The position numbers and the translations under genes are program-made. Positions 1 to 64,000 of a DNA stretch of 64,000 nucleotides are shown here, in pieces (the first letter of the stretch is position 1; every line of letters begins with the position of its first letter). The notes beneath the pieces were generated by a model. That model was not told the origin of the DNA. It made no database searches and saw only the letters and a list, made by a program, of their open reading frames with translations. Source of the DNA: Octopus bimaculoides (Eukaryota); NCBI RefSeq assembly GCF_001194135.2, contig NC_068994.1, forward strand, positions 45,012,260-45,076,259, in the 5' to 3' direction.

Positions 1-440
1 CAGTAATTTTGGGAGCTGTACTTTTGTGATCCTTTCTAACAATTAGTATAAGAATCCAACGGTCCCTATCTGAAAGTTTTGGTTTTCTTCCAGAGTTTTG
101 TTTTGATGAGGAGGATTTCCCCTCTTTCTCAAAGGCTGTCATTACTTTTGTGACAGTACTTCTTGATACACCAAACATTTTGGCTGTTTCCATTATGCTA
201 GTGCCTGCCATATGAGCACCAACAATTCAACCTCTTGAAAGTCTGACAGATTTGTCATTTTAATAATTTTAATTAACTTTTTCTGATGATATCTGAAAGG
301 AAACAGCAATTTTAGCAAAACATATTAAGCAACACTAATAATAAATCAAAAAACATAAAAATAAACAAGCTTTTGACAGTTTTATAGATATTTCAAAATT
401 ATGATGTTAGGTGTTTCCATTATTTTGTCCAACCCTTGAG
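1..440 (-). mobile_element. Tc1/mariner DNA transposon, left end and degenerate N-terminal transposase (truncated by window edge)
   Basis: Minus strand 250->1 translates to IVGAHMAGTSIMETAKMFGVSRSTVTKVMTAFEKEGKSSSSKQNSGRKPKLSDRDRWILILIVRKDHKSTAPKIT, a Tc1-type HTH region with a GRKPKL motif and a frameshift near the ATG. A Tc1-like terminus (..GGGTTGGACAAAATAATGGAAACACC) sits next to TA at 441-442. Confidence 0.85.
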
Positions 441-1249
441 TATGGCATCAATGTGATGAGGACTGAAGCTTCCATTTGAATGAATGCCAAGACATGGCTG
501 TGGAAATGCGAGTGTTTTGTGTGTTTCGTTTGAGTGAGATGAAGATCTTTGTACAATACAACACATCAACAAAGGCCAAACTCTTGGCCAGACGAGTTGC
601 TGCAGAAGATACCGAGTGGTTAAATTTGGACGAATTGGGATTAAACTGTGAGCTATATTTTGTGTGTAGTAGTGAAGCAGCAAAGCTCACTGCACACCCC
701 TATAACAGTAATAATAATAATAATGAATTTTTCTCATGTTTGTCGTTATTTAATAAACTAATATAGAAATCATCAGTTGGTTCATTGGATGGCTGTTTGT
801 TTGTTTGTCTCTAACAAACAATAAATATGCCATCTTCACACAAAGAAATAGCTATATATTGTAATAATAATAATAATAACAATGGTGATAAAATATTTCT
901 AAACAAATTGTCTTATTTTTGTTTTTTCTTTTTTTTTTATATTGATTATTGATTTCTAACATATGCAGAAAGATCACAGATCTCAGGTTACAACAATACA
1001 CACACAAACATGAATACTTATTTTTATCAATGGCTCATGTAATATTTTAATATGTTAATTGTTGCTTAACCTATATAAGCTTTGATTCAGCAGACATAAG
1101 ATGAACAGTATTCTAATTGTGACCATCCTGTAGTTTATTCAGATAGTGAATAGTTGTAGCTATGGCTGTATAGTCAAACAGTACACTTTGCAACCACGTG
1201 GTTTAAAGTTTAATCTTACTATGTAGCATCTTATGTAAGTCATCTGTAG

Positions 1250-1487
1250 TTTCTTATTTCTTTACTGCCCACAAGGGGCTACCCACAGAGGGGACAAACA
1301 AGGACAGAGAAATGGATTAAGTCGATTATATCAACCCCAGTGTGTAACTGGTACTTATTTAATCGACCCCGAAAGGATGAAAGGCAAAGTCGACCTCGGC
1401 ATAATTTGAATTCAGAATGTAGCGGCAGACGAAATACCGCTAAGCATTTCATCCGGCGTGCTAATGTTGCTGCTAGCTCGCCACCTT
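1250..1487 (-). mobile_element. tRNA-derived SINE, family A (central domain resembling the MetaSINE domain), near full length
   Basis: Minus strand has head GGCGAGCTAGCAG, a B-box-like (CT)GAATTCAAATT and body CTTTGCCTTTCATCCTTTCGGGGTCGAT..AAGTACCAG. Related copies lie at about 3975-4130, 4960-5075, 13035-13232 and 33258-33442. Confidence 0.8.
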
Positions 1488-2349
1488 TCTATAGTTTCTA
1501 TTTGACCAATTCCTTGTGAATGAAACTTGGTAGTTGGAAACCATAAAGAAACCCATTGTCTAAACACACATATAAATATATAATGTGTGTGTGTGCACAT
1601 AGTTGTCTTTTTGGGCTGCAGTGGTTATGTCCCTCATAAACAAAACATATGGCATTGGTTTTGAAAACAAGAGTTGGTATCAGTGAGGGCATCCAGTCTC
1701 TCAAGAAATTTCATCCGACCCCTGTCAGCATCGAAAAAGCAGATTTTAAAATGATGATGATAAGTATATTTGGCACTACATTCTTTTTTTAACTGCAGAA
1801 GTGGATTGCACAAGTAATTCGAAAGGTGTAGCCTTGTTACACAGATTGCGTCACACTGGTTCTGCCTGACAGTTATGTTAAAGGTCCACATGTCTGTGGA
1901 ATGTTCAGTCACTTACACATTAACATGTTTACTGCCACATGTACCATCACTGGTGGTTCATCACAAACGTCACTCAACTGTCATCTACACCACCGGTAGT
2001 ACATTTTTATAATTTGAGAAAATATTTTATTCTGTATCTTTGACATGGCTTTGAGGATATTTAAATAACATGAGTGCTAAAATATTAAATTTTAATCATC
2101 AAATATTGTAAAAATGCAAAAATTACATTTCCTTGTAATTTAACGGCATGCAATGTGACCACGCAAAATACATGGTATCACAGCTAAGTTCCACTTACAG
2201 CCTGTGACAGTTCGTGTGTTAATTCAGTTGATCAAATAAACGAGTCCTCATTGTCACATGACAAGTATCCACCATCCAATTGTAAATTGTGCTAGATATC
2301 GGTTGCTATTTTTAGTAGGCTGTGCAATGACTGATAGCTTTCTCACTGG

Positions 2350-2640
2350 ACTTATTCTTTATGAGCCTAGCACTTATTCTACCGGCCTCTTTTGCTGAAC
2401 CGCTAAATTAATTATGCAGACATAAACACATCAGCATCGGTTGTGAAATGATGGTAGGGGGAAAAACAGATACACACACATATTTATATATAGACGGTGG
2501 TATTCTTTCAGTTTCCATCTACCAAATCCACTCACAAGGCTTTGGTCAGAAGACACCTGCTCAAGGTGTCACGCAATGGGACTGAACCCAGAACCATGTA
2601 GTTGGGAAGCAAGCTTCTTACCCCACAACCTGCACCTATA
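2350..2640 (-). mobile_element. tRNA/CORE-like SINE, family B (internal CA/TA microsatellite)
   Basis: Shares the GGTTCAGTCCCA..TTGGGCAAGTGTC..GTGAGTGGATTTGGTAGA body with copies at 11372-11760, 13720-13880, 27780-28145, 50318-50715 and 61376-61745. Confidence 0.75.
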
Positions 2641-2689
2641 TGTATGTATGTGCATGTTTATATATATATATATATAATATATAACAAAA

Positions 2690-3400
2690 TTTAGAGAGGC
2701 TTTGATTTGCTTATGACAGCCCAGATGATGACAACATCAATCCAAGACATGCATCTTCCTCCACCTCCAACACATTGTTTCTCATGTGAGTGAATGTGGC
2801 TGACAGGATTGATAAAAGAGAGGCAGATCCTGTGGCACTGAAAGTGACCCCAAACAACAGCCACAGGGGGGTTGACAACATCTCTTCCTGTGGTCTCCTG
2901 CATTTGGCTTCAGAACACTCTACTCCAGCATCACCCATGGACCTCCATGCCAGTGGCTCCAACTGATTGGGAGGGGCATCACTTGAGATGATCATGAAAA
3001 TGAGTTTTAGACTTTCATGAGGCCTACGTCCAGTCTTAGTCCTTGCTAAAGACGACCATCTTTGGGAGCCAATTATCCAGCAGCCGAATCCCATGGCCAA
3101 CCCAGTGAAGAAGACAACAAAAGATGCAGGCCTCAACACTGTAGAACCTAGCCCTCAATTTTCAATATGAGACACCTTGTCCTTCAATGTGAGACTGGGG
3201 ATACTTTAGAGCGATCTGATATGGAATGCTACCAGTTGTTTGATCTGGAACCAATAAAGAATCCAGCACTCAGACTAGTACAGGAAGGTGGCTACACACA
3301 CAACTCAATAAATAGAGATTTTGGTACTTGTTCCAAGGTTCTTGATCTGAAAGACTTGTTTGCTGAGTCTCTTGAAAAGTATACAGAGATACCATTCATA
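2690..3400 (-). mobile_element. Degenerate RTE-clade LINE, 3' part of ORF
   Basis: Minus-strand translation with stops and frameshifts gives STKISIY*VVCVATFLY*SECWILYWFQIKQLVAFHIRSL, then LHWVGHGIRLLDNWLPKMVVF, then the C-terminal FQCHRICLSFINPVSHIHSH. These match RTE post-RT motifs (TLLYGSETW, WAGHV.RM, terminal CCHH-like motif). Confidence 0.75.
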
Positions 3401-5819
3401 TAACTGCAGAAACTAGTTTGCTTAGTGATTTACTGTTGCTCTGTTAGCTTGTATAATAAACCATTAGAAAGAAAGTATTCTATTTAAATAATAGAATAAA
3501 TTGTACATTTCTATATTATAAAAAGATAAAGTAATAAATAAAACAAACTATAAATTAGTCATTTGTATTATGTAGTGTTAGAGCCTATCAGCAAAGATAT
3601 GGCTAAAAAAACTTAATCAAAGGACAACAGGGTTTTATATTACATAGAACCTGAATGAAGAGACCTCTTTCCCCTCCATAGAGCTTTGATCTGAAATATT
3701 GGTGACAGCCAACACAATCTACACTGAAATACTCTGAAGTGCTTTGTTCATTTCCACACAAGAAAATATTTCTTAAATGATTTTCGGCTGTAGAAATACA
3801 ACAGCAATACTTATAAGTAGATAGGTAACTAAACTGTAGGAAGGAGAAATGGTATATATCGACAGGCGATACTTTTCTGGGAATAAGTAATGGATCACAG
3901 CCAGCAAGGTTGTAAGTATTTCATTCAATTATTTAAAAAATATGTACACAGTTTTTTCTCATCACTAAGATGTTGATTGCATCGACCCCAGTGTTTCACT
4001 GGTACTTAATTTATCGAGTCCAAAAGGATGAAAGGCAGTTGACCTTGGCAGAATTTGAACTCAGAATGCAAAGACGGTAAAATACCGCTAAGCAATTCGC
4101 TCGATGTGCTAATGATTCTGCCAGCTTGCTGCTTTGTTATATAATAATAATAATAAAAAAAAGCTTTCTTAAATGTATTAAAAGAAGTACACTTTGTAAA
4201 TGATATTTTAGAGACACTTGAAACAATTTTACTTCAAAACCTTATAAAGACAAATCCTTGATTCCCAAATGTTGTGTTATAAAATTCTGACCGAAAATTA
4301 TAAACTGACAATTAGAACTAAGAAGTTCTGGCCTAGCTCTGAGTGGCACACCTGAAGAAATGGTTTGTGGATAATGCAAACATTCATTAGATAGATAAAA
4401 CATTGCTTTAAAATTCAGTGAACTTCAGCACTTACCATAACTTTAAAAATGGATTAAAGTACCCCATACACACAGATGCATAGAAAGGTCCCCAAAAATC
4501 TGAGAATTATTGCTGTAAGACATCAAATCAACAGAGAAAAGAAATCATCACAAGAATTATTACCACACAAAATTTCCCTCTGAAGCTGATACAATAAAAC
4601 TAAGGTTTATTTAACCAAATATTTATCTTGTCATTGTTGTGCAACAGGTAAACAGAGATGTGATGAAGTAATGTTAATAATTAAAACTAATTCAACCAAC
4701 AGAATCTCTCACTTCAAGCATGACAACCAATGGTAAGAGAGGATGAATTTCCCATTTAGTGCAAGAAAATACTTCAACTGTAAATAACTTACTAAACAAT
4801 GTGCTCCACTATATTAGAGTATTACTCTTATATCTAGGGCTGAAGGAAAAAAAAGTGTNNNNNNNNNNGCTCATGCAGCCACAACCAAGTACAGACATCT
4901 CAAGCTCCACTCTTGATCTAGATGGAGAGAGGCAGGTACTTTTTCTTTTTTATCAACCCTAAAACGATAAAAGACAGGGTTGACCTGAACAAAATCTGAA
5001 CTCAGAACTGAAAGCCAGAATAAATATTGCAATGTATTCTACCCAACACTCAACTGACTGCTAGTTAATCACCTTATATCTAGAACAGTTACCATATAAA
5101 CAGAGATAGCCTTTTATTCATCTCAGTAGTTTCTACTCCTCAGCATTAGCTATTTACTCTCATTGAAATTCTCCTTGCCATATTCTCCAGATCCGACTTT
5201 CTCATATTAAACAAGTGCCATTTAAGAAGAGAGGAAACCCTTAAAAAAAGCAATAGGCACAAGTTTTCTTTCCCCAGAATCAAAAATAAGTAGATGCTCC
5301 CTCATAATGTTTTTGTTGCCTGAGCAGTGACAAAAGAAAAGAAAAAAAAGAAAAATGCAACAAAATAAAAACAACAACAGAAATACTGAGACAACGTGAA
5401 ATATTTTGGTAGACATTTTACAGAAGTTCTTGAACAAATTCTTTGTCCTTTTTTTTTTTTGGTTTTGTTTTCAAACATCATTCTTGTTTTTTTTTTTTTA
5501 TCACTTTCCTGAAGTTGCATAAGATTTATAATACATTTTTTTCTTTTTATAGAACATGGCTCTTTTTTTATTTTTATTTTATATATATAATTTTTCTTGG
5601 AATTGGTTGGAAACTGGAGAAATAGTAACAATAATAGTAGTAGAAATGGTGGTAGTATATTAGTACTAGAAATAATTGGTGGTAGTAATAGTAGTAATAA
5701 TAGTCAACATGACAAGATTTTTTAAAACTCAGAATGTAGATATTAAACACCATCAAGTATTTAGGGTGACATTCTGTCTTGGACATTAAACTGTCCTAAT
5801 AATAAATGATGGTGATGAT

Positions 5820-8642
5820 GATTTCCTTTTAGGCAGAAGGCCACAAGTTTTGGGGTGGAAGGAATAGTTGATTAAACTGACCCAATACTTGACTGTTTAT
5901 TTCATCGATCTTGGAAGGTTGAAGGGTAATGTTGACCCCTGATGATGTTTCCATTCAGAATGTAGATAGAGGAAAGAACACGACTAATAAATATGACAAA
6001 TCATTTTTGTCCAATGCTCTACCGATTTCTGACCCTTCACTGGCTTTCATCTAGTTTCTATCGCAGGCACAAGACCTTGCGTTTGGCAGGATGAGCTCAG
6101 AATATGAGTTGCAGCAAAATACCACATGGCACTTCGTCTGCCACAAACAGTTCTGCTTACCCACAGCCCTTTCTTGTATCAACCCCACTACTTGACTGGG
6201 TCTTTGTTTAATCGACCCAGGAAGGATGAGAGGCAGAGTTGACACTAGTAGGATATGAACACAGGAAGAACCAGAACAAACACTACAAGGCATTTTGTCC
6301 AATATCCTAAAGATTCTGCCAACCCACCACCCTTCCTAATAATAATAATATTAATACTGGTTTCTAATTTAGACACAAGGCCAGCAATACTGAGGGGAAG
6401 GGGAAGTCAATTACATTGACCCCAGTGCTCAACTGGTACTTATTTTATCGACCCCAAAAGGATGAAAGCAAAGTTGACTTCAGTGGCATCCAGATACAGA
6501 ACAAGAAATGCTGCTAAGCATTTTGTCCAGCATGGTAACAATTTCTAATTTAGGTGCAAAGCCAGCGATAGGAAGGAAGTTAGTCAATACCATCAACCCC
6601 AGTACGCAACTAGTATTTTACTCTAACGACCCTGAAGGGATGAAAGGCAAAGTTGACCTTGGTGAATTTGAATTCAGAATGCAAAGAACCAGAACAAATA
6701 TCACAAAACATGTTTTTTCTGATGCTCTACCAATTCTGCCAATCCACATCCCTTCCACTGAAGGCACAAGGCCTGAAATTTGGGGGGAGGGGACGAGTCA
6801 ATTACATCAATCCCAGTGTTTCACTGGTACTTACTTTATCGATCCCGAAAGGATGAAAGGCAAAGTTGACCTTGGCAGAATTTGAACTCATAATAATAAT
6901 AATGATGAGGATGATGATGATGATAATGATTTCTAACATAGGCACAAGGCAAGAAGTTCCAAGGGGAAGAGGTATAATTGATTTAGCTGACCCCTGTACT
7001 TGACCAGTACGCTATCACTACCAACCCCCTCCAAAAGAATGAAAGACTAAGTCAGCCCCTGGGAATTTGAGCTTAGAACATAAACAGACACAACAAAATA
7101 CATGCAACAAGGTAGTTAATCTGTCGCTCCACTGATTCTACTGTTTCCACTACCTTCAATAACAACAATCCTTTCTACTGCAGGGACAAGGCCTGAAATT
7201 TGGCGGGAGGGGACTAGTCGATTACATCAACCCCCAGTGTTTCACTGGTACATAATTCATTGAATTCTTTCTACTGTAGGTACAAGGCCTGAAATTTTTG
7301 GAGAGGTTGTAGTCAATTATATTGACCCCAGTGTTCAACTGGTACTTATTTCATTGATCCAGAAAGGATGAAAAGACAAAGTTGACCTCAGCAGAATGTA
7401 AAGACAGATGAAATGCTGCTAAGAATTTAGTCCAGCAATACCAATGATTCGGCCAGTTTGCTGCTTTAACCTTCAATAATAATAATAATTTCTAATGTTG
7501 GCACAAAGCCTGAAATTTTAGGGGAAGGAAATATGTAACTAAATACAGTGAGGCATATTGTCCTTCACTTTACTGATTCTACTAATTCACAGCACCTATC
7601 ATTCATATAATATTAATAATAATAACGGTCTCTTCTGACTAGGCAGAAAGGACCTGCACTATCTGACTCCAGTACTTAACTGGAGCTTTATTTTAGCTAC
7701 CCTCAAAGTACGAAAAGCAAAGTGAACATCAGTAAGAGTTGATCTCGGACATAAATGATCATAACTAAACACTGGAAGGTTTTTACTCTAACACTATTAA
7801 TTTTGCTAATTTACAGCCCTAATAATAATCCTTTCAATTATAGCACAATTCCTGAAATTTTAGGACAGTGNNNNNNNNNNGGTTAGTTGAATGCATCAAC
7901 CCCAGTGCTTGACAAATACTTATTTCATGAACCCCAAAAAGATAAAAGGTAATGTCAACCCTAGCAGAATTGGAAATACTTCCCAAATAATAATAATAAT
8001 AATAATAATAATAATCGTTTCTAATTTAGGCACAAAGCCAGTAATTGTAAGGGGTGGGAGTAGTCAAGTGCATTGACCTCCAGTACTTGGCTGGTGCTTT
8101 ATCAACCCCCGAATGGATGAAAGATAAAGTGGAGCTCATCAGGATTTGAACCCTGTCCAATTCTGCTAATCCAACACCCTAATAGTAGTAATAATAATAA
8201 TAATAATGTAAATGTCTTTTTTAAAATTTTGGCACAAGGCCAGCAATTTTAGGAGAGGAAGTAAGTTGGTTACACCAACCCCAGTGCTCAACTGGTAATT
8301 ATTTCACTGACTCTGAAAGGTTGAAAAGCAAAGATAATGTCAGCAGAATTTGAATTCAGAATGTAAAACTAGAAGAAATGCCACAAAGCATTTTGCCCAA
8401 CATATAATGATTCTGCCAGCTCATCACCTTCTTAATGATAACAAGGATAATCCTTTCTACTATAGGAAATTTTAGTGGTAGGGGCTAGTAAATTACACTG
8501 ATCCTACTATGTGACAGGTACTTTATCTTATAGATCCCAAAAGGATGGAAGACAAAACTGATCTCAAGGGAATCTGAATGCAGAAGAAAAGTTGCTATGC
8601 ATTTTGTCTGGCATGCCAATAATTCTCCCAGTCACTGCCTTT

Positions 8643-8685
<43 letters not shown>

Positions 8686-8932
8686 TAATCCTTTCTATTA
8701 TGAGCACAAGGTCTGAAATTTGAGGGGATGGGGTTAGTCAATAACATTGACCCCAGTACTTGACTCATACTCATTTTACTGACCTTGAAAGAATGTAAGG
8801 CAAAGTTGACCTCGGTGGAATTTGAACTCAGAACCTAAAGACGGGTGAAATACCACTAAGCATTTTACCCAATGTGCTAATGATTCTGCCAGCTCACCAC
8901 CATATTTACTTAATTACTTAATTATAATAATG

Positions 8933-8971
<39 letters not shown>

Positions 8972-9659
8972 GTTTCAAATTTTTGCCACAAGGGTAGCCA
9001 TTTTGGGGGAGGGGAGGAGTTGATTACATCGACCCCAGTGCGTAACTGGTACTTATTTCATCAACCCTGAAAGGATGAAAGGTAAAGTCGACCTCGGCGG
9101 AATTTGAACTCAGAATGCAAAGACAGATGAAATACTGCTAAGCATTTCGTCCAGTGCACTAATGACTCTGCCACCTCACTGTCTTAAATAATGATAATGA
9201 CGATTTCAAATTTTGGCACAAGGCCAGCAACTTCAGGGAGGGGGAAAGCCAATTACATCAGCCCTAGTACTCAACTGGTACTCGTTTTATCAATCTCAAA
9301 AGGATGAAAGGCAAAGTTGACTTTGGCAGAATTCAAACTCAGAGTGTAAAGAGAGAGGAAATGGTTCTAAGCATTTTGTCTGGTGTGCTAATGATTCTGC
9401 CAGCTTACCACCTTATATAGTTAATAATAATAATAATAATCCTTTCTACAATAGGCACAAGGCCTGAAATTTTGGGAGAGGAGACTAGTTGATTACATAG
9501 ACCCCAGTATTTCACTGGTACTTAATTTATTGACCTCAAAAGGACGAAAGGCAAAAATCGACCTCAGCAGAATTTGAACTCAGAATGCAGCAATGGATGA
9601 AAAGCCGCTAAGCATTTCATCCGGTGCGCTAACAATTCTCCCAGTTCACTGCCTTAGTC

Positions 9660-9690
<31 letters not shown>

Positions 9691-10100
9691 TCTACTATAG
9701 GCACAAAGCCTGAAATTTTTTTTGGGGGGGGGGGCACTAGTCAATTATACCGACCCCAGTGTTTCACTGGTACTTAATTTATCGACCTTGAAAAGATGAA
9801 AGGCAAAGTCGACCTTGGCAAAATTTGAACTCAGAATGTAGTGATGGACGAAATATCGCTAAGCATTTTGTCTGGTGTGCTAATGATTCTGCCAGCTTGC
9901 TACCTTAGTTAATAATAACAATAATAATATTTTTTAACTTAGGGACAAATCCATTGCTTTTAGATGGGGAAGGGGGGGTGCATCCATCAAATTGATCCTT
10001 AAGCTTTTGACTGGTACTTATTTTGTTGATCCCAAGGGGAGAAAAGAATGCAAAGTATTTCCTGGTAATGGTGGGGATTTGAACAAAAATAAAATCTATC
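5820..10100 (-). repeat. Head-to-tail array of about 20 family-A SINE copies separated by (AAT)n/(ATT)n
   Basis: Units of about 200-250 bp recur with GACCCCAGT..ACTGGTACTTA..GAAAGGATGAAAGGCAAAGTTGACCT..GAATTTGAACTCAGAATG, all in one orientation (e.g. 6360-6540, 6760-6890, 7270-7480, 8220-8430, 8690-8900, 8970-9190, 9200-9420, 9440-9660, 9690-9910). Confidence 0.9.
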
Positions 10101-10733
10101 ANNNNNNNNNNNNNNNNNNNNNNNNNNNNNNNNNNNNNNNNNNNNNNNNNNNNNNNNNNNNNNNNNNNNNNNNNNNNNNNNNNNNNNNNNNNNNNNNNNN
10201 NNNNNNNNNNNNNNNNNNNNNNNNNNNNNNNNNNNNNNNNNNNNNNNNNNNNNNNNNNNNNNNNNNNNNNNNNNNNNNNNNNNNNNNNNNNNNNNNNNNN
10301 NNNNNNNNNNNNNNNNNNNNNNNNNNNNNNNNNNNNNNNNNNNNNNNNNNNNNNNNNNNNNNNNNNNNNNNNNNNNNNNNNNNNNNNNNNNNNNNNNNNN
10401 NNNNNNNNNNNNNNNNNNNNNNNNNNNNNNNNNNNNNNNNNNNNNNNNNNNNNNNNNNNNNNNNNNNNNNNNNNNNNNNNNNNNNNNNNNNNNNNNNNNN
10501 NNNNNNNNNNNNNNNNNNNNNNNNNNNNNNNNNNNNNNNNNNNNNNNNNNNNNNNNNNNNNNNNNNNNNNNNNNNNNNNNNNNNNNNNNNNNNNNNNNNN
10601 NNNNNNNNNNNNNNNNNNNNNNNNNNNNNNNNNNNNNNNNNNNNNNNNNNNNNNNNNNNNNNNNNNNNNNNNNNNNNNNNNNNNNNNNNNNNNNNNNNNN
10701 NNNNNNNNNNNNNNNNNNNNNNNNNNNNNNNNN

Positions 10734-10843
10734 GTAGTTTGATTGGTTGCTATAGTGTGGTTGCTGATGATGATGTTGCTGTTGTTGTTGATGATGATGT
10801 GGGTTCTGCTGGTAAGAATTGTAACCACCTTGTTGGTAACCTC
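10734..10843 (-). CDS. FAM98: FAM98 downstream coding exon (Gly/Tyr/Gln/His-rich low-complexity tail; runs into N-gap 10102-10733)
   Basis: Acceptor TTTTTCTTTACTTGTAG at 10844, phase 1, compatible with the donor at 15331. It encodes (G)GYQQGGYNSYQQNPHHHQQQQQHHHQQPHYSNQSNY, open to the gap, and continues the G/Q/N/Y-rich composition of the upstream exon. Confidence 0.75.
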
Positions 10844-11371
10844 CTACAAGTAAAGAAAAATAAATAAATTAAAATGTGGTTCTGTGATTTTGTTAAAGAC
10901 AAAGGATCAATGCTCCACATAAAATAAAGGGACCAGTTACTGATGTTACCGGCACTAGTGGGGTTGCTAAGTAACTTACAAGTCAGAAGAGAATGAGGAA
11001 ATGGAATAACCCTCTCAACTAAGTGGGAGGAGTTTTTGAGAGGGTGGAGAGGTGATTTTATGCCAGGCACAAGCAGAGGTAGAGATGTCTTACAAGAGAG
11101 AAGATATGTTTTTATCCTGCATTTATATAAGGGTGGGTGGGAGCATCCTGGAAAAAGGTATGGTGGTAATGTTGGGTTGCCACAGCAAGAATTTCGTAGA
11201 AGGCATGTGAGGATGCTTACTCCATTGCTTTTGATGGTTTAGACAGGAAGGGACATTGCCCGTTGCTTTTGAAGGAGCTCAAGTCTGGTGAGATTGCAGG
11301 TACTTATTTATGACTAATTAGGCAGGATGAAAGGAGGTCAAAGATGTTTTCTTTCAATAAAAGCATACACT

Positions 11372-11760
11372 CTTTTACTTGTTTCAGTCATTTGACTGCA
11401 GCCATGCTGGAGCACCGCCTTTAGTCGAGCAAATCGACCCCGGGACTTATTCTTTGTAAGCCTAGTACTTATTCTATCGGTCTCTTTTTGCCGAACCGCT
11501 AAGTGACAGGGACATAAACACACCAGCATCGGTTGTCAAGCAATGCTAGAGGGACAAACACAGACACACAAACATATATATATATATACATACACACGAC
11601 GGGCTTCTTTCAGTTTCCATCTACCAAATCCACTCACAAGGCTTTGGTTGGCCCGAGGCTATAGTTACAGACACTTGCCCAAGATGCTACGCAGTGGGAC
11701 TGAACCCGGAACCATGTGGTTGGTAAGCAAGCTACTTACCACACAGCCACTCCTGTGCCT
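11372..11760 (-). mobile_element. Family-B SINE, near full length, in FAM98 intron
   Basis: Head AGGAGTGGCTGTGTGGTAAG..GGTTCAGTCCCACTGCG, CORE-like TCTTGGGCAAGTGTC, tail ..AAATGACTGAAACAAGTAAAAGA. Confidence 0.85.
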
Positions 11761-11859
11761 ATATAGGTTATTTTATGACAAAAAAACACTGTTGTTTCAT
11801 ATCTTCATTGAATGGGGGTTTGCACACACACACACACACCCTTTGCTCTTCCACATTAT

Positions 11860-13010
11860 GTCAATGGGCTTCCTTTGACATCTCCAATGGTTATATTTCT
11901 AGCTTAAAGTGATGTAGCCTAGAGCTTACCTGAGTTTCAAAGCCATACAGGAGAGTGGGTACAACAAGTACACCAAAAATTTAGTTATTTCAGTCATGAT
12001 CTTTGTATACTCATATTCTCAGATGACCAAATATTGGGTCTCTTTATATCAATATCTGAGTTCTATGATAGGTGACTAACCAGATACGCTCTGTATTTTC
12101 AACCAATCATCCTTGTACTTGGATGGCTGGACCAGGTTCCTGCTTGCTGTTACAAGACTTTTGCTTCAATTACATTGATGGTAAGCCATAAGTCCTCACT
12201 CATATGTGTCAGCAAAACTATCACAGATCAGTTTCAGTAAAACTAACTGGCATTATCTTCATACTGAAGATTAATTACTGATGTAATAGTGGTTTTTGTT
12301 CTGGCACTGAGTCTTCCACAAAGCTTCACAATTTATGAAACCAAATGCCTAAGCAATGTTAAAGAAAGCAATATACTGTGGTATATTGTTGCTCACAACA
12401 TTTCTCTATAACAGGCAACTATAGAATATATCAGTAGTGCGCTTGGAATGTAATTAAAAAAAACCCACAGATTCAAATAAGTAAGCCTTTGAAAGTGTAA
12501 TGAGTTGGTTGAGCAGCATTTCCGCCAAAATTTTTCTCACAGTTGACAAAAGTGAGAATTCTTCATATTTGCTAACATTTGATTTATCTCCTTTCCTGTA
12601 GAGAGTATGTTACATTGCTGCAGTTAGCTGTAACTCTTCTCATGCCTAAATTAGCATAAACAGTGCATGAAGCTTTGCTGTTAATGCTTCATTTCCCCAT
12701 TTATATATCTCAGCTAAAATTCCATTGGGTCTTGACTGCTTTGGTGATGCAACTAAGCAATATCATCCAGGGATATTTCATTTGTTGCACAGACATGGTT
12801 AAGCAAGCCTCTGAAATGTTCTCATTAGTTCTTGGCAGCTGCCTATTCCTTTACAAGTTTCATACCATCTCCGGACCCGAGAAGTTGTTGTACAAAGATT
12901 GTTCAAGTTGATGAAATCTCTTAGGTGTTCTTTTTCTTGAACCCTAGGACCCAGTTATCTAGTTTTTATGGTGTCTAAGTGAGCGAGATCACAACGTTTT
13001 CATGAACAGA
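11860..13010 (-). mobile_element. Highly degenerate RTE-like LINE fragments
   Basis: Minus strand near 11960 reads VVPTLLYGFET (RTE TLLYGSET motif); the remainder is heavily disrupted. Confidence 0.45.
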
Positions 13011-15244
13011 TTGCCAGTCTGGTGCAGGATTCAGAGCCAGCAATTCTAAGGGGAGGGGATAATTCAATTACACTGACCCCAGTACTTGACTGATGCTTTA
13101 TTTTATTAACTCTGAAGGTATGAAAAGAAAAGTTGACTTTGGTAGGATTTGAACTCTGAGTGTAAATAACTGAAAGAAATGCCACTAAGCATAATGTCCA
13201 GCATGCTAATGATTCTGCCAACTCACTGCCTTATGCAGGCAACCAGCTTTTAAGTATTTAGGCCTGACACTAATTGTTCTTCATTGCACATTTGTTTCTG
13301 GATTGCAGTGTCTGCCTGCTGGAAAGTTTTCCCTTTGCACTTATCATTCTTGTCATTTCATTGGGTATGAAAAGCCTACTTTCTGTTGCTCAGCTACTTT
13401 ATTTAGGTGTTGTTCTTGTCAAACCAGTCTTGGTATTTTCTTACAGTTAAAAACCAAGAACTGACAAGAGGCAGAGATGCAATATGTAGAGAATACAAGT
13501 GTACACATTCAGGTTGTGCTGATATGAATACAATTCCATACTGTTTCAGTATATATGTCTGTAAACTATACACAGTTTGCCAATAAACTATTAATAAAAG
13601 AGTTACAGCAGTTGGTCACCAGTATCAAGCCATCTCTTTAATCTAGTACAGAGATGTTAAGCTTAGAAAGAGAACCTCTACAGAGCCACTCAACTTGCAA
13701 GAAATAAGCATCCAAATTAGCATGGCTATGTGGTTAAGTTTTTCAACCACATGGTTTCAGGTTCAGTCCCACAGCATGGCACCTTGGACAAATGTCTTTC
13801 AGTATAGTCCTAGACCAAACAAAACCTTGTGAGAGGATTTGATAGATGGAAACTGAAAGGAGCCTGATGTGTATATATATGTGTGTGTCTGGATGCCTTT
13901 CCTAATGCCAATCACCTTACAGCATGTGCCAGATGCTTTTTGTGTCATCAGTACTAGTGAGGCCATTATGTAGTTTGCAAGCTACAAACTCTGGAGAGGG
14001 AGGAGATTTCCTGTTATGAGGGGCAAAAGATGGGTAAAAGTATAAGGGCCCAGAGCAGAACAGGCCTAAAAATCTTACCCAGGGCTGTCTATATAGGGGA
14101 AGATAAACAGCTGACTATGACTGATAAAGGTCTTTGGATTTGACCGATATTTTATTGGCAGGTTGACAGGCTAAAGTTGAACATAATGCATTGTCCCTTG
14201 TTCTACCAATATCACAAGAAGCAGAAGGTCATTTATTTTGGAGAAAGAGCATAATTAATTTGTGCCCAGTATTTAATTAGCATTTTCACCATTATGAATT
14301 TGAAAGCTACTAATATCTGGATGGCTGGTGAGGAAGTTGGGAACAAGAGAGTTGTTGCTTTCTGCAGGTATAGTCTGATTGCTAGAGTTTATACCCTTCT
14401 GCAGCCTCAGAGCGAAAGCAACACTAAAAGAAAATTCGTTTGGGGTCCACATAGTCATTTGCTTGAAGAAACCTGGGTGACACCAATATCACTCAATCGA
14501 AACAGACCCCGTTTGTCCAAGATCCTTTCTTCTATTGATAATTCATAGGGTAGGGTGGGATAGTTTTTTTTTTTTTTGTAGTTGCTTCCATGAAAAAATG
14601 ATGGGGTTCCACAAGATAAGGAGTCTTAATAAAATATAAAAATAACGGATTCACTATTTCAAAGTAATATTTACAGCATTTTCTTTACTTTTTTTTTTTT
14701 GTTTTGTTATAAATACGATTTTTCTCTCTAAAACAATTTGTTTCATTTAATATCTTATCAAAATTAGGATGGAGGGAACTGTCCTTAAAATACAGGAACG
14801 AATTCCACAACGAAATAAGTTTGGGGAACAGCTGTAGTGGGGGTGGGTGAAATGTAATGGTATCGTCGACTGACTTATCTTCAGTGCCATCAGTAAATAA
14901 CTGGTACTTGGTTTAACGAACTCCTGCTGCATTTTAAAATTATTTTTGCCGTTCTTCACTTGCACCAGTGATTGATAAAGATATTGCTCTTGAAGTACTT
15001 AAATGGGCTGAGATTTATGAAACAGTATTTTGGGGTATGTGTGTTTGAATGTGTGAGATACCTACAGATGTTCGTTTATTCAAGAATTGTTCATGCTTTT
15101 CTAATCAGCATCAAACTGGTTAACAAACTAAAAAGAAAAATATATATTTTACCACACACAGACACATGTAACTCTCTATATAGGGTGACTTGGATGTTCC
15201 TTAAACATTTTGGATTAAACTATTAATGTGCTAAAGGGACTTTT

Positions 15245-15283
15245 GATAGTGTACATGAACATATATATATATATATATATATA

Positions 15284-15322
<39 letters not shown>
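15245..15322. repeat. (TA)n + (GA)n compound microsatellite at start of FAM98 intron
   Basis: Directly visible ATATAT.. and AGAGAG.. runs. Confidence 0.95.
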
Positions 15323-15325
<3 letters not shown>

Positions 15326-15331
15326 ACGAAC

Positions 15332-16518
15332 CTCCACCTTGATTCCAGTTGCTGCCCATCTGTTGTTGTTGCTGTTGTTTCTGGTCATTCCAGTTGCCCT
15401 GGATCCGGCCACCTCTACCGCCACCTCCACCACCACGGTCACTCTGGTAGTTCCCACCGCCTCCACGTCCTCCTCCACCGCCGCCACCCTGGTTAGCGTT
15501 CCTCTGCTGGAATGCCGGCATTTCGGGTGGTGGCGGTTCGTGTTCCCACGCCCGGCCACCACGATCGGGNNNNNNNNNNNNNNNNNNNNNNNNNNNNNNN
15601 NNNNNNNNNNNNNNNNNGCCCGATCCGAACTTTGTTGATGGCACACTGGGTTTTTTCACGTGCTTCGCCGCTGCTCGTCTTCTGGATCTGTAACAGACCA
15701 TCTCTGGCAGCAAGTATCTGACAGATGCCAATGTTAGATTTCGATGTTAACTTTTTGTTCCGGGCCTCGTACACAGCCCGAATCTGTTTTTCGTTTAACT
15801 TCGCCTTGTCCGACCACATAAACGATTGAATAGTAACATCCAGTCGTTTCAACAACATCTCTCGCCGGGTGTTGTACTCTACCGACAGTGAATTGTTAAT
15901 GTTTAAAATGTGGGCCCACTGTTTGTCAGACAATCGTGTCTTCATCAGAGATTTGCCCAGCTGGTTCGGATTTTTGCTCATCATTTCTTTAATCTTAGCT
16001 TCGACTTTGGAAAACAGCTGATTCGCCGTTATACTCGCCGGCGGTTTGGCAAAACCAAGAGCAATCAGCATGCTCTTGAGGAAAGCAGCTATTTCAGACT
16101 CGCTGCTAACTTCTTGGTTGTTCTTAACAGATACCAAAGCTATAGGCTTATTCACAGCTAGCATCATGGCACTTGCTAATTCCATGGTTAAATAGTCGAG
16201 TAGTTGCAGACGTACAGTCTTAGTGCTTAGTCGCTCGTTGATAGTTCCACCGGTCAAACTATTCACAGGACATTCGATCTCGCGAAGGAATGCGCTCAGT
16301 TCGAGCATGAATGTATCGCTATCACTAGATTCTGTGATGGGGTTTACATGTTCCTCCATGATTAGGAAGTCTTTCAGTTTGAGTGTAAGCCATGATACTA
16401 TCTGAGTAAACAGCGGTGACCGTTGTCCGTCTTCCAAAGCCTTGTCAAACTCTTCTCCATCAATCTGTTCAACTGGATAGCCCAAGTCTTCAAGAACGTC
16501 CAGCATGTCACATTCCAT
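15332..16518 (-). CDS. FAM98: FAM98 family protein (DUF2465; tRNA-ligase complex/RNA-granule component), main coding exon
   Basis: MECDMLDVLEDLGY..LFTQIVSWL..FMLELSAFLREIECP..RLQLLDYLTMEL..YNTRREMLLKRLDVTIQSFMWSDKAK..KTQCAINKVRIG[gap][18 protein letters not shown] followed by RGG-rich sequence. This matches vertebrate FAM98A/B ([31 protein letters not shown]). The apparent frameshift coincides with the 48-N gap at 15570-15617. Probable donor GGAG|GTTCGT at 15331. Confidence 0.95.
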
Positions 16519-17488
16519 AGCGAGATTTTAAAGCCGTGGATGGGCGATGCTGCTGCAAAACAAAGAAAAAGATAGAAAACAAGATGTAAATAGATAAATT
16601 GTTTAAAAAAGAAACAAGCAAGATTTAGTGAAATCAAATGAGAAATTAATGCAGCAAAACATATATAGACAGTAGGATAATCACCTAAAAAAGGACAGTC
16701 AATATGTCGAAAGTGCAGGTTAACCAAAGTTTTAGAACGACGTGTGGCAGGAAAACGTTGTCGATAAGAGTTACTTCCCTTTGCCGGCTAATATATATGT
16801 GCGTGCAATGTAACGTTTCGTACACGTTCGGCTTTTCCCGTCGATTAGGTAGGTGGAGCAGAGCGCAAAAGAAAGTATTACAGTATTTAGTTTCATCCCA
16901 ATCCCTTATGATTTTAATTTGAAAATTCACCGGGGCTGATTTTTCCTTCTATTTCAAATTAACGCTAGGATGTTGAAAACTATTATACTATTACATCTCC
17001 CTCTACCTACATCTACAAATACTTGTTCTTGTTCATGCTGCATTAACACTCGTGGTATTAAAAAAACGAAACTTTTTTTTGAAGTTAAAAAAAAAAAACT
17101 TTTTTAAGTTTTTTTTTTAAGTATGTCAAGTCTTCTATTATATATACTGAAATAAAAATGCAAAATTTATTTATTATATTAACACAAAAAAAAAGAGAAA
17201 TAACGGGAGTAATTACAGAAAATATCCTGAGGTTAACAACCTGGCGTGAATCACGTTTTAGTGCTTACAGCAGCACCACCACCGCCACGACGATTCTTCC
17301 TCTGATCATTGGCACCGCGTACATATGTCGCGCATGCGCCATTGGTAATGTGTAGGAGCCATCTTGGATCCTTTTTTTTGCAGCTGGAGTCGTGTGTCGT
17401 CGTGTTGAGGAGCCTCCGACACTCTCTCGCACACGCACACATTGTATTGCATATTTGTTGCAGCAACGTGTTTTAAAGAAAAGAAACC
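16519..17488. promoter_or_regulatory. Bidirectional CpG-rich promoter shared by FAM98 (-) and eIF3a (+)
   Basis: Start codons are about 970 bp apart, head-to-head. CpG is retained here, unlike in the gene bodies. Motifs: ATTGG (CCAAT) at 17308-17312 and 17341-17345, NRF1-type GCGCATGCGC at 17330-17339, YY1-type GCCATCTT at 17358-17365, and a pyrimidine run CCTTTTTTTT at 17370-17379. A FAM98 5'UTR acceptor (TTTGCAG/CAG) lies at 16554/16551. Confidence 0.7.
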
Positions 17489-17537
17489 ATGCCGACTTAT
17501 TTCTTAAGACCTGAGAATGCCCTCAACCGGGCTAACG
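17489..17537 (+). CDS. EIF3A: eIF3a exon 1 ([16 protein letters not shown])
   Basis: ATG at 17489; donor G|GTATGT; homologous to human MPAYFQRPENALKRAN. Confidence 0.95.
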
Positions 17538-20500
17538 GTATGTTATCCCATTCACCCATACTCACATTTTCTCCTCCATATATCATCAGGTTATATATAT
17601 ATACATATATATATATAGTCAGCGACTATACGTAATCACTTTACCTTACTGTATTCAAGAATCGAACTAATTTTTCTGCAACAAATTCTCTTTTGTCTTT
17701 CAAACTTAATACCATGTGACTGAAAAACTCACACACACACACACACATATATATAACGTTATACGAATAGCTGCATCGCGTTACCGAAAACGATGCTTTA
17801 AATTTATGTATGTATGTGTAACATTCCAGGCAGATATGCCAGTTAATTGCCTGCAGTCTATTCTTTGACTGCGGTACGACCTCAAAGGGTAAAAAACCCT
17901 CTTAGTAGTATCTACAGGATTATAAAGTCATTGTGATTTGCCAGTAATTTCTCTCTCTATTAAATTAGTGTATCTGTGCGTGTGTCTGAGTATACCGACA
18001 AAAGTTTCAATTTGCTGAAAAATTCCAAGAGACCGACGATGAATGGATATAATTAAACGCAGAAGCCGCTTTGAGTGGAATCCTCTTGTCGTCTCTAGCT
18101 GCTTTTAACATTCGAATCGGCTTCCATAAATATCCCTACCACCTCCCTTTTATTTAATTTTATTACTTTTTTTTATGGATCATCACTTCTTCCCCTTAAA
18201 TTCTGTTAAAACGTCAATCTAAAATGCCTTTTCCCAATCGAGATTTTGCGTAATAGTATATCTTTAAATCTCTGGAAGCACGTTGCTTCCATGCTCGACC
18301 TGTTGGTATGGCTGCTTTCTTCCTCGTGGCTGAAATACTCTCTAAGTCTTTTTAAAATATTTCTAATCGCATCTAACCCAATTTATATATTTCGGCTTAA
18401 AAAATACTCCCCAAAATATCTACAAGCAACAATGATATTAGTACTTGTTTTAATCAGTATCTGTTTAAATAATTAAATCTAGTTATTGAGGTTATATATC
18501 ATCTGAAATATACCGTGTATAATAGACTCCATCGTCATCGACTCTTTTTTTTTTTTTTTTTAACTAAATATCCGGGTACATGATTTCATAAATTCCTCTA
18601 ATTTGTTTATTCGTGGTTAAATAATAGCAATAATGTTCGTTTTGACTTGCTTAATATATAAAACACGTAAAATGAAATTGTATGAAAATCTTTATGTCGC
18701 CGATTCCAACTCGTTCTATTATTCCCGGCTGCAACATCCATATGGCGGGAGTCTTCGCTTCGAATTAGGGCTCAAAAGTGTGTGTGTGTATACACACATA
18801 TATATATAGTCCATAAAACCTGATGAACTTTTTTTCGTTTTATGATTTGTGCATATTCCCCCCTCCTCTCATTAAATACTTTATTTAAATATGTAACATT
18901 AACCATGTTCCTTTTATATGTGCCTGAATATACACACACAGTACGAACTGTGGCGTGGTTATTATATCTGACAATTAAGAAATTCCCGTCTGACCCCATT
19001 GCTTTGGTAATTGTACATTTTGTCGATATTTAATATTCTAGAAATGGATTTTATAAAATACAAACTTGAAATTCAGAAAACTCACTCTGCTTTGTTTCAT
19101 TGCCCACATTCCGCACTGATCACTTCATCTAGTCGATCATTTGGAATTCCTTCTCTCGCAGACTTATTTTCTATAGACGTTGGAGGGGAATGTGAACCTC
19201 ATCGATTTGATCGGTCTGTGAAGGTCATGAGTTTCGGCCACCACTTCTCACACAGCTGTAAAAATAAGAAGAAAAGCCATTAATATTATATTAACCATAC
19301 GTAAACGTTGTATGTTCCGATACACTGCAGTTAGTAATAAAACTCCTGGTTGTACGGCATGCCCTATTTCATTTATTATATGCCGGCATAGGAGGGTAGG
19401 ATGTGAGCGGAAAGCAATTTGGCTGCTGTTTCTAGCAGGTCGGGCGATCACGCTCCCTCATTGGCTCGAAGCATGGCTTTGTATCAATCAAGTCAAGTCA
19501 CTGGTGAAAATTTTACCAATATTTCTAAGACTGAAGCATTTCTACTAACGATAAAAGACTTAAAGAAATCGTAAAAAAAAATTGTGGTGTCAAATAAGTC
19601 TGAGAAAGGTTTAAAAAATAACTGGTAAAATTGAAAAGAAAAGTGTTCATCTTATGAAATATATATTTGCATATTCAGCCGTGTGTTCTTTGATCTTCAT
19701 AGTTAATTAACCGGAAGATTTTTTTTTTCTTGCTTTCAGTGTGATTGTAATTTTATATGATTTGACAATATACATGGAATTGTCAGTTTGTTTCAAAAAT
19801 TTAGTGTTACCATATGGTAATGAGAGCTGTTGTTTGATCAGCTAGAAATTAACTTCACTGCCTGTTAAATAATTATTTCTTGTTTTCACCTCAAACAATT
19901 TCATTTAGTTGACTGTGTCCAGAGATTGGAAATAAAAAGTTTGATTTATTTTGGAAATAGTTTGGTATTTATACAGACAGAAAGGTAACTGTAGACTAAA
20001 AGGAATTCAGATGCCACATCACAGAGCATTTTAAATAACCCTGTAGAAAGTTTCTAAGTTTGCATTTGAATGATTTTTAGTTCAGGGTTTCCTAAACAAG
20101 AAATGAAGTAACACAACTAAATAATTACTATTTCTAACCAAGCTGGATTTTTAATGTTCACTCAGCTAGTTGTAAATCCCAAATTATTCTAAAGTGAGAA
20201 CTTTATGTGTGTGTGTACCACCATCATCGTCAAATTATCTTACACTCATAATTTACCCATCTTACTTCAAAACGATTTGTGTTTTACAACCAGCAAAGTG
20301 AGCATTAAGAATTCAGCTTGATTGAAATAGTGATTACTTGCCATACTTTCATTTCCTCAGTCGAAAGTGATTTAAATGGAAACTAGATACTGCTTTATGA
20401 TGGGACATATAAATTCCCTTGTGTGTGTTTTTATAGATACCTATTTCCAATATAAATCAAAATTGCTGTAGAGGAGATACACGATTACAGTACATTATAT

Positions 20501-23500
20501 AAGCTTGGGTGGGAATAGGTGGAATGAGATAAAGATAGTGGTGATAAGGTATATAGGTACAAGAAAGTGAGTATAACAGAATACTGGAAGGGTAAGTGTA
20601 TGGGAAGAGTGACATGTGGTTAGAGATGGGGATATGAGTGAGAGTAGTGAATGGTGATTGAGGTTAAAAAAGTGTGGTCAGTGTTAAATATCAGATTGAG
20701 GGTGGGGAGGAGGAGGCAGTAAGTGTTTGTACATGGAGATTAGCAGTGTAATGAAATTGTCCGTAGATGGGAAAATAGGAGAGAGAGTGATAGAAATGGA
20801 GGCTTACAGTTACAGACGTGGAAGTCAGAGATATATAGGGGTGGGTGTAAGTGGTAGACAAAAGTAGTAGGGTGTCTGTGGCAGGAATGAGAGGGTGTTG
20901 AGAATGATAGCAGACATGGATGGGTTTTAGGGATGAGGTATGGCAGTTGTGAGATGTAGCTCAGGGGAAAGGGAAGGGTCAGCATAGGAAGTGGGTGATC
21001 AGCGGAAAATTAAGTGGCATGGGATGATATTGAGTGCCAGACCGATATTAAAAGGAAGCAGTTTCAAGGAGAAAAATAGCTGGTAGCACAAAAAGATGAA
21101 GTATGGGCAGTACTGTTCTCGTGGTTACAACAGCTGAATAGCCATGATTACAAGAGTGATAGAATGTGGTGTGTCAGGAAGATGAAAAGGGTGCAGGGAT
21201 AAAGCCCAGTTTGTATAGATGTAAACAATGCTTTCAGGACCATATTGTGTGTATATACACACACACATGCAGATATACATGTTGATATAATTCTAAGAAT
21301 GTAAAGAATGAAAAAGGTAAATAAAGACTACATATGTTTCTTAGCTAAACTTAATGTGTTACATAATTTGCAACACATACAAAACCTGTTTAGCTACTCC
21401 TTAGTTCATATTACTTTAAATTTTTTTACATTATCGCATGAAGAGTGAATGAGTCAGTTCAAGCATTATCTGCTATAGAAGTCAATATGGTGGGTAGATT
21501 TGACAGTCTACTCTGAGTTTCACGTTATATATATATATGTGTGTGTGCGTGCGTGCGTGTATATATATATATATTTAAGGAATGGAGTGAATGCATGTTA
21601 TAACTGCATACTTTATTCCGACATGTTTCGAAGAATTACAAATTATGCTATCCATACGAATCGTCGATGTTAAAAATGTAAACTTCTCCTCAGGGAAATG
21701 TATGGGAACCATCTTAAACTTAAGACATTATGACCGAGTATTCTTGCATATTTCACCTGTTTGAGGATGTAACCAGTATGATTAATGTTTTGTCTATTGC
21801 ATTTATAAATTACATTCATGAATTGTAAATATATATATATATGGTGTGACATTAATTAATTACTGGATACAGAAACATGTATTAAATGAAATAAATGAAT
21901 ACCAAATTGGTAACTGACAGTTATGAGGAGAGAGAATTAATCCAAATGATAAATAATCACTACTGTACTGTCAACAAATTTTCTTGACTGGAGGCATCAG
22001 TAAAGCGAAAACGTGAAAACAAATTTCTACGGGTGGCATCAGAAAGGCAGTGTGGTATTCCCAAAGAGATGTCGTCGATAGAGCAAAGTCAGATGACACA
22101 TCTTTACTGGAGCAAATATGGATCTAGTTTGTTTGGCTGCCAGCATTTCAGAAAATTTTTGTGAATTTGTATTCCACACATGGGAAATCAAATGGTTATG
22201 CTAAAAAGAAAAATTGTGGTGGATTTAAGGCCTAGGTCTATTTGGCTGCTATTTTTAGCACATATGACAACCATCTCAATGATTGCGACAAAAATATTCA
22301 ATCAATAAAGGGATGTCTTATGCGAGTAGTCAGATCAATAAAAATGCATCCTTTTTCTAGGCATGCCAAGATATAAGTAAATACAGACTTGATTTCTAAA
22401 AATTCTTTGTCGTCCACAAAATGTTCACATCACCCACCATTTTCTGGAAATTCGCCCATCGCCCACTGTTGGAAGCTATGTGCTAGACAATGAGGGTTAA
22501 GTTATGGTGCGAGCAAAGTAGGTTTTAGTATTTGGAGATACGTGGCTACTCACATTTAGAGAAAAGAGTGAGAAAGAATCGGTGGCTGTGAAAAGATAAA
22601 TATTGATGAAGCAGTATCTAAGTGAACCTTCAAAGTATGGGGGTGGAGTTGTAAGCATATATGGTGGGGTGCAAGAGATGGAAAGTGGGAAGATAGGTAC
22701 TGGCTATAAAAATTAGGTGGAATTGGAAAAGTAGATGTAGGTTGTAATATGTTTACACACACATTGTCATCATCAATTAACATCCACTTTTCCAAGCTTG
22801 CCTGGGTTGGACAGTTCTTTTGAAGCAGATTTTCTATGGCTTGATGCTCTTCCTGTTGCCAAACCTCACCTGTTTTCAAGCATGACCTGTTCTTGCAGAC
22901 TATTGGAAATGAATGCCACTTGTATGACAGTGACACTATCACTTGATGTCAAGATTCTTGCATATTTCACCTGTTTGAGGATGTAACCAGTATGATTAAT
23001 GTTTTGTCTATTGCATTTATAAATTACATTCATGAATTGTAAATATATATATATATGGTGTGACATTAATTAATTACTGGATACAGAAACATGTATTAAA
23101 TGAAATAAATGAATACCAAATTCACACCTCCTGTTTTTCTCTCGTGTGTGTGGTAAATTGTCCCATAAAATGGAGGATGAGTGTTTTATGATTTGTTACT
23201 TATATATCAGAATGGGTTTTAATCTAAACTAATTTAAATAAGAGATGGGTATTCTGATTGCTTAACCCATTAGCATTTAAACGGCCATATCTGGCCAAAA
23301 TATTCTTCCTCTTTTATATTCAAACTGGCCAGATCCAACATCTTGCACATCTCCTACAATGTCATGGTAAAAGTAACATTGAAATCTTGAAGCCTCAAAA
23401 TAATGTGTGATTAATTCAAAACAATAAATAAGCACTGCATTCAACAGAGTAATCTTAGTGCTAAAGGGTTAATGATTCAATAGCCATGTGGTTAACAGAA

Positions 23501-26500
23501 CTCTTCGGTACTGAATTCAACCGTACTATATCTAGTGTTCTCAAACAAAGCAGGTTCTGCTGTTGTTGCTTTTGAAAGGACTATTAACAACAAAAGAAAT
23601 TGAATAATTATGTGAAACAGCAAAAAAATGAAGCTTTGTATTTAACCTATTGACAAAGGTGTCTAAAGACAGTTAATTTATTTCGTTAGTAAACATATGA
23701 AAAATTTTACAATAAATCTTCTGTTAGTAGTAACTGCTTGACGTTTTTCCTTGGTTAACAGAAAAACAAGTGTGTTGGGGCAATGGACTGGTACTAAGAG
23801 AGGAAAATGCAGACCATTTATACATTTCAGTCAGTTAATGGCTCAACATCAACTCAGTGTACTGTTGGCCAGAAAACACTCTGATAATCCAAAGTCTTAT
23901 ATCTGTTACTTTTACTTAACATTAGTGTTCACTGTGCAAGGTTAATTAGCTTCTCCACTTGCACCTGCATCATACTTGAATTAAAGCCAGTCCACATGCC
24001 ATGTCGAAGACCAGTGTTCAAATTGAGGTCTGCTGATAACCTGCAACTATATTCGGTTGTAGATGAAGCTCATGTTAGTCGTGATCAGGTTGATTTTTGT
24101 GCTGGTGTTCCAACATGACTGTTCCATATAAGGATTCCATTTTCTAATGCATCATTGGGTGATTGCCTCATAGGGTTAGGTACCACAATGACATGAGCTG
24201 TATAATATAGACGAGACCAAAGCAATTGACATTGATTCCTCCCTGGATGCTATCTGCAGAATATTGGCACGATCGCAAGAGGAGCAGAGAATGGGTTTTA
24301 GTTTGGATCACAATGGCTTTACAGATTGATGTGTTCTCTTCACCCGGCTGGTGAAGGCGGTCTGTGAAACCATGTCTTTTTTTTATTTATTTATTATTAT
24401 TTGGGGTGTTTCAGAACTCACTGCTCGACAACAAGAAAGTGGAATCCAGTTTTTGTCCATAGTGGAACATTTCAGAAAATCAAAGTGTAAAAGAATAGGG
24501 AAAAATTTGCAGCTCTCAGATATCTTATAAAATAATGTCAGACAGTGTAACTCACTTGTTTATTTAATGAAATCACATGTTTTCATGAGTGTGTTAACAA
24601 AATTTACACTGAAATGCACATTCAAATATGAATAGGATCACTTTGAGTGATAATGGGCGTTTTGGTAACTAACATTAACTGGAATTTTTTCAGATGTCTA
24701 CAAGGTGGCTTAGTGACAAAAGGGTTAAAAGAAAGCTTGTCTGCTGCAGCCAATGGCAAACCATATTACACAAATACACCCACCTTTCTCTTGAGCCTCA
24801 TTTTCCTAACTACTTTTGACCAATATCCAAATTAGATCAATGCAATAAAAAGAAAATTCTTTTAAAGAAATTCAAGTATAAAATCATACTAAATCTTTGT
24901 GATTTATTGTTTTTAGAATTTATTGATGTGGACAAGAAACAACGTGCCTTGGATGTCCTGTACGATGTCATCAAAAGTAAGAAACACCGCACATGGCAAA
25001 AGATTCACGAGCAGATTATGGCCAAGTACCTTGAGCTTTGTGTCGATCTTCGTAAGAGTCACATTGCAAAAGAGGGCTTGTACCAGTATAAGATTATTTG
25101 TCAACAGGTTAGTATTTAATGACATTTAATTAAACACTCTTTTTTTTTTTTTTTTACATTTGAATATATATACATATATGCTTGAAGGGTAGGACGTCTT
25201 TTTGTGACCAAAGAATTTGAAGTTATTTAGTAAAATAACTAACTTTACCATGTAGTTGATGTTTTAAGCTAGTGTTTGGAACACAGAAAGTTGTGACATA
25301 TTATAATGAAGTTTTATACATGGGAGGGTTTATGTTAGAACCGAAGCAGGTTTTTAGGATAATCAGCTATAGCCTATTACTGCAAATTTATGGTGTCGTA
25401 CCTTTGTTAGAAACCATTATTATTAACTGTTTCATATTCTTTTTTCCTCATCACTTTTAAATCTACTGAGGTTAATTTTTTTTTAAATTATGAATTTGGG
25501 ATTGAGAAATGTGTAGCCTTGTACAAAGTAAGACTTCATTATTGTGCTAGATCTTATTAATTTTAATGTTTCAATTTTTATTTTCAATAGGTGAGCATCA
25601 ACTCTCTCGTGGATGTGGTGGAGAACTATTTGAAGTTGGCTGAGAAGACAACTGAGAAAGCTCGTGAACAATCTCACCAAGCCGTTGTTGATGTTGACGA
25701 TTTGGACAACCCTGATACTCCAGAGAGGTAAGCTTGTAAACATTCATATTGCTCAGAAGACATTGCACCTATTTAGAAATGTTTGACTCCTTGAGCATCA
25801 CTAGTTTTCTCTACTTGTGTCTACTCTCTTTGGCCACTTAGTATTTTTATGCAGTTAATGTTTTATATAATTGAAATAATTATTGAATCATAATGAGTTG
25901 TAGGCATAGGCATATAAAATTTCAAATTATATGATGCATACAGTATTTGAAAAACATTTTTCAGTAATTTGTGCAAAAGTTGAAGATTTACTTCTGAAAT
26001 TTCATAACTAAAAAATCTGGAAAAGTACTAAGCTTATAATTCTAGAACTAAAATATTAATTTTATTTTTTTCTCTCATCTTATTGGCCTTTTAACTTTTA
26101 AAATATTTTATTTCTCAGACACACCTCTGGACAGATGGCTACTCAGTCTGATAATCTTATTCGACTTTGTTAGGCTAGTATTTTATTACATGGTAGCTTG
26201 TTATTCGTACTATATTCCTGTAGTACATGGTAGCTTGTTATTCGTACTATAGTACTATATTCCTGTAGTACATGGTAGCTTGTTATTTGTACAATAGTAC
26301 TATATTCCCAAAATATAGTACTAGGATCAACGGTATTGACTAACCCCCTCCCTCAAAATTGCAGGCTTTTTTGTTTTAAATCAGAAATCGTTGCTGCTGT
26401 TTTTGTAATGTAAATTTTCTTTCATTCTTTCAAAGCTTGTTAATGAAAGCTGTGAGTGGTGAAGACACACAGGACCGAACAGACCGTGCCATTCTGACAC

Positions 26501-29500
26501 CATGGGTCAAGTTTTTGTGGGAGTCTTATCGTCAATGTCTGGATCTTTTGAGGAACAATTCTCGTGTTGAAAGACTGTACCATAACATTGCACAGCAAGG
26601 TAAGTAATGAAGTGACTACTTGACTGTCCATTACTTAGCAGGATTATAGAATTGGTTGAAACAAACATCTCAATACTGTCATTACCAGAGCTCATAGATG
26701 GGGCTTTCATTAGCTGTATTGCAAACTAAAGGAATTTGTTAATTATGCTTTGTTGTATAGAGTTACTATATTTCCGGAAAAAATACACCCTTCATGAGTT
26801 TGTTCCAACATAAGTATTTTATGGCTCCTATTTTTTCAACAGTCAAGGAACAAAAATTTAAGTGCATTAGCTCTTAGAGACTGCTTATTTTCCTCACTGT
26901 GAATGAAACCAGATCACAAAATTAGGATCTCACATTCATCATCTACTAAAAATATGGAGAATAATGTGTATTAGAGGTGGAAAATATTAGTAAAAGTTCA
27001 GTTTTTTTCAATAGAAATGTTATGGGAACCCCTTCTGTTGTCATTTCATCTAGTGAGCTTCTTTTACATGTTTGGTCCCCAAGCTGCACTGTGAGATGAA
27101 TTTGTGGTGCATAAGAACTAAATATCATTTTGCCTTGGAAATATGTACAACTCCAGCAAATTTTAATTCCCGGTCCATATAATAGTCTAATGAATCCAGT
27201 GTGCCAAACTGTCTGTATTCACAATCTATATAACCTTGCTGTTGGAGGAATCTCAGAAATATCCCCACCACCCAATTTTCATTAACAAGGCATAAATATT
27301 ACAGTGTTTTGTTTTATGGCTCTTTTTAACCTGCTAGTGTATTTAGAATACATAAATAAATACTGGTTAGTTTTAAACGTGGCCAAGTTTATTTGTATGT
27401 TGGTGTTAGTATGAAGATATAATAGTTCTTTAGTTCAAAATATATTCTGTAAGGTATGGTCAGTGTGTCAAAAGGTCAATGAACAATGTAGCCTAATCTT
27501 GTTTGAAATTTTCTTTCCAGCTTTCCTCTTCTGCATCAATTACAACCGAAAGACAGAGTTCAGGAAACTATGTGACAATGTAAGTTTCTCTTCTGTCTTC
27601 CTTTCTTCCTTATATACATGCACACACTGTAAGATATCATTGTATGCAATTCTGTGAGCTAGTCATTTAAGGGTGAGATGCTTGTGACCCATGATCATTG
27701 CATAGTTTTGGTGACCTCATGAAACATGGACCTAGCTATTTCTCTCAATATATGGATGCACACACACACACACACACACGTCATTGTAATGCCCACTTTT
27801 CCATGTTTGCATGGATCAAATGAAATTCATTGCGGCAGATTTTCTTCAGCTGGGTCCCTTCCTGTCAGCAAACTATACTTGTTTCTAAGCAAGTAATATT
27901 TCCCCATGATCAAAGGTATTTTTGTGGAAATTAGCAAATAAAGGAGACTGCTTGTATGATCATGATGCTCGTTTACAACTATCACACAATGTCAAGACAA
28001 GGGGACACTAACACCATCGGATGCATATACATATGTGACGAGCTTTCACTTTCTGGTTAATCTGGTTTGTAATAGAAGACCATGCAGTGGGATTGAACTC
28101 AAAACCACATGGGAAACGAATTCTTAATCATGCAGCCATGCTCAGATGTTGATGGCCATAATTTTATTTAGGAAAATACTAAATAAAGAATCTTTGTAAA
28201 GACTCAAATCTTAGATGACTTCTTTATTGAGTGACAACTCAGACACGACCACTTTATTCTGAACTTATCTAGCTTAAAATATTTCCATATATTTTTCTTT
28301 GTAGCTCCGCACACATTTGATGCAAATCAACAAACAGCAGCACCAGCAAACTGCTATCAACCTGAACAATGTGGAGTCACAAGCAATGCATTTGGAGACA
28401 CGTCTGGCTCAGCTGGATAGTGCCATCAGCATGGAGCTGTGGCAGGAAGCTTTCAAAGCTGTAGAGGATATTTATAACTTGATCAGTTTATCAAAGAAGC
28501 CGCCCAAGCCCGCTCTGATGGCTAACTACTACCAGAAATTAGGACTTGTTTTTTGGAAATCAGGAAATCATCTATTTCATGCCTGCACACTACATCGACT
28601 TTTCCATTTGTCCAGAGATCAGAAAAAGAATTTGTCTCAAGAGGAATTACAAAGGTAAAACAACTAAATCTATGTTTCCTGTATGTTTATATAGAATTGA
28701 TAAATTTTTGTATGTGCCTTTAATTCTGATGTCTTTTCTTCACATTTCCTTCATCTCTTGTAGAATGGCAACTCGTGTATTGTGTGCCAGTTTGGCTATT
28801 CCAATTCCTCCGGCTAGAAATGCTATTGGTCAGTTATTGGATATGGATGAGAGTACTTTAGAGAAACAACGTCGTTTAGCCACCTTGCTAATGCTCAACA
28901 ACCCTCCCAACAGACAGCAACTTATCAAAGATTTGGTATGTTTTTTTGTTCTTATATATTAAGACCAGAGGTTGTCAAAGTAATGATTTGTCTGTTTAAA
29001 TTCGGACTTCATTGAAAGAAATTCTCTTATAAAAAGGAGAATCTCTTTGACTCAAGCCTGTCCAAGAATNNNNNNNNNNAAGTGTTTGGATTTAAATTTA
29101 AAACTCTTCTTATGTTATGTAAGAACCTTTTGTTATACTTCAAACTGAATTTCAGTTTTATTCAAATTGTATGACAGTTTTTGTCTTCAAAGTTAATTGA
29201 ACCAGCAATGATTCATTAGAAACATGGTCATTAAAGGATAAAGAATTTCATGAAATAAATTACCAGTGTTCTATTTGGATCAGTTCAGTTCATTGTGCTC
29301 TTTGCTCACCAAGAAGTGGCTTTCGTGTTTAAAGAAAGAAATTATAAATACTTATACGCTCACCCTACAATTGGTACAGTGAAGGTAGTTAAATCTGGAG
29401 AGTGTTGGACCTAATGTTATACGGTGTTTTGTTTCCAGCTCTTGATTCTTCATCATCATCATCATCATCATCATCGTTTCTACAGCTGGATGCCCTTCCT

Positions 29501-32500
29501 AACGCCAACCACTCAGAGAGTGTAGTGGGTGCTTTTACGTGCCACCGGCACGGGGACCAGTCAGGCAGTCCTGGCAACGGCCACGCTCAAAATGGTGTAT
29601 TTTGTGTGCCACCCGCACAAGAGCCAGTCCAGGGGCACTGGCAACGATCTCGCTCGAAAGTCCTTACACATGCCATGGGCACAAGTGCCAGAAAGGCGAC
29701 GCTGGGCACAGGTGCCATCACGATTTCGCTTTAATGCATCATTTAATGCCTGAATTCATTTCTGTCAACCTTGTCATGTCCTCTAGTCATAGCCCTTGTT
29801 TTACTGCCATATACAACCTGCCTTTCACTCTTAGGTAAAAGCCCTTTGTTATCAACAAAGGTAGTAGCTCTCTGAACTTTGCTCAGTCTGTTCTTATCCT
29901 AGCAACTGCACTTTCTCAACTTCTTCCTCTACTGCTAACTTGGTCACCGAGGTAACATAAGCTTTCTACTACTTCTAACGATTCCCCGACATTTGGGGAG
30001 GTCTATTCTCTACATTTTTAGTGTTTATTGCACCTGCACATCTGTTACACGCAAAGACTACTTTCTCTGTTAACCTTCTTGTGATACTACTGCACCTCTT
30101 ATGTGTCCATAACTTTTGTTGGGTGTGCCGTATGGAGTTTCTACCAAAAACCTTTCCTACACATCAAGCAGAGCCATCTCCCTGAAGGAATTTGAGATTT
30201 GTTTGTTTTCCTACTCACTAGATGAGATTTTGTGGGGGTCCATGCTAGCTAAAGTAAATCTAAGGCCCTTAGATTCCAGACCTTACTTCCTCACTTGAAA
30301 TTTTCTCTCTAGTTCAGGTTGTGATTCAGCTATAAGAACAAGGTCATCAGCATAGAGGAGCTCTCAAGGAAAGCCAGTCTTAAATTCCTCTTATGGCCTG
30401 GAGGACTATGATAAGCCAGAGGAGAATGAAAACCAATCTTTGGTGAACTCCTACTTGTACACTAAATTCATTGCTATACTCATTGCTGACCTTCATCTTA
30501 CTGACAACATCCTTGTACATGGCTTGTACTGCTCTCACCAACCACTCATCTATCCCTAGCTTGCACATTGACCACCAGATGAGGGAGCAAGGGACTCTGT
30601 CAAAGGCCTTCTCCAGGTCTACAAAAGCCAAGTACAGAGGTTTATTCCTGGCTCAATGCTTCTTATGCAGTTGCCTTACCGGGAAGATAGCATCAGTGGT
30701 GCTTCTCCTTGGCACAAAACCAAACTGCATCTCGTTGATTGTAAGTTAAAATTCTGTTCTATCATTTCAGCTTTAATTTCTTGCATGTTGTGGGTTTCCT
30801 ATAAAACTGAAAAGTTGAAAACGCTTTCTTGCAGCAGCCCACTATCTCAAACTGGGTGTCTCCCTCAAACTCACAATTCATTGTATACCTCCACAAATGC
30901 ACATTAAAGGTTTAGTGTCAACAAGGGAGGAAAAGAATACTCAATATATAATACGTATTATTTGCATTGAATTTAAGAAAAAATAAATTCAAGTTTCATG
31001 CCACTGATCATCAGATGTGTGTATAATTTCTCCCCCATTTGTAGTATATCTAAAACTTTATTTACTGTCTCCTCCCCTTTTTTTTTAAAGATGGTAGGGT
31101 GTGATTTCGGGGAAAACAACTGAATTATACTTGGATCCCGTATAGTAATGCTGATTATAAATGAATCAATTTTTTGTATTAATTTGTAATATTTGTCTGG
31201 TTCAGGTGAAATACAGTGTTATACAGTACGTTTTCCCCGAGCTACAGAACCTGTATCGATGGCTGGAGATTGACTTCCATCCTTTGAAATTGTCTGATCG
31301 TGTGAAACCCTGTATCGAATTCATCAACAACCAGCCTGACTTGAAGCAGTATGTACCAGCTCTGCAAGACATCATCATTACCCGTGTACTTAAACAGGTC
31401 AGTTTATATTTACTGATTTCTCTATCTATCTATCTATGTATTGTATCTACTGTATTTTAACATATATAAGGAACCCTCGTGTATAAGGACACCCCTAATT
31501 TTAGGGGTTTAAAATTTGGAAAAAATGTTTTGTAAGGGATTATAATGCTATCCATGTATAAGAAACTCCCATATTTTTTAAACCTAATTTTGACAAAAAA
31601 GGGTTCCTTATATTAAAATACTGTAATTTAGGTACGACTGTTCTTAAGGCTAGATTTCAGTGTTTATGTGGCATACAGAGTTCATTTGATTGTCTACTTC
31701 TTCATGCTAGTGTGGTGGTGATTTTGATACAGGAATTTGTAGCCAAGTGCTCTTCCTGTCTCCTACCCTCATCTGTTTCTCAGTTAAGGGGTTTTATATT
31801 CCACGTGAGTATGTATATATATATATATATATATAGAACAGGCTTTTTTTTTCAGTTTCTGTCTTATTAAATTCCTTCATGAGGTTGTAGTAGATATCAC
31901 TTGGCCAAAGGGATGTCCTGTGGAGCTGAACCTAAAACCATGAACTTCTTAACTACATCCATGCCTGCATCTGTGCACAATATTTGTAAGGAGTTCACTG
32001 GTTCAAACCCTGCCATGGCAAAAGTGTTTTACTTATAACACTTGAATTTCAAAGTTTCCTCAATCACCTTAGTGTGATCAAGTCTTTCTTTATTTCATAA
32101 TGCTTTGGTTTTGATACTTCATAGTATTCTACCATATGTAGAGTATAATGTGGTACCAGGCTGTGCTATGTTATTCCTGCTCTATTATATATCTATATTA
32201 ATATCCACATGTGTGTGTGTGTGTGTGAGTGTGTATGTATATATGTTGCCATTAATATACTATAATTCTTTCTCTACTTGCAGGTATCTCAAGTCTATCA
32301 GACCATAGAATTTAACCGTCTATCTGTTTTGGTACCATTTGCTTCTTCATTCCATTTAGAAAGAGTGATTGTCTCTTCTGCAAAGCATTTAGATCTTCAG
32401 GTGAGTTACCATTCTTCTTCAGTACTTGGCATGGTTGTTTGATTCATTAGGAATTTTTTTTATATTACTATTATCAAGTTCTCTTCAGTTGAACATTTTA

Positions 32501-33631
32501 ATTTCTGCTTTAACCATTTTACTTTTCATACTTCTTAAACCACTTTTGGTTAATTATCCAGAGAGGGGGTGAACACCACCAGTTTGACTTTACTGTAATA
32601 ATACATAAACAAAATTTGGGTTGTAATCTAACATGTGTGTGGACATTTATTTGAAGCTGATGAATCAATCCTCATCCAGGTCTTATGTAATTTTCCCAGT
32701 GACAAATGTATGATTTGTGTGTAATGGATAGACTACACATAATGATGAAGGAAGTTATCCACCTAGTAGTGAGTACTTGGGCAGCAGGTTAAACAAAGCA
32801 AGACTTTTCTCCACCTGATATTATATGCAGATTGTAATCAGAACTAGCATAGATCCTTTGATAAGATACTTCTTGATGATCGAAGAACTAACTGTTCAAT
32901 TTTAATTATTCTTGTCTGCCTTTGTGTAGCCCTAAACCACTGAACTGCAAACAGGTACAATGACATGTGTTTCCTTGCATCTACCTGTGAAGTTACTATT
33001 AAGTAACTATTCATTGCTTTATGTTGTAACTTGGAGTCCTGTTGCTTCAGCAAGATACATATCTCCAAGAGCAAAGAATGTTTCTAATGAATGTTATCTT
33101 TAGAGTTTGAGAGGTCCGGCTGTTAATTTCTCAGCTGTACCACTGTATTGTCTGTGGTAAAATACTTGACTCTTATTAGACCAATTCAGCTAGATGAGAA
33201 TAAATGCTGCTGAATAGTATATAGTTCAAGGCTGTAGGCTGTGGTTGCACTAATATTGGTCTCAAATTTTGGCACAAGGTCAGCAAGTTCATGTAAGTAG
33301 ATTACACTGACCTCAGTGCTCAACTGATAATTATTTTATTGATCCTGAAAGGATGAAAGGCATGGTTGATTCAGTGGAATTTGAACTCAGAGCAAAGCAT
33401 TTTACCTGGTGTGTTGATGATTCTACCAGCTTGCCACCTTAATATTGGCTGCACTAATGTTAATGGCTATTTCATTGACTAAGTGTGAATATCTGTGACA
33501 GAGATGCCCTATCCAGAGTATGGTTATAAGTTCTCATTTACTTATAGTGATTTTCACTTACTCTGTGGATCTTCATGATCTGCAAAGGAGTCAAACTCAA
33601 AAATCGTGTTTTGTGACAAATATTTGTATTG

Positions 33632-33667
<36 letters not shown>

Positions 33668-36600
33668 CTTAGGTGAGAATTAACCATCGAACCAATTCAT
33701 TGAGTTTTGGTACTGACTTGGTCCTTGCCCAGAAAGAAGATATCCCTGAAGGCCCCTATATCCAAAGCATGCCAAGTGAACGTATCCGCAATCAACTTTC
33801 AATCATGGCTCAAGTTCTACACAAGTCTGTACAACTGGTTCGTCCAAAGGAGACTGAAGTGAGTTATAAATTAGATTCAGACGTTAAAAAAAAAAAATTT
33901 GAAAGGTTTAATGTACAAACTCGACGATGTAGTTATTTGTTTTGGAGGAATAACCTGCCTTCAACTGCATTACTACATTTGTTCGGAACTGCAAATGGTC
34001 GCAGTGCTTTCGAGCCCCTCTTGATTTGGTATATAATATAAATGCATTTACAATGCTTGTGTTTACTATATACTAAACCAGGTATTGCCACCATTTATTA
34101 CTTGGTCTACCAACCAGATAATAACTCGTCATTTGGTTCAGCTGATCTATACTGTCCATGTATCTGTTATAATTGCTGTTCACAAATGGGGTGCCCTTTT
34201 CATCTACACATGGTTGTGTACTGGTAGATAGAAAATTTATCTGCCTCTTAACTCTGTATGCAGTTGCTAACAGATTTCGTTTCTGCCGTTGGATTATTTC
34301 ACCTTTTTTTTAAAAATCCAGTGGCAGTTCTTTTCTACAAGCAATTACTGTAGCACACGTATACATTGTCACAGCTTCTAAATCCATCGCAAGTTTGACT
34401 GTATACTGTGTATGTATCTAGTGTCCTATAATGCAGTATTCAGCATTTAAATGCTACCTTATGGAATATCTGCCATTTGAACTGAGATTCTTGATAGTTA
34501 ATAGGTTTATCACCATAGATTAAAGTTTGTTAAAAGTGCTTAATTTGTTTGTTCTCCCCCCCCCCNNNNNNNNNNCTCTGTTGGGCTCATTTTTACCATT
34601 GTTACTTCACTTTGTAGACTGACAAGGAAGATCAGAGGAAAGAGATGATTGAAACTTATCGTTTGGCAGCAAAGGAGGAGCATAAAAACATTCTGAAGAG
34701 ACGACAAATCATTGAGAACCGCAAAGAACAGTTAGAACATCTTAACGATCAGAGGGTGAGTGGATTCTCTGCATTCTTTTCATCCATTTCTATAACAACC
34801 GAGATTATTCTGTTAGTCATATATAAGCCATTATATAGAGAGAATGATGTCATAACAGTCATTTGATTATTTGTAGTGTGGTGTCCAGTGAAAGCACCTG
34901 TCCAGCAAGAGTTGTACTGTGTATTGTACTTGATAAAGCCAGTTGACTTGTTTTGTTTCTCGTAGTTTGTACAGATATAAGGTAAAAGAAGGCTCTGGAA
35001 CTGAGCTAAGGGCTAATTCTTAGCCTCAGTTTCATGGTGTGAAGTTGGAGAAAAAATTGATTGAATATAGATAACATTCAACATTCCCAGGTGATTTGGC
35101 ACCTCCTTCTTACCAATATGTATATTGTGACAATTGCTGCAGATACAGCTATGTGGTTAAGAATTTTATCAATGCCTTGAACATAGAATTTGCTTGGCAA
35201 ATACTGCCACAACCAGTTGTATATGCTAGAGTTTCTATAAACCAGAATGCTATGTTACAAGCCTTTGCATAGAGGTGTTCTGTCTTCCAGATCTATCCAG
35301 TTCATGATCACATGGAAGAATGAAAGACATAACTGGTTGTGGTGTTGATATTGGTAATTCTATTGAAAGATTGTCTTTCATTTATTTATTTGTTTATCTT
35401 TAGGAACGAGAGGAACAAGAGCAACAAAAAGAGCAACGTCGCAAGGCGTATGAAGCTGAAATGGCTCGGTTGGAACGAGAGGCTAAGGAGCGTGAAAAAC
35501 AACGGTTGGAAGAGGAACACAAGGAGATTCAAAGACGACATGCCAAAGAACGCATTGAGCAACTCCGCAAATCGGAGATGGGTGCAAAATTCTTACAAAA
35601 TATTGATGAAGAAGTAAGTTCTCTCCCCCCCCCTCTTTATCCTATGATAAACATTTCCTGGTGCATTTTTGTACGTTCTGTTCTGCTTTCTACTCTATTC
35701 TAACTTAAAATCAGCTATGCATTTCTGACTTCCCCTATTTGCAGTCTAAATTTCTCTTTCCTCACCTCTTCATTTCACCTTTTGCTCTGCTCTTACTTGA
35801 CTGCCTCTGATTGTCCACTTTTCTGTCTCTTTAGGACTTTGCTGATTTGGATGTTGATGAGATCATGGCACGACAAGTGGAACAGCTCGAGAAAGAGAAA
35901 AAAGAGCTACTGGAGAGGTTGAAGGCTCAAGAAAAGAAGGTTTGTTGAATTCTCTCTTCATTCATTACAGTTAAATTTAGTAATTTTGACTGAAGAGATC
36001 ATTTTAAAAGTTAGCCACATTCTTAACTCCAGTGTTATTAACCTCTTTGCTTTTTGATCATTTAAATGACCAAGGTAATATGTAGAGATTTATGAGGTTT
36101 TGATTTCTATTCAACTTAAACACACTCACAAAGTTTTTACACATCAAACTTATGTACATTTTCTGTGCTGTAGAATATTACTGTTCCAAGCTGTATGTTT
36201 GTATTATAACTGTCGCTGATTGATGATATAAATCATTGCAGGTTGACTATTTTAGCCGAGCTAAGAGACTGGAAGAAATACCTTTACTTGAAGACCAATT
36301 CAAGGAGGAGAAAGTACAAAACCAGAAGTTCTGGGAAGAACAGGAGAAGGAAAGGGTAAGCTTCACTCTATTATATAGTAATGCCCTGGCTTGTAGAGCA
36401 ATCATAAGGTCCTGTTCACAGTTTTGGAGAGAGTATAGACCTATACAGTTATATAAACTTGCATTAACCGTAACATTTTATCACTAGATGTATTACAATA
36501 ACAAATATTCTTGTTTTATTATTTTGACAGATTGAAGGACTTAGAAAGGAACGAGAAATGGCTTTGGAGACATGGAATCGTCTCAACCGCATGAAAGATG

Positions 36601-38384
36601 AGAGAGTCAAGTTTGTCAAGATTTTGTCAGAAGCAAGAAAGTCTGACTTTAATGTGAGTAGATGTGTCAAAATTTACCTGCCTGTTGTTGCTTTCACGCT
36701 TTTGGTGTTCAGCAGGTTAGCTGTATATGAGTGATAGGGTGAGCAATTTGCAATAGTAGGTTTGAATTATATTGGTTGTCAGGAGCAACAGAAGTAAACC
36801 TACCTCCAGTATAGTGATTGATGATATATAAAGAACTTGGTAGCTCATGGGTTTTTGCTTATGTAATATATTTAAATCGTTGGATATGCTGGTAAATTAA
36901 TTTAATATAGTATTGATACTGAGAGTAAAATTCTCGCGTTTTTGTCTGTTTCACCACAACAGGACAGATTGAAGAAATTTGAAGTACACATGCAAGATGA
37001 AGCCAAGAATCGGCTCAAGAAACGCAAGGAAAAACGTAAAAAAGAACGCCGAGAGAAGTTCTATCGCGAGAAGGAGGAGGCAGAAATACGGTTGAAGGAA
37101 GAGACGGAGAGAAAAGGTAAAAAAATTTTTATGTCTTTCTCTGGTGGTTGTTTTGACATTTTTATGTATTGACTTCCATATCAACTTAGTTGTTCTTCTT
37201 TCTCATTGTACTTACAAGGTGATCTTAACACTCTCACTTGATCTGGTAGAACTACCAGCCAAATCTTTCTCAGTCATACCCTATTTTTTCAGAAAAGGAG
37301 GATAAATTGAATGATGTTAGGACGGGATAGTTACAGCATTGAATGAATGCCTTTGATTCTAGGTCTGAACCTAAAACAAAACAATTGTTTAATTCTATGT
37401 CAATTATAATCAAATACATTCCAAGCATGAATCTCTCCCTCCCTTTCTGTTTTGAAGGAATATTAACATAAACAAGTACATGTTACCTCACTAGCTCAGC
37501 TTGGCAATTACAACAGTGTGTGGTGTGTATATTTGATATATGGCTGTCAGTTGACTATTAAAGAGCTTGGTTGTGGCTATATGAGAGGAGTTGATTAGGA
37601 AATGTGTGTGCATATGGCACTTTGTAGGGTTTTTTTTTTAAAAATCAGAACTTAAAATTTATTTGAGTTTTTCTGTGACACGATGAGCTCAGATGGGTCA
37701 TCTTGTGTTTCAATAGTATTAGGATGAGGTCTTGCTGTGGATGGAGCATCATCATCATCATCGTTTAACGTCCGCTTTCCATGCTAGCATGGGTTGGACG
37801 ATTTGACTGAGGACTGGTGAACCAGATGGCCACACCAGGCTCCAATCTGATTTGGCAGAGTTTCTACAGCTGGATGCCCTTCCTAATGCCAACCACTCTG
37901 AGAGTGTAGTAGGTGCTTTTACGTGACACCGGCGAGTTATCATATTACTCCCTTTGTGTGTGTGTGTGCAATTGGGACTACATTGTCCAGTATGGAATTT
38001 TTAAGATGGTTGCTCATGTTTGGGGTAGATTTTGACTTATTTTTCTTGCAGATTGATCCTTTAGTTAGTATTCAGATTACTCTGTTGAATGTAATACTTA
38101 TTCACATCGTTTTGAATTAATCATGCATTGTCATGTGGCTATGTAATTCAAATATAGTCAGTTTAAGTGCTAAAGGGTTGATCTCATTGCCTGTTGTAGA
38201 TCTGGTGGTAATGGAATTATCATTCAATATTGGTTTTCTGTGCTGTCATGGGCTGGATGGTTTGTTGGTCTGGCAAGCCACATGGCTACATTGGGCTCCA
38301 GGGTCAGCTTTGTCATGGTTCTAAAGCTACAGCTACATACCCTTCCTAATATAATACCAATCACTTCATAGTGTGTATTAGGTG

Positions 38385-38418
<34 letters not shown>

Positions 38419-41400
38419 GTGTGCTTCTGGCACTAACGAGGTTGCCAAGTAACTTGCAAGACTGAAAAAGAGTGTTGGGGAAGTATTTGGAAAGGAAGTA
38501 GCTTTATTTCATGTGCTGAGAGACTAAAGTATTGGTAGTGGGACAAGCGTGGGTGTCTTGTTATAGAAGAGATACATGTAAGTGGGGGTTGCAGGAAAGA
38601 AGATACAGATTGTTGTGGTTGGGGTGCCAAAGCATTCTCTCGAGGTACAAGATGAGTTATTGATATGGAGAAGTGTTTTGTTTCAGAAATAGAAGAAAGA
38701 GAAGAAGCTGAACGAGTTGAACGTGAGAGACGTGAACAAGAGGCACGAGAAAGAACAGCGAAGCTGCAAGAGCAGTTTGCTAAACAGAAGGCTCGTGAGA
38801 AAGAGATTGAAGAGAAAGAAGCGCGAAGAAGAGAAGAGCAGCTGTAAGTAGACTTTATTTTATAAATAGGGATAAAAGCAGGTGGTGGTGGTGATGGTCC
38901 CTATCTTATCACCCTTTTCTTAATGGACTCTTCCAAATATCTACGCTTGTGAAGTAGTTGTATACTGTCAATTTAATGTGACAGTCCCATGAAGGAAATA
39001 ATACTACTGTTGTTTAGACCTAGGAAGCTGCACCGTTTCCTGTCAGCCTTGACACATTTCCTGTGTCCTTATGTTTACAAGGGGAAGACAAGCACCTCCA
39101 CCCAGCTAAGTCTGCATCCAGAGACATGCTTCTGAGTCTTTGCTCGTCATCAGTCTGGAGTAGCATGACCTGCTAGTCGAAGATGCCTGTCAATCTCTTG
39201 TAATCATATAATAATTCTAGTGAAATGCATACACTGATTTCAAATTTAGAAATAATACATTTCTAAATCTCTCAGAGATTTATGCAGTAGTTTATGTCCC
39301 CCCCCCCCCTGTAAACATAAAGACACAGGGAATGTGTCATGGCCGACAGGAAGCAGTGCAGCTTCCTAGGTCTAAATAACAGTAGTATTATTCTCTTCAT
39401 GGGACTGTCACATGAAGTTGACAGCATACAACTACTTCAACGTATCACTACTGCATAAATCTTTCTGAGAGATTTAGAAATATGTTATTTCTAAATCTTC
39501 GCTTGTATTTGGTATGGTTCAAATTTTAAGGTTTTTCCCTTACACCCTTTTCCTGAAATAAGTACCAGCCAGATACTGGGTTGGTTCAATCAACTATTTG
39601 TTCTTTATGAACCTAAGAACTTGTAAATTGTTTTCATTTCCTTTCTTAAATCTCTGGCCATATGTCATCTTAGAAATTTTCATTTTTTATGAATTGTCTA
39701 TTTGGGTTAATAATGCATTCTCATATTCTAGATTGAGTTATCTTTATAAATTGTGAAGTGATTTCTGGAAACTGCTGGGTCATTGTTGGTGTTTTAGATG
39801 TCTTCTGGTGATTCCAGCTTCGTTTCCAACATTAAAATGTGAGGACTTTTCAGATGTGACCTATGAACCTGGTCATCTTCTTCATTCCACCTCATACAGA
39901 AATAAAATGGGACAATAACAAGACTGTTATTCCTTATTAACCAATATACTTTGGAGATAATATTACTAAGTGTTTAAGAAAGTCTTGGCACTGTGTAACC
40001 GATTCTGAGAATACGCAACTAACTAAACCTTTCACACCTAAACTTGCACTGACTGCATGAATGCCGATCTTGGTAAGATTCTTTAGTGGGTGTTATGTCA
40101 ATGGTGTCTTCCTTAATATCTCAAAGACCGTCCCACAATTCATGTGCGGTCATGTATTCCACCTCCATTAAACGTACAGAACACTACAAATGTTAGGCTT
40201 CACTACTATTGTTCTAGTGATCTCATGACTTCAACACAGCAAAGACTGACCCTCCTCTAGAAAATACTTGAGCTCCCAACAACTGCTAGCTGGCTACAAG
40301 ACTGAAGTGAAGCCCACTATGAAACACTGCTTCCACATGTGGTACAGTACTACTGTTATATGTGTAACAAGTATCTTAGTCTGCATCCACAAGAAGCTTG
40401 TCCACCAGCAAACTCCAACCTCTGGTCAACAGATGTGCTGCCTCTTCTACTACTGCTACAGTTTCTTGGTGCAAATTGATCTTGTGCATCTGATTTCCTA
40501 GTGTTCTCTCTCACCCATATCTGAATGCTAAAGTGACTGTTTCCTTCAAGAACAGACTTTCAATGTATTCAATTAATTTACAGAACTAGTAGCAAAATAT
40601 AAAAGAAGTGGTGAAGAAGCTGTAGTTAACATGCTGTGAATTTTATTTAGGTGGTTTTGAAATGTAACCTAACAAGGTTCATACTTGAAGAAGATCTGTA
40701 CCAAAATGCCTTTGCAGAGCCCCCCATGATTGGTTAGTACATGTAATAAAGATTTCAGAGAGTTTTTTTAACTTTCAGTTTTAAGCAGCTAGTATATATT
40801 GAAAGAATTACATTGTAGTAATGATAGTTATTTGATACACACAGTTATATTCCCTTCTCTATTCAATTATATATATATATATATATATATATTTATTTTA
40901 GTATATCTCTTTCTTAATGATCAAACTGTGTTTTACAGTAGAGAGAAGCGTGAAGCAGAAACCGCATCACACTCCTGGAGAGATGCCAGTCCTAAGGTGG
41001 AGAAGGTTTCTGATATAGCTAAAGAGAAGATACCATGGAAACCGATATCCAGAGAAGGTGGTTGGCGTGAACGCACTCTGCAGAGGGAAGACAGCTGGCG
41101 CAAGCCTGATTCTAGGTGAGTATCCATTTGTCACTAGGCAACTTTTGATGGCTGGTGGTGTTGTTTGTATTTTATTAAGTTTTTAAATTCAAGTATATTG
41201 GTGTTTCTCAGAAACCTCTTTTCACTCTTACACTATTTCACCTATTCCTAGTTCCACTAGTGTTCGAAATAAATCAAGGGCAGTCACTGTAACCCTGGTG
41301 ACTTAACTCATTATTATTTACACTGACCATATCTGGCCAAAATATTTTGCCAGCTCTATGTTCAAACTTGCAAGATCCAACCTCTCACACTCTACAATGT

Positions 41401-44257
41401 CATTCTAAAAAACAAACAATCACATCATCAAAATTTTGATGCTATAAGACAATTCATAATTAATTCAAAGCAGTGTGAAGAAATAAGCATTGCATTTGAC
41501 AGAGTAATTTGAATGCTAAAGGGTTAAATAAAATGCAGGTACCTTCCAGTTTGCCAATCACTTTGCTTTGTTGATTATCTGCTCTGGTTGTCTCTGTTAA
41601 TTAACCTACAGTTGTTGTGTAATTTGTTGATTTATTTATATATTCATTTTCCTCCCTCTCAGCAAAGAAGCTGAAGATATACAATGGAAACATGGCAAGA
41701 GTGATCGCATTCCTGCACGGGATGTGAGATATGAAGACCCTCCTGATGAACCGGATAAGGACGATGATAACTGGCGCAGCCCTGCTGATATGCCACTTAA
41801 AGATACTCCACTAAGAGAAAGCTCTGGAAGGATAACTCCGGCCAAATATCCCCAAGCACAAGAATCAATGACATCCAGAGACAGCTGGCGAGACAAGGGT
41901 TTAAGTGATGTGGATAGAGGGGACAGAGACAGGTAAGTTTTCATCTTGGAGTTTACTGTTTTTAAAAAGAATTTTTCGCCAGTTTATAGTTTGGTTTAAT
42001 ATTGGTTTGTTTTTATACATTTTAGATTCCGTGATGACAGATGGGGACGAAGGGAAGAGCGTCGTGGTGGTGATGATGATGAGTGGAGAAAATCAAGAGG
42101 TTCTGGCAGAGATGACGTGTGGAGAGGTCGTGATAGGGATGATACCAGTAGCAGTAGCTGGAGAGACAGGGGTGGGGCTCGAGAAGAGGGCAGTAGCTGG
42201 CGGGATAAAGGCTCTTCTATGGACGACCGCTGGCGCAGTACACGAGATGAACGAGGTCCACCAAGAGATCCAATGTGGATGCGTGACAGAAAACCACCCT
42301 CTTCACGAGATGATGACTGGAAAGACAGAGGAATAGGTGAAAGAGGTGGCTTGAGAGACAGAGATGGACCTCGTGACAGAGACGGACCTCGCGATAGAGA
42401 TATGCTCCGTGATAGGGATGGGCCTCGTGACAGAGATGATAACTGGGCCAGTGACCGGCCTATGCCAAGAAACACAGATGATTTCCGGGAAAAATCTGGA
42501 AAGTCCTTGGGTAGCTGGCGAGGTGGTGACCGTCGAGAGGAAAGAGGGCCTCCAGGCCGTGATTCAGATTGGAGCAGGCGAGGTGAGTAGACATATTTAA
42601 TTTAAAGCTTTTATTTTCAGTGTCTGATATTCCACTTCATAGTCAAAGTCTGTTATGTGATACTGATATCCCAGATCTTTTATTTTTTACAGGAACTGAT
42701 CGTGGTCCCCCTGGCTTTAACAGTTCTCGTCAAGATGGATCTTCACCACGGAATTGGCGATCAGGTGGTGGTCCCAGTGGCGGTGGTGGTAGCAGCAGTG
42801 GTGGTGGTGGAGGAAGTATGTAAATTGTATATACTTTACAACTTATTTTGATTGCTTGATAGTGTGTTAGAATCAGTTTCATTACATCACGGTTATCATT
42901 TCTCTCTAGTTGTTGATGGTGAGAACAGTGTGAGAAAATGTTTATGTAAATCTAATATACATTTCATCAGATCAGTATGTGGTTGGCTAATTTCGTATTG
43001 TATGTTATATGCTACTTCATTATCAATGTCCAAGTTCCCTAACTTTTACAATATTCACCAGTCAAATAGTTATTTATTTCCTGGTTATCTTTGATCCAGC
43101 TTGCTTATGATCAAATTTAGTTAATAAGAATTGTGTCTTTTATTCTACTGTCTTTCCCTTTTTTTAAAAAAACTTGATGCGGTGTAATTTTGAAAGGTAT
43201 TTGGCTATTTTTAGTAGGTTGAATTAATACTTATAGAAACTTGGCAGTTGGCACAGGATGTCATAGCTGTGGTGTAAATTAGATAATTTAGGTAACTAAC
43301 ATTCAAGTTATCTAATGACAACAGATGCTGCTCTGACCTCATGGGTCAAATCAGAGCAAGGCTTGAAAATGAGGAAGATGCTTTAATGGAATATTCTGAG
43401 CAACCAAATTCACTTCCGTTGTGCAAATGTTTGCCTGTATACAATTGTGAATGCTGGTATATAAAAGTTTATTTTGCAGAAGTCTTTAGATGAGTGCTAC
43501 ACTAGAGTGTTACATACAATACTTAACCCTTTTGATGCCAAACTGTCTGAGACTGTATTTGGCTCTAAGATACAAGTTTACTGTTTTGAAGTGATGTAAA
43601 TTAAAAACTTCCTTCAACATTTCATGCTAATTTATGTTCCAAACAACTTAATGACAGTTGTTTTACAAAATTCTTAATTATTTTCAAAATTATGTGAATC
43701 AAAGGCTGTGTATTTCAACAAAAATTTAGTAGTAAAAGGGTTGACATTAAACAAGAATATGTACATAAGCACTAAGTATCTGTTATAGGTGACACCAGGG
43801 TTGAATGAGAGAACAGTAGTGAGTATGAAAGACAGGCTGGAGTCACTGAGAGCTCCCAAGCTAGCAAGATGTAAGAGGGACTAACTAACCTGGCTTGAGG
43901 TACCATTGTAGTATTTGTCTGAGGATACTGCAGTTTGTTTTGACTGTTATAACCTTGATTTCATCATCATCATCATTGATTAACATCTACTTTCCATGCT
44001 GGCACAGAACTGGCCAGACTCCAATTTGTCTGTTGTGGCATGGTTTCTATGGCTGGATTCCCTTCCTAACAGTTTATTTAGAGACTTTTTTTTCAATTAT
44101 GTAAGACTAACATTTATAGCGGGTGGTAAGAAAGTAATTAATTAATTACCAACAACAGTATATTACGAGTACAATTCAAAGTTTTTTATTGATTTGTTTC
44201 TTTTTATTTTTAGCCCGCGGAGAGGACGATGATGGCTGGACTACAGTTCGATACTAG
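17489..44257 (+). CDS. EIF3A: Eukaryotic translation initiation factor 3 subunit A, complete 22-exon CDS (3789 nt, 1262 aa)
   Basis: Exons 17489-17537, 24917-25107, 25591-25727, 26436-26599, 27521-27579, 28305-28654, 28764-28935, 31206-31397, 32284-32400, 33673-33858, 34618-34755, 35404-35613, 35835-35939, 36242-36355, 36531-36653, 36963-37116, 38687-38843, 40939-41115, 41663-41932, 42026-42582, 42693-42815 and 44214-44257. All introns are GT-AG with consistent phases. The protein runs [41 protein letters not shown], matching metazoan eIF3a. Confidence 0.97.
21575..22110 (-). mobile_element. Penelope-like element terminal region inserted in (TA)n/(GT)n
   Basis: Carries the hammerhead followed by AATAAAG on the minus strand and is flanked by a TA/CA microsatellite, as is typical of PLE pseudo-LTR ends. 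Boundaries are approximate. Confidence 0.5.
21615..21698 (-). ncRNA. Type I hammerhead ribozyme (Penelope/retrozyme style), intact core
   Basis: Minus strand reads TTCC-CTGAGGA-GAAG[long stem II]CTTC-GAAA-CATG-TC^GGAA. Stem I is TTCC/GGAA; stem II is GAAG/CTTC, extended by TTACA/TGTAA; the minimal stem III has a palindromic CATG loop; the GUC cleavage triplet is at 21622-21620. Confidence 0.75.
22954..23122. repeat. 169-bp exact direct duplicate of 21740-21908
   Basis: ATTCTTGCATATTTCACC..GAATACCAAATT is identical in both copies, including the (AT)7 run. Confidence 0.92.
23262..23472. mobile_element. piggyBac-like MITE (TTAA target, CCC..GGG ends)
   Basis: TTAA-CCCATTAGCA....TGCTAAAGGG-TTAA. 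Related copies at 49516-49737 (inverted), 57756-57983 and partial 41320-41528; a distinct family with similar ends at 43523-43744. Confidence 0.7.
24917..25107 (+). CDS. EIF3A: eIF3a exon 2
   Basis: [63 protein letters not shown]; TAG acceptor, GTTAGT donor. Confidence 0.97.
25591..25727 (+). CDS. EIF3A: eIF3a exon 3
   Basis: [45 protein letters not shown]; donor GTAAGC. Confidence 0.95.
26188..26310. repeat. Minisatellite, three copies of about 37-45 bp
   Basis: ACATGGTAGCTTGTTATTCGTACTAT(AGTACTAT)ATTCCTGTAGT repeated. Confidence 0.85.
26436..26599 (+). CDS. EIF3A: eIF3a exon 4
   Basis: [54 protein letters not shown]; AAG acceptor, GTAAGT donor. Confidence 0.96.
27521..27579 (+). CDS. EIF3A: eIF3a exon 5
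   Basis: (A)[19 protein letters not shown]; CAG acceptor, GTAAGT donor. Confidence 0.95.
28305..28654 (+). CDS. EIF3A: eIF3a exon 6
   Basis: [65 protein letters not shown]. Confidence 0.97.
28764..28935 (+). CDS. EIF3A: eIF3a exon 7
   Basis: [57 protein letters not shown]. Confidence 0.96.
29452..29740 (-). mobile_element. Retroposon 3' tail family D ((ATG)n tail; GGAAGGGCATCCAGCTGTAGAAAC) with internal GC-rich sub-repeats
   Basis: Same motif at 37748-37930, 54270-54862 (+), 59842-59942, 22770-22870, 43968-44070 and 1640-1762. Confidence 0.7.
29850..30920 (-). mobile_element. Degenerate RTE-clade LINE reverse transcriptase
   Basis: [64 protein letters not shown] corresponds to RT domains 3-4 of non-LTR elements. 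Confidence 0.85.
31206..31397 (+). CDS. EIF3A: eIF3a exon 8 (PCI domain)
   Basis: [64 protein letters not shown]. Confidence 0.96.
31448..31625. mobile_element. TA-flanked MITE (Tc1/mariner-pogo type TIRs)
   Basis: Left end TACTGTATTTTAA..TATAAGGAACCC and right end GGGTTCCTTATATTAAAATACTGTA form inverted repeats. Confidence 0.7.
32284..32400 (+). CDS. EIF3A: eIF3a exon 9 (PCI domain)
   Basis: [39 protein letters not shown]; donor GTGAGT. Confidence 0.95.
33673..33858 (+). CDS. EIF3A: eIF3a exon 10
   Basis: [62 protein letters not shown]. Confidence 0.96.
34618..34755 (+). CDS. EIF3A: eIF3a exon 11
   Basis: [46 protein letters not shown]. Confidence 0.94.
35404..35613 (+). CDS. EIF3A: eIF3a exon 12 (coiled coil)
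   Basis: [70 protein letters not shown]. Confidence 0.95.
35835..35939 (+). CDS. EIF3A: eIF3a exon 13
   Basis: [35 protein letters not shown]. Confidence 0.95.
36242..36355 (+). CDS. EIF3A: eIF3a exon 14
   Basis: [38 protein letters not shown]. Confidence 0.95.
36531..36653 (+). CDS. EIF3A: eIF3a exon 15
   Basis: [41 protein letters not shown]. Confidence 0.93.
36963..37116 (+). CDS. EIF3A: eIF3a exon 16
   Basis: [51 protein letters not shown]. Confidence 0.93.
38687..38843 (+). CDS. EIF3A: eIF3a exon 17
   Basis: [51 protein letters not shown]; donor CT|GTAAGT. Confidence 0.92.
38942..39495. repeat. Interleaved inverted repeats A-X-B-A'-B' in eIF3a intron 17
   Basis: A (38942-39084) is the reverse complement of A' (39297-39444), about 140 bp with scattered mismatches. 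B (39245-39291) is the reverse complement of B' (39448-39495). Confidence 0.85.
39117..39159 (-). ncRNA. Degenerate minimal type I hammerhead ribozyme
   Basis: Minus strand reads TCCAGA-CTGATGA-C GAG caaaga CTC A-GAAG-CATG-TC^TCTGGA. The 6-bp stem I is perfect, but GAAA is changed to GAAG and the base of stem II is a C.A mismatch. Confidence 0.55.
40070..40500 (+). mobile_element. Degenerate non-LTR (CR1/Jockey/L2-like) RT fragment
   Basis: VFLNISKT (cf. LDISKAFD) and [20 protein letters not shown] (cf. YKAQVRP.MEYC...W). Confidence 0.4.
40939..41115 (+). CDS. EIF3A: eIF3a exon 18 (start of low-complexity C-terminal domain)
   Basis: [47 protein letters not shown]; tandem CAG/TAG acceptor. 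Confidence 0.9.
41663..41932 (+). CDS. EIF3A: eIF3a exon 19
   Basis: [58 protein letters not shown]; phase 2-2. Confidence 0.88.
42026..42582 (+). CDS. EIF3A: eIF3a exon 20 (R/D/G/W-rich repeats)
   Basis: [65 protein letters not shown]. Confidence 0.92.
42693..42815 (+). CDS. EIF3A: eIF3a exon 21
   Basis: [40 protein letters not shown]; phase 1-1; donor A|GTATGT. Confidence 0.85.
44214..44257 (+). CDS. EIF3A: eIF3a final coding exon
   Basis: [14 protein letters not shown] (TAG at 44255-44257); conserved eIF3a C-terminus GWTTV. Confidence 0.93.
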
Positions 44258-44654
44258 TGTTTGCTGCCAGCACTGATATTAGCTCATTAATGATATAACA
44301 AATAGGGATTTATCATCCCCAACACCGCTGCCATATTATTATTATTACTACTACAGCCCTTTAACAGAAGNNNNNNNNNNNNNNNNNNNNNNNNNNNNNN
44401 NNNNNNNNNNNNNNNNNNNNNNNNNNNNNNNNNNNNNNNNNNNNNNNNNNNNNNNNNNNNNNNNNNNNNNNNNNNNNNNNNNNNNNNTCTCCCCAACTTC
44501 CTGTATAAGGAGGTAAAACATCAAGGACAATGCCCAGTCTATTTGACGGTCACTTTGGCCTGTCAACAACCTGCTGTATACCTTCTCTACCTCCTCCTAT
44601 CAGCTGAATATTAACCCTGCTTCTCTCAGATTGCCAGGTTTCCCAAATACAATA

Positions 44655-44895
44655 AATATAATAATAAATAAATAAATTCATTTTTTTTTTTTTTAAATAT
44701 ATTTAAATATATCGTTCGATTGTGCTAATTACCAAATGACAAGACTTTTCTGGTTATAACATATATATACATGCGCACACAAACACGTAAACATGTATCA
44801 CAGGCGCACACATACGTATATTTGGGGCTCTTGTATTTTCTGTTACCCTTTGATTTTAAATGTGTTTAAATGTATAAACAATTCAATAAAACTGA
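44655..44895 (+). terminator. Candidate eIF3a polyadenylation signals
   Basis: Clustered AATAAA at about 44651-44676 followed by a T-rich stretch; a further AATAAA at about 44885-44890. Confidence 0.5.
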
Positions 44896-45499
44896 AACTT
44901 TGGAAAAATTTAATTTATTTTATGAGAGTGATTCTAAAAGTGAATGCTTTATGCATCTCTTTATTACATTTCACTCAATTTGACATGACAGTAATTGAAA
45001 CAAATTGTAACCAAACTCTTCATGTACTATTTTATATTTGATGATTATCAAAATTTAGCTTTTTGAAGTTCCTTAGCATCCTTGCTTGTCAACATATCTC
45101 TTAATCGTTATTTAGTAGCTCCCCTACACATACAAGTAGTTCATATTTGAAACAACAGGTGATACAGATGTACTGGGAGGAACTGGGGTATGAGCCATTT
45201 TGATATTGCTGATTTGGCACTCTGTTTATGCATGAATGAATGAAGAGGAAAGGTGTTTGTCAGTCAGGTTCAGATAACAAAATGTAATGTCAATTTATTT
45301 GTATGTATTTGGTTCCAAAACGTCAGCGTTCAAACAGCAACACCTGAACATCTCATTCCAAAGAAACGAGTGTTACACAGCACTGTCACCTCCAGCAATT
45401 CCAGTGTTGTACATAATTATCACCTCCAGCAATTTCAGTAAATTTAGGCACTCAATTTACACCAGTACACTAGCTGACTTCAGAAGTTCATCAACACCT

Positions 45500-46060
45500 C
45501 ACCCTATCATATTTCTATCCACTCTTACATCACTTTACAGGTCCCAGCTGTTATTGTCATGGTCGTTCCACACCAGCATTCACTAAGAATGATATCTGCT
45601 TGGCTGTGCAGCTTCTGAAATCCAGCCTGATCTATTCCTTTCTGTGTTCTCTCAACTACGACCTTACTCATTACAGGGTGTAGTGTTATTTCTTCAAGTG
45701 ACTCCCTTTGGCAATTTGGTGTTAATCCCTTTTTTTTCACTTGTCTGGTATTCACATGCCTAAGGAGAATACTTAACATCAATTGGCTGCAAAGGGTCCA
45801 AAATGACACAATTGAGATGACAAAGGGCATGAATAGAATAAATGATGAAATCAGATGCTGGAACTGGATTGGACATGTTCTCAGACAAGATTGAAGAAGT
45901 GATTGTATAGTGGTGCTAAAATGACAGCCTGAGAGTAAGAGATTAGCAGGGTGCCCTAAAACCACATGGTGAAGGACCATTGACAAAGAAGGGTGGAGAA
46001 GCTAGATTTGATAACATAACAGCTGGTTAGAATGATCACGTTGCAGCCTTATGTGCCCCA
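45500..46060. mobile_element. RTE LINE fragment with inverted 5' part
   Basis: Plus 45750-46060 encodes CLRRILNINW..RCWNWIGHVLRQD..QPESKR.AGCPKTTW*RT. Minus 45745-45500 encodes an earlier RT region (EITL..MSKVVVER..DQAGFQK..S.ADII). Confidence 0.65.
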
Positions 46061-47399
46061 GGGCACATAAAGAACTGACCAACCAGCATTCACACCAGCT
46101 CCAAAATTCTACTCATAAGTACATTCATTCATTTGAAATTAACTTGTAATATTTTCATCCCTCCTGTATTGTATTGAGCTCAATGTGGCATTTATTTAGT
46201 TTCAGTGGGTGAACTGCTATTGGTAACACGTATGTTGTTTTACTTTGGTAGGAGAAACTCTTGATTGTTAGATTCAAAGTAATTCTGAACAAGATTGTTG
46301 GCCTTAGTTTCAAAAATCCATTTTCCATCTGCTTTTATCTTTGTTGTCCCTTTCCCTGTGTTCAGCTTGGCTGTTCAAAAATGGTTGATACAGAGCCATG
46401 ACTATTTCCTAAATTCCATTGATGTTCTTAAACAGCTTGAACTTGTCACTGGTGAAACACCAACTATAATCATTATTCCTTTCAACATCTCACTCATAGC
46501 TTAGGTACCCAATAAATTTAATACATTATATGTATGTGTCAACAACAATGACAAGATGTCTCCATGAATGGACCAGCAAAATCTACTTGAGCTCTTCACC
46601 ATTGCTGAACTATAGTCTTTTTTACAATTTGTCTTGTCGTATTCAATACAGATAATGCTTTCCAAAGATTTACACAAAGACTAATACCATTCTGGAGAAA
46701 ATATTTACAAGATTTTTTTCTTCTTGGGTTAATGAAGTTGGTACAAATAATAGACCATTTCATTGAGAAGTCTATCTCTAATTTTACTTTCCATTTTGCA
46801 GAGAGAATGAGTGTTTCAGTAAATAGATGCTCATGTCTTCAAATTCATGACTGTTACATTCTTGGCAATATCTATTTGTTTTAAGATACCCTTTAATGCA
46901 TGAGGGTTTTCAGTGAACTCTTTTACTATAGTGAAAGCCTTGTGGGACATCACTTAAGTTAGTAAATTGTGTGTGTGTATATATGTCCACAGGGGCTTAT
47001 AAGCATTTTATATCTACCAAATTCCACTCAACATTTGATCAACTCTGCCTGTTTCAAACTAATGCTACAAACATTTCTTAAATTAAGGATAAGACTTGAA
47101 GGGAGAATGCAATTAATTGAATATCAACAACAGAACATATTCTGATAATTTTTATTGATCATGAATGGATGAAATGGAACAAAAAAAGTCATAACAAAAC
47201 ATTGTTCATAGATTTATCACATGGGATTCTTTTTGGTGAGGTTATAGAATTCATGGTTTACCAAAACTATCGGGAGCATAAGCAAAATATATTGACTAAA
47301 CCTTGGGAATTGAAACCATATTTGCAGGCTCTGTTCAAAGGAAATTTAGTTGTCTTACAATACACAACTCAGGATCCTAAAATGTAACCCACCAGGTAT

Positions 47400-48410
47400 T
47401 TTGTTGTCGGGACATTTTTACTTGATTTGAAGGTTTTTTGATATGCTAAATCCAAAAATGGAATCCATTTTTTAACATCATGTCTAGATTTCAAGATAGC
47501 CAAACCCTGCAATCATTAGTGAGTGATATGCATGAACTTCGATTTTTCTCCTTGAGCAATAAAACTGGATACACCAAAAATCCATGGATGTTATGTATAT
47601 GGGACAGCAGAGCCAGGAAAAAAAAAAAAACGTTGGGTGATCAAAGAATGGTCACAATGAACCATAATTCCAGGGTCTTTTAATGTGGTTGAACAGCCTC
47701 TAGTGCAACTGGGGAAAAAAATCATCCTGTCTCCACTCCATATCAAACTTGGCATTATGAAGCAGCTTGTTAAAGCTCTGGATAAAAATGAACCATGCTG
47801 TCACTCAATCAGCAACACATTTCCTGGTTTGAGTAGTGAACAGATAAAAGCTGGAGTATTTTACGGGCCTCAAATCAGAAAACTGATAAAAGATAGTAAC
47901 TTTGTAAATTCAATGAATTGCATAGAAGCATGGAATTCATTTGTAATAATTGTCAACATGCTGGAGAACTTTCAAAAGTTGGGAGTGAATATGAGCGTAC
48001 TCTCTACAGTTGCCTTGTGACAAGTTACAAGTAGGGTGAGCATTTCCATTAGGACATAAAATCTACAAAGGGGTATCAAGGCAGATGGGGCTTGCATATA
48101 ATGGCTGGAACTTGGCTCATGAACTTCCTGAGGTTCATCACTCGAAAAATTTCATTCAAATACAAATTCTTGTGGAATTAGGCAATAACAATGATGTAAT
48201 TTGTTTATTAGTTTTTCAGTAGAATTTTAAGAAAACATTCTGGTTGTGAAGAAAAACCAATTTCTCTGTGTGTATTATGCCTGGTTCCTTATATGCTGTT
48301 TTATCGAAAAAAAAAACCCCACGAAATTCTATGGATCCAATATCTTAAAATGTTGACATGGTAATAAATGGATATCATTTTCAGATTGTGTGTCAAAAAA
48401 TCTTCTTGGC
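47400..48410 (+). mobile_element. Internally deleted DNA transposon, Chapaev3-like (CMC) transposase remnant with imperfect TIRs
   Basis: GYTK..LCIWDSRAR, KIILSPLHIKLGIMKQLVKALDK..GVFYGPQIRKL and GEHFH*DI..YQGRW. The left end TTTTTTGATATGCTAAATCCAAAAATGGAATCCATTTTT..CATGTC matches the reverse complement of the right end at 48340-48405. Superfamily assignment is from memory. Confidence 0.7.
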
Positions 48411-49150
48411 CTGTGTAATTATTGGATGATGCACCACATTTAAATCATGATGACATTCTGTTGTTTGTGCTACTCCATTGACTTCAGTAAAGATTTTTTC
48501 ACATTGGTAATTAAAAGGCCACAAATTGAGAAGACAGGGAAAAAGGCACAAACTGCATGACATCATAATTGGATTAAATCCCAAATGAAAAGAAAACGTT
48601 TAGCTGATTCAATCAATTTCAATATATTACTGGCCCTTGTTTTATTTAAATCTCTTGAAGGAATGATGGACAATGACAACCCTCAAGAGGATTTTAGAGT
48701 CAAGCTGTGCATAGGAACAAAGCTAAAGTTTCTTTCATCTTTGTGTTCTAAGCAGCCTCCCACTGCAATCCGTAGAAAGTGGAATGAAACCATAAAGATT
48801 TTGAATTTTGTGTTCTAAAACTAAATTAAGGAAGGGTTGGGGGAAAAGAGTACAAATTGTAGAGTACATTGGATAGAATGAACTTCATTGCATTCCAGGT
48901 ACCTTTTCTACTGATTCCTTCCTTCCTTTCTTCCCCTACTCTCTGGAAGGATGAAAGACAAAGTGATTTCAGGGAGAGATTTGAATTTGGATCATGAAAG
49001 GATATAACAAAATACTTGGAGGCACTTTTACCATTTTTATATTCCAATACAAAAGCCCTACAAAAAATGTTGAGAAGAGGTGGATCCAAATGTAAGACAG
49101 AAGTCTATATACAGATAGAAAATGGAGGGGGGGGGGCTCCCTGTGAAATA

Positions 49151-49389
49151 TCACATTTTTCTCTTTTTCCGTTTGGGTGAACAAACATCTTTAGGAGCAG
49201 GCTTTATGTTACCCTCATCATCACTATCATCATCGTCGTCATTGCTGTTATCGGAAGAGGGACTGTCTTCAGCAGAGTTACCTTCATCTAGCAGATCTGT
49301 ATCTGTGGCCTTTGCAAGCCAAGCATTCTTTTTTTCCATGTCAACCAGCTTCATCACACTAACCATGGAACGACCAGCTTTCCTGGCAG
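49151..49389 (-). CDS. RPP30: RPP30 last exon (acidic tract + basic NLS-like tail)
   Basis: (A)ARKAGRSMVSVMKLVDMEKKNAWLAKATDTDLLDEGNSAEDSPSSDNSNDDDDDSDDEGNIKPAPKDVCSPKRKKRKM*; long polypyrimidine acceptor. Confidence 0.88.
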
Positions 49390-50459
49390 CTATGTAAGGG
49401 TTGAGAAGTAGGATAAAACAATAAATAAGAGAAGAAGAAAAAAAAAAAAAAATTTAAACAATACAATTCTAACCCTAACCCTATGTTTCTGAGAAGAGGA
49501 ATTTACATATTAATATTAATCCTTTAACATTCAGATTTCTGTCAATTGCAATGCTTATTTATTCACATTGATAAAATTAGTCATACATTAGCTTGTAGCT
49601 TTGAGATTTCAACGCCGTGATCGTTTATTTTTATAATATTTCAGGGTAAATTTGAGAGGCTGGAACTGGCCAGTTTGAAGATAAAACAGGTAGATTATTT
49701 TGGATGGATAAGGCCAGTTTAAATGCTAAAGGGTTAATGCAGTGTAGTCACCTACAGTTTCCAAGTTCAATCCCAGGCAAGGTGAGTCACAAGACACCTG
49801 AAAAAGGCTGATGCATACAACAGCTGAGGCACAGTGAAAGTAACAATTAAGATGAGAACAGGCACCATATGAAAACATTGTCAGGAATCCTGGACATACT
49901 TTTGCAGTTGACTGGAAGCATACAACACTGCTTGTATTGTAGCGAGGTGAAGGAAAAGAAAAGTGGTAATCCAGTAACCTATGGGATAAAAACTGTGACT
50001 TAGATGCTTCACAGATTTGACTGCCTTCTAGCTTGTGATCATCTGGTTGTTTCTATATTTCGACAAAATATATTAGGGTGTGATTTGAGGAAAATTTGGC
50101 TGATATTTCTGTAGTCTTCTTAAAACCCTTTTGTTACTGTATTTCTGGTGAAATGCATTGATTTTGAAAATAACAAAGAATTTAGTAAAATAACTTTGTC
50201 ATTTTTAAGTTGGTGTTTGGAACTAGGAACTAGATTCACATGAAATTTTGATGGAAGGTTTTAATTTAAATCATTTTAAAATAGGACATTTGTAACATAC
50301 ACCCAGAGATGGTCTTGGGCAGGTTGTGGTAAGAAGCTTGCTTCTCAACAACATGGTACCAGGTTCAGTCCCACTATGTGGCACCTTGGGCCACATAGCC
50401 TCAGGCCGACCAAAGCCTTGTGAGTGGATTTGGGAGACGGAAACTGAAAGAAGCTCATC

Positions 50460-50491
<32 letters not shown>

Positions 50492-53400
50492 TTTTGTATC
50501 TGTGTTTGTCCCCCCACCATTGTTTGACAACCAATGTTGGTGTGTTTATGTCCCTCTGTAACTTAGCAGTTTGGCAAAAGAAACCAATAGAATAAGTACC
50601 AGGTTTACAAAGAATAAATCCTGGAGTCGGTTTCTTTGACTAGAAGTTTCTTTAAGGTGATGCCCCAACACGGCCACAGTTAAATGACTGAAACAAGTAA
50701 AAGAATGAAAGAATAGTGCCAGTTGGAGTAAACAATACAAAACAAAACCAAAGACAAAGTGTGACTCACCTGCATGTGATAGGACTGACTGGCAATTAGT
50801 TGTGAGGGCAGCACGAACTTTGACTTCTGATAAACCAAGCATTAAACCTCTGGTAGCAAGAATGAGAGTCAAGGAAAAAATGGTGGGCACCTAGACAATA
50901 ACACTGGTTACATTGCATGATATACTAAACAGTGCTTTGGCGTCTGTGTGTGTGTGTGTGTGATGGGCTGGAGGGGACGGGTGGTAGTATTCAAACCAAA
51001 TGTAGCTATGCCAAAATAGCAAAGAGAGGGAGAGAGTAAAAGAGGGGTAGTGAAAGTCTGATAATGTTAATGCAAAATAGAATACATATTAGTATCACTG
51101 TCTTAATGTCTACATTTCCATGCTTATGAAATTCTCAAGTTTCTTGGCATGAGGTATCAAGACAAGGAAACACACACACCACTGTTGTTGTTGTTGGCAC
51201 TCCGTCGCTTACGACGTCGAAGGTTCCAGTTGATCCGATCAACGGAACAGCCTGCTCATGAAATTAACGTGCAAGTGGCTGAGCACTCCACAGACATGTG
51301 TACCCTTAACGTAGTTCTCGGGGGGGATATTCAGCATGACACAGTGTGACAAGGCTGACCCTTTGAATTACAGGCACAACAGAAACAGGAAGTAAGAGTG
51401 AGAGAAAGTTGTGGTGAAAGAGTACAGCAGGGTTCGCCACCATCCCCTGCCGGAGCCTCGTGGAGCTTTAGGTGTTTTTCACTCAATAAACATTCACAAC
51501 GCCCGGTCTGGGAATCGAAACCGCGATCGTATGACCGCGAGTCCGCTGCCCTAACCACTGGGCCATTGTGCCTCCACTACACACGCACACACACGTACAT
51601 ACAAACAAACAAACAAACAAATGCATATATATATATCAGCAGTAGCAAGGTGTGCAGCTGTGCAGTGGGGCTAGACCCTAGACAACATAGTTGGGAAGCA
51701 AGCTTTTAATTAAAGCTGAGACTTCCCTCTGTCGTTATACTTAACTTCAAAACACAGAACACTGAGTAGAGACATAGGGATACCTCAAGTTTGAATAAAT
51801 GAATAAGCTCTACTATATGTATTCAGTACTTACACACTTCATTTGGAAATTGAGAGAGAGAGAGAGTGATGGGTTGGGAGTTCAGCAGTTATTAAGAGTA
51901 TCTCTCTGTTATAAAGGATACAGTACTCTCACATCATAGGGTCCTCGTAAGTCTAAGGTCTAAAGTAAAAGAAAAGGAAAGTAAAAACAAAAATATATAC
52001 AAGACATTTCAACAAAAAGAAAGACTGCTGAAGTTTCTATAAATAGATATACAGCACTTTGGGTCATAGTAGTTGTTTAACCACAGGTTGGATTTGATAC
52101 AGGAGACCTATGATCACAAACCTTGCAGCCTTGACCATTTCATCTTGTATTTGCACATAATATATCTACAGACTTGTCATCCACTGTTCCTTTCTATTTT
52201 TTTAAGGTGGTAGGTTATGATTTCAGTGATGAACTGGTGTCCCATTCAAGGGGGAATCTGGGTTAAACTTTAGCCTTACGATCCCTGGGGTTTGTGACAA
52301 ACCTGAGACCTAAGAAAGGTATGATTTTTCAAAGATATTTGGTTGATATTTTTAGCATATTGAGTAGCCACATAGAGGCTCTTTCGATGGCAAATGTCAG
52401 CTATTTGTAACAGTTATAGTGTTGTTGATGATATCAGAAGCACATGGCTAAATGGTTAAAAATGTTGGCCTCACAATCATAAGGTTGTGGGTTCAATTCC
52501 CAGACCAGGAGAAATATTTTGTCCTTGAGCAAGGCCTTTCCTTTCATGTTACTCGAATCTACTCAGTTGAAAATAAGTACCAGCTTAGTGTTAATGTTGC
52601 CCTTTCTCTCTCTCATCAGCTATCACATCAATGCTTCACAGAGTTAAAGGCTGAAAGAGCCTAGAGGGTATACATGACTACTTGTGACTACACAAGCAGC
52701 TAAAAATATTAGTGAAGCATGGTACATGCTAACAGGTCATACTCACTGGCAAGTGATGGCTACATATTTGTTTCATGTTGGTGATGAGGAGGAGGAGGAG
52801 GATAATTTAGTTGCTGATGGTGATATTCAATATTGTGAAATGTTGACAACACAGGCAACAAAAACATAGAAAAAAAAACAAGCCTGGTATGGAGATTTAG
52901 AATTACAATTGTGTGTATGGGTGTGTGCACATGCATACATGCATATATATATAATCAAACTAAAACATAGGCTAAACAATCATATATTAATTAATATCGA
53001 TTTATTACCAGGAAGCTAGCACATTTAAAGAATCCGAGAGAATCAGAAAAAATATCTGAGATCTCAGGAGATTAAAGTATATGTTTATATATAATGTTGA
53101 CCACTAAAGTGGACATTTAATGTGCTAGAAATAGACCACGTGTCTACTAAGACCTAAATTGTTCTCAAAACAAAATTCAGTGGAATACCAAAGCGTATGT
53201 GGGCAACAGTGAAAATTACAGAAATAAAACATGTTTAATAATGTTTTATTTCTGTAATTTTCACTGTCTTGCCCGCATATACTTTGGTATTCCGCTGAAT
53301 TTCGTTTTGAGAACAATTTAGGTCTTAGTAGACACGTGGTCTATTTCTAGCACATTAAATGTCCACTTTAGTGGTCAACGTTATATACAAAAACATATAT

Positions 53401-53678
53401 NNNNNNNNNNNNNNNNNNNNNNNNNNNNNNNNNNNNNNNNNNNNNNNNNNNNNNNNNNNNNNNNNNNNNNNNNNNNNNNNNNNTATATATATATATATAT
53501 ATAAAAGATAATAAGAGTGAAAAAACTACAGAAGGCTTGTGTTACATGGTTAAAGTATATATTTAAATTATGTCAGAAAAATGTTAGAAAAACGTTAGAA
53601 AGATGTTATAAAATCTTTTTGGTATATAAACATTGTATTTTGAGAAATAACCGGTTTCGTGTTGTCTTTTCAAATTTC

Positions 53679-53715
<37 letters not shown>

Positions 53716-55896
53716 GATGTATGTGTGTGTGACTTCAGAACAGAAAAATATGTAAACAAGAAAAAAGAAAGAGACAGAGATGCTATGATGGCTTCATAGC
53801 TTGTCGTTGCTATGACAACTGGTAAACAAATAACAAATAAATACTCACATTCTCACAGCCACTGCTTAAAATGATATTCTGAAAGAAGAAAATAAAATAA
53901 GATTGTCTGAGAAGTTATCAGATATCAGAATGTGTGTGTGTGTGTGTGTACATGCACATTTGTGTCTGAGTAAATGTTTGCATTCTGCACTGATTTTAAA
54001 ATTTTTTGCTGAGTTTCTGGACAGTGACAATCAACGACCATCACTTTCCACAGCTCAGCAAATGCTGAAGATGAGTGAAATGAAAAGGTTCCCTACTTGG
54101 AAAAACAAGTTATGAGTTATCAACAGGAGGGGCATGCATCCAACAACGCTTCAATTGTACATATTTTTATAACCCATACTAGTTAAGAAAAAAATGGCAT
54201 AAAATGAACAAATGAATGAAATATTACTACTGTGATGACATCGACAACATCAATGTTACTGTCATCATCATCAGCATCATTTAATGTGCGTTTTTCATGC
54301 TGGCATGGGTTGACTGGTTTGACAGGATCCAATGAACCACAGAACTGCATCAAGCCCCAGTATGAGCTTTGGCATGTTTTTTCTGCAGTTGGATACCATT
54401 CCTAGTGCTAGTAGTGATGATGATGATGATGATGATGATGATTGTGATAAGGATTTTCGAGCGAGATCGTTGCCAGTGCCCCTGGACTGGCTCTTGTGTG
54501 GGTGGCACATAAAGTACACCATTTCGAGCGTGGCTGTTGCCAGTACCGCCTGACTGGCCTTCGTAGGATTTTCGAGCGAGATCGTTGCCAGTGCCCCTGG
54601 ACTGGCTCCTGTGCAGGTGGCACATAAAATACACCATTTGAGCATGGCCGTTGCCAGTACCGCCTGACTGGCCTTCGTGCCGGTGGCACATAAAAAGCAC
54701 CCACTACACTCTCTGAGTGGTTGGCGCTAGGAAGGGCATCCAGCTGTAGAAACTCTGCCAAATCAGATTGGAGCCTGGTGTAGCCATCTGGTTTCACCAG
54801 GCATTAGTCAAATCGTCCAACCCATGCTAGCATCGAAAGCGGACGTTAAACGATGATGATGACATACATAGAAACCAATTTACAACTTACTTTTCCTTTA
54901 CCAACTTCAATCAGAGTCTGGACGTTTGTGATGATGTTTCTCCGGGCCTCCTGGTCCCTAATCATGGGCCCATACTGAATCTCAAAATGTACACCACGTT
55001 CATAAGCCTGTTTGTTGCACAATAAAAGAAGGAAGGAAGGAAGGATGTGAATGATGCAGTTAATTAAACAATAGCATATAAATAAATGAATGCAAGCATG
55101 GTTGTGTGATCAAAGGTTTATTCTGCAATCATTTGCTTTTGGGTTCAATCCCAATGCACAGCACCATGGGCAAGTGTCTTTTACAATAGCCTTAACAGTA
55201 ACAAACGATGATTGATGTCACATCTCAAAAGACAACCACTAGATAACATTGACAAGTGTATTAATTTGATTTACCATCCATATTTATATATAAGATACTA
55301 CAATTACCCGTCATTTTTGATGGCATGGGGGTCAGCTAGTTTAAATTACTGTAATTATTAAGCTGGTAGATGATAGAAAACTTGATACAGTGGCAGAAAG
55401 AATGCTTTGTATATATAGTGGCATTCGTTTACATTCTGAGTTCAAATTCCACTAAGTGGAACAATAAAATACAGTGCTAATCAAGTGTTAGAATCATCAC
55501 AATCAACTACAGCCTCCTACAAAATTTACTGGCCTTGTATCAATGTAAAAAAAAAAAAAAAAAGGTCTAACTTCTGTCATACACATGTGTATATGTGATC
55601 ACATGATCACATCATCAAAATCTTGAAGCTATGCGATAATGTTCGTTTAATTCAAAGTAATGTGAATAAATAAGCATGACATTTGGCAGAATAATCTGAA
55701 TGTTGAAGGAATGAAGGAACTACAACAAGGAAAAAACAAATGCAGAGATAGAAGAGGATGCGTAGGAGACATGTCAAACTGTGTCATATAGTATTAGTCC
55801 ACTTACTGCGTGTAATGATGGGTACTTCAAATTAAAAGGAAGAAGCTTGGATAAATCCAGTGAGATGATGTCAACTTCCAATGTTTGACAGGCCGT
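49151..55896 (-). CDS. RPP30: Ribonuclease P/MRP protein subunit p30, 3' six coding exons (5' exons not located)
   Basis: Exons 55896-55807 (90 nt, TACQTLEVDIISLDLSKLLPFNLKYPSLHA), 55007-54891 (117 nt, AYERGVHFEIQYGPMIRDQEARRNIITNVQTLIEVGKGK), 53878-53849 (30 nt, NIILSSGCEN), 51959-51922 (38 nt, TLDLRGPYDVRVL), 50849-50770 (80 nt, GLMLGLSEVKVRAALTTNCQSVLSHA) and 49389-49151. All introns are GT-AG. Matches human RPP30 (RGLAFELVYSP, KGKNVIISS, LEIRGPYDV, GLSE...AAVSTNC). Confidence 0.93.
50318..50715 (+). mobile_element. Family-B SINE
   Basis: GTGGTAAGAAGCTTGCT..GGTTCAGTCCCACT..ACCTTGGG..GTGAGTGGATTTG, internal TA/GT run, tail AAATGACTGAAACAAGTAAAAGAATG. Confidence 0.8.
50770..50849 (-). CDS. 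RPP30: RPP30 exon (80 nt)
   Basis: CCAG acceptor, GCAG|GTGAGT donor; GLMLGLSEVKVRAALTTNCQSVLSHA. Confidence 0.92.
51183..51577 (-). mobile_element. Young tRNA-derived SINE, family C, (AAC)n tail
   Basis: Minus head GTGGAGGCACAATGGCCCAGTGGTTAGGGCAGCGGACTCGCGGTCATACGATCGCGGTTTCGATTCCCAG (A- and B-boxes). Closely similar to 62131-62476 in the opposite orientation; CpG-rich. Confidence 0.85.
51922..51959 (-). CDS. RPP30: RPP30 exon (38 nt)
   Basis: CCTTTTCTTTTACTTTAG acceptor; TLDLRGPYDVRV; GTATCC donor. Confidence 0.9.
53088..53387. repeat. Foldback (palindromic) element, about 145-bp arms, 8-nt loop, TA-flanked
   Basis: 53088-53232 is the reverse complement of 53241-53387 with six substitutions and one 2-bp indel. 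Confidence 0.92.
53849..53878 (-). CDS. RPP30: RPP30 microexon (30 nt)
   Basis: TTCTTCTTTCAG acceptor; NIILSSGCEN; GTGAGT donor. Confidence 0.9.
54270..54862 (+). mobile_element. Family-D retroposon tail composite with tandem GC-rich modules
   Basis: Three GCCAGT..ACTGGC..GTGCNGGTGGCAC..AAA..CACC modules, then GGAAGGGCATCCAGCTGTAGAAAC..CGTTAAACGATGATGATG. Confidence 0.75.
54891..55007 (-). CDS. RPP30: RPP30 exon (117 nt)
   Basis: AYERGVHFEIQYGPMIRDQEARRNIITNVQTLIEVGKGK; GTAAGT donor. Confidence 0.93.
55807..55896 (-). CDS. RPP30: RPP30 exon (90 nt)
   Basis: TACQTLEVDIISLDLSKLLPFNLKYPSLHA; CAG acceptor, GTAAGT donor. Confidence 0.92.
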
Positions 55897-56214
55897 CTGT
55901 GAAACAGCAAAAAAAAAAAAAAAATGTAAATGACATGGTTATACATAAAATTACAAACTATTCTACATATTTTTCTTCCAATTTNNNNNNNNNNNNNNNN
56001 NNNNNNNNNNNNNNNNNNNNNNNNNNNNNNNNNNNNNNNNNNNNNNNNNNNNNNNNNNNNNNNNNNNNNNNNNNNNNNNNNNNNNNNNNNNNNNNNNNNN
56101 NNNNNNNNNNNNNNNNNNNNNNNNNNNNNNNNNNNNNNNNNNNNNNNNNNNNNNNNNNNNNNNNNNNNNNNNNNNNNNNNNNNNNNNNNNNNNNNNNNNN
56201 NNNNNNNNNNNNNN

Positions 56215-56780
56215 GTGTGTGTACTTACATATAAGAGACCAAAGTGTATGTATGCTGCCATATGTATATAAAAAGGAATACAAAAAATGGGAGAAAAACA
56301 CAAAACATCTAGACAGATGATACAAAAAAGAGACAATAAAAAACACGGATGGGTCATTCGAAGTTTTCTTTCCTCAGTCGAGTTCCAGATTATCTTTGCA
56401 ATTGCAGCTGGTTATACTCGAGATTGCTCCAATCTGGCCAGCCCCAAGGAAAAACTAAGCTAAGAGCATTAGATTCCTTGGAAGAAAGCAGTGAATGTAG
56501 ACGAAAACAAGGACGGGAAAAAAACGGAGAAATGTTACACAAATACAAATGTAAATAACAAGATATAAAAACAGGTGTCTTTCGACTAAGGACGAATTAT
56601 ATTAAGCTGGCGTGTGTGAAAGTGAAGCCTTACGGCAGGGACATAAGAGATAACAGGCATGGGGAGGAATATAGATGTTGCACGGATGGTAGTCGAACCA
56701 AGAAAGAAAGGTCAGGCTTGGCCAAACACCAGATGCGTACGGTATTTGAGGACATGTATAATCTTTGTTTTAGAAAATAA
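56215..56780. repeat. Unclassified CpG-retaining interspersed repeat next to (GT)n gap (possible Penelope-like end)
   Basis: Composition and CpG retention differ from the flanks; it contains a CTGAGGA..CGAA hammerhead-like remnant on the minus strand (56350-56385). Classification is uncertain. Confidence 0.35.
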
Positions 56781-56789
56781 TAATGGCAG

Positions 56790-57590
56790 GCCCTCAGCTT
56801 ACTCAAAAATGAAGAGACATGCTGTTATTATGGTTATAAAGGCTGAGCATAGTAATTTAGAAATATCTCGATTTTTAAAAGTTGCCAGATCTTTCATCTA
56901 CAAAGTTTGTGAGGAGCTTAAGACAGAAGATGGAAATGTATCACCAGTATCAAAGCATAGAAAGCATTCTAAATGCTCTGAAATCATCAGAACACCTGAA
57001 TTTATCCAACAAGTTCAACAAACCGTTGATTACAATCCCAGAAAGTCCATGAGGTCAATTGCAAAAGATCTCCATATGTCAGAAGGAATGGTCAGAAATG
57101 TTATCCATGAATACATCAGATATATGATGAGGATATATATGAGGATATATGATGAGGAAAGGTCAATTTGTCAGGAAAAGCAAAAGGAACTCACTACATC
57201 ATATCTAAAAGGCTCTTCAACAAACTGAAAAATTCAGCTGAAGAAGATATGATTTGGTTTTTCTAAAACAAGAAAAATTTCAACCAAGATCAAAAAATTA
57301 ACAGAAGAAATGACAGATGGTTATGTGCAGACCCTTCTGAAGTTCCAAGTGTTATGCATACAAAATTTCCTGCAACTGTCATGGTTTTAGGGGTTGTCAG
57401 CAATGAAGGACATGTGATGCCTCCTTACTTCTTTCTACAAGGCCTTAGGGTTAACTCTACCACCTACATTGAGGTCCTGGAAATAATTGTTAAGCCCTGG
57501 ATAGGCAGTGTATGCAATGGAAGGCCATATGACTCTAGTAACACAGGAATGGATGGCTGAAAATGTTCATGATCACACAACCCCCAACAT
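56790..57590 (+). mobile_element. Degenerate maT/DD37D-type (Tc1-mariner superfamily) transposase
   Basis: MKRHAVIMVIKAEHSNLEISRFLKVARSFIYKV..RTPEFIQQVQQTVDYNPRKSMRSIAKDLHMSEG..; then HTKFPATVMVLGVVSNEGHVMPPYFF.QGLRVNS..Y.EVL..IVKPWI, with frameshifts. Confidence 0.8.
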
Positions 57591-57755
57591 TACATGCATC
57601 ATTTATTTAATAACAGTTTGACTCAGCTCCATGCAACTTAATGTTTGATAGGCTCATAGAACTATACTTGTGGGAGGGCTGAGGGAACCCAACAAAGCTG
57701 CATAGAACTGAGTCGAAATGTTATTAAGTAATGTGCGCACGCACACACACACACG

Positions 57756-57983
57756 TTAACCATTTAACGTTTAAACCAGCCAAATCCAGCCCAAATATTC
57801 TCTCTGTTTTATGTTTGAAGCAGTCAGATCCAGCTTCTCAAACTGACCCTAGAAAGTAATTCTAAAAATAAACAATCACATCATTGAAATCTTGAAGCTT
57901 GGAGATAATGAATGATTAATTCAAAGCAATGTGAATGAATAAACATTACATTTGAGAGAGTAAGATTACCACTAAAGGGTTAA
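57756..57983. mobile_element. piggyBac-like MITE copy
   Basis: TTAA-CC..AAAGGG-TTAA; body similar to 23262-23472. Confidence 0.65.
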
Positions 57984-58190
57984 TCGACTGTAAATTTACA
58001 TAAATCACTCAAGGGCCGAGAAATTTCATGCATTGCATTTATCAAACTAATGTTATACATACATATCATTAACAATACATGTACATACACAAGTACACAT
58101 TAACAACATACATTATTAATAACACGCACATACACACATATATAAATAATATATAAACACAGTATCAATGGCACGCACACATTATTAACA

Positions 58191-58221
<31 letters not shown>

Positions 58222-58652
58222 CATTCCAAGAAATGAGAGAAAAATCAAAAAACAAATAATGTCACTAAAGAATTGCAAATGAGTGTTATGTCAAGTCGGA
58301 GCTCAGATGCATATGACATGGCAGAGCTGTTTATGACATCATAACTATGTATAAGAACAACAGAAGCAACAGCAGCAACAACAACAACAATAACAAGAAC
58401 AGCAACAACAAACTAACACCAACAAAAACAGGCCAAATCTCTTTTCTCTTTAGCAATAATTGTTTCCCTTTCCTGCTGTTGCCCTGCTGTTCTTCTTGTA
58501 GTGAAAACTGTTCAGTCAAAAGATTTTTTCCAGCACGTGCCCTGCACTTTCTTTCTCCCTCCCTCGCATGCACACGTGCATACACACACACACACGCACT
58601 CACGCACACACACACATATATTCTCTCACTCTCTTCCTTCTTTGATAATCTA

Positions 58653-59195
58653 ATGGAGAACTTTCTTACCTGGAGTATTGCACAGGTAGACACAACTTCT
58701 TTCACCTCCCCACACAAGTCCCAGCAGTGTGACGACAACAACAACAACAACAACAACAACAACTACAACTACGACAGCTACAGCAAAAATAAGGACAGCG
58801 AAGACAACGAACTGGAGATTCGATTATCGGCAATCTGTGCAGGAATCTTGCTTCTACTTACAATCTTCTTAACCACTGTCGTCTACGTGTCGAATATGTT
58901 CAACAATGCGGGGCTGGCTCTGTGGGAGGGCTGGGGAAACCCAACAACAAAGACAAAACGAGAGAAGGCTCGATGCTGGTGCGATGTCATAGCTCGGGCC
59001 TTGCTGGCTCCCAAGACGGAGAAGGTGACACCAAGAGAAAGTTCAAACCCTGTGAGTTGTGGCGAAAATGACGTGAGTGACAGCAGAAGCAGCAACAGTA
59101 AGGTAGAACGATCTCTTATTATCAGAAAGCAAAATGATAAATTACTGACGAAGAAGAAATATCAAGAATTAAGGATTGTCATTGACTTTCGGTGA
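58653..59195 (+). CDS. Putative intronless single-pass membrane protein (180 aa), unrecognised family
   Basis: Stop-free frame 58347-59195; ATG at 58653. Poly-Asn N-terminus, hydrophobic LSAICAGILLLLTIFLTTVVYV (aa 58-79), basic KTKREKAR, CWC, and C-terminal KYQELRIVIDFR*. Lies in a CpG-rich island with promoter-like microsatellites. No homolog recognised. Confidence 0.55.
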   Translation: MENFLTWSIAQVDTTSFTSPHKSQQCDDNNNNNNNNNYNYDSYSKNKDSEDNELEIRLSAICAGILLLLTIFLTTVVYVSNMFNNAGLALWEGWGNPTTKTKREKARCWCDVIARALLAPKTEKVTPRESSNPVSCGENDVSDSRSSNSKVERSLIIRKQNDKLLTKKKYQELRIVIDFR

Positions 59196-59267
59196 GATTC
59201 TGCTGAGATTTTTTTCCTTCTCTATTTTAACCTCCCATCAAATATTTTAAGTGTAGCACCACTGTTT

Positions 59268-59765
59268 GCATTTAGTATGTTCTTCCGTCTGCCCACACGC
59301 ATTTAGGTCATAATGTTGCATTCCATGAAACCCCAGGTCAGCATTGACCAAACAGATCTGTAACCGAAAAACATTCAAGGGATACGCATACTTTCTTTTC
59401 CCCCCTCTGTAATAGGGTATCCTGGACAACAACATTATCCAATTTGTTCTTATGTTAAGATGGTAAGGTCTGATTTGAGGGAGATTTACCTGTGATTTTT
59501 TTTAGAAAATGGAACAACTGTATTCAGTATGTTCTTCCATCTTTCTGAATACATTTAGGTCATAATGTTTGTATTCTATGAAACCCCAGGTCAGCAGTAA
59601 GCAAGCACATCTACGACCGAAAACATTTAAGGGATGTACTTTCTTTTCGCCCTCTGTACTAGAGTATCCTGGACAACAGCATTATCCAATTTGTCCTTAT
59701 TTTAAGATAGTAGGGTCTGATTTGAGGGAGATTTAGCTGTAATTTTTTGCAAATGGAGTAACTGC
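59268..59765. repeat. Diverged tandem duplication, two units of about 250 bp
   Basis: AGTATGTTCTTCC..CATTTAGGTCATAATG..ATGAAACCCCAGGTCAGC..TATCCTGGACAAC..ATTATCCAATTTG..TCTGATTTGAGGGAGATTTA occurs twice. Confidence 0.85.
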
Positions 59766-60824
59766 ATAGAACAGGCATGGGTAACCTTTTTCAAGAAGTG
59801 AGCTGCATGAGACATGGCTCATCATCAGATGAACCACATCATCATCATCATCGTTTAACGTCCGCTTTGACTGAGGACTGGCAAGCCAGAAGGCTGCACC
59901 AGGCTCCAATCTGATCTGGCAGTTTCTACAGCTGGATGCCCTACTACTAAGAAAACTGAAAGAACTATTTTGTAAGGCATTGCCATTTAGAAATCCGCCG
60001 CAAGCTGCGCATGAAAAGCATAGAGACTTCACTTATTACAGTCTATCTTGGCATTAAAGTTTAGTCCCCAAGTCATTGCTGATCCAGTGGACCTGATCAA
60101 CATTATTCCAGCTGAGCCCATTCTGTCCAGGTCTAAATTATTCAATGTGCTCTTCCTTCTTTCTAAGATAGTAAGGTGTGATTTGAAAGAAATTTGGCAA
60201 CGGGTTCTGTCAGGTGGGCAGAGGTTTCAGTAGTGTAATAATTTGCATGTAGGTCAATGTTTTAATTCTTTGACTTCAAGTTAGCTCCGAATAAGCAAGA
60301 TTAAAAGCATTCCAACAATGGCCATTTCATCTTTATATCAGGCAGTATAGCAAGGACTATGTTATCCAATGTATCCCTTTTTAAAACAAAAAATTGTACA
60401 ATATGATAAGAGACATTTGGCCATTATTTTTAGCGAGTCTTGCAATTTCAAACAGGCTCCATGATTGCTTCATAAAGGTCTGCTTTGATCAAAGGGGTTC
60501 CAACTCAGACCAGTTCATTTATTTTTAATAACCACAATATATCTAAGATTACAATATTGGACATGTACTTCTATTTTCTAAGATAGTAGGATTAATTTGA
60601 GGGAGATTTGGATCCAAGCAGCTCAAGTGACCATCCCATACTGCTGTCTTCTATCTATTCTAATGTTTCACATATTCCATAGTTTTTCCATATAACAATA
60701 TTGCTTATTTTGTTGTTGTGGTTTGTTCTTTTATAAAGGAGAATGTTTTACGATGAAAGTAAACAAACATTTGTTCTTTTTTAGAAGTGTTGAGATGTAT
60801 TGTAAGAAACAGAATTAAATTTAT

Positions 60825-60981
60825 TTCTCAAACGCGTGATAATGCTATAAATAGCGTGATCAGGATAAATTATCCATATAATGCAGAAAAATACGTTACC
60901 GGCCAGCCGGCCAATTTTTCTGCATTATATGGATAATTTATCCTGACCACGCTATTTATAGCATTATCACGCGTTTGAGAA
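60825..60981. repeat. Near-perfect palindrome, about 68-bp arms, 21-nt GC-rich loop
   Basis: TTCTCAAACGCGTGATAATGC..GCAGAAAAAT / ATTTTTCTGC..GCATTATCACGCGTTTGAGAA with one mismatch. Confidence 0.92.
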
Positions 60982-60999
60982 TGTTTTGTTACAGACATC

Positions 61000-61257
61000 A
61001 GAATGGTACTTGTATAAGATCTCAGTTCTGACTGAGCATATCTATGATGAAAATCATTACGACCTTGAGCATTTTTCTCTCAAAACACTTAAACTCTGTC
61101 GTACATGCACACTGATATTGCACATCCAGCAAAGCATACTAGCTTCATTTCTTTCAAGTCTTCACATGTCCTCTGCAATCACAGCCCAGGTTTCACTGCT
61201 GTATAGCATGACTGTTTGCACACAGGCATCATACAATCTTCTTTTCACTCTGAGAAG
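61000..61257 (-). mobile_element. RTE LINE 3' ORF fragment
   Basis: LRVKRRLYDACVQTVMLYSSETWAVIAEDM*RLERNEASMLCWMCNISV. Confidence 0.75.
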
Positions 61258-61375
61258 NNNNNNNNNNNNNNNNNNNNNNNNNNNNNNNNNNNNNNNNNNN
61301 NNNNNNNNNNNNNNNNNNNNNNNNNNNNNNNNNNNNNNNNNNNNNNNNTATATATATATATATATATATATGTAT

Positions 61376-61745
61376 ATAGGTGCAGGCATGGCTGTGTGGT
61401 ACCTTCGACAAGTGTCTTCTACTATAGCCTCGGGCTGACCAAAGCCTTGTCAGTGGATTTGGTAGACGGAAGCTGAAAGAAGCATGTCATGTATATATGT
61501 ATGTGTGTGTGTGTGTGTGTGTATATATGTTTGTGTGTCTGTGTTTGTCCCCCTACTATTGCTTGACAACCAACGTTGGTGTGTCTATGCCCCCGTAACA
61601 TAGCGGTTCGGCCAAAGAGACCGATAGAATAAGTACTAAGCTTACAAAGAATAAGTCCTGGGGTCAGTTTGTTCGACTAAAGATGGTGCTCCAGCATGGC
61701 TGCAGTCAAATGACTGTAACAAATAAAAGAATGAAAGAAAGAATA
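61376..61745 (+). mobile_element. Family-B SINE
   Basis: GGTGCAGGCATGGCTGTGTGG..CAAGTGTCTTCTACTATAGCCTCGGGC..GAATAAGTACT..AAATGACTG. Confidence 0.8.
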
Positions 61746-62130
61746 CAAACACCCACACACATACAAATCTGTGATTGTGAATGTGTATGTGTGAGTGCGT
61801 TTAGGTTAATGCCTCATAAAATTGGTGATGCCGTTGAAGTAGAGTAATGTAGTAGTTCAACAAACACACATTGATAAATTAAATACCAAACTTTAAAATA
61901 ATCACTGGGGTGACTATACTTGGCTAAACCCTTGAGGGCAGTGCTTCATCGTGACCGTGTTCCAGTAAGTGGTAAAGGACGAAACGAACACCATACTTAA
62001 TTAAATTTATTTCTGTAATTGTAATTGCAAACAATTAAGTTATGCTATTTACAAACATGCTTGACATGGTTGTGTCTTTGGTTACACCCCGATTCCCACT
62101 GAACCTTTACATCTGTATTTATATTTATAC

Positions 62131-62476
62131 GTGGAGGCGCAATGGCCCAGTGGTTAGGGCAGTGGACTCGCGGTCATAGGATCACGGTTTCGATTCCCAG
62201 ACAGGGCGTTGTGAGTGTTTATTGAGCGAAAACACTTAAAAGCTCCACGAGGCTCCGGTAGGGGATGGTGGCGAACCCTGCTGTACTCTTTCACCACAAC
62301 TTTCTCTCATTCTTACTTCCTGTTTCTGTTGTGCCTGTAATTCAAAGGGTCAGCCTTGTCACACACTATGTCACGCTGAATATCCCCGAGAACTACGTTA
62401 AGGATACACGTGTCTGTGGAGTGCTCAGCCACTTGCACGTTAATTTCACGAGCAGGCTGTTCCGTTGATCGGATCA
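62131..62476 (+). mobile_element. Family-C SINE (cut by N-gap)
   Basis: GTGGAGGCGCAATGGCCCAGTGGTTAGGGCAG..GGTTTCGATTCCCAG; matches 51183-51577. Confidence 0.85.
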
Positions 62477-63359
62477 NNNNNNNNNNNNNNNNNNNNNNNN
62501 NNNNNNNNNNNNNNNNNNNNNNNNNNNNNNNNNNNNNNNNNNNNNNNNNNNNNNNNNNNNNNNNNNNNNNNNNNNNNNNNNNNNNNNNNNNNNNNNNNNN
62601 NNNNNNNNNNNNNNNNNNNNNNNNNNNNNNNNNNNNNNNNNNNNNNNNNNNNNNNNNNNNNNNNNNNNNNNNNNNNNNNNNNNNNNNNNNNNNNNNNNNN
62701 NNNNNNNNNNNNNNNNNNNNNNNNNNNNNNNNNNNNNNNNNNNNNNNNNNNNNNNNNNNNNNNNNNNNNNNNNNNNNNNNNNNNNNNNNNNNNNNNNNNN
62801 NNNNNNNNNNNNNNNNNNNNNNNNNNNNNNNNNNNNNNNNNNNNNNNNNNNNNNNNNNNNNNNNNNNNNNNNNNCACCACCACCACCACCACTACTACTA
62901 CCTGTTTACTTTTTACTTTATTTAAATTACTTCCTTTAATGTTATGCAAAAGATGGATGGATAGGTAAGAATGTACTACTGTATAAGTATATAGATTTGG
63001 TGCATCTCCAGTTTCTGTCTGATAAAATAACAATTAGAAATAGCAGCCAAATCTTCAAATCATATGGAAAAAAAAAAGGAAGGAAAGGGAGGGAGAATAC
63101 ACTGGATGAATGTACCCTGAAGTTACCATATTTAAATAAAAACAAGATCATAGGTCTGTCTAATTTGGGTTGCCCTAGGGTTAAGCAATACCTGGTATAA
63201 AACCTGCAAGAAATAGCAGCCAATGCTTTTCAAATGGCTACCTTTCCTACCATTTTGAAAAGGGGAGAGACATATTGGATGTCATTCTAGATATGGACTG
63301 TTCAAGAATGGGATGGATTGGCCTGGAGATAAACAACAACTAGAATAAACAGACAATTG

Positions 63360-63900
63360 TCAAGGAATTAGAGAAGAAATTCCAAATATGGAAGCAAAGC
63401 CTGAAATCACGAGGCCTCAAAACAAGGCTTCAAATAGGGCACATTCAGGAAGAAAAGATTTTAGTGCATTAAAGCTTATGGGAAGCCTAACTTTTCATAT
63501 AAGACCCAGGGTGATTTTTTTAAAGACATTTCTTTTAAAAGTGCATCTTATGTGTCATTAAGTACAGTATGCTATGGGTGCACAAGAGGTTCAGTAGAAT
63601 CACAGGTAAGCTGACAGAGAAAGATTTTGTAGGTGCCAGGTAAAGAAGAGTAATTAGTAGTTAGCACTAGAAACACCCATGTAATAAAATACTTCAAATG
63701 TTCCACAGGTATCCTAGAAGAAATCGATAGCTTCTGTTACCAAGGTAACTTAATTAGCAGTGAAGGAGGGTATTCTGAAAGCAAAATTACTCAAAGTAAG
63801 AACAGAACGAGGAAAAAAATCAGGGAGCTTTTACCTCTGCAGGTAACACGAGGATATTTGTCAAGTGAAAGGCGGATTGTCATAAAAATGAAAATGCCAC
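63360..63900 (+). mobile_element. RTE LINE RT/C-terminal fragment
   Basis: ELEKKFQIWKQSLKSRGLK..LWVHKRFSRITGKLTEKDF..LEEIDSFCYQGNLISSEGG..RELLPL. Confidence 0.7.
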
Positions 63901-64000
63901 AGCCATCACTCGCAAGCAAGTATGATTTAGTAATTGTTTTAGGTTTTTAGATTTGGTAATTTGCTTTTGCTAATTGTTTTAGGTTCCTAACTACAGTTAG

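Follow-up and report, generated by a model that had tools for sequence, protein, structure and literature searches.

The window, i.e. the whole 64,000-nucleotide stretch of Octopus bimaculoides DNA that was analysed, carries FAM98A, eIF3a and C-terminal exons of RPP30, followed by the long open reading frame (ORF) considered here (Table 1). FAM98A is represented by an intronless ORF at 15493-16518 on the minus strand, 100% identical to UniRef A0A0L8I3Y0_OCTBM (O. bimaculoides), and the gene itself spans 15231-16518, its Gly/Arg-rich C-terminus going on in another frame past an N gap at 15570-15617. eIF3a runs on the plus strand from its ATG at 17489 to beyond 37.1 kb. The two genes are arranged head-to-head across a CpG-rich stretch (observed/expected CpG, o/e, of 0.86-1.41 over ~15.5-19.7 kb) that looks like a bidirectional promoter, and this order is kept in an octopod relative (contig L001). 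Within eIF3a intron 1, the two copies of a 169-nt direct repeat (21740-21908 and 22954-23122, 100% identity) are spaced by 1214 nt, which reflects either very recent duplication or an error of assembly. Repeats are found elsewhere too: at 6300-9930, a SINE-like element (~250 nt, with (AAT)n tails) forms a dense array of ~10 copies, more copies of this element lie at 1.3, 4.0, 13.1 and 33.3 kb, and a short LINE/RT-like fragment 'LLRVKRRLYDACVQTVMLYSSETWAV' at 61165-61260 (minus strand) adjoins an assembly gap.

The RPP30 exons jointly match Pfam PF01876 at E = 5e-21, over profile positions 102-214 only. Its N-terminal half (positions 1-101) was not found in 55.9-64 kb by tblastn, a two-sequence HMM, a motif regex or Pfam, the last of these scans covering all minus-strand open segments of that interval; the exons to the left of the ORF are C-terminal only, as the initial annotation had it, and the missing half does not appear to its right within the window either. 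The exon for the region of human 'NVIISSAAERP', expected on the minus strand between 54891-55007 and 51933-51959, was not located, and an 83-N gap (53401-53483) lies inside the RPP30 interval 51960-54890. A GC-rich (50%) block at 54250-54862, which adjoins an RPP30 exon, is a cluster of SINE-like repeats; considered as a promoter island it was rejected, with repeat copies at 29476-29666 and 37752-37933 (91-98% matches). In addition, inverted copies of a single element (51231-51577 and 62131-62476; 94-97% complementary), separated by ~10.5 kb, enclose the 5' region of RPP30 together with the ORF; they are young repeats and could in principle be a source of misassembly.

The ORF had been proposed to lie nested in an RPP30 intron. 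It is indeed on the strand opposite RPP30 and on the 5' side of the exons found, and since this is the side where the missing 5' exons must be, its position fits an RPP30 intron. Nesting antisense to RPP30 is plausible on these grounds, and the proposal stands as far as strand, position and the absent N-terminal half go; however, no host exon was found beyond the ORF within the window, and a 230-N assembly gap (55985-56214) intervenes between the ORF and the last RPP30 exon found.

Table 1. Coordinates of the open reading frame, its predicted product and neighbouring features in the window
Feature	Position	Strand	Basis or remark
RPP30 C-terminal exons	50770-50849, 51933-51959, 54891-55007, 55807-55896	-	tblastn, hmmsearch
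Decayed mariner/Tc1-like transposase fragment	56659-57560	+	weak Pfam match to HTH-like N-terminus, then '...VMVLGVVSNEGHVMPPYFF...' motif
Dispersed repeat	57780-57983		repeat scan of window
Stop-free frame, 292 codons + TGA stop (879 nt)	58317-59195	+	shuffles
ATG-to-stop ORF, 282 aa	58347-59195	+	program-made ORF, confirmed
Upstream 102 codons from first ATG	58347-58652	+	microsatellite-rich, non-coding-like codon score
Microsatellites in frame: (AAC)n, (AC)n, (ACA)n	58356-58430, 58582-58616, 58735-58769	+	
Candidate CDS, 180 codons + stop, coding-like core	58653-59195	+	codon score, GC/CpG
Poly-Asn N29-N37 (nine Asn)	58737-58763	+	encoded by (AAC)n microsatellite
Predicted transmembrane helix L58-V79, 22 aa	58824-58889	+	Kyte-Doolittle 19-residue maximum 2.55; AlphaFold2
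27-nt motif TGTGGGAGGGCTGRGGRAACCCAACAA	58921-58947	+	25/27 copy at 57669-57695
Basic patch KTKREKAR (58950-58973), then CWC (58974-58982), residues 100-110	58950-58982	+	
YQEL Y170-L173, 7 residues then C-terminus	59160-59171	+	chance-level motif
~250-nt tandem repeat, ~2.2 copies, 80-90% identity between units	59170-59750	+	
Donor-like GTGAGAT (CG|GTGAGA) overlapping TGA stop, exon phase 2	59192-59198	+	
SINE-like piece	59863-59922		repeat scan of window

Length and composition of the open frame

The stop-free plus-strand frame of the initial annotation was recovered with its 282 codons, lying within a frame of 292 codons that is the second-longest N-free open frame of the window. Over the ORF span, the ORF frame contains 0 stops versus 12 and 17 in the other two plus-strand frames, and none of 2000 local dinucleotide-preserving shuffles reached the observed length, which holds for the entire frame as well as for 58653-59195 taken separately. 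As a window-wide null, we shuffled the whole window in 1-kb blocks, which keeps local composition, and recorded the longest open frame in six frames (n = 200; mean 151 codons, maximum 226). Since a frame of at least 292 codons occurred in 0/200 shuffled windows and one of at least 180 codons in 22/200 (11%), the full frame exceeds chance at the window level, whereas the length of the 180-codon core by itself is not beyond chance after multiple testing.

These numbers bear on the reading, in our view somewhat unlikely, that the ORF is non-functional, i.e. a stop-poor, A/C-rich and microsatellite-seeded stretch of RPP30 intron and at most a proto-gene, which would be neither conserved nor usefully translated. 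The 11% of shuffled windows with a frame as long as the core speak for it, as do the minus strand, which is also open at the same site (143 and 92 codons), the three in-frame microsatellites, among them the (AAC)n and (CA)n tracts pointed out earlier, and the end of the frame within a tandem repeat. The upstream 102 codons, furthermore, are non-coding by score, yet open too. On the other side, the 292-codon frame was never attained in the shuffles, and both codon usage and base composition set the 180-codon part apart from non-genic sequence.

Codon usage was scored with three models trained on genes of the window (FAM98A and the exons of eIF3a and RPP30), with non-genic sequence from across the window as background. 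Per codon, the core reached log-likelihoods of +0.037, +0.165 and +0.129, compared with +0.09 to +0.12 for held-out true genes (FAM98A, eIF3a) and with -0.285 ± 0.16 (maximum 0.123) for 166 non-genic ORFs of at least 60 codons; under the codon models of the window's genes, it scored above all 166 of these. Its codons are coding-like in one frame only: frame 0 was the best of six under all three models, with a frame pattern near that of FAM98A when held out. Compared with dinucleotide-shuffled versions of its own sequence, the core stood at z = 2.0-3.5, falling to z = 1.7 once the poly-Asn part was removed. This frame-specific usage, equal to that of held-out real genes, argues against a non-functional ORF and agrees with the earlier proposal of a protein gene as far as the 180-codon part is concerned. 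The 102 codons upstream of the ATG at 58653, by contrast, scored -0.29 to -0.34 per codon, which is the null mean, and sliding windows placed the switch from non-coding-like to coding-like scores near this ATG.

With one ATG only in its 305 nt, the segment 58347-58652 is probably a leader or promoter rather than coding sequence. The start context of the ATG at 58653 has C at -3 (weak) and G at +4; the weak -3 base, the missing AATAAA described below and the predicted disorder outside the helix all weigh against a gene. Two CACGTG palindromes, 39 nt apart, are located 75-120 nt upstream of it (58534-58539 and 58573-58578), accounting for 2 of the 8 such hexamers in the whole window; they form a possible, putative bHLH-type binding pair.

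Base composition changes over the same 180-codon interval. Where the initial annotation spoke of DNA of about 35% GC, the window has 37% and the ORF itself 44-45%; over 58653-59195 the GC fraction is 0.45 versus 0.36-0.37 in the flanks, and CpG o/e is 0.72 versus 0.39-0.41 (Poisson P = 0.009 for the excess). The CpG-retaining island described there is present as an enrichment, although it is modest and located inside the ORF rather than upstream: the CpG positions span 58733-59190, the ORF body, and the 353 nt upstream have an o/e of 0.39. The eIF3a promoter, to which it was likened, has an o/e of 1.0-1.4. For a CpG-island promoter, for which an o/e of at least 0.6 is asked, the patch reaches 0.72, with a GC fraction of only 0.45 and its CpGs inside the ORF. 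The step in GC and CpG over 58653-59195 mirrors that between eIF3a exons (CpG o/e 0.57) and introns (0.26), and the match of this step to the 180-codon part is a further point against a non-functional stretch. In O. bimaculoides, constitutively expressed gene bodies are methylated and start sites are spared (PMC9476566), so that a CpG-retaining patch within a CpG-poor RPP30 intron points to constraint, hypomethylation or recent origin.

Ends of the frame and neighbouring repeats

The frame ends where a tandem repeat begins, as its last 8 codons and stop belong to the first unit: 59170-59215, comprising these codons, the stop and 20 nt beyond, aligns with the ends of the two next ~250-nt units. 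Because the TGA stop overlaps a donor-like CG|GTGAGA, we kept open the reading that a larger plus-strand gene has the core as its first coding exon, spliced at 59192 and with its other exons to the right of the window, which we judge quite unlikely. The donor-like site is of the type that RPP30 uses in the window (GAT|GTGAGA), the coding-like statistics start at an ATG, and no poly(A) signal is nearby: no AATAAA was found downstream of the ORF, and the first ATTAAA is at 60053, 860 nt downstream. Against such a gene, no coding-like plus-strand segment stands out in 59.2-64 kb, the best being 28 codons at +0.14, and the donor-like site belongs to a repeat unit; in the other copies of that unit, GAGGGAG stands in its place. 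Moreover, an annotated spliced octopus model containing this exon would have matched in the search of 5.8 billion proteins described below.

A mobile-element relic or retrocopy, i.e. an accessory ORF or foreign coding fragment inserted in the intron, is in our judgement very unlikely, even though the surroundings of the ORF are rich in repeats: it is flanked by the mariner-like fragment ~1.1 kb upstream, a dispersed repeat, the tandem array and a SINE-like piece, and its CpG o/e of 0.72 is near that of a young repeat at 61.35-62.47 kb (0.68). In addition, a 27-nt motif of the ORF recurs just 3' of the mariner-like fragment. The copy of TGTGGGAGGGCTGRGGRAACCCAACAA in the ORF (LALWEGWGNPT) has its counterpart in a decayed stretch with in-frame stops; no such 27-nt duplication is expected by chance, but the similarity to the upstream element ends within ~50 nt. 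Furthermore, the ORF is single-copy in the window apart from this 27-50 nt motif, contains no transposase, RT, gag or env domain, has no flanking inverted, direct or terminal repeats, and found no viral relatives in IMG/VR. The lack of a mobile-element domain and of a second copy in the window, which bears on the transposon match named in the initial annotation, counts in favour of a coding sequence.

The predicted protein and its relatives

All elements ascribed earlier to the 180-aa product from the ATG at 58653 were found, namely poly-Asn, the 22-aa helix, the basic patch and CWC; the YQEL described as terminal is present and near-terminal, followed by 7 more residues. L58-V79 is the sole strongly hydrophobic region of the product, which has no signal peptide, as in a type III protein, and AlphaFold2, run with no alignment, returned one long helix over residues 48-93, within which residues 61-80 reach block means of 94-95 in pLDDT; the remainder is modelled as disordered, and pLDDT averages 55.8 overall. 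The 15 residues preceding the helix carry a net charge of -2 and the 30 following it one of +2; the N-terminal segment is 57 aa long. The predicted membrane helix is strong, and the charge bias fits an N-out/C-in orientation, though weakly, in agreement with the single-pass topology proposed before. A hydrophobic helix is itself compatible with a non-functional ORF, as such helices arise readily in non-genic ORFs (PMC7005711): in the window, a Kyte-Doolittle value of ~2.5 was attained by 3% of the (shorter) non-genic ORFs, and some membrane-helix-like segment was present in 24% of them.

Shuffling produced a Yxx[LIVMF] motif in 21% of tails and a CxC in 11% of proteins, and neither YxxL, CWC nor the basic patch goes beyond what chance would give. 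The 180-aa product contains no second Yxx[LIVMF] and, having a single Tyr motif, no ITAM (two YxxL/I spaced 6-8 residues); nor does it have juxtamembrane cysteines, CWC being at residues 108-110, 28 residues past V79, or any charged residue (D, E, K, R) inside L58-V79. The earlier suggestion of a receptor/adaptor or trafficking protein accordingly finds no support, and a receptor or adaptor role is, as far as the predicted protein tells, without basis.

Searches for relatives were negative throughout. None were found among 5.8 billion proteins in a word-indexed search, and exhaustive HMMER over 1.84 billion cluster representatives gave a single match, the bacterial tandem-repeat protein P0002 (E = 4e-4), which we rejected as spurious because its score is the sum over four near-identical stretches of 23% identity. 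Pfam returned sub-threshold noise only for the 282-aa ORF (DUF6548, E = 0.077; ETRAMP, E = 0.33), a PDB sequence search no match below E = 1.9, and IMG/VR and JGI metagenome contigs no relatives. Among gene calls, neither the ORF (as 282 or as 180 aa) nor the mariner-like ORF beside it had an exact match, and no Rfam family was detected in the whole window. Homologues under purifying selection were found in none of the libraries searched.

This lack of homologues has some weight, since the sets searched include the UniProt and RefSeq models of O. bimaculoides, O. sinensis RefSeq, and gene calls, FAM98A among them, made on Logan contigs of genomic appearance from a related octopod. Database coverage is incomplete, as an octopus RPP30 query (108 residues of exon sequence) retrieved none. 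The related-octopod contigs (L001-L003 and L004) span only FAM98A and the eIF3a 5' end, which lie ~40 kb away from the ORF. Of these contigs, L001 aligns collinearly with window positions 17755-13139; its identity is 86.5% across FAM98A and the promoter of this gene, and 74-79% outside them. The absence of any homologue in the libraries searched fits the lineage restriction claimed in the initial annotation; it is likewise what a non-functional ORF would give, relatives being absent even from sets with octopus proteins and relatives' contigs.

Interpretation and comparison with known systems

We tentatively favour, without quite holding it probable, that 58653-59195 is a genuine, unannotated and taxonomically restricted coding sequence, whose product would be a small membrane protein resembling type III. 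The gene would consist of this one exon, or would have it as its first coding exon, and would lie antisense to RPP30, probably in an RPP30 intron. Translation from the ATG at 58653 would yield a 180-aa bitopic protein with L58-V79 as signal anchor, its acidic, Asn/Ser-rich and disordered N-terminus of 57 residues outside (type III, N-out) and its basic, Ser/Lys-rich and disordered tail of 100 residues in the cytosol. We would expect such a membrane protein to be small, young and little conserved. Transcription and translation of the ORF, like the topology and any function of its product, are points that we infer from its sequence.

A more specific version appears rather unlikely to us: a young Octopus-restricted gene that lies antisense within an intron of RPP30, was put together in part from microsatellites and repeats, is transcribed from its own hypomethylated patch with a CACGTG pair upstream, and encodes a functional small single-pass membrane protein. 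Were this true, it would represent a traceable recent gene birth in a cephalopod. More generally, if the candidate coding sequence is expressed and translated, it would join the many cephalopod-specific genes as one further lineage-restricted gene for a membrane protein, and would exemplify a gene nested in the intron of a housekeeping gene and drawing on microsatellites and repeats, though without touching any question of long standing. Should it not be expressed, the locus would illustrate that composition bias and microsatellites can yield a long, coding-like ORF with a convincing helix and 'motifs'.

Among known systems, adaptors of the LAT, DAP12 and FcRgamma type resemble the predicted protein in that its ectodomain is short, its helix is the only one and its tail has one YxxL, but the ORF lacks an ITAM, a membrane-adjacent Cys, a charge in the helix and any sequence similarity to them, and the likeness is at chance level. 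Type III (N-out/C-in) bitopic proteins share with it the missing signal peptide, an acidic N-terminus (57 aa here), a helix of ~22 aa and a basic C-side; they are a topology class and not a family, and in the octopus ORF the charge bias is weak (-2/+2) and insertion is predicted. Genes nested antisense in a host intron are comparable in position, the ORF being opposite in strand to RPP30 and on the 5' side of the exons found, although here no RPP30 exon lies on the far side within the window and an assembly gap lies between the ORF and the last host exon. Also comparable are orphan or de novo small single-pass membrane proteins such as those of the emerging ORFs of yeast (PMC7005711), which likewise have no homologues, are short, contain one helix in an otherwise disordered, low-complexity chain, and have a non-genic or intronic setting. 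In contrast to the yeast ORFs, the octopus ORF is A/C-rich and not T-rich overall, and is known here from sequence alone; for a de novo ORF, it is unusually long (180-282 codons). We regard the locus as a candidate orphan gene and not as a system of a new kind.
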